Assembly (NCBI GenBank): GCA_900314935.1
Contig: OMXE01000009.1
Location: forward strand, 44,345 to 68,344
Origin: an uncultured Prevotella sp.
GTDB lineage: Bacteria; Bacteroidota; Bacteroidia; Bacteroidales; Bacteroidaceae
Length of the DNA stretch: 24,000 nt
Reading direction: 5' to 3'
The notes beneath the pieces were generated by a model. The model worked only from the letters and a program-made list of their open reading frames with translations. It was not told the DNA's origin and did no database searches. The position numbers and the translations under genes are program-made. Below, piece by piece: positions 1 through 24,000 of this stretch. Numbering within the stretch: position 1 is the stretch's first letter; each line of letters begins with the position of its first letter.

Positions 1-364
1 CCCGCATGAGTCCCAAGAGAATGGTGATGGCACTGCCGATAATAGGCAGGAAGGCAAAGAACCCCATCCAGGCACCACGACCGCCCATGAACCGTTGTGC
101 CTTGTCAAGATCGCTCTTCTTGACATGTAGGTACTTCTCTATCCAGTCCAGTCGTCCCAACCGTCCTACTCCATAGTTGAACATCGAACCAAGGATATTC
201 CCGATGGAGCCGTATACAATGAGTTTCCATGTGTCAAGACCCGTGGCCAGCAGTCCTAACATCACCGCCTCACTACTGAATGGGAAAAAACTCCCTGCTA
301 GAAAGGCGGCCACCAACATTCCCCCATAGCCGTATTGGGTGAGAATGGCAATCAGGGTATCCAT
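1..364 (-). CDS. YqaA/DedA-family small membrane protein; C-terminal part lies beyond the window edge
   Basis: Not in the ORF track because it runs off the window. The reverse complement from the ATG at 364-362 reads MDTLIAILTQYGYGGMLVAAFLAGSFFPFSSEAVMLGLLATGLDTWKLIVYGSIGNILGSMFNYGVGRLGRLDWIEKYLHVKKSDLDKAQRFMGGRGAWMGFFAFLPIIGSAITILLGLM and stays open to position 1. The G-x-FFPFSSE and FLPIIG segments fit the YqaA/DedA family. The start overlaps the upstream gene's stop by 13 nt. Confidence 0.7.
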   Translation of the reverse strand, partial: MDTLIAILTQYGYGGMLVAAFLAGSFFPFSSEAVMLGLLATGLDTWKLIVYGSIGNILGSMFNYGVGRLGRLDWIEKYLHVKKSDLDKAQRFMGGRGAWMGFFAFLPIIGSAITILLGLMR

Positions 365-1275
365 AGGTTGTATGCAGTGATGAATAGGATAAGGAAGATC
401 AGCATATAGAAAGTGACATTGGTCAGCTTGGTATGTGTCAAGGCGAGGAAATGCCCGATAAACGGACTCGTATTGACGATCATCATTCCCAACAGGATCT
501 CAAAGTGCTGGGGTTGCAAGATGATGAATACCACGGTGAACAGGTTCATCCACATCAACAGCTCGTAGATCATCTGCGTGCGGATCTTGTCCATATGACT
601 GTTGCGGAGGTAGTGAACCATTCCGATGAGTGCTACCAGGCAGACAAAGGCGAAGGTGATGTAATGGTGATCGTTGAATCGCTGATATTGGAACAGAGGT
701 TGGAAGTAGGCAATGCTCGTGATATGCTCCACGAGCGAGTCAAAATGTCCTGTGAAAAAGCTCAACGGCGCCAGAAACCAATAAGGGGTAATCAGTCCAA
801 CGATCGATGCGCAGAACATACGGAAGCTGAAAGCCATCATCTTAAACCCGATGAGCAGCCAGAGTAGCGGTACGAAATAGAGCACCTGTATGAACAGTAC
901 GCTGGCAATACCCAGACAAAGGAACGCATAGAACATCAGTCCTGGCGAATCCTTGTCTTGATAGATATGGAAGATAATGGTGTAGGATGTGATGAGGCAC
1001 AGCTGTACAATGGATTCCCGTAGCGATGGAAACAGAAAGGTGGCCATGGAGGTGAGGGCAAGAAACGAACACGACACCATTCGACTATAGATGCGGATAA
1101 GTGCGTTGCTGTTGTTGATCTCCATCATGAGATAGGTAGATACACCAAGGAAAGCCAACTGCAGATACAGTTGGTTCTCCACCAGTCCGCCCAGATACCA
1201 TACACCTAGGGCATATATAGCCATCAGCGTCAGTGCGTAACGGCTCTCCGCCACCTTGTTCTGGAATCGCTTCAT
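352..1275 (-). CDS. Polytopic integral membrane protein, unknown function
   Basis: A 307-aa ORF that is hydrophobic throughout, with many predicted TM segments. It begins 2 nt after the purD stop, so it is probably co-transcribed. I recognise no motif. Confidence 0.75.
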   Translation of the reverse strand: MKRFQNKVAESRYALTLMAIYALGVWYLGGLVENQLYLQLAFLGVSTYLMMEINNSNALIRIYSRMVSCSFLALTSMATFLFPSLRESIVQLCLITSYTIIFHIYQDKDSPGLMFYAFLCLGIASVLFIQVLYFVPLLWLLIGFKMMAFSFRMFCASIVGLITPYWFLAPLSFFTGHFDSLVEHITSIAYFQPLFQYQRFNDHHYITFAFVCLVALIGMVHYLRNSHMDKIRTQMIYELLMWMNLFTVVFIILQPQHFEILLGMMIVNTSPFIGHFLALTHTKLTNVTFYMLIFLILFITAYNLWIP

Positions 1276-1277
1276 CC

Positions 1278-2579
1278 TTACTTCAAGTCTGCACCGATAT
1301 CCGAACGGAAGTATTTGTCTGTGAACTGAATCTTCTGAGCTTCCTCAAAGGACTTCTTCAAGGCCTCTTCCTTATTGGTACCATAGCTGCTCACGGCAAT
1401 CACACGACCGCCGGCTGTTACCACCTGACCGTCTTTCTGGGCCGTTCCCATATGGAAGACAATGCTTCCCTCTACCTGATCAAGACCAGTAATGGGATAA
1501 CCTTTCTTATAGGCTTGGGGATAGCCGCCGCTGACCAACACCACGCAGACGGCAGCACGCTCATCAAATTCCACCCTTTTGGTGTCAAGATCACCATTGG
1601 CCACACCAACAAACAGATCCACGATGTCGCTCTTCAGACGGAGCATCACGCTTTCGGTCTCTGGGTCACCCATGCGACAGTTGTATTCAATCACCATCGG
1701 TTCGCCGTTCACATTGATCAGTCCGAAGAAGATGAATCCCTTATAGTCGATATTCTCTTCAGCCAGACCTTCCACGGTAGGACGGATGATGCGGTCTTCC
1801 ACCTTCTGCATCCACTCCTTGGTGGCAAAGGTGACAGGTGTAACACTTCCCATACCACCTGTGTTCAGACCCGTATCATGCTCACCAATGCGCTTGTAGT
1901 CTTTTGCTTCTGGCAAGATCTTGTAGTGCTGACCGTCGGTCAGGACGAATACCGAACACTCAATACCGCTCAGGAACTCCTCGATGACCACGCTGGCAGA
2001 AGCGTTGCCGAACATACCGCCGAGCATCTCCTGGAACTCCTTCTTGGCCTCTTCGAGGGTAGGGAGAATCAAAACGCCCTTACCGGCACACAGCCCGTCG
2101 GCCTTGAGTACATAAGGAGGCTGAAGGGTTTCAAGGAAGGCAAGTCCTTCTTTCACATGCTCACCGTCGAATGTCTGATATTTAGCGGTAGGAATGTTGT
2201 GACGCTGCATGAATCCCTTGGCGAAGTCCTTACTGCCTTCGAGTACGGCACCTTTCTTCGAAGGACCGATAACTGGAATACGGGCTGTGCGTTCATCGCT
2301 GAGGAACTCATCGTAGATGCCCTTTACCAAGGGATCCTCCGGTCCTACGACCACCATGTCAATGAGGTTGTCCACGACAAAGTCTTTCAGTTTGTCGAAC
2401 TCGTTCACTCCGATAGGCACGTTCTCTCCGACCTCAGAGGTACCTGCATTTCCAGGGGCAATGAACAGTTTCTCGCATTTCTTGCTCTGGGCGATTTTCC
2501 AAGCAAGGGCGTGTTCACGACCGCCACTGCCCAACAATAAGATTCTCAAACTCTTCCTGAGTTCAATACCAGGAAACAT
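1278..2579 (-). CDS. purD: Phosphoribosylamine--glycine ligase (GAR synthetase)
   Basis: It has the N-terminal [21 protein letters not shown] signature, ATP-grasp segments and a GGRV-containing C-terminus. The start is ambiguous. The ORF track starts at 2630. An in-frame ATG lies at 2579 ([10 protein letters not shown]). An in-frame TTG at 2549 would give the canonical [11 protein letters not shown]-terminus and 423 aa. Confidence 0.95.
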
Positions 2580-2638
2580 CGCTGTCTTTTTCTTTGCCGG
2601 GAATTCCGGCACAATCGCATTTATACGCATGGCGTTTG

Positions 2639-4837
2639 TTATTTTAGATAGTCTTCAAAATACTGTGTAATCCTTTCATGGAGATGAACGCTCTGATGTC
2701 CCCGCATATTATGCGGCTCACCAGGATAGACGAAGAAGTCGGGCTGGGTACCTGCCTTGATGCACTCGGCAAGGAACGACAGACAGTGCTGCGGAACCAC
2801 GGTTTCATCGTTATAGCCCGTGATGATCTGCAGCTTACCCTTCAGATTCTTGGCTTTGCTCAGCAGACTGGTTTTCTCGTAGCCCTCAGGGTTCGACTGG
2901 GGCGTGTCCATATAGCGTTCTCCGTACATCACCTCGTACCAGTGCCAGTCGATGACCGGACCGCCGGCCACGCCTACCTTGAACACGTCAGGATAGTTGG
3001 TCATCAGGGAAATGGTCATGAACCCGCCGAAGCTCCAGCCATGAACACCCATCCTGTCCTGGTCAACATAGGGCAGTGATTTCAGGTATTCCACTCCCTT
3101 CATCTGATCCAGCATCTCAATCTGTCCCAACTGACGGAAGGTGGCCTGCTCAAAGTCACGACCTCTGTTCTCCGATCCTCGGTTGTCAAGGATGAAGAGC
3201 AGGTAGCCCTTCTGTGCCATGTAGGTCTCCCACGACCTGCTTCCCCAGTGCCATGATGCTTCCACGTTGTGAGCATGCGGACCGCCATAGACGTAAATCA
3301 CTGTGGGGTATTTCTTCTCAGGGTTGAAGTCTGCGGGTTTCACCATTCTATAATAGAGGTCGGTAACGCCATCGGCCGCCTTGATGCTTCCACATTCAAA
3401 GATGGGCTGCTGATAACCTTTCCACGGGTCCTCTGCCTCTAAGAGGTTCGTGTGTTGAGGTGTCTTTTTGGTAAGGTCCACCACATCAATAACACGCGCT
3501 CTTGTTGGAGTGGAGAATCTGTCAATGAGGAAGTTGCCGGATGGGGAAACAACAGCGTTATGAACACCATCCACCGTTTCCAACTGCTGAATTTTTCCTG
3601 TCATGCTGACACTGTACAGACGCTGATGCAGGGGGTGCTCCTTATTGCCCTTGAAGATAATGGTCTTCTGCTTTTTGTTGAAGCCTAAGATATCCGATAC
3701 CACCCATGAACCGCTGGTCAGCTGACGAAGGCACTTACCGTCGGTATTAAATAAATAAAGGTGGTTATAACCATCGCGCTGACTCAGCATCAGGAACCTG
3801 GTGTTGTCCCATGGCAGGAACTGGATGGGATGCAGCGGCTCCACGTATTTCTCGCTCGTCTCGCGGTAGATTTCCTTTATTCTTGTGCCAGTTGTCGCAT
3901 CATACGAAACCAGACGACAGTCGTTCTGGTCGCGGTTCAGTTCGAACATATAGACTGTTTTCGAGTCTGGACTCCAGGCGATGTTCGTGAAATAGCACGT
4001 CTGCTGCAGCGCTGTCGGAGATACATCTGTTACAGGAGTCTGCAGATAGATGGTCTTGTTTGTCTGGAGGTTGTATATGCCTACGGTTACCACATGGGTG
4101 TTACCTCCCGCCATGGGGTATTTGTCGGGATCCACCTTGGCTATTCCCTTTTCCGTGTACGGACTGAGGTCAACCTGTGGATAATCCGTCACCATGCTTT
4201 GGTCCATACGGTAGAAAGCCAGTTTTTGTCCGTTAGGACTCCAGAATGTTCCCTTTTCAATGCCGAACTCATTACGGTGTACGCTCTGACCATAGACGAT
4301 TTCGCGTGAACCGTCGGTGGTGAGCTGATGCTCGTGTCCCTCACCGTCGGCCACATACAATTGATGGTCCTTGACATAAGCCGTGGCTCGCGAAGCAGGG
4401 TTCCAATCATTGCTGTCCTGTCCTGATATACTGTCTTGCCATACAATTTGCTTCTGTTTGAAGTCTACCAATATATATGCATGACGGTTACCCATGGCAG
4501 CCAGTGGCTTGTCGGGGTAGGGGAAGGTGACATTCATCAGATGGCGTACAAAACGTTCATCATCGCTCTTGATCCACTTGTTTACTTCATCAAGTGTGAA
4601 GAGCACCTCCTTCTTTCCCGTCCTGGTATCTATGGTGTAGCATTCTTCCACATCGGTCTGCACAAGCTGGTCGCCCCACCAGGTGAGCCACATGTTCTTG
4701 GCCGCCAAGTTGTGAGCGTTCTTACCGCCGTAGTTCAGGTCTTCCAGCGTAAACAGCTGCTGGGCGTTCAATGATAATGGAATCATAAGGAAAGAAAGGA
4801 GAACGGATAATACGATACTCCTGCTATTAATCATCAT
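2639..4837 (-). CDS. Dipeptidyl-peptidase IV-like S9 serine peptidase, secreted
   Basis: The track ORF (2639-5128) has a 97-aa upstream extension that overlaps the neighbouring gene. The internal start [27 protein letters not shown] at 4837 gives a clean signal peptide and 732 aa. The protein has a propeller region ([17 protein letters not shown]) and the nucleophile elbow GVHGWSFGG. Confidence 0.9.
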
Positions 4838-6368
4838 ATCTTTTGTTGTTCTTTTTGAAATTCCTACCTTCTGTTTTATCAAAGCGTTTACCGCCTTTAC
4901 CTTTGAAGTCACCCTTGCCGTTTCTTCCGTCGCGGAAATCCCGTTTCCCCTTGAAGCCGTCTTTCCCCCTGAAAGGCCGTCCTTCCTGTCGGTCACCTTC
5001 TTCACGGTCACGACTGCGACGGAACGACCGTTCCTCCTTGCGTTCGAACATTCTTTCATCGAAGGCAGGATGATGCTTATGGAAGGTAAATGAGCGGATA
5101 TCCCCCGTTTCGTTGGCCTCGTCCTCATCCATTCGTTTCTTGAACTCCCTGTTCTTCTTGAAGCGGTGCTTCTCGGCCATGGACTCCTTCTCCTCTTCGG
5201 TCTTCAGTATGTTACCTTCGCTGCGGAACTCCTTGAGTTTTCCTTGGAACATCTGATACTTACGGAACTCGCATTCAAGAGAGCCATTGAACACGGGAAT
5301 CTTGATACTTGGACGCAGACCGATCTGCTCGAAGCACTCTTCACGATAGCTGAGAATCCACGCATTGTTCCCCTGGAACTCATGCTTCAGCTTCTCGCCA
5401 ATCATCTTATAGGTAGCCAGCAGGTTGGGTGTGGAGATGCGTTCCCCGTAAGGTGGATTGGTAATCATAATGGCCTTCTCTGCAGGCTGCTTGAAATCGG
5501 CGAAATCGAGTTGTTCCACTGTGATATCCTTGGTCAGACCGGCTGCTCGGATGTTCATCCTTGCCGTGTTCACCGCCTTCATGTCGATATCGTATCCATA
5601 GATGTGATGTTCGAAGTCACGTTCCTTCGATTCATCATTATAGATCATGTCGAACAGATCCTTGTCGAAGTCGGGCCATTTCTCAAACGCATATTCTTTG
5701 CGGAAAACACCGGGCGACATATTCCGGGCAATCAGGGCAGCTTCTATGAGTAGCGTACCACTACCGCACATCGGGTCGATAAAGTCGGTTTCCCCTTTCC
5801 ATCCACTCATCAGAATCATACCGGCAGCCAGCACTTCGTTTAAGGGAGCTTCCACCGATTCCTGTCGGTAGCCTCTGCGGTGCAGACTCTCACCGCTGGA
5901 GTCAAGACAGAGTGTCGCCTTGTCGTCTGCGATATGGATATGCAGTCGGATATCAGGGTTGGATACCGACACATTAGGACGGATTCCTGTGTTCTCCCTG
6001 AACTGGTCAACGATGGCATCCTTCACTTTATATGCTACAAATTTTGAATGACGGAACTCTTCTGAGAACACCACGGAATCCACCGCGAAGGTGTTCTTGC
6101 TTGTCAGATAGTCGCTCCAGTCAATCTTCTTCACCTCCTCATAGACATCGTCAGCCGACAAGGCTTTGAAGTGTTTGATGGGTTTGAGGATGCGTATGGC
6201 CGTATGCAGTTGGAAGTTTGCGCGGTACATCATCTCCTTGTTACCGGTGAACGACACCATGCGTCTGCCAATCTGTACATTGTCAGCTCCCAGTTCTGTC
6301 AGCTCTTGTGCCAAGATGGGTTCCAGACCCATGAAGGTCTTGGCAATGAGTTCAAATGCCTGTTCCAT
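4827..6368 (-). CDS. THUMP-domain class I SAM-dependent RNA methyltransferase (RlmL N-half / COG0116-like) with a basic low-complexity C-terminal tail
   Basis: The N-terminal region is THUMP-like. Motif I is DPMCGSGTLLIEAA and motif IV is NPPYGERI. The last ~125 aa are an R/K/G/D/E-rich tail (for example GKDGFKGKRDFRDGRNGKGDFKGKGGKRFDK). The stop overlaps the DPP-IV start by 11 nt. Confidence 0.9.
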   Translation of the reverse strand: MEQAFELIAKTFMGLEPILAQELTELGADNVQIGRRMVSFTGNKEMMYRANFQLHTAIRILKPIKHFKALSADDVYEEVKKIDWSDYLTSKNTFAVDSVVFSEEFRHSKFVAYKVKDAIVDQFRENTGIRPNVSVSNPDIRLHIHIADDKATLCLDSSGESLHRRGYRQESVEAPLNEVLAAGMILMSGWKGETDFIDPMCGSGTLLIEAALIARNMSPGVFRKEYAFEKWPDFDKDLFDMIYNDESKERDFEHHIYGYDIDMKAVNTARMNIRAAGLTKDITVEQLDFADFKQPAEKAIMITNPPYGERISTPNLLATYKMIGEKLKHEFQGNNAWILSYREECFEQIGLRPSIKIPVFNGSLECEFRKYQMFQGKLKEFRSEGNILKTEEEKESMAEKHRFKKNREFKKRMDEDEANETGDIRSFTFHKHHPAFDERMFERKEERSFRRSRDREEGDRQEGRPFRGKDGFKGKRDFRDGRNGKGDFKGKGGKRFDKTEGRNFKKNNKRYDD

Positions 6369-7293
6369 GATTGAATTCGATATCTAAATTGTCAGTCTTC
6401 TCTTGTTTGTACTTCTTTGTATTCGGCTTCATGTCGCGAGTAATCCAGAGGTTGGCACCCACCACGCAGCCTTTACCGATGGTGATTCGTCCCAAGATGG
6501 TGGCATTGGAGTAGACCACCACGTCATCTTCGAGAATCGGGTGACGGGGAATGCCCTTGATGGGATTCCCATGCTCATCCAACGGGAAGCTCTTGGCTCC
6601 CAGCGTCACTCCCTGATAGAGTTTCACGTTATTGCCGATGATGCAAGTAGCACCAATCACCACACCTGTTCCGTGGTCGATGGTGAAATGATGACCGATT
6701 TGCGCGCCCGGATGAATGTCAATACCGGTCTCTGAGTGCGCCATTTCCGTAATGATTCGTGGAATAAGTGGAACGCCAAGAACCAGCAGCTCATGGGCGA
6801 TGCGGTAGTTGACCAGTGTCTTGATGATGGGATAGCAGGAGATGATCTCCCCGTAGTTCTCTGCTGCGGGATCACCATTATAGGCTGCAATCACATCCGT
6901 AGCCAGGATTTTCCGGATCTTGGGGTATCTGCTAATCAACTCCAAGGCCAGTCGTTCGGCATTCATCCTGCAGGCAGTACGTTCCTCATAGCTCTCCGTG
7001 GTGTTACCATCGGCAAAACAGAGTCCTGCCTGAATCTGATCGGCCAAGAGTTTGTGGAGTCTTTCAATGTTCACTCCGATATGGTATCTGATGGTGTTGA
7101 TATTTACGGTTGACTTACCGAAATATCCTGGGAAAAGAATCGAGCGGGAAAGATCAATAATTTCCTCCAAAGCCTTACTGGAAGGCAACGGGTCGCCGTC
7201 GCGGTGCTCGTGGAATAACCCTTGCAATGATTCCTTTTCAGACAGTTCCTCCACTGTCCTTGTCAGAATCTGCGTCATGTTCTCTGTGCTCAT
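6352..7293 (-). CDS. cysE: Serine O-acetyltransferase
   Basis: Hexapeptide left-handed beta-helix region GIDIHPGAQIGHHFTIDHGTGVVIGATCIIGNNVKLYQGVTLG preceded by a SAT-type helical N-domain. The stop overlaps the methyltransferase start by 17 nt. Confidence 0.9.
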   Translation of the reverse strand: MSTENMTQILTRTVEELSEKESLQGLFHEHRDGDPLPSSKALEEIIDLSRSILFPGYFGKSTVNINTIRYHIGVNIERLHKLLADQIQAGLCFADGNTTESYEERTACRMNAERLALELISRYPKIRKILATDVIAAYNGDPAAENYGEIISCYPIIKTLVNYRIAHELLVLGVPLIPRIITEMAHSETGIDIHPGAQIGHHFTIDHGTGVVIGATCIIGNNVKLYQGVTLGAKSFPLDEHGNPIKGIPRHPILEDDVVVYSNATILGRITIGKGCVVGANLWITRDMKPNTKKYKQEKTDNLDIEFNHGTGI

Positions 7294-7320
7294 TATAATG
7301 CTGTATCAATAAATGTGCTG

Positions 7321-7328
7321 CAAAGTTA
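7321..7328 (-). promoter_or_regulatory. Bacteroidota -7 box (TAACTTTG, matches TAnnTTTG) for the cysE operon
   Basis: CAAAGTTA on the plus strand lies 28 nt upstream of the cysE ATG at 7293. A single 8-mer match is weak on its own; the position supports it. Confidence 0.45.
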
Positions 7329-7390
7329 CGATTTTTTTTTTAGTTACGTAATAAAACGAAGAGAAGTTTGGAAGATTAAAAGATTCTTTA

Positions 7391-7398
7391 TACTTTTG
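7391..7398 (+). promoter_or_regulatory. Bacteroidota -7 box (TACTTTTG) for the Nudix/esterase genes
   Basis: It matches TAnnTTTG and ends 35 nt upstream of the ATG at 7433, in the divergent intergenic region. Confidence 0.45.
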
Positions 7399-7432
7399 CA
7401 GTGTGATTATTACGCAATGGTTGCAATAAGAT

Positions 7433-8125
7433 ATGGAAGAGCTAAAATATCGTTACAAGTATCCACGTCCATGTGTCACCACGGATTGTGTGGTTTTTGG
7501 ATTCGACGGAGCCAAACTTAATGTCTTGTTGATAGAACGGGGTATCGAGCCCTATAAGGGACATTGGGCCTTCCCAGGCGGCTTTTTGAATATGGATGAG
7601 ACAGCACTTCAGGGAGCCAAGCGTGAACTCTACGAAGAGACAGGTCTAAAAGATGCCTACATCCACCAATTCCATGCTTTCTCTGATGTCAATCGCGACC
7701 CTCGCGACCGTGTCATTACTATTGCTTATTATGCATTGGTACGTATCAGTGAGGTAAAAGCAGGTGACGATGCAGCTAAGGCTCAGTGGTTCCCTTTGGA
7801 TAAGGTGCCGCCGCTGGCTTTCGATCACGATAAGATTCTCCGTATGGCTACTACCGAGTTGTGCCGCCAAATTCATTTTGAACCCATCGGTTTTGAACTG
7901 TTGCCTGAGGTATTCACGATGACCCAGTTGCAGCATCTCTATGAAGCTATCCTCAATGTGAAGTTCGATCGCCGCAACTTCAGCAACAAGATACTGAAAC
8001 TGGGCATTCTTACCCAATTGGAAGAAACGCTTCCTATGTCCAATAAGAAAATAGCATTCCTTTATAAGTTCAATCTGGATAGCTATAAAGAAATGAAGGA
8101 AAAAGGCTTCCACCTGGAATTCTGA
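7433..8125 (+). CDS. Nudix hydrolase-fold protein with C-terminal winged-helix-like domain (NrtR-family architecture)
   Basis: Complete Nudix box GGFLNMDETALQGAKRELYEETGL (GX5EX7REUXEEXGU). The C-terminal ~80 aa, FTMTQLQHLYEAILNVKFDRRNFSNKILKLGIL, resemble the NrtR DNA-binding domain. Confidence 0.85.
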   Translation: MEELKYRYKYPRPCVTTDCVVFGFDGAKLNVLLIERGIEPYKGHWAFPGGFLNMDETALQGAKRELYEETGLKDAYIHQFHAFSDVNRDPRDRVITIAYYALVRISEVKAGDDAAKAQWFPLDKVPPLAFDHDKILRMATTELCRQIHFEPIGFELLPEVFTMTQLQHLYEAILNVKFDRRNFSNKILKLGILTQLEETLPMSNKKIAFLYKFNLDSYKEMKEKGFHLEF

Positions 8126-8154
8126 TAATTACAAACCACAACCAACGATATTAC

Positions 8155-9006
8155 ATGATGAAGAAAAGAATAGTTTCACTTTGTATCTTGGCAATGCCAT
8201 TGGTGGCATTTGCACAAAAGCCGTATTTCCTTCCAACAGGTGATGCATCAGCCGACGAGAAGGACAAACCGATGATTGAGGTGTATCTGCCCAAAGAGGA
8301 GGTGGCCAATGGCTGTGCCGTCGTGCTTTGCCCTGGTGGCGCCATGAGATGGCTTTCATGGGAAAGCGATGTAGTGAAGATGGCCTCCTTTCTGAACGAG
8401 CAGGGCATTGCTGCCATCGGACTCCGCTATCATCTCAACAAGGGTGGGGGACAGATGCCGCAGGGAGTGCAGATGCCTCCGATGGTGGATGTAACGCACC
8501 CAGATGCATTTCCTCAAGCTGATGCCAATCCGATGCACAATGCGAGTGGTGATTCCATCATCCAACTTGCTGCATTGGATGCCAAAGCGGCCATCCGAAT
8601 GGTGAGGGAGCATGCTGATGAATGGCATATCAATAAGGAAAAGATCGGATTCCTGGGTTTCTCAGCAGGTGGAGGCGTTGCCATTGCTGCAACAATGTCA
8701 GCAAACAGCATGGAACGCCCCGATTTCCTCTGCACCAACTTTGGTCCTTCGCTGATGCCCGTCACCGTTCCTGTTGATGCTCCTCCATTGTTGATCATGA
8801 CCCGTGCCGATCACCCCAATGTAGCAGCCGGTCTTGTTGCCCTGTTTATGGAATGGAAGAAAGCCGGAGCTAATGCCGAACTGCACATTTATGGCGATGG
8901 CAAGGGTCCTTATGAACTGATGCCCCAAACAGGTGAGACTACGACAGAAACCTGGAGCACTCAGATGCTGCAATGGCTGAAGGCCAAAGGATTCCTAAAT
9001 AGGTGA
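8155..9006 (+). CDS. Secreted alpha/beta-hydrolase (esterase/lipase-like)
   Basis: Signal peptide MMKKRIVSLCILAMPLVAFAQ. It has an oxyanion-type VVLCPGGAM segment and the nucleophile elbow GFLGFSAGG. It starts 29 nt after the Nudix gene. Confidence 0.8.
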   Translation: MMKKRIVSLCILAMPLVAFAQKPYFLPTGDASADEKDKPMIEVYLPKEEVANGCAVVLCPGGAMRWLSWESDVVKMASFLNEQGIAAIGLRYHLNKGGGQMPQGVQMPPMVDVTHPDAFPQADANPMHNASGDSIIQLAALDAKAAIRMVREHADEWHINKEKIGFLGFSAGGGVAIAATMSANSMERPDFLCTNFGPSLMPVTVPVDAPPLLIMTRADHPNVAAGLVALFMEWKKAGANAELHIYGDGKGPYELMPQTGETTTETWSTQMLQWLKAKGFLNR

Positions 9007-9060
9007 AGCATCAGAATATAAAACCCTCAAAATGTTGGTTTCCGTTCCATGATAACATGA

Positions 9061-9234
9061 CTATTTCTTTCCCAACAGGGTTTTTAATATCACATTCCCA
9101 ATTTTCCGCTCCACTCCCGCCTTTGAAGTCGGGATGCCGGTCTCCTTCGCAATCTCTCTCTTCACTTGCGTGATGCCCAGTGCCCGCTTCCATGAGAAGC
9201 TGAGGCCTGGGATAGGTGTTGATTTTTTACTCAT
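9061..9234 (-). CDS. 57-aa lysine-rich small protein, unknown family (copy 1)
   Basis: Below the ORF-track size cutoff. It reads MSKKSTPIPGLSFSWKRALGITQVKREIAKETGIPTSKAGVERKIGNVILKTLLGKK*. The frame is supported by comparison with the copy at 10248-10358. Over 34 aligned codons I count 11 synonymous versus 5 nonsynonymous codon differences, and the stop falls at the same position. Confidence 0.5.
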   Translation of the reverse strand: MSKKSTPIPGLSFSWKRALGITQVKREIAKETGIPTSKAGVERKIGNVILKTLLGKK

Positions 9235-9283
9235 TGTTATATCTTTGTAAAAAGGCTTATTCCTAATTCATTAGAGATAATAA

Positions 9284-9616
9284 TCAATAGTCTCTGTAGA
9301 AAATCGCACTGCCATCATTCTCTATACGGACGAATTTACATTTCCTGTTTACAAAGTAGTTTTCATATCCAGGATCACAACAAAAGTTTAGGCTTTTTTG
9401 ATTGTCAACATAAACATAATCATTCAAGTCCTCTTTTCGTAATTCAAAACTTGCTCTAAATTTGTTAAAACCATGATCCCATAATTCATTGTCATAAACA
9501 ACGCATAAGATTAGGCCATTTTCTTTCCTTCGCCTCCTGTCATCCTCAACAGATTTTTGAAATTCTTCGTCAAATCTCTTTGCCCATTCTTCAATATCCA
9601 AATCCATTCTTTCCAT
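9284..9616 (-). CDS. Hypothetical 110-aa protein (acidic N-terminus, small globular C-terminal part)
   Basis: A clean AT-rich ORF with no recognisable motif, co-oriented with the DUF1810 gene. Confidence 0.6.
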   Translation of the reverse strand: MERMDLDIEEWAKRFDEEFQKSVEDDRRRRKENGLILCVVYDNELWDHGFNKFRASFELRKEDLNDYVYVDNQKSLNFCCDPGYENYFVNRKCKFVRIENDGSAIFYRDY

Positions 9617-9740
9617 GTTTATGTTAAGAATCTTCCTTTATTTGTTTAATTGTAAGTATTCGACTTGATAAATGCTTTTTTCATTAAAATACCATATAGG
9701 ACGATCGTTTATGAAATAAGTCAATTCTGACAAATCCTCT

Positions 9741-10136
9741 TTACTTCCAACAATATTTATTGATTACTTGCTTAAAGATGGGTTCATCAGAGATGGAGGC
9801 AAACAAGAGCATGCAGGTACGCAGTTTCATCACGCCCAGATTGCTGAAGATTTCAAATATCGGTTTGTCTATTTCCAATAGAACCTGTGCCGCCTTGATG
9901 AGTCTTTCTCTCAGGATAGGATGCTCTATGTATGCTTTCGCCTCTTCACGGCCATCAAGACCATAGAAATCGGTCAACTGGCTTGTCCCTTTTCTTTTCA
10001 GTTGAGGATAGACATATCGAATCCAGCATTCGAATCCAAGTTTCCCTTCTTGAATCTCTTTCAATGCCAGTTCATACAAGGTGCAGTCACCTCTTTTACC
10101 ATCCTGTGCTGTTAGAAATCGTTGTAATTCTTCCAT
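9741..10136 (-). CDS. DUF1810 domain protein
   Basis: LQRFLTAQ..., YELALKEIQEGK, W..YVYPQL, EAKAYIEHPILRERL, KLRTCMLLFA and PIFKQVINKYC follow the order and spacing of conserved DUF1810 blocks as I remember them. Confidence 0.75.
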   Translation of the reverse strand: MEELQRFLTAQDGKRGDCTLYELALKEIQEGKLGFECWIRYVYPQLKRKGTSQLTDFYGLDGREEAKAYIEHPILRERLIKAAQVLLEIDKPIFEIFSNLGVMKLRTCMLLFASISDEPIFKQVINKYCWK

Positions 10137-10163
10137 TATTCTGATAAAGTGTTATTTGTAATG

Positions 10164-10171
10164 CAAAACTA
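10164..10171 (-). promoter_or_regulatory. -7 box (TAGTTTTG) upstream of the DUF1810 gene
   Basis: CAAAACTA on the plus strand lies 28 nt upstream of the ATG at 10136. Confidence 0.4.
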
Positions 10172-10247
10172 CGATTGTTTTTTCTAAATACCGCATTATT
10201 CATCAGCCTTTTGTATGAAATACCTGTTCGGACGTACGAAATGAATC

Positions 10248-10358
10248 TCACTTCTTCCCCAACAGGGCTTTTAATTTCACATTCCCGATTTTCCGTTTTA
10301 TCCCCGCCTTGGAGGTGGGGATGCCGGTCTTCTTCGCTATTTCCCGTTTCACTTGCAT
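10248..10358 (-). CDS. 36-aa paralog or truncated copy of the 57-aa small ORF (copy 2)
   Basis: It reads MQVKREIAKKTGIPTSKAGIKRKIGNVKLKALLGKK*. The copy is ~80% identical at nucleotide level to 9061-9175 by hand alignment. Upstream of its ATG the copy-1 reading frame is broken by a TGA, so it is either a short independent peptide or the remnant of a disrupted gene. Confidence 0.35.
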   Translation of the reverse strand: MQVKREIAKKTGIPTSKAGIKRKIGNVKLKALLGKK

Positions 10359-10527
10359 TTTATAGATTCAGCTGTAGATAACTTCGCTAAACGCCCTGCC
10401 ATCAGCTATGGCTCCATAAGAGAGTCTGCTTTTGATATTACAAATTTAGTAAAAGACGATTAACTATGCAAGAACCAGCTTGCTATTTAATGATTATTTA
10501 CATCTTCTTTTATAATCTTTCCAACAA

Positions 10528-10555
10528 GGTCACAAGCCCTGCCTAGCTTGTGACC
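10528..10555 (-). terminator. Hairpin downstream of the 469-aa gene
   Basis: Perfect 10-bp stem GGTCACAAGC / GCTTGTGACC with an 8-nt loop, 19 nt after the stop at 10574. The trailing sequence is only moderately T-rich. Confidence 0.4.
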
Positions 10556-10573
10556 ACGAAACTATCAATCGGG

Positions 10574-11983
10574 TTAGGCAGCCCCCTTTTCCTGATCTAA
10601 ATAGTCTTGATGGCTTTCGATCTTCTTTATGTACGAGTTAAGTTCACGAGCGATATAGGCTTCTCGATTCTTAATCTTTTCATTACGCTCATATTCAGTT
10701 TTTTGTTTTTCAAACTCTTTCTTAAACTCCACGTATTCAGGATATTTCTCCTTAAATGTTTTGTCCGTCAAATTACACAAAGCATAATAGCCTATATCTT
10801 TGTTTGCTTCGTCTGCCTGAATCTCTTTTCTAATTATTGATCGACTCTCATCATATTTATCGTTTCTTTCCTTGTATTCATCCCAAACTGGTTGTAGTTC
10901 TTCCAAGATCTTTGTATATTTCTCAATAATCTCATTCTTATTGTTCAAAGCATCTTGAAGTTGAGGCAGAATACTAATATTAGATTGAATAATACGTTTA
11001 ATATAATCTGACACCTTATCAGTTATGGGAATCAAAGTCTTCAGGCTATCTAAAAAGTCAAGAGCGCCAGAGACTTTTTCTCCTTTGAATAGAATATAAT
11101 CATCACCAGTTAAAAGAGTATACGAACCTGGGCAAAAATTATTGTACTGTATTTTGTATTCTCTCGCAGAATCTGCAATATCTTCAACACCTGAGACCAT
11201 TTCTTCAACTTCATTGATTATAAAATCATTGACAAACGCTTTCGGATTACTTACAGCAGCATTGTAAACCTCTGCCGTAAAAGACATCGTCTTTATCCAT
11301 TCATTGTTTTCAAGTTGATGACATCTTGTGTAACGAATAATATCAAAGGTCGAAGCATTTCGATAGTGAACCCAGTCAGAATATGGTAAAATGCCTATTC
11401 CCTTATAATATATTTGAGTATAGAAATAGCTTGATGAGCCATAACCAAAGTTAGTTCTATACACAACCTTAAGATCTTTGTTCAAATCAAATGAAGGGAA
11501 AGACCAGCCTACCATACGATGGGAATAAGCCACAATCGATTTGTCCCTATTCAATTGATGATATTGTTGTTCCATTAAAAAAGGAACCACATGACTTGCT
11601 ATTTCCTTATAAAACGCTTGCCTAAGACTTCTTTTATAGTTTTTTAATTCTTCCTTATTCCCATCTTTCTCCACTTCACCTACTTTCTCTTGATAATCTG
11701 CCAATGAAATGAATTTGACATCTTGTACGCCTTGGTAAGATCCACTTAAATATGGGCAGAAATCAAAAGGCTCCTTCAATAGTCGCAATGGGGTTGCATT
11801 GACATAGTCCTGTAACTCCAAGACCGATCTGTTATCATTCTCTGCCATCGCATTTAACTTTTTGAGTAAATCCTGATGGGCATACTTAAGTTCGATGAAA
11901 TCCATTTTCACCTTTTTACCATTTTCAATTCTGCGAAGGACACACATGTGCGTCTCGTTCACTTTAACATTAGATACATCCAT
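10574..11983 (-). CDS. Hypothetical 469-aa protein: ~330-aa unknown globular region plus ~130-aa K/E-rich coiled-coil C-terminus
   Basis: A long clean ORF in AT-rich DNA. The C-terminal heptad-like K/E/Q-rich sequence is LQDALNNKNEIIEKYTKILEELQPVWDEYKERNDKYDES...EFKKEFEKQKTEYERNEKIKNRE. I recognise no catalytic motif. Confidence 0.8.
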   Translation of the reverse strand: MDVSNVKVNETHMCVLRRIENGKKVKMDFIELKYAHQDLLKKLNAMAENDNRSVLELQDYVNATPLRLLKEPFDFCPYLSGSYQGVQDVKFISLADYQEKVGEVEKDGNKEELKNYKRSLRQAFYKEIASHVVPFLMEQQYHQLNRDKSIVAYSHRMVGWSFPSFDLNKDLKVVYRTNFGYGSSSYFYTQIYYKGIGILPYSDWVHYRNASTFDIIRYTRCHQLENNEWIKTMSFTAEVYNAAVSNPKAFVNDFIINEVEEMVSGVEDIADSAREYKIQYNNFCPGSYTLLTGDDYILFKGEKVSGALDFLDSLKTLIPITDKVSDYIKRIIQSNISILPQLQDALNNKNEIIEKYTKILEELQPVWDEYKERNDKYDESRSIIRKEIQADEANKDIGYYALCNLTDKTFKEKYPEYVEFKKEFEKQKTEYERNEKIKNREAYIARELNSYIKKIESHQDYLDQEKGAA

Positions 11984-12122
11984 GATAGTTTCTTTTTTTA
12001 TATGTTACACTCTATTATACCATAACCATGGAAAAGGTAAACATCCTGACTGAAAAAAGATTCTTGTTTACTTTCTTATCTTTCATGGTATAAATAAATG
12101 TAATCAAATAAACCTCTTAATT

Positions 12123-12701
12123 ATGGAATCACCTAAAGAAAAAAAGAACAGAAGAGAAAAGACATTCGGACAGCAGGAACGATATTGTTATGTAACCAAA
12201 TCCATCTTCAATGAGAGACTAAGATGCAAAGAGAATGCTTGGTTGCGCAACATTGACATCACAACAGAAGAGCCAAGAACTACCCGTATAGTCCGCCGTA
12301 TCGTTGAAAAGCGTATGTGCCAGACTTACCATAAACAGCACAAAAGAGTTTTTCATGATCATGGTAATCGTAGCCGGCATAACATGAAACGTGCCGTGTC
12401 ATACGAACTCTATATATTAGGACAGGTGGAGAATGTGAACAAACTCAGCAGAGGTAATGCTACCCATTGGAAACGGCAATATGATCCTAATACAGGAAAA
12501 GTGGTATTCAAAAAGAAATTCGGTTATGAGACAATAGAAGAAGCAAAGACTTCTGCTATTAAACTTGTACAGGATAAGCCGTGGTGCCACAAAGCAGTCA
12601 ATGTGTATAAGTGTGCACATTGCAACAAATACCATATTGGTCATGAGAGTAACTTAACCGCCAACCCGATACTAAGTATCTCACCCGTGGCGATAGGCTA
12701 A
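12123..12701 (+). CDS. Hypothetical protein; very basic N-terminal half, C-terminal CxxC..H.GH zinc-ribbon-like motif
   Basis: A 192-aa ORF divergent from the 469-aa gene. The C-terminal region FGYETIEEAKTSAIKLVQDKPWCHKAVNVYKCAHCNKYHIGH looks like a small metal-binding knuckle. The true start may be an internal Met such as MKRAVSYELY, so the 5' boundary is uncertain. Confidence 0.5.
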   Translation: MESPKEKKNRREKTFGQQERYCYVTKSIFNERLRCKENAWLRNIDITTEEPRTTRIVRRIVEKRMCQTYHKQHKRVFHDHGNRSRHNMKRAVSYELYILGQVENVNKLSRGNATHWKRQYDPNTGKVVFKKKFGYETIEEAKTSAIKLVQDKPWCHKAVNVYKCAHCNKYHIGHESNLTANPILSISPVAIG

Positions 12702-12748
12702 TTGCAGTTAAAAAACGTTCAATATGCCAAAATCTCGTTTCTTCTTAC

Positions 12749-12756
12749 TACTTTTG
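12749..12756 (+). promoter_or_regulatory. -7 box (TACTTTTG) for the caspase-sigma operon
   Basis: It matches TAnnTTTG and ends 18 nt upstream of the ATG at 12774. Confidence 0.45.
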
Positions 12757-12773
12757 TAGCAAATTAAATAAAG

Positions 12774-13649
12774 ATGAACAAGTTCATACTCATATTGGCT
12801 TTCGTTGTTGCATTTCCTTTCATTGGCAATGCACAGCGAAAGCGAGCATTTATGATAGGTATATCCAACTATCACACGAATGGGTATAAGGTATGGAGCA
12901 ACATACATGGTGCTGAGGATGTTGCGCTCTTGAAACCGGAACTTGAGAAGAAAGGCTTCAAGGTACAAACCCTTATCAACGAACAGGCAACCTATCAAGG
13001 AATCCTCAATGCACTTAACTCTTTTATTGCCACTTCTAAGAAAGGCGATGTCGTCTATCTTCACTTCTCATGTCATGGCCAGCCTGTAGAAGATGGCCTC
13101 AACGGACTGGCTAAAGATGAAAAAGATGGTTGGGATGAAGCCATTGTTCCAATAGATGCGGGCAAAGAGTATAATTCTACTTACAAAGGCGAGAAGCACC
13201 TTACTGATGACGAGTTAAATGGTTACATCAGTAAACTTCGTAAGAAGATTGGTCTTAAGGGGCTTCTTTATGTGGCAATGGATGCTTGCCATGCTGGTAC
13301 AATGTCACGAAATGGATTTGAAACAGTTAGAGGGACAAATGAAGGATTGACAAAATCAGGCATAAAGTATAATCCCTCAAAGGAAAAAGTAAGGCATTTC
13401 CCCGCCATGACATCTAAAGAAATGTCACCGGTCTTGTTTTTTGAAGCCTGCTTGTCTTATGAACGAAACACCGAAATAAGGGTCAATGGTAAGGAATATG
13501 GTGCATTATCATATAATATATGGCAGGCTATAAAAGACATGGGTAATTTTGATAAGAACACCAAGGATAAGTTCAAAGCCAATCTTGATGCATCCACTAA
13601 AATCAAAGGAAGATGGCCACGAACTCAAACACTTGTAATAGAAGAATAA
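12774..13649 (+). CDS. Caspase-family (peptidase C14) cysteine protease with signal peptide
   Basis: Signal peptide MNKFILILAFVVAFPFIGNAQ. The catalytic His context is VYLHFSCHGQP and the catalytic Cys context is LLYVAMDACHAGTMSR, in the canonical order and spacing for the caspase/metacaspase fold. Confidence 0.9.
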   Translation: MNKFILILAFVVAFPFIGNAQRKRAFMIGISNYHTNGYKVWSNIHGAEDVALLKPELEKKGFKVQTLINEQATYQGILNALNSFIATSKKGDVVYLHFSCHGQPVEDGLNGLAKDEKDGWDEAIVPIDAGKEYNSTYKGEKHLTDDELNGYISKLRKKIGLKGLLYVAMDACHAGTMSRNGFETVRGTNEGLTKSGIKYNPSKEKVRHFPAMTSKEMSPVLFFEACLSYERNTEIRVNGKEYGALSYNIWQAIKDMGNFDKNTKDKFKANLDASTKIKGRWPRTQTLVIEE

Positions 13650-13661
13650 TGCATTTCGCGT

Positions 13662-14237
13662 ATGAATAAGTCAGAAGAAAGAATATTTGAGATATTCATA
13701 AAAAAACATGAACAGAGGACGATGAACTTTCTCTCTACGAGATATTCCATACTATCTGAAGAGAACATCCGGGACATCATTCAAGATTCATACGTTACTC
13801 TGCATAGGAACATTGAAGCAAGGAAAATATCCGAGCCACAGTATCCCTATTTCCTTAAAATTTGTATGAACCTTTCCTTAAAAGCCATCAGCAAACAGGG
13901 TAAGCATATAGTTGTGGGAATCAATGATTCAGATATACAACAGAAAAATACAGTTTCAATGCACAAGGTTGAAAGTATTCTTCAAGTATGCGATGAGCAG
14001 GAGACTGTTGTCAACGAAAAGAAGATGCTTGTTCACAATGCACTTGACAATATGGCGTCAAGGTGTAGGGATTTATTATGGAGTTTCTATGCAGACGAAT
14101 TGAGTTGGGCAACAATAGCTGCCCAATTTGGACTAAAGAATGCAGACACGGCTAAATCACAAGCATCAAGATGTCGTCAGACTTTCAAAGAGAAGTATAA
14201 CCATTTAAGAATGCAGACCTATGGCAATCAAAGATAA
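13662..14237 (+). CDS. Sigma-70 family RNA polymerase sigma factor, ECF-like (regions 2 and 4 only)
   Basis: Region-2-like IRDIIQDSYVTLHRNI and region-4 HTH NALDNMASRCRDLLWSFYADELSWATIAAQFGLKNADTAKSQASRCRQTFKEKY. It starts 12 nt after the caspase stop. Confidence 0.85.
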   Translation: MNKSEERIFEIFIKKHEQRTMNFLSTRYSILSEENIRDIIQDSYVTLHRNIEARKISEPQYPYFLKICMNLSLKAISKQGKHIVVGINDSDIQQKNTVSMHKVESILQVCDEQETVVNEKKMLVHNALDNMASRCRDLLWSFYADELSWATIAAQFGLKNADTAKSQASRCRQTFKEKYNHLRMQTYGNQR

Positions 14238-14880
14238 TAGTGAAAGAATAGAAAGATACCTCCGAGAGCAAATGACACCAGTGGAAAACGAGTCATTTCT
14301 GAATGACCTCAGAAACGACAAGGAACTTCGAGAAGAGGCACAGATGATGGCTCTGCTCGTTAAAGACATGAAAGAAGAACAGGCAAAGCAAGACGAAATC
14401 ATCAAACAGGAAATTCTCACATCTAAGGGGGACTATACATCCAAGACAATTCGACTTACAAAATGGATCAGCTCCATTGCTGCCATGTTTATCCTCCTCT
14501 TTGGTGCTAACCAATGGTACACCTCATACAAGATAGATAAGGTATTTGATGCCTACTATACCCCATATGATGCTTTTATGGCAAGAGGTGGAGATGACGA
14601 AGCCATCAAGCAGGAACTTGCAGAATTATATAATAAGGTAGGAACAGAAAAAGATGTCACTCATGTCATAACCCGTCTGCAAACCATCTATGATGGCATC
14701 CAGTCTGCCAGCGACGACTACGCCGATTACACCTATTACGAGAATGACATTGCCTGGCATTTGGCTTTAGCCTACATCAAAGACCATAACCTTGACAAGG
14801 CAAAAGAATTATTGACACCATTGGCAGATAAAGATAATCCTGAAGCAGAAGAACTACTGAAAGATCTTAATAAACTATAG
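14221..14880 (+). CDS. Putative single-pass anti-sigma factor with TPR-like extracytoplasmic domain
   Basis: It overlaps the sigma gene by 17 nt, suggesting translational coupling. The N-terminus IERYLREQMTPVENESFLNDLRNDKELREE is typical of Bacteroidota anti-sigma N-domains. There is one TM segment (WISSIAAMFILLFGANQWY, about aa 82-98) and a helical C-terminal half ending in a TPR-like AWHLALAYIKDHNLDKAKELL. Confidence 0.65.
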   Translation: MAIKDNSERIERYLREQMTPVENESFLNDLRNDKELREEAQMMALLVKDMKEEQAKQDEIIKQEILTSKGDYTSKTIRLTKWISSIAAMFILLFGANQWYTSYKIDKVFDAYYTPYDAFMARGGDDEAIKQELAELYNKVGTEKDVTHVITRLQTIYDGIQSASDDYADYTYYENDIAWHLALAYIKDHNLDKAKELLTPLADKDNPEAEELLKDLNKL

Positions 14881-14886
14881 AATCCA

Positions 14887-15780
14887 ATGGATGTCACAAT
14901 AAAAACTCCTATCAGATGGCTACTTGGATATATAACAGGTAGATTCGAACAAACGAATGAACATTTTTTTAAACTTAGTGAAGAACTCATTAAAAGTGGA
15001 AAACTAAAACCACGAATTAAACTTGATAATGCGCATGAAGGTTTTTCCTCAGGTGTTGCAAAGATTGATTCTAATGGGGTGATGACATATAACGAATGTT
15101 TTCTTTGCTATCTATGGTGTATGTGTTACTATGGATTGGTTTCTTTTGAAAAAGCAGTTGTTATACATCAACAAAACAAGAGAAATGGGAGAGCCTTCAA
15201 AATAGACAGGGAAGCAATTGCAATCGCAGAAAAGGCACATCAATATGCCATGTCGTTAGTAAGATTCTATTCTGAGTGGCCATCAGAAATACCAACTCCT
15301 CAAGATCATGACAATAATGAAGATGTTAATTTTACTAATCAGCTTTTTCTCTATGCAATTAATTATATCATGTGTCATGAAACCGCCCACGTAATTCTTG
15401 GGCACAAAGATGGTATTTCCGGAGAAGAATCCTACAAACAAGAGTTCGAAGCAGACATGTGGTCATTCGATGCAATACTAACACCTCCCTATAAAGATTC
15501 AAAACTCACTATACAGATGGGAATCCTCATGGGCTTATGCGCAATGATAATGTCATCACCTCAAACAGATGATGGACAGACCCATCCTAGTTCTTTTAAA
15601 CGTCTTAATGTATTCTTAGAAATGATTAATCCAGAACCAAACAGCCAAATTTGGGCTATGGCATGTTTATATATTGGAGTCTGGGATATGGTTTTTTCCA
15701 AAGGATATGATTGGGTTGAGCAATGTGACAATTACAAGGAAATGTATAATTATGTATACAGGCAGATTGTCCTACAATAA
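14887..15780 (+). CDS. HExxH zinc metallopeptidase, ImmA/IrrE (M78)-like or Lit (U49)-like
   Basis: A 297-aa protein starting 6 nt after the anti-sigma stop. The motif is MCHETAHVILGH (His164-Glu165-x-x-His168) followed 13 residues later by EFEADMWSFDAILTP. This matches the HExxH...E.EA(N/D).(F/W)...L.P pattern of ImmA/IrrE-type peptidases. No signal peptide. Hydrophobic stretches (LTIQMGILMGLCAMIMSS, IWAMACLYIGVW) suggest membrane association. Confidence 0.7.
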   Translation: MDVTIKTPIRWLLGYITGRFEQTNEHFFKLSEELIKSGKLKPRIKLDNAHEGFSSGVAKIDSNGVMTYNECFLCYLWCMCYYGLVSFEKAVVIHQQNKRNGRAFKIDREAIAIAEKAHQYAMSLVRFYSEWPSEIPTPQDHDNNEDVNFTNQLFLYAINYIMCHETAHVILGHKDGISGEESYKQEFEADMWSFDAILTPPYKDSKLTIQMGILMGLCAMIMSSPQTDDGQTHPSSFKRLNVFLEMINPEPNSQIWAMACLYIGVWDMVFSKGYDWVEQCDNYKEMYNYVYRQIVLQ

Positions 15781-18700
15781 GTCATTTGAAATACACCAAT
15801 GGTTATTATTTTTGTGAGCGTCTAACAAAATAAATGCAGCCCAATACTTAGGTTCATCATACCTTCCACCATCAACTTCACGAAGGTACTTCTGTGCAGA
15901 CAAAAGTGACTGGCGTTTACTTTGACCAGAAAGCAGATTCTTATAGAACTGAGTCATCAGTATCTGTGTAGCCTTATCATCTACTTCCCAAAGACTCATC
16001 AGGATGGATTTCGCACCCGCTTTTTTGAAGCCACGTTGCAAGCCAAAGACACCTTCGCCTTGTGCAATATCGCCTAACCCCGTTTGGCAAGCTGATAGTA
16101 CGACCAGATCAAGTCCACGCAAATCCACATCGGCAATCTCCTTGGCTGTCAAGATACCATCCTCAACATTATCGGGCAATACCTTGTCTTCCAGTATATG
16201 ATTGGCCCTTGACATTACTAAGCCCGAACGAGTCAAAGCCTTGTCTTCAGCTGAGACCATATTATTGTCTATAAGCATGAATTTGTAACGCGCATTATCA
16301 GCGTCTTCTTTGTTATAATAGAATCCATGAGTTGAGATATGCAGACATCCGACATTCTTTCCAGACAGAGCCTTAAAAGATTCTTCTGTCCCCATCGCTG
16401 CAGTGTCTAACACACATTCCCAATTTGCATTGTTAAGTTCTTTCCCTATTATGTCAACTTCCTCTTTAGTATGTTTGAGGAACTCTTTTCCGCCTCGCAG
16501 CCCCATTCCCTGCACTTTGGGTCGTTCTATAAACGCTTCATCCAGCATTGCAAGGCTCCTATCTGTTACGCTTTTGTCAAACTCCGCGTCATAGTTCAGC
16601 CCACCATATAACACGGCCCGATTCTTTGTCTCTATTTCCCTACTAGTAACCAACTCACGTGTAGATGATAACCGATATATATTATAGTTTTCCATCCCTG
16701 GCAGATACTCAATACCTATATTATAAAGGGCACCTGATGGAGAGAAATAAATATTCTTGATTCCTTCAAGCTCTGCTTGCAATGGTTTCCAAACCAAATC
16801 CGTCATTTCTTTAGATTGATAATGAAGTGAGTCTGGGAATCCAGTTAGTTGCTTTTCCTCAAATAGAGTTATCATCTTCGGGCTTTCTGAACCCTTTCGC
16901 AATAGCAATGCTGTATATACAATACTATCATTGTTTACAGGGAAAGATAAAAACTCTATTGCAACATCTTCTGGGTGGAGATGTTCCTGAATGTCTTTCC
17001 ATTTCAACTTCATACTACAAGTGATGTCACCATATTCCTTGCATTTCACAATGAGTGAATCCTCCAAACTATATATCACATTCTGCAAAGAATCGGCGTT
17101 GAGTTTTCTATATAAGGAATCTTTTTCCAAATTCTTTGCTAAAATATACCTGTCAGCCTTTAGTTCTGCCCATAAATTGTTCAATGTATCATCATTACTC
17201 TCTTCAATTACTCTTTTTACGCTATTCTCAGTAATAAGCAATGCACCTTTCATCATTAAAGACGCATTGTAAGCAGCCTCAATAATTGAATCTGAATGAG
17301 TATAATAAGCATAGGTGGGTATTTGCTGATTCAGTAAGTCAGAATAACCTTCAATATATTTGGAACGTTCATCGTATGTTAATTCTTGAAATGTAAACAA
17401 CAAATCCTCACCCGCTAACTTCATGAATTCAGCTGTGTATTTGATTAATTTGTCGATATCATTTAAGCAGAATGAGTATTGTAAAAGGTATGAAAGAGTT
17501 CTTTGATATAACTTTCTTTGCCGTTGTTTTTTATAAAACTCATCACAGCATAACAAATGATTAATCGCTTGTTTGAAGTTCCTTTTTCCTCCATATGCGA
17601 TTCCCAAGTTCATATTAGAATATGCCATGTTTTCGCTGTTTGGTGAAAAATACTTTTCTTTTAATTCAAGGCTTTTCTTCTCATATACTAATGCACTGTC
17701 ATATTGTTCTTTTTGATTGTAATAAGAGGCCAAATTTGAGAGTTTTGTAGTATAATTTGCATATCCGTTGTAAACATTGCTATATGTTATCGTCGTGGGC
17801 TTAGCCTGTGCCAAGCACTCCTTTTGTATTTCTATTGCTTTATCCGTTTCACCCATGGCGGAATAATATATTGCTATTTGATTCAGGTCATCACTAGTCG
17901 CAAAAGAAGGTCTATCTTGTATAGCACATTGATAACACTTGATAGCAGACTGAAAGTCTCTGATGCTATAATAGCACCATCCCATTTTCAACAAATTGGG
18001 TCCTGAATTATTTATTTCAATGAGTTTTCGGCAAGCCCTAAACGCATCCTTGTACTTTCCTGAGCTATTTAGGACATTTACATAAGAATCTAAAGCTAAG
18101 TTGTAATACCACTTCTCCATAGGACTCTTCAAGAATCTTTTTTCCCAAAAATCTGCGCGGTTTTTCTCAATCTGGATTGCTTTATCCCACATACCCGTCT
18201 TAGTGTAATAATTAGATAAGGTTGAATAATCAGACAATATAGGAAAATCATTTGAGAAATCAATAAGGAATAACTCTCTGATTCCTAAACTTTGTTCCAT
18301 ATATTTTACGGCAGAAAGATAATCCTCTTCTTCATACGAAATTTTGGCTAATTCTCTTAATGCAGACTTCCCCAACCAGTTTTCTTCTGATAATTTAGAT
18401 ATAATATCGTAACTATGCAGAAGATGTTTTTTCGCATCGGCGAAAAGCCTTTTCGAAGTATATGCTAGTCCTAAATCAAACAGAGACAATGCGTAACGAT
18501 GACTATTCCTACCAAGTGCAATAGAATCATATTCGCAAATCTTTTTATACCCTAAAACATCTACATTTTCAGTCCAGACATTTTTTAAAAAATTATACAA
18601 AGAATCAGATCTTTCAGTCAGAGTTCTGTCAAATGGTTCCAACATATAATCCAGATCTATAGTCTCTGCTTTTTCTTTTTGACCACTTTTATAATATGCA

Positions 18701-19434
18701 CATGCTAACCATATTCGAGAATAGTCACTTCTGTCTCTTGATAAAATCGAGTGATGGCAATAAAGTTTATCAAATGCGAAACATTTTTCAAAACACAAAA
18801 TGGCTTCTTGATATGCTTCTTTTTTATATAAATGTACTCCTTGTCTAAAGAGAGAATCAGATAAAGCTATAGAATCTTCTTTTGTTTGTAATGTGCTATT
18901 TGCATATGGAACAGAGTACCTTACTTCTCTCAAATAACGACTATTTAGCGCTGATATGGAATCATAAAACAAAGTGATAGAGTCAATGTGTAGTGTAGGA
19001 GCAAGGCTTATCGAGAAAACAGGTATACTATCCTTCGGAGCAGGAAAGATAATGTTAAAAGTGTCTGTTTGATATGCTTCTGAATGAATAAAAGAAATTG
19101 TAGTTTTAGGGAAAAAAGAATGTTTCTTTTCTCCTGTTTTATAATCTTTAAGAAATAACAAGTGGTTTTCTATGGTGAACGAAGAATTCGGTTTCTTGTT
19201 TTTTATTACCCATTTAGTTTTTAGACTATCGTTCTTATTCTCAATTGTTTTTAAAGAAAGAAAATGAGCATCTGTTTCTATAATTGCATCAACATCAGTA
19301 CCTGTATAGGCATTACCAACAACAATATAAGCACCATCCTGAGCATAGATATAGGATTGTGCATAGCATAACAGCAAGATAAAAATACATCTTACAATAA
19401 CCATTCTAATGCAAATATACAGCTTTATTTTCAT
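15772..19434 (-). CDS. Large secreted TPR-repeat CHAT-domain protein (caspase-fold protease)
   Basis: The track ORF starts at a TTG at 19440. The ATG at 19434 gives [32 protein letters not shown], a signal peptide. The middle ~550 aa are TPR-like repeats with recurring A..Y/W...G....A motifs. The C-terminal CHAT domain has His context [12 protein letters not shown] and Cys context [12 protein letters not shown], then [26 protein letters not shown] and YWAAFILLD. Confidence 0.9.
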   Translation of the reverse strand: [1220 protein letters not shown]

Positions 19435-19540
19435 AATCAATCATTTTTTTAAAAAAAAACATTTCACTGTTTACCTTTTAGCTGAATAGGGTATAATAAG
19501 ACGTAAACAACAAATTAGTAACAATTAAAACAAAAGAAAA

Positions 19541-19966
19541 ATGAAACAGTTAGTTCTTACAATCATCGCCATCATGGCAGTCACAACCAGTTTTGCACAG
19601 TACAATCCGTGGCCAAACTTCTCATCAAAGTCATCATCGGCAAAAGGTCACACAAGCGTATCAAACAATATGCCGACGTTTCCAAGCAACAGTACAACAA
19701 CTGTCAGTGGTTACACTCGCAGCAATGGAACTTATGTTGAACCCCATGTCCGTACCATGCCTAACAATACCAACTTTGATAACTTCTCTACCAAGGGAAA
19801 CTCAAATCCCTTCACCGGATCCACTGGCTATCGTGCCAGAGATTACTCAAGAGATGCTTACAACTATGGAGCTGGTCAAGTCATCCACACAGGTCCTCGC
19901 GGTGGTCAGTATTACAACAATAGCAATGGCCGCAGAACTTATGTACCAAAGCGTAATTTGTGGTAA
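19541..19966 (+). CDS. Small secreted N/S/T/G-rich protein
   Basis: Signal peptide MKQLVLTIIAIMAVTTSFAQ. The segments GYTRSNGTYVEPHVRTMPNNTNFDNFSTKGNSNPFTG and HTGPRGGQYYNNSNGRRTYV resemble short motifs I have seen recurring in small secreted bacterial proteins, recognised from memory only. Confidence 0.7.
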   Translation: MKQLVLTIIAIMAVTTSFAQYNPWPNFSSKSSSAKGHTSVSNNMPTFPSNSTTTVSGYTRSNGTYVEPHVRTMPNNTNFDNFSTKGNSNPFTGSTGYRARDYSRDAYNYGAGQVIHTGPRGGQYYNNSNGRRTYVPKRNLW

Positions 19967-19974
19967 ATAAGGAT

Positions 19975-20005
19975 AGAAATCCCTTGAAAAAAACAAGGGA
20001 TTTCT
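19975..20005 (+). terminator. Hairpin terminator after the 141-aa gene
   Basis: Perfect 12-bp stem AGAAATCCCTTG / CAAGGGATTTCT with an A7 loop, starting 9 nt after the stop. There is no clean U-run (followed by AATTATTAAG). Confidence 0.55.
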
Positions 20006-20048
20006 AATTATTAAGACATCCGAATCAATAATACCATTTCTATATAGT

Positions 20049-20453
20049 ATGACGCAAATGGGAAACCTGACTATTAAGAACAAGAGCGAAGTACTCTACC
20101 TATGTATGAACAGTATTCTGTATATCCAGGCAGACGGAAACTATTGCGACATCTATCTTGCTGATGGTAGCGTGCTCAATACACTCACCTATCAGCGGGC
20201 GGAGATTGCAAAGATGATGGATGAGCAGATTCCAGAGAACATCAGAAAACGGTTTGTTTTAGTCGGAAAGTCGTATATGGTGAATACGGAATATGTACTT
20301 CGCATCCAGCCGAGCAAGCAACTGTTGACATTTATGATCAACCAATTCGGAACAACCCGGAAAGTGACTATAAAAGTAACGACGAAAGCACTCAATAAAC
20401 TGGTGGAGGAAATGGAAATGCAAATGGACGACCATGCTTTTCGTACACCATAA
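20049..20453 (+). CDS. Stand-alone LytTR-domain DNA-binding protein (no receiver domain)
   Basis: ILYIQADGNYCDIYLADGSVLNTLTYQRAEIAKMM...FVLVGKSYMVNTEYVLRI follows the LytTR pattern (I.YIEA.GNY..I......). At 134 aa there is no room for a sensor or receiver domain. Confidence 0.8.
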   Translation: MTQMGNLTIKNKSEVLYLCMNSILYIQADGNYCDIYLADGSVLNTLTYQRAEIAKMMDEQIPENIRKRFVLVGKSYMVNTEYVLRIQPSKQLLTFMINQFGTTRKVTIKVTTKALNKLVEEMEMQMDDHAFRTP

Positions 20454-20622
20454 TCATGCTTTTGTACATTGAAGGATGTCTAGGAGATTTGAAAACGAAA
20501 GATTATGTAGATTTGCAAATTGAATAATAACAAGGAACGGCAGACAACGGTCTGCAAGTCCCACGTCCCATAACAAAACCGCCAATATCCTGGGATTAAT
20601 TGGCACAAACAGAATTTTCGTT

Positions 20623-21267
20623 ATGAAGAAAACAAGAGATTTACAATTGAAGAAGGGCTGGATATTCGCCCTCATGTTTTTAAGCGCTGTAAACATGAAT
20701 GCAAAATCGGAACTGTTCACCATAGTTGAGGGCAGCCTGGACGTTTTGCTCGAACTAAAAAAAACGGCTGTTTTTGAAATTGACTATTCTCAGATGATGG
20801 TCACAAACGGCAAGAACCATGAAGACGATGTTGACTTTGCCACTTGGATGCAGGTTCAGGATGAAGATGATGACAAATGGACGACCGACTGGGAAACTAA
20901 AGACAAGGAGAAATGCCACAAGGCTTTCAGGGAGCATTACAATAACGAAGTGAAACAAGGATTGAAACTATCAAAACTCGGAAAAGACTACAAAGTTGTT
21001 CTCCGGCTTACAATGATTGATTTCGGTCCTGCCGTTAAGTATGGTTTGGGGGGAATAAAAGGTGGTGAGGCTAAGGCCAATGGCATTTTTGAGGTGAGAG
21101 ACCTCAACACTGACGAAGTTAAACTTATCTTGAAATTTGAGGGATTGAAAGGCGAAAGTAGTTTCAAGCAGATAGGACGCTTAATCGGCATCTTTGAGAA
21201 CTTTGGTGAAGAGCTTTCGAACTATCTGAAAGACTACCAGAAAGGACAGAAGAAAAAGAAGAATTGA
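20623..21267 (+). CDS. Secreted hypothetical protein, 214 aa, lysine-rich C-terminal tail
   Basis: Signal peptide WIFALMFLSAVNMNAKS, no recognisable motif, ends in KGQKKKKN. Confidence 0.7.
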   Translation: MKKTRDLQLKKGWIFALMFLSAVNMNAKSELFTIVEGSLDVLLELKKTAVFEIDYSQMMVTNGKNHEDDVDFATWMQVQDEDDDKWTTDWETKDKEKCHKAFREHYNNEVKQGLKLSKLGKDYKVVLRLTMIDFGPAVKYGLGGIKGGEAKANGIFEVRDLNTDEVKLILKFEGLKGESSFKQIGRLIGIFENFGEELSNYLKDYQKGQKKKKN

Positions 21268-21289
21268 CTAATGATTTCCCCCAACTTGC

Positions 21290-21316
21290 AATTGTGTCGC
21301 AACCTGCGACACAATT
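21290..21316. terminator. Hairpin between convergent genes (possible bidirectional terminator)
   Basis: An 11-bp stem AATTGTGTCGC / GCGACACAATT with a 5-nt loop. It lies 23 nt after the 214-aa gene's stop and ~90 nt after the convergent DUF3791 gene's stop. Confidence 0.5.
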
Positions 21317-21405
21317 TGCTTGTCTTTACGCTTATTGAATTGTGGATGTTTCAGTATTCATAGAATAAGGAAATACCTTCGATAGTTCATCATGGCCATG
21401 CATGA

Positions 21406-21627
21406 TTAGACCATTTTCCCAGTCAATAGCTCTCTGCGAAGAAACTCATAATTATAAACTGCGCTTTGGTAATACAAGCCTGTTTCTACATCAAGAATTT
21501 TCTCGTAGAGCTGGGAATTGTAAACAGCATCCATCGCTTCTGGAATGGAGTAACCAAAATCTTCCATTACCTTTATTACCAGATTCTTGGTGAGCGTGTC
21601 TATCAGGTATTTTGTTTCATTATTCAT
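21406..21627 (-). CDS. DUF3791-like small protein (second of a pair)
   Basis: A 73-aa helical protein. Its size and position after a clearer DUF3791 gene fit the paired DUF3791 arrangement seen in Bacteroidales. The motif match itself is weaker. Confidence 0.6.
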   Translation of the reverse strand: MNNETKYLIDTLTKNLVIKVMEDFGYSIPEAMDAVYNSQLYEKILDVETGLYYQSAVYNYEFLRRELLTGKMV

Positions 21628-21667
21628 AGTACTATAGCGACATTAGACCCATGGTAAAGAACAATCA

Positions 21668-21892
21668 TCATATTAAAGCTCCTCCGTTGCGATGACAAAT
21701 AACTGAAAGGTCAGATACGGCATCCTTTATTGATAGTTGATGTTCGGCTTCATAGCATTCATCCAGAAAAGAGATACCCTTAAACCGCTTTAAGTAAGAA
21801 TATGCCTGCTTTATGCTTAACCCGAAATGAGAAGCAAAAGCGCTGACACAATAAACAATGTATGTAACTCTATTCTGAATATCTGTATTCAT
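21668..21892 (-). CDS. DUF3791 domain protein
   Basis: MNTDIQNRVTYIVYCVSAFASHFGLSIKQAYSYLKRFKGISFLDECYEAEHQLSIKDAV matches the DUF3791 pattern (..F.V.CIE.FA......S..E.Y..L.K.G....L...YD.LH). The track start at 21934 adds 14 aa (MCYRRDISHSIHSI), so the start is ambiguous. Confidence 0.7.
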   Translation of the reverse strand: MNTDIQNRVTYIVYCVSAFASHFGLSIKQAYSYLKRFKGISFLDECYEAEHQLSIKDAVSDLSVICHRNGGALI

Positions 21893-21967
21893 AATACTAT
21901 GAATTGAATGAGATATGTCTCGCCTATAGCACATTACCTAAATTAGTGCATTCAACGAGTTCAATGG

Positions 21968-21975
21968 CAAAGATA
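21968..21975 (-). promoter_or_regulatory. -7 box (TATCTTTG) for the DUF3791 pair
   Basis: CAAAGATA on the plus strand lies 34 nt upstream of the ATG at 21934 and 76 nt upstream of the ATG at 21892. Confidence 0.35.
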
Positions 21976-22075
21976 GGGTATTATTTGGAAATATACAAGA
22001 AAAAGGGGCGGAAAATTCAAGGGGAATGAAATGTGCGCGTGTATGAAAAGAATGATTGGTCAATTTTATGCCAAC

Positions 22076-22190
22076 ATATCCCGTAAATCTCTTGAAACGC
22101 CGATGTACAAAGGATTTGAGGGACGGGATATGTTGCTCAAACATATCCCGTAGATCTCCCGTTCATCTAACCTACATCTCCCGTTCAATC
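22076..22190. repeat. Left inverted-repeat arm
   Basis: An ungapped hand alignment to the reverse complement of 22791-22907 gives roughly 80% identity over ~115 bp. It includes a perfect 23-mer, TTGAGGGACGGGATATGTTGCTC (22115-22137 versus 22846-22868). The arm contains 5 copies of the (T)CCCGT / ACGGG(A) core. The inner four are at 11-bp spacing (22147, 22158, a degenerate one at ~22169, and 22180). Confidence 0.8.
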
Positions 22191-22282
22191 AATTTCTCTC
22201 ATAACCAAATTACCACGAATTGTATTTTAGCGGTAATCTCTTGCCTCTTGCTTCTTAAATTCCATCCCTTGTGAAATGAATT

Positions 22283-22319
22283 AAACTATGGCAGTTTGCG
22301 TTAGAAACTATGGCAGTTT
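22283..22319. repeat. Direct repeat AAACTATGGCAGTTT x2, 22-bp period
   Basis: Identical 15-mers at 22283-22297 and 22305-22319. Confidence 0.85.
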
Positions 22320-22347
22320 CTGGTAAAAAGTGCCTCAAACGCCAATT

Positions 22348-22381
22348 GTGGGAACGTCACTCTCTGATAGTGGGAACGTCA
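22348..22381. repeat. Direct repeat GTGGGAACGTCA x2, 22-bp period
   Basis: Identical 12-mers at 22348-22359 and 22370-22381. Confidence 0.85.
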
Positions 22382-22644
22382 TTCACTCATAGCGTCTACG
22401 GCGTTCAGTGTTTTTTAACAGAAAGATGGTGGTTTGTTAACAGATTTTTGCACGCTATGAGGGGTCGATTTTTGGTCGTCTCGGGATTATTTAGTACCTT
22501 TGTACCGAAGAACCAAGATTAGACAGAAGAACTTTTTAGACAAAATAACAAAAGAACGTTTTCGTTAAGCCAGATGAGCAAAGTGAAGCTTGCTTCAACT
22601 TTGCCATGGCGAGAAAAAGTAGGATGAAATCCAACAAATTTATA

Positions 22645-22703
22645 TTTAGACAAAAGAACCAAAGAACCAAATTGTTTTTAGACCAAAGAACTAAAGAACC
22701 AAA
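22645..22703. repeat. Direct repeat TTTAGAC(A/C)AAAGAAC(C/T)AAAGAACCAAA x2, 32-bp period
   Basis: The 27-mers at 22645-22671 and 22677-22703 match at 25/27. Shorter TTAGAC...AGAAC relatives lie at 22519 and 22536. Confidence 0.8.
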
Positions 22704-22707
22704 ATAT

Positions 22708-22777
22708 AATGTTTAATGCTTAATGTTTAACGTTTAATGTTTAACGTTTAATGTTTAACGTTTAATCTTTAATGTAT
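22708..22777. repeat. AT-rich 14-bp tandem repeat AATGTTTAACGTTT, ~5 units
   Basis: The units start at 22708 (AATGTTTAATGCTT), at 22722, 22736 and 22750 (all three exact), and at 22764 (degenerate AATCTTTAATGTAT). There is an underlying 7-bp sub-period TTAAYGT. Confidence 0.9.
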
Positions 22778-22790
22778 AAATGTTTTTGTT

Positions 22791-22907
22791 GGAGATCTAC
22801 GGGATATGTACGGGAAATCTACGGGAGATCTACGGGAAATGTTAGAGCAACATATCCCGTCCCTCAAAACCTCTGAGCAAAGGCGTTTCAAGATGTTTAC
22901 GGGATAT
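22791..22907. repeat. Right inverted-repeat arm
   Basis: It contains four contiguous 11-bp units TACGGGA(T/A/G)AT(G/C)(T/-) starting at 22798, 22809, 22820 and 22831, plus two more core copies at 22856 and 22899. It ends 14 nt from the DUF3667 stop codon. Confidence 0.8.
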
Positions 22908-22920
22908 CTGCAGTATATTT

Positions 22921-23808
22921 CTATCGTGCAGCGCTAATGAAGCTGAAAAGGAAAAAGGCAATAAGGATTCCCAGGTAAACCGCAATGAAGATGCCGAGAG
23001 CGAGGATTGCCCTCCAGATGGTTTGCCAATAGCTATAGCCCGAAAGTTGCTTCAGGGGGATAATGGTCAGCAGCGGGAAAACCGATTCATAATAGTAGTT
23101 CATACAGAAGAATGAGGCAACGATGGAATAGAGGTACCACATGTCTGTGAAATAGATCATCGAGACGAAAAACTCCGAAAACCTCATATCTGGTATGTTG
23201 GGACAATGACGGAAGAAAAGGTAGAGTGGACCACACAGGAGCAGTACGACAATAAGTAACACAATGGATAGGTGCTTGTTTATCCACACGTTCGCTTTCT
23301 TGGCTTTTCCCAGAAAGTCGGCAGTTGCCTGTTTCTCTATCTCATCACCTTGTTGGTCGTTTTCTAAACCATTGTTTTCCATCTCCATCTTGTCGTATAA
23401 CTCCATGCTCTCCTCGAGGCGGTTGACCCTTCGGATATTAAAGCCGGATTCTACTAATAGTGACAAAGCGATGAGCAGGAAAAACAACTTAAACGGTGGA
23501 AAGTAGGCCATCATCATACCCTTCAAATAGTCGTATGCCATATAGCCTGGTCGGACAATCAGGTCACGAAGGGTGCGGAACATTCCTCTGTTGCCTAAGC
23601 CCCATACGTCGAGGAACAACAAGAAGGCGTTTTTGAAGGAGTATCTGCCGAGCTTAGACGACTGTCCGCAGCGAGGACAGTAGTTACCTTGGAAATGTGT
23701 CTCGCAGGTAGTGCAAACATGTTCCTTTGCTGATAATGGCTTTACCTGATACGGTTGCTTTTGCCACGTACTGAATTGTCTGTATTTCTCCTTTATTCTT
23801 TCAAACAT
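22921..23808 (-). CDS. DUF3667-like membrane protein with N-terminal zinc ribbon
   Basis: CTTCETHFQGNYCPRCGQ (a CxxC...CxxC ribbon) is followed by LRDLIVRPGYMAYDYLKGMMMAYFPPFKLFFLL and several TM helices. This architecture matches the Bacteroidota DUF3667 family as I remember it. Confidence 0.8.
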   Translation of the reverse strand: MFERIKEKYRQFSTWQKQPYQVKPLSAKEHVCTTCETHFQGNYCPRCGQSSKLGRYSFKNAFLLFLDVWGLGNRGMFRTLRDLIVRPGYMAYDYLKGMMMAYFPPFKLFFLLIALSLLVESGFNIRRVNRLEESMELYDKMEMENNGLENDQQGDEIEKQATADFLGKAKKANVWINKHLSIVLLIVVLLLCGPLYLFFRHCPNIPDMRFSEFFVSMIYFTDMWYLYSIVASFFCMNYYYESVFPLLTIIPLKQLSGYSYWQTIWRAILALGIFIAVYLGILIAFFLFSFISAAR

Positions 23809-23813
23809 CGCCG

Positions 23814-23821
23814 CAAAGATA
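23814..23821 (-). promoter_or_regulatory. Possible -7 box (TATCTTTG) immediately upstream of the DUF3667 gene
   Basis: CAAAGATA on the plus strand sits only 6 nt from the ATG at 23808. This would imply a leaderless or near-leaderless mRNA, so confidence is low. Confidence 0.25.
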
Positions 23822-24000
23822 CGAATAAACGAGGGAAGTACAAAATAAAAAACATTTATTTTTACTTCCGAGTGAGAGTATCTTCGGCAAAGCCAATGTT
23901 ACGAATAAACGAGGGAAGTACAAAATAAAAAACATTTATTTTTACTTCCGAGTGAGAGTATCTTCGGCAAAGCCAATGTTACGAATAAACGAGGGAAATG
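23821..24000. repeat. 80-bp tandem repeat, at least 2.25 identical copies, continuing past the window edge
   Basis: The unit ACGAATAAACGAGGGAAGTACAAAATAAAAAACATTTATTTTTACTTCCGAGTGAGAGTATCTTCGGCAAAGCCAATGTT starts at 23821, 23901 and 23981. Each unit carries a 15-bp-stem hairpin with one bulge: GGAAGTA-c-AAAATAAA, loop AAACA, TTTATTTT-TACTTCC (for example 23834-23869). Confidence 0.9.

Follow-up and report, generated by a model that had tools for sequence, protein, structure and literature searches.

A short, gene-less member of a repeated Prevotella element family whose arms resemble binding-site arrays of a Rep-type helicase

What is a non-coding segment of 832 bp doing between two long inverted repeats, at the point where a genomic island of ~13 kb (9033-22072, between an esterase gene at 8155-9006 and the outer end of the segment's left arm) meets core DNA in an uncultured Prevotella sp.? 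We took up this question in the 24,000-nucleotide stretch of DNA analyzed here, which we call the window. The two arms had been read from the letters alone as about 80% reverse complementary with a perfect 23-mer, and an inverted-repeat search bears this out, pairing 22076-22184 with 22799-22907 (109 nt, 84% complementary, 614 nt between them); counted in register, 92 of 109 positions are identical, and the longest perfect run is 24 nt. The best 100-nt ungapped inverted window has 84 matches, versus 50.0 ± 2.2 (max 60) in 200 dinucleotide-preserving shuffles of 21935-22920, a repeat far above shuffled expectation, and the inverted-repeat element is thus confirmed as real.

Both arms are ordered arrays of one 11-12-nt unit, TACGGGAnATnT. 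With at most one mismatch allowed, this unit occurs 12 times in the window, where ~1.1 matches are expected over the whole length, and 11 of the 12 lie within the two arms. The units recur with a period of 11 bp, on the minus strand in the left arm and on the plus strand in the right, and each arm has the same order from inside to outside: four tandem units, an inverted unit that creates a 12-5-12 palindrome, a conserved spacer of ~36 bp, and an outer unit.

22061-22190, minus strand: left arm, whose units run along the minus strand
22074-22085: left-arm outer unit
22086-22121: left-arm conserved spacer
22123-22151: left-arm palindrome (22123-22134 and 22140-22151, 12 nt each, 5 nt apart)
22141-22185: left-arm tandem 11-bp units (22163-22173 is of the GGTTAGATG type)
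22791-22909, plus strand: right arm
22798-22842: right-arm tandem 11-bp units, four in number
22832-22860: right-arm palindrome, counterpart of that in the left arm
22861-22897: right-arm conserved spacer
22898-22909: right-arm outer unit

The palindromes agree with the sequence-only reading, which had noticed one at about 22121-22151. Its distance of 14 nt from the right arm to the DUF3667 stop needs a small correction, the stop codon lying at 22921-22923 and the arm ending at 22907-22909, a gap of 11-13 nt. About 15 nt outside the left-arm outer unit, GTTGGCATAAAATTG (reading outward) is like the ends of other copies of the element.

The window copy, ~832-850 bp in length, is non-coding, as had been supposed: it has no Pfam match and no ORF conserved between copies, and the frame of its 70-aa ORF (22310-22522, no Pfam match) differs from that of the ORF over the homologous stretch of another copy, L058. 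Between the arms we distinguish the following parts.

22191-22282: variable linker from left arm to control region, differing among copies and strains by alignment and blastn
22283-22470, plus strand: conserved control region upstream of the promoter, with direct-repeat pairs 22 bp apart
22283-22326: control-region repeat pair, AAACTATGGCAGTTT twice
22345-22388: control-region repeat pair, GTGGGAACGTCA twice
22410-22444: control-region repeat pair, GTTTTTTAACAGA and GTTTGTTAACAGA
22471-22502, plus strand: match to the Bacteroidota-type promoter, TTTG-N20-TAccTTTG, pointing at the right arm
22557-22634, plus strand: 78-nt secondary insertion, a structured mini-sequence outside the family design
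22620-22790: AT-rich stretch (GC 22-27%) composed of AGAACCAAAG-type repeats plus TAATGTT in 11 copies

The control region is 80-92% identical to more than 20 other copies, and in longer copies the same block lies upstream of a VapE-like gene, which the aligned promoter directly precedes. The promoter pattern has 5 matches in the window versus 0.77 expected, two of the others being just upstream of the NUDIX and DUF3667 starts. The AT-rich stretch adjoins the inner end of the right arm, in the position of the VapE-like gene, and other short copies have filler of a like kind. When the whole intergenic region was compared by BLAST with phage and plasmid sequences, the 78-nt insertion was the sole match; it also occurs on Bacteroidales plasmids, within a transposase gene of the IS1380 family, and is absent from the allele L004. 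The idea that this insertion is a transposase relic, as in a classical MITE, was rejected, as it is an independent mini-insertion that also sits within the IS1380 gene. No Rfam family reached the gathering score in the window, relaxed matches in 21900-22950 being noise, and the window contains no tRNAs.

The segment had been placed at the junction of island and core, and it does adjoin that junction, but it lies on the core side and is no feature of the island. Window position 9032 is joined directly to 22073 in the island-free loci L003, L006, and L060, and L004 has a different island at the same insertion point. Because the same pair of converging core genes encloses the element in island-free strains, the element is independent of the island; the 832-bp segment and the island next to it are separate, and the outer end of the left arm is the exact point at which islands, at least two different ones, have inserted. 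The locus is filled in 10 of 10 assemblies (L003-L007, L060, L095, L097, L103, and the window), and strains are mosaic, with breakpoints within the element (identities of 96-97% in the right arm, 83-91% in the interior, and 76-82% in the left arm). A single-copy sequence conserved in place had been named as a finding that would speak against a mobile or replicative origin, and the element is indeed fixed in place in the species; this is no refutation, because there are several copies per genome and relatives that carry a gene.

These relatives show, by their shared sequence and order of parts, that the window segment is a short, gene-less member of a small repeated Prevotella element family, apparently undescribed so far. 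A pattern of three tandem units (22 specified bases) is found at 69 loci in GTDB genomes, where our own estimate of the number expected by chance is ~0.07. Four loci were matched in Prevotella sp. Tb.RUG.501, among them L060, the window's own locus, and L047, L058, L060, and L067 are unrelated sites in one MAG that shares this locus. The palindrome pattern recovered 27 metagenome loci, chiefly from rumen-type samples, every complete one of which has the two-arm design and the conserved control region, and more than 40 arms from other loci have their parts in the same order as the window arms. Family elements are 0.5-2.3 kb long with at most two genes. The full form, found in long copies of 1.6-2.3 kb, consists of left arm, promoter-bearing control region, VapE-like gene, and right arm; arms of ~100-112 bp surround one ORF in L058, L081, L083, L093, L011, L110, L114, L124, and L125, and two long copies also have DUF6078. 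There were no circular contigs, the short VapE contigs L124 and L125 having chromosomal flanks and no terminal overlap. Viral contigs gave 0 matches to the palindrome pattern and 2 to the tandem pattern, both unrelated, and the family is therefore not evidently phage-borne.

The VapE-like ORF of the long copies encodes 400-403 aa (typically 401) and stops 0-22 bp before the right arm. Its product matches the Pfam VapE-like_dom (1e-31), also DUF5906 and DUF3874, and a PHROG DNA helicase (1e-40), and the sole match by sequence in the PDB is SaPI1 Rep1 (7PDS_A, E = 7e-11), which shows homology to the SaPI Rep helicase-initiators. In an AF2 model of low overall quality (mean pLDDT 55), residues 330-400 form a locally confident beta-alpha-alpha-beta-beta C-terminal domain (pLDDT 77-91) that appears winged-helix-like; a fold search with this model ranked 7PDS chains and winged-helix proteins at the top, the best E value (0.028, 7PDS) not being significant. 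PADLOC assigned the protein to no known defense model. SaPI Reps both recognize and unwind a replication origin. They are self-loading helicase-initiators in which a C-terminal winged helix contacts iterons that directly follow rep and run in opposite directions on either side of an AT-rich region (PMC9371898). VapE-like genes of Prevotella and Segatella, present in several variants, have been mentioned only in passing (PMC10635906, PMC4349605).

Which protein might recognize the arms is suggested by three closely related long copies, L058, L081, and L125. Between residues 1 and 325 their proteins share 97-99% identity, which drops to 75-80% over residues 326-401, and the units at both ends of each element differ as well: ACGGGAAATCT in L058, ACGGG(G/A)TATGT in L081, and GGGTTAGATGT in L125. 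The 1.5 kb between the arms is 90-98% identical among the three, so that the last ~40 helicase residues and the units of both arms vary jointly in elements whose remainder is 90-99% identical. More distant proteins go with other units (ACGGGAGTAGTT in L110, GGGTTAGGTGTT in L114, and GACGGGAGGTT in L011). That the arm units vary with the helicase tail points to the helicase as their binder. The joint change could stem in part from linked inheritance of the 3' end of the gene and the adjacent right arm, but the distant left arm changes too.

We therefore favor, with a probability of roughly 0.6, the reading that the window element is an orphan array of Rep-binding sites that resembles a replication origin and is served in trans. 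The VapE-like helicase would bind the 11-bp arm units through its putative winged-helix-like C-terminal domain, and binding at the arms would start DNA replication; two arrays facing each other across a promoter and an AT-rich stretch would follow the logic of a SaPI origin. The window copy has kept the arms, control region, and promoter and has lost the gene, so that any helicase serving it would have to come in trans from a full copy at another genomic site. A full copy of the window's unit type is present in the closest reference genome (L058), the trans partner being inferred from a reference MAG with flanks ~96.5% identical to the window. The earlier suggestion of a relic replication region of an integrated element survives in part, since the array does resemble the origin of a Rep-type helicase, but the element is independent of the adjacent island.

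The spacing of the arms speaks against an origin, as they lie 600-2000 bp apart and enclose the gene, whereas SaPI origins are compact and wholly downstream of rep. The arrays may also be silent or serve another purpose, because several firing origins per chromosome would do harm. Very similar TACGGGATAT arrays in other Bacteroidota have no VapE-like gene within 8 kb, so the unit is not exclusive to this helicase. We can offer only as a tentative idea, which we would sooner doubt than defend, that the family represents a class of minimal selfish DNA in Prevotella, not described before, in which a lone Rep-type helicase gene, with no recombinase of its own, lies within mirror-image arrays of its own binding sites and is propagated or maintained by replication from its ends, gene-less copies then being chromosomal origins activated in trans. 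If this were true, such origins could over-replicate neighboring islands or mark sites of island exchange. The chromosomal origin or terminus itself was also considered, on account of a GC-skew minimum close to the element and the change in gene orientation there, and was dropped because there are several copies per genome, no DnaA-box cluster, and a helicase-encoding parent.

An unlikely alternative is that the segment is a true transposable element (a MITE), whose arms would work like Tn7 or Mu ends or lambda arm sites, as multi-site ends for a transposase or a site-specific recombinase from another locus; the 12-5-12 palindrome would then be a lox/dif-like crossover site and the VapE-like gene cargo or an accessory replication function. 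The sequence-only reading had listed such an element first, and it was right that this is a gene-less member of a repeated family with binding-site-like arrays, but the relatives encode a VapE/SaPI-Rep-like helicase-initiator and no transposase. Several copies per genome at unrelated loci would suit this alternative, as would the tight fit of copies between genes, ends that are sharply conserved as far as ...TTTACGGGAAATGTTG, a palindrome with the geometry of tyrosine-recombinase core sites, and the shared filler of the short form, which would therefore have spread as such. Moreover, tyrosine integrase genes are found 200-320 bp away from similar arrays in other Bacteroidota; a 265-aa ORF beside the non-Prevotella arrays has no Pfam or PDB match. 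What weighs against movement by a transposase is that neither transposase nor recombinase genes occur in ~15 long copies or in the 24-kb window, nor an integrase in the flanks of the elements. As had been noted for the window copy, there is no target-site duplication, and none is consistent in the flanks of ~25 distinct ends, which share only an A or T run, in either orientation, located 6-9 nt outside the outer unit. DUF3667 and esterase homologs (68-86% identity) yielded no empty site, their neighborhoods not being syntenic with the window locus. Paralogous copies differ by 10-25% and sister species hold copies at the same loci, and there is therefore no sign of recent movement. The covariation of arm units with the helicase tail likewise favors the helicase.

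It is rather improbable that the element is instead a domesticated chromosomal landmark, either a homology anchor or insertion hotspot for island swapping or a local amplification origin through which induction of the helicase would increase the dosage of neighboring defense genes. Islands and single-gene cassettes do lie directly outside the arms, including AAA-ATPase cassettes ~15 bp outside them in L038 and L073 that are absent in L058 and L013. The different islands at the window's left arm, the strain breakpoints inside the element, its retention in all 10 locus assemblies, and an island that holds a Lit-like protease and caspase/CHAT proteins would also fit a landmark. However, mobile DNA is expected to cluster in tolerant intergenic gaps without any function, the orientation of the cassettes relative to the arms is not fixed, there is no sign of amplification, and the element is seemingly absent downstream of an 86%-identical DUF3667 relative.

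Finally, we give almost no credence to an inverton, in which recombinase action would turn the interior around and point the promoter either into the 3' end of DUF3667 or into island genes: a good promoter match does lie between inverted repeats, the arm palindromes are mutually inverted, and the flipped promoter would face DUF3791 and minus-strand genes of the island, but the interior has one orientation relative to its flanks in 10 of 10 independent locus assemblies and in all orthologous pairs at other loci, the window has no recombinase, and the parent form uses the promoter simply to drive the VapE-like gene. The earlier judgment that inversion is less likely thus holds. Concerted evolution of the two arms, sought as a sign of inversion, was not found either; an arm does not have its nearest relative in the other arm of its own element, and the two therefore do not exchange sequence.

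Thousands of VapE-like genes are annotated as "virulence-associated" in Prevotella and Segatella genomes. Our analysis assigns them a defined genetic unit, made up of arms, control region, gene, and gene-less derivatives, and supplies a partner DNA site that can be tested and that varies naturally in specificity. Were the arrays working origins, Prevotella chromosomes would have several extra helicase-dependent initiation sites beside variable defense islands, which would bear on the amplification, exchange, or mobilization of islands in a genus prominent in gut and rumen. Even with silent arrays, the family remains useful for marking the points where islands insert, and it is a source of assembly breaks.

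The element shares features with several known systems. Like Bacteroidales invertons, it has inverted repeats around a Bacteroidota-type promoter and belongs to a repeated family with shared repeat sequences, but its repeats are several times longer, no orientation variants were found, and no recombinase lies nearby. The ends of Tn7 and Mu are likewise ~100 bp long and contain several copies of one protein-binding unit, direct and inverted; here, however, there is neither a transposase nor a target-site duplication, and the two ends are near mirror images, whereas those of Tn7 are asymmetric. In the parC centromere of plasmid R1, a promoter lies between two blocks that together comprise ten 11-bp repeats. 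With this centromere and with iteron plasmid origins the element has in common tandem repeats one helical turn apart beside an AT-rich stretch and two blocks that flank a promoter, but the blocks are inverted rather than direct, each adds a palindrome, a conserved spacer, and an outer unit, and the associated protein is a helicase instead of a RepA-type initiator or ParR.

The resemblance to MITEs lies in its size of less than 1 kb, its non-coding, AT-rich interior, its terminal inverted repeats, its intergenic position, its repetition in the genome, and its derivation from a longer relative that has a gene between ends of the same kind. In contrast to the 10-40-bp ends of MITEs, its ends are ordered binding-site-like arrays of ~110 bp, with no target-site duplication and no insertion polymorphism seen (all 10 assemblies of the locus contain the element), and the longer relative encodes a helicase-initiator and no transposase.

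From the replication module of SaPIs and related PICIs (PMC9371898), the family differs in its 11-bp units and in its two arrays of ~110 bp, which, separated by 0.5-2 kb, surround the gene in the manner of terminal inverted repeats. It also has no integrase, primase, repressor, or packaging genes, is present in several copies per chromosome, some of them gene-less, and resides in Bacteroidota rather than Firmicutes, its replication being putative. What the two have in common is a VapE-type helicase, carried by the long copies (7PDS, E = 7e-11) and not by the window copy, short repeats directly after the helicase stop codon (0-22 bp in long copies), repeats that point in opposite directions around an AT-rich stretch, although far more widely spaced here, and a C-terminal domain that varies along with the repeat sequence.

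The element is real and non-random. Within the intergenic stretch bordered by the DUF3791 and DUF3667 genes, a repeat search found two inverted arms of 109 nt each, 84% complementary and 614 nt apart, which match in register at 92 of 109 positions, 24 of them consecutive. Over 100 nt, the highest-scoring inverted window has 84 matches, against 50 ± 2 (maximum 60) when the region was put through 200 dinucleotide-preserving shuffles, confirming the arms that a sequence-only reading had described. The local palindrome that it had seen, of 12-5-12 geometry, is also present and has a twin in the other arm.

21668-21934, minus strand: DUF3791 gene, left border of the stretch holding both arms
22076-22184: left arm
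22123-22151: palindrome of the left arm
22283-22502: repeat pairs spaced by 22 bp with a TTTG-N20-TAnnTTTG promoter, a conserved block directly upstream of the VapE-like gene in long copies
22799-22907: right arm
22832-22860: twin palindrome of the right arm
22921-23808, minus strand: DUF3667 gene, right border of the stretch

Both arms have an 11-bp period (Tandem Repeats Finder), and the unit pattern TACGGGAnATnT, with at most one mismatch allowed, matches 12 times in the 24-kb window versus about 1.1 expected, 11 of the 12 lying inside the arms. From the inside outward, an arm consists of four tandem units, an inverted unit, a spacer of about 36 bp, and one outer unit, the left arm being the mirror image of the right; the palindrome is formed by the last tandem unit and the single inverted unit. 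One left-arm unit (22163-22173) is of a divergent type, GGTTAGATG. The spacer (22086-22121 and 22861-22897; consensus CTCAAACCCTTTGTACATCGGTGTTTCAAGAG) stays alike across copies with differing units and could be bound by another, conserved factor; the L124 spacer (2250-2285) reads as a clean palindrome, CCTCAAACCC...GGGTTTGAGG.

A search for copies in the same and related genomes, as proposed from the sequence alone, showed that the element belongs to a repeated family. With three tandem units as the query pattern (22 specified bases), 69 loci matched in GTDB contigs, taken as one genome per species; by our own estimate, chance alone would give about 0.07. Ten of these, in rumen Prevotella and Bacteroidaceae MAGs, show the same two-arm design, with interiors 75 to 90% identical to window 22283-22520, and the palindrome pattern added 27 metagenome loci, all complete ones having this design. 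Prevotella sp. Tb.RUG.501 carries four family loci in one genome, one of which (L060; flanks ~96.5% identical to the window) corresponds to the locus of the window but is free of the island. Copies agree at their ends as far as ...TTTACGGGAAATGTTG; past this point there is only a run of A or T 6 to 9 nt further out, and the flanks show no consistent duplication. Within an element, neither arm has the other as its closest relative, so the two do not exchange sequence.

Many Bacteroidota outside Prevotella, among them Niastella soli, Ferruginibacter, Flavisolibacter, and a Roseivirgaceae MAG, contain several tandem 11-bp arrays of TACGGGATAT with 3 to 7 units each (drawn from L008-L076, e.g., L035 1829-1881, L010, L016, L021, and L049). 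Their palindrome geometry differs from that of the Prevotella family, some sit between a tyrosine integrase gene and an ORF of ~265 aa, and no VapE-like gene was found within 8 kb of them.

Long copies of the family carry a gene between the arms. In L058, a locus in the closest reference genome, arms at 2773-2870 and 4490-4587 surround a 401-aa ORF whose end lies 11 bp short of the right arm, and this arrangement recurs in at least three flanking contexts (L058/L083/L013/L073, L081, and L093). The protein matches Pfam VapE-like_dom (1e-31), DUF5906, DUF3874, and phage helicase/primase PHROGs and no defence model; of the solved structures, only 7PDS, from the SaPI1 Rep1 helicase, matches it in sequence (E = 7e-11). 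More than 6,600 homologues are present in the protein collection, nearly all of ~401 aa and mostly from Prevotella. Judged by these matches, the gene encodes a Rep-type helicase. In its AF2 model the ATPase core is poorly predicted and residues 330-400, a beta-alpha-alpha-beta-beta domain, are modelled with confidence; a fold search placed 7PDS chains and winged-helix proteins on top, without significance. Gene-carrying relatives, which the sequence-only reading had proposed to look for, are seen in the long copies; these encode a helicase and no transposase. In some long copies a further small gene, DUF6078 (~152 aa; L110 2781-3239, L124 242-709), separates the left arm from the VapE-like gene.

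SaPI Reps are self-loading helicases doubling as initiators, whose C-terminal winged helix recognises iterons directly downstream of rep, oppositely directed on either side of an AT-rich region, according to the paper on the 7PDS structure (PMC9371898). The strongest evidence that the C-terminal domain of the Prevotella helicase would likewise read the arms is a joint change of protein tail and arm unit. The L058, L081, and L125 proteins are 97 to 99% identical over residues 1-325 and only 75 to 80% over residues 326-401, and their units are ACGGGAAATCT, ACGGG(G/A)TATGT, and GGGTTAGATGT, respectively. L125 carries its new unit in both arms, yet the intervening 1.5 kb is 90 to 98% identical to L058; linkage between the 3' end of the gene and its neighbouring arm does not by itself account for the change in the far arm. 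Helicases at a greater distance (78% and 71% identical) likewise lie between inverted arms of ~100 bp that follow this grammar and have a similar spacer, but the units differ (ACGGGAGTAGTT in L110 and GGGTTAGGTGTT in L114); L011 has GACGGGAGGTT.

The window copy has no such gene, and, in line with the earlier remark that its interior has no credible ORF, none there has a Pfam match or is kept in frame among other copies. It retains the control region (five promoter-pattern matches in the window versus 0.77 expected), and simple AT-rich repeats (GC 22 to 27%) fill the gene's position. This type of filler is common to other short copies, which indicates that the short form spread as such, not via separate deletions. 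Most alleles of the window locus, L004 excepted, also hold a 78-nt insert (22557-22634, also at L001 5009-5086; GTTTTCGTTAAGCC...GAAATCCAAC) that looks like a tiny structured insertion sequence: a counterpart 82.7% identical lies inside an IS1380-family transposase gene on ~26 Bacteroidales plasmids, where, measured against the family profile, it contributes ~23 extra residues and brings in an in-frame stop, and the predicted fold, a long and a small hairpin, has five compensatory pairs between just two variants, with no Rfam match.

Our results lead us to propose that the arms are most likely arrays of Rep-binding sites, oppositely oriented on the two sides of a promoter and an AT-rich stretch, a layout resembling a replication origin, where the helicase would bind and might start replication. 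The window copy, having no gene, could be served only in trans, by a full copy whose units match its own; such units are present in L058. Against origin function, the arms are widely spaced, several origins per chromosome would be risky, and there is no sign of recent movement, as paralogous copies diverge by 10 to 25% and loci are common to sister species. A classical transposon, its arms served by a transposase or tyrosine recombinase, is a less likely reading, suggested by the lox/dif-like geometry of the palindromes and the similar arrays adjoining integrases in other Bacteroidota, but no transposase, duplication, or empty site was found.

Neighbourhoods gathered by exact look-up of the DUF3667 protein in public assemblies were of five kinds and place the element in the core, not the island. 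L003 and L006 are free of an island, and there the DUF3667 and esterase genes converge on a gap that is taken up by a 565-bp version of the element; the window's 13-kb island (~9033-22072) is inserted exactly at the left arm's outer end; L005 and L007 match the window, and L004 has a different island at the same point. The island lacks a recombinase, has a GC of ~32 to 42% (core, ~48 to 52%), and is defence-like in content; no recombinase or transposase is encoded in the 24-kb window.

8155-9006: esterase gene, converging with the DUF3667 gene in island-free loci
12774-13649: caspase-like protein (island)
14887-15780: Lit-like peptidase U49 (island; PADLOC Lit, 3e-29)
15772-19440: 1222-aa TPR-CHAT protein (island)
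Further island genes: sigma-70-like, LytTR, DUF1810, and DUF3791 proteins

The suggestion of a relic replication region of an integrated element captures part of this, the origin-like layout of the arms, but the element is not a relic of the adjacent island. Identity between strains is mosaic (right arm, 96 to 97%; interior, 83 to 91%; left arm, 76 to 82%), which suggests that island exchanges had breakpoints within the element. Recurrent cassettes directly outside the arms would fit a landmark that benefits the host by aiding island exchange or local amplification, a reading we consider improbable. Inversion of the interior, also raised earlier, is not supported, as orientation relative to the flanks is identical in all 10 assemblies of the window locus (L003-L007, L060, L095, L097, L103, and the window) and constant in every orthologous pair at other loci.

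Several other sequences adjoin the arms. An 85-nt promoter-bearing segment directly outside the left arm (21947-22033) reads into DUF3791; different islands here share it, driving different first genes (L004 7440-7677), and it occurs twice in several other loci (L084, L094, and L098). Diverged single-gene AAA-ATPase cassettes (~390 aa; L038 4270-5598 and L073 802-2080), each with its own promoter and REP-like 3' end, are inserted ~15 bp outside the left and the right arm of a single element in one MAG; its relatives (L058 and L013) lack them. A REP-like palindromic repeat of ~63 nt, GACCACGGATTGAACAGATTAAACGGATAATTATCAAATCCGCAATCCGTGTGATCCGTGGTC, recurs in Prevotella intergenic regions adjoining elements (L038 ~4207-4270, L058 2689-2755, L073 807-869 and 2208-2252, and L013 690-734).

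In full-text searches, multiple VapE genes in Prevotella and Segatella surfaced only as passing mentions, and no account of the unit itself was found. The MITE-like reading captured the multiple binding sites, but two features that define a MITE are missing: a partner encoding a transposase, and duplication of the target site. Of known systems, the SaPI Rep-origin module comes closest; it shares the helicase family, repeats placed after the gene, their opposite orientation, and variant-specific repeats. In contrast to that module, the Prevotella family has mirror-image arms around a lone gene, gene-less derivatives, no integrase or packaging genes, and several chromosomal copies.
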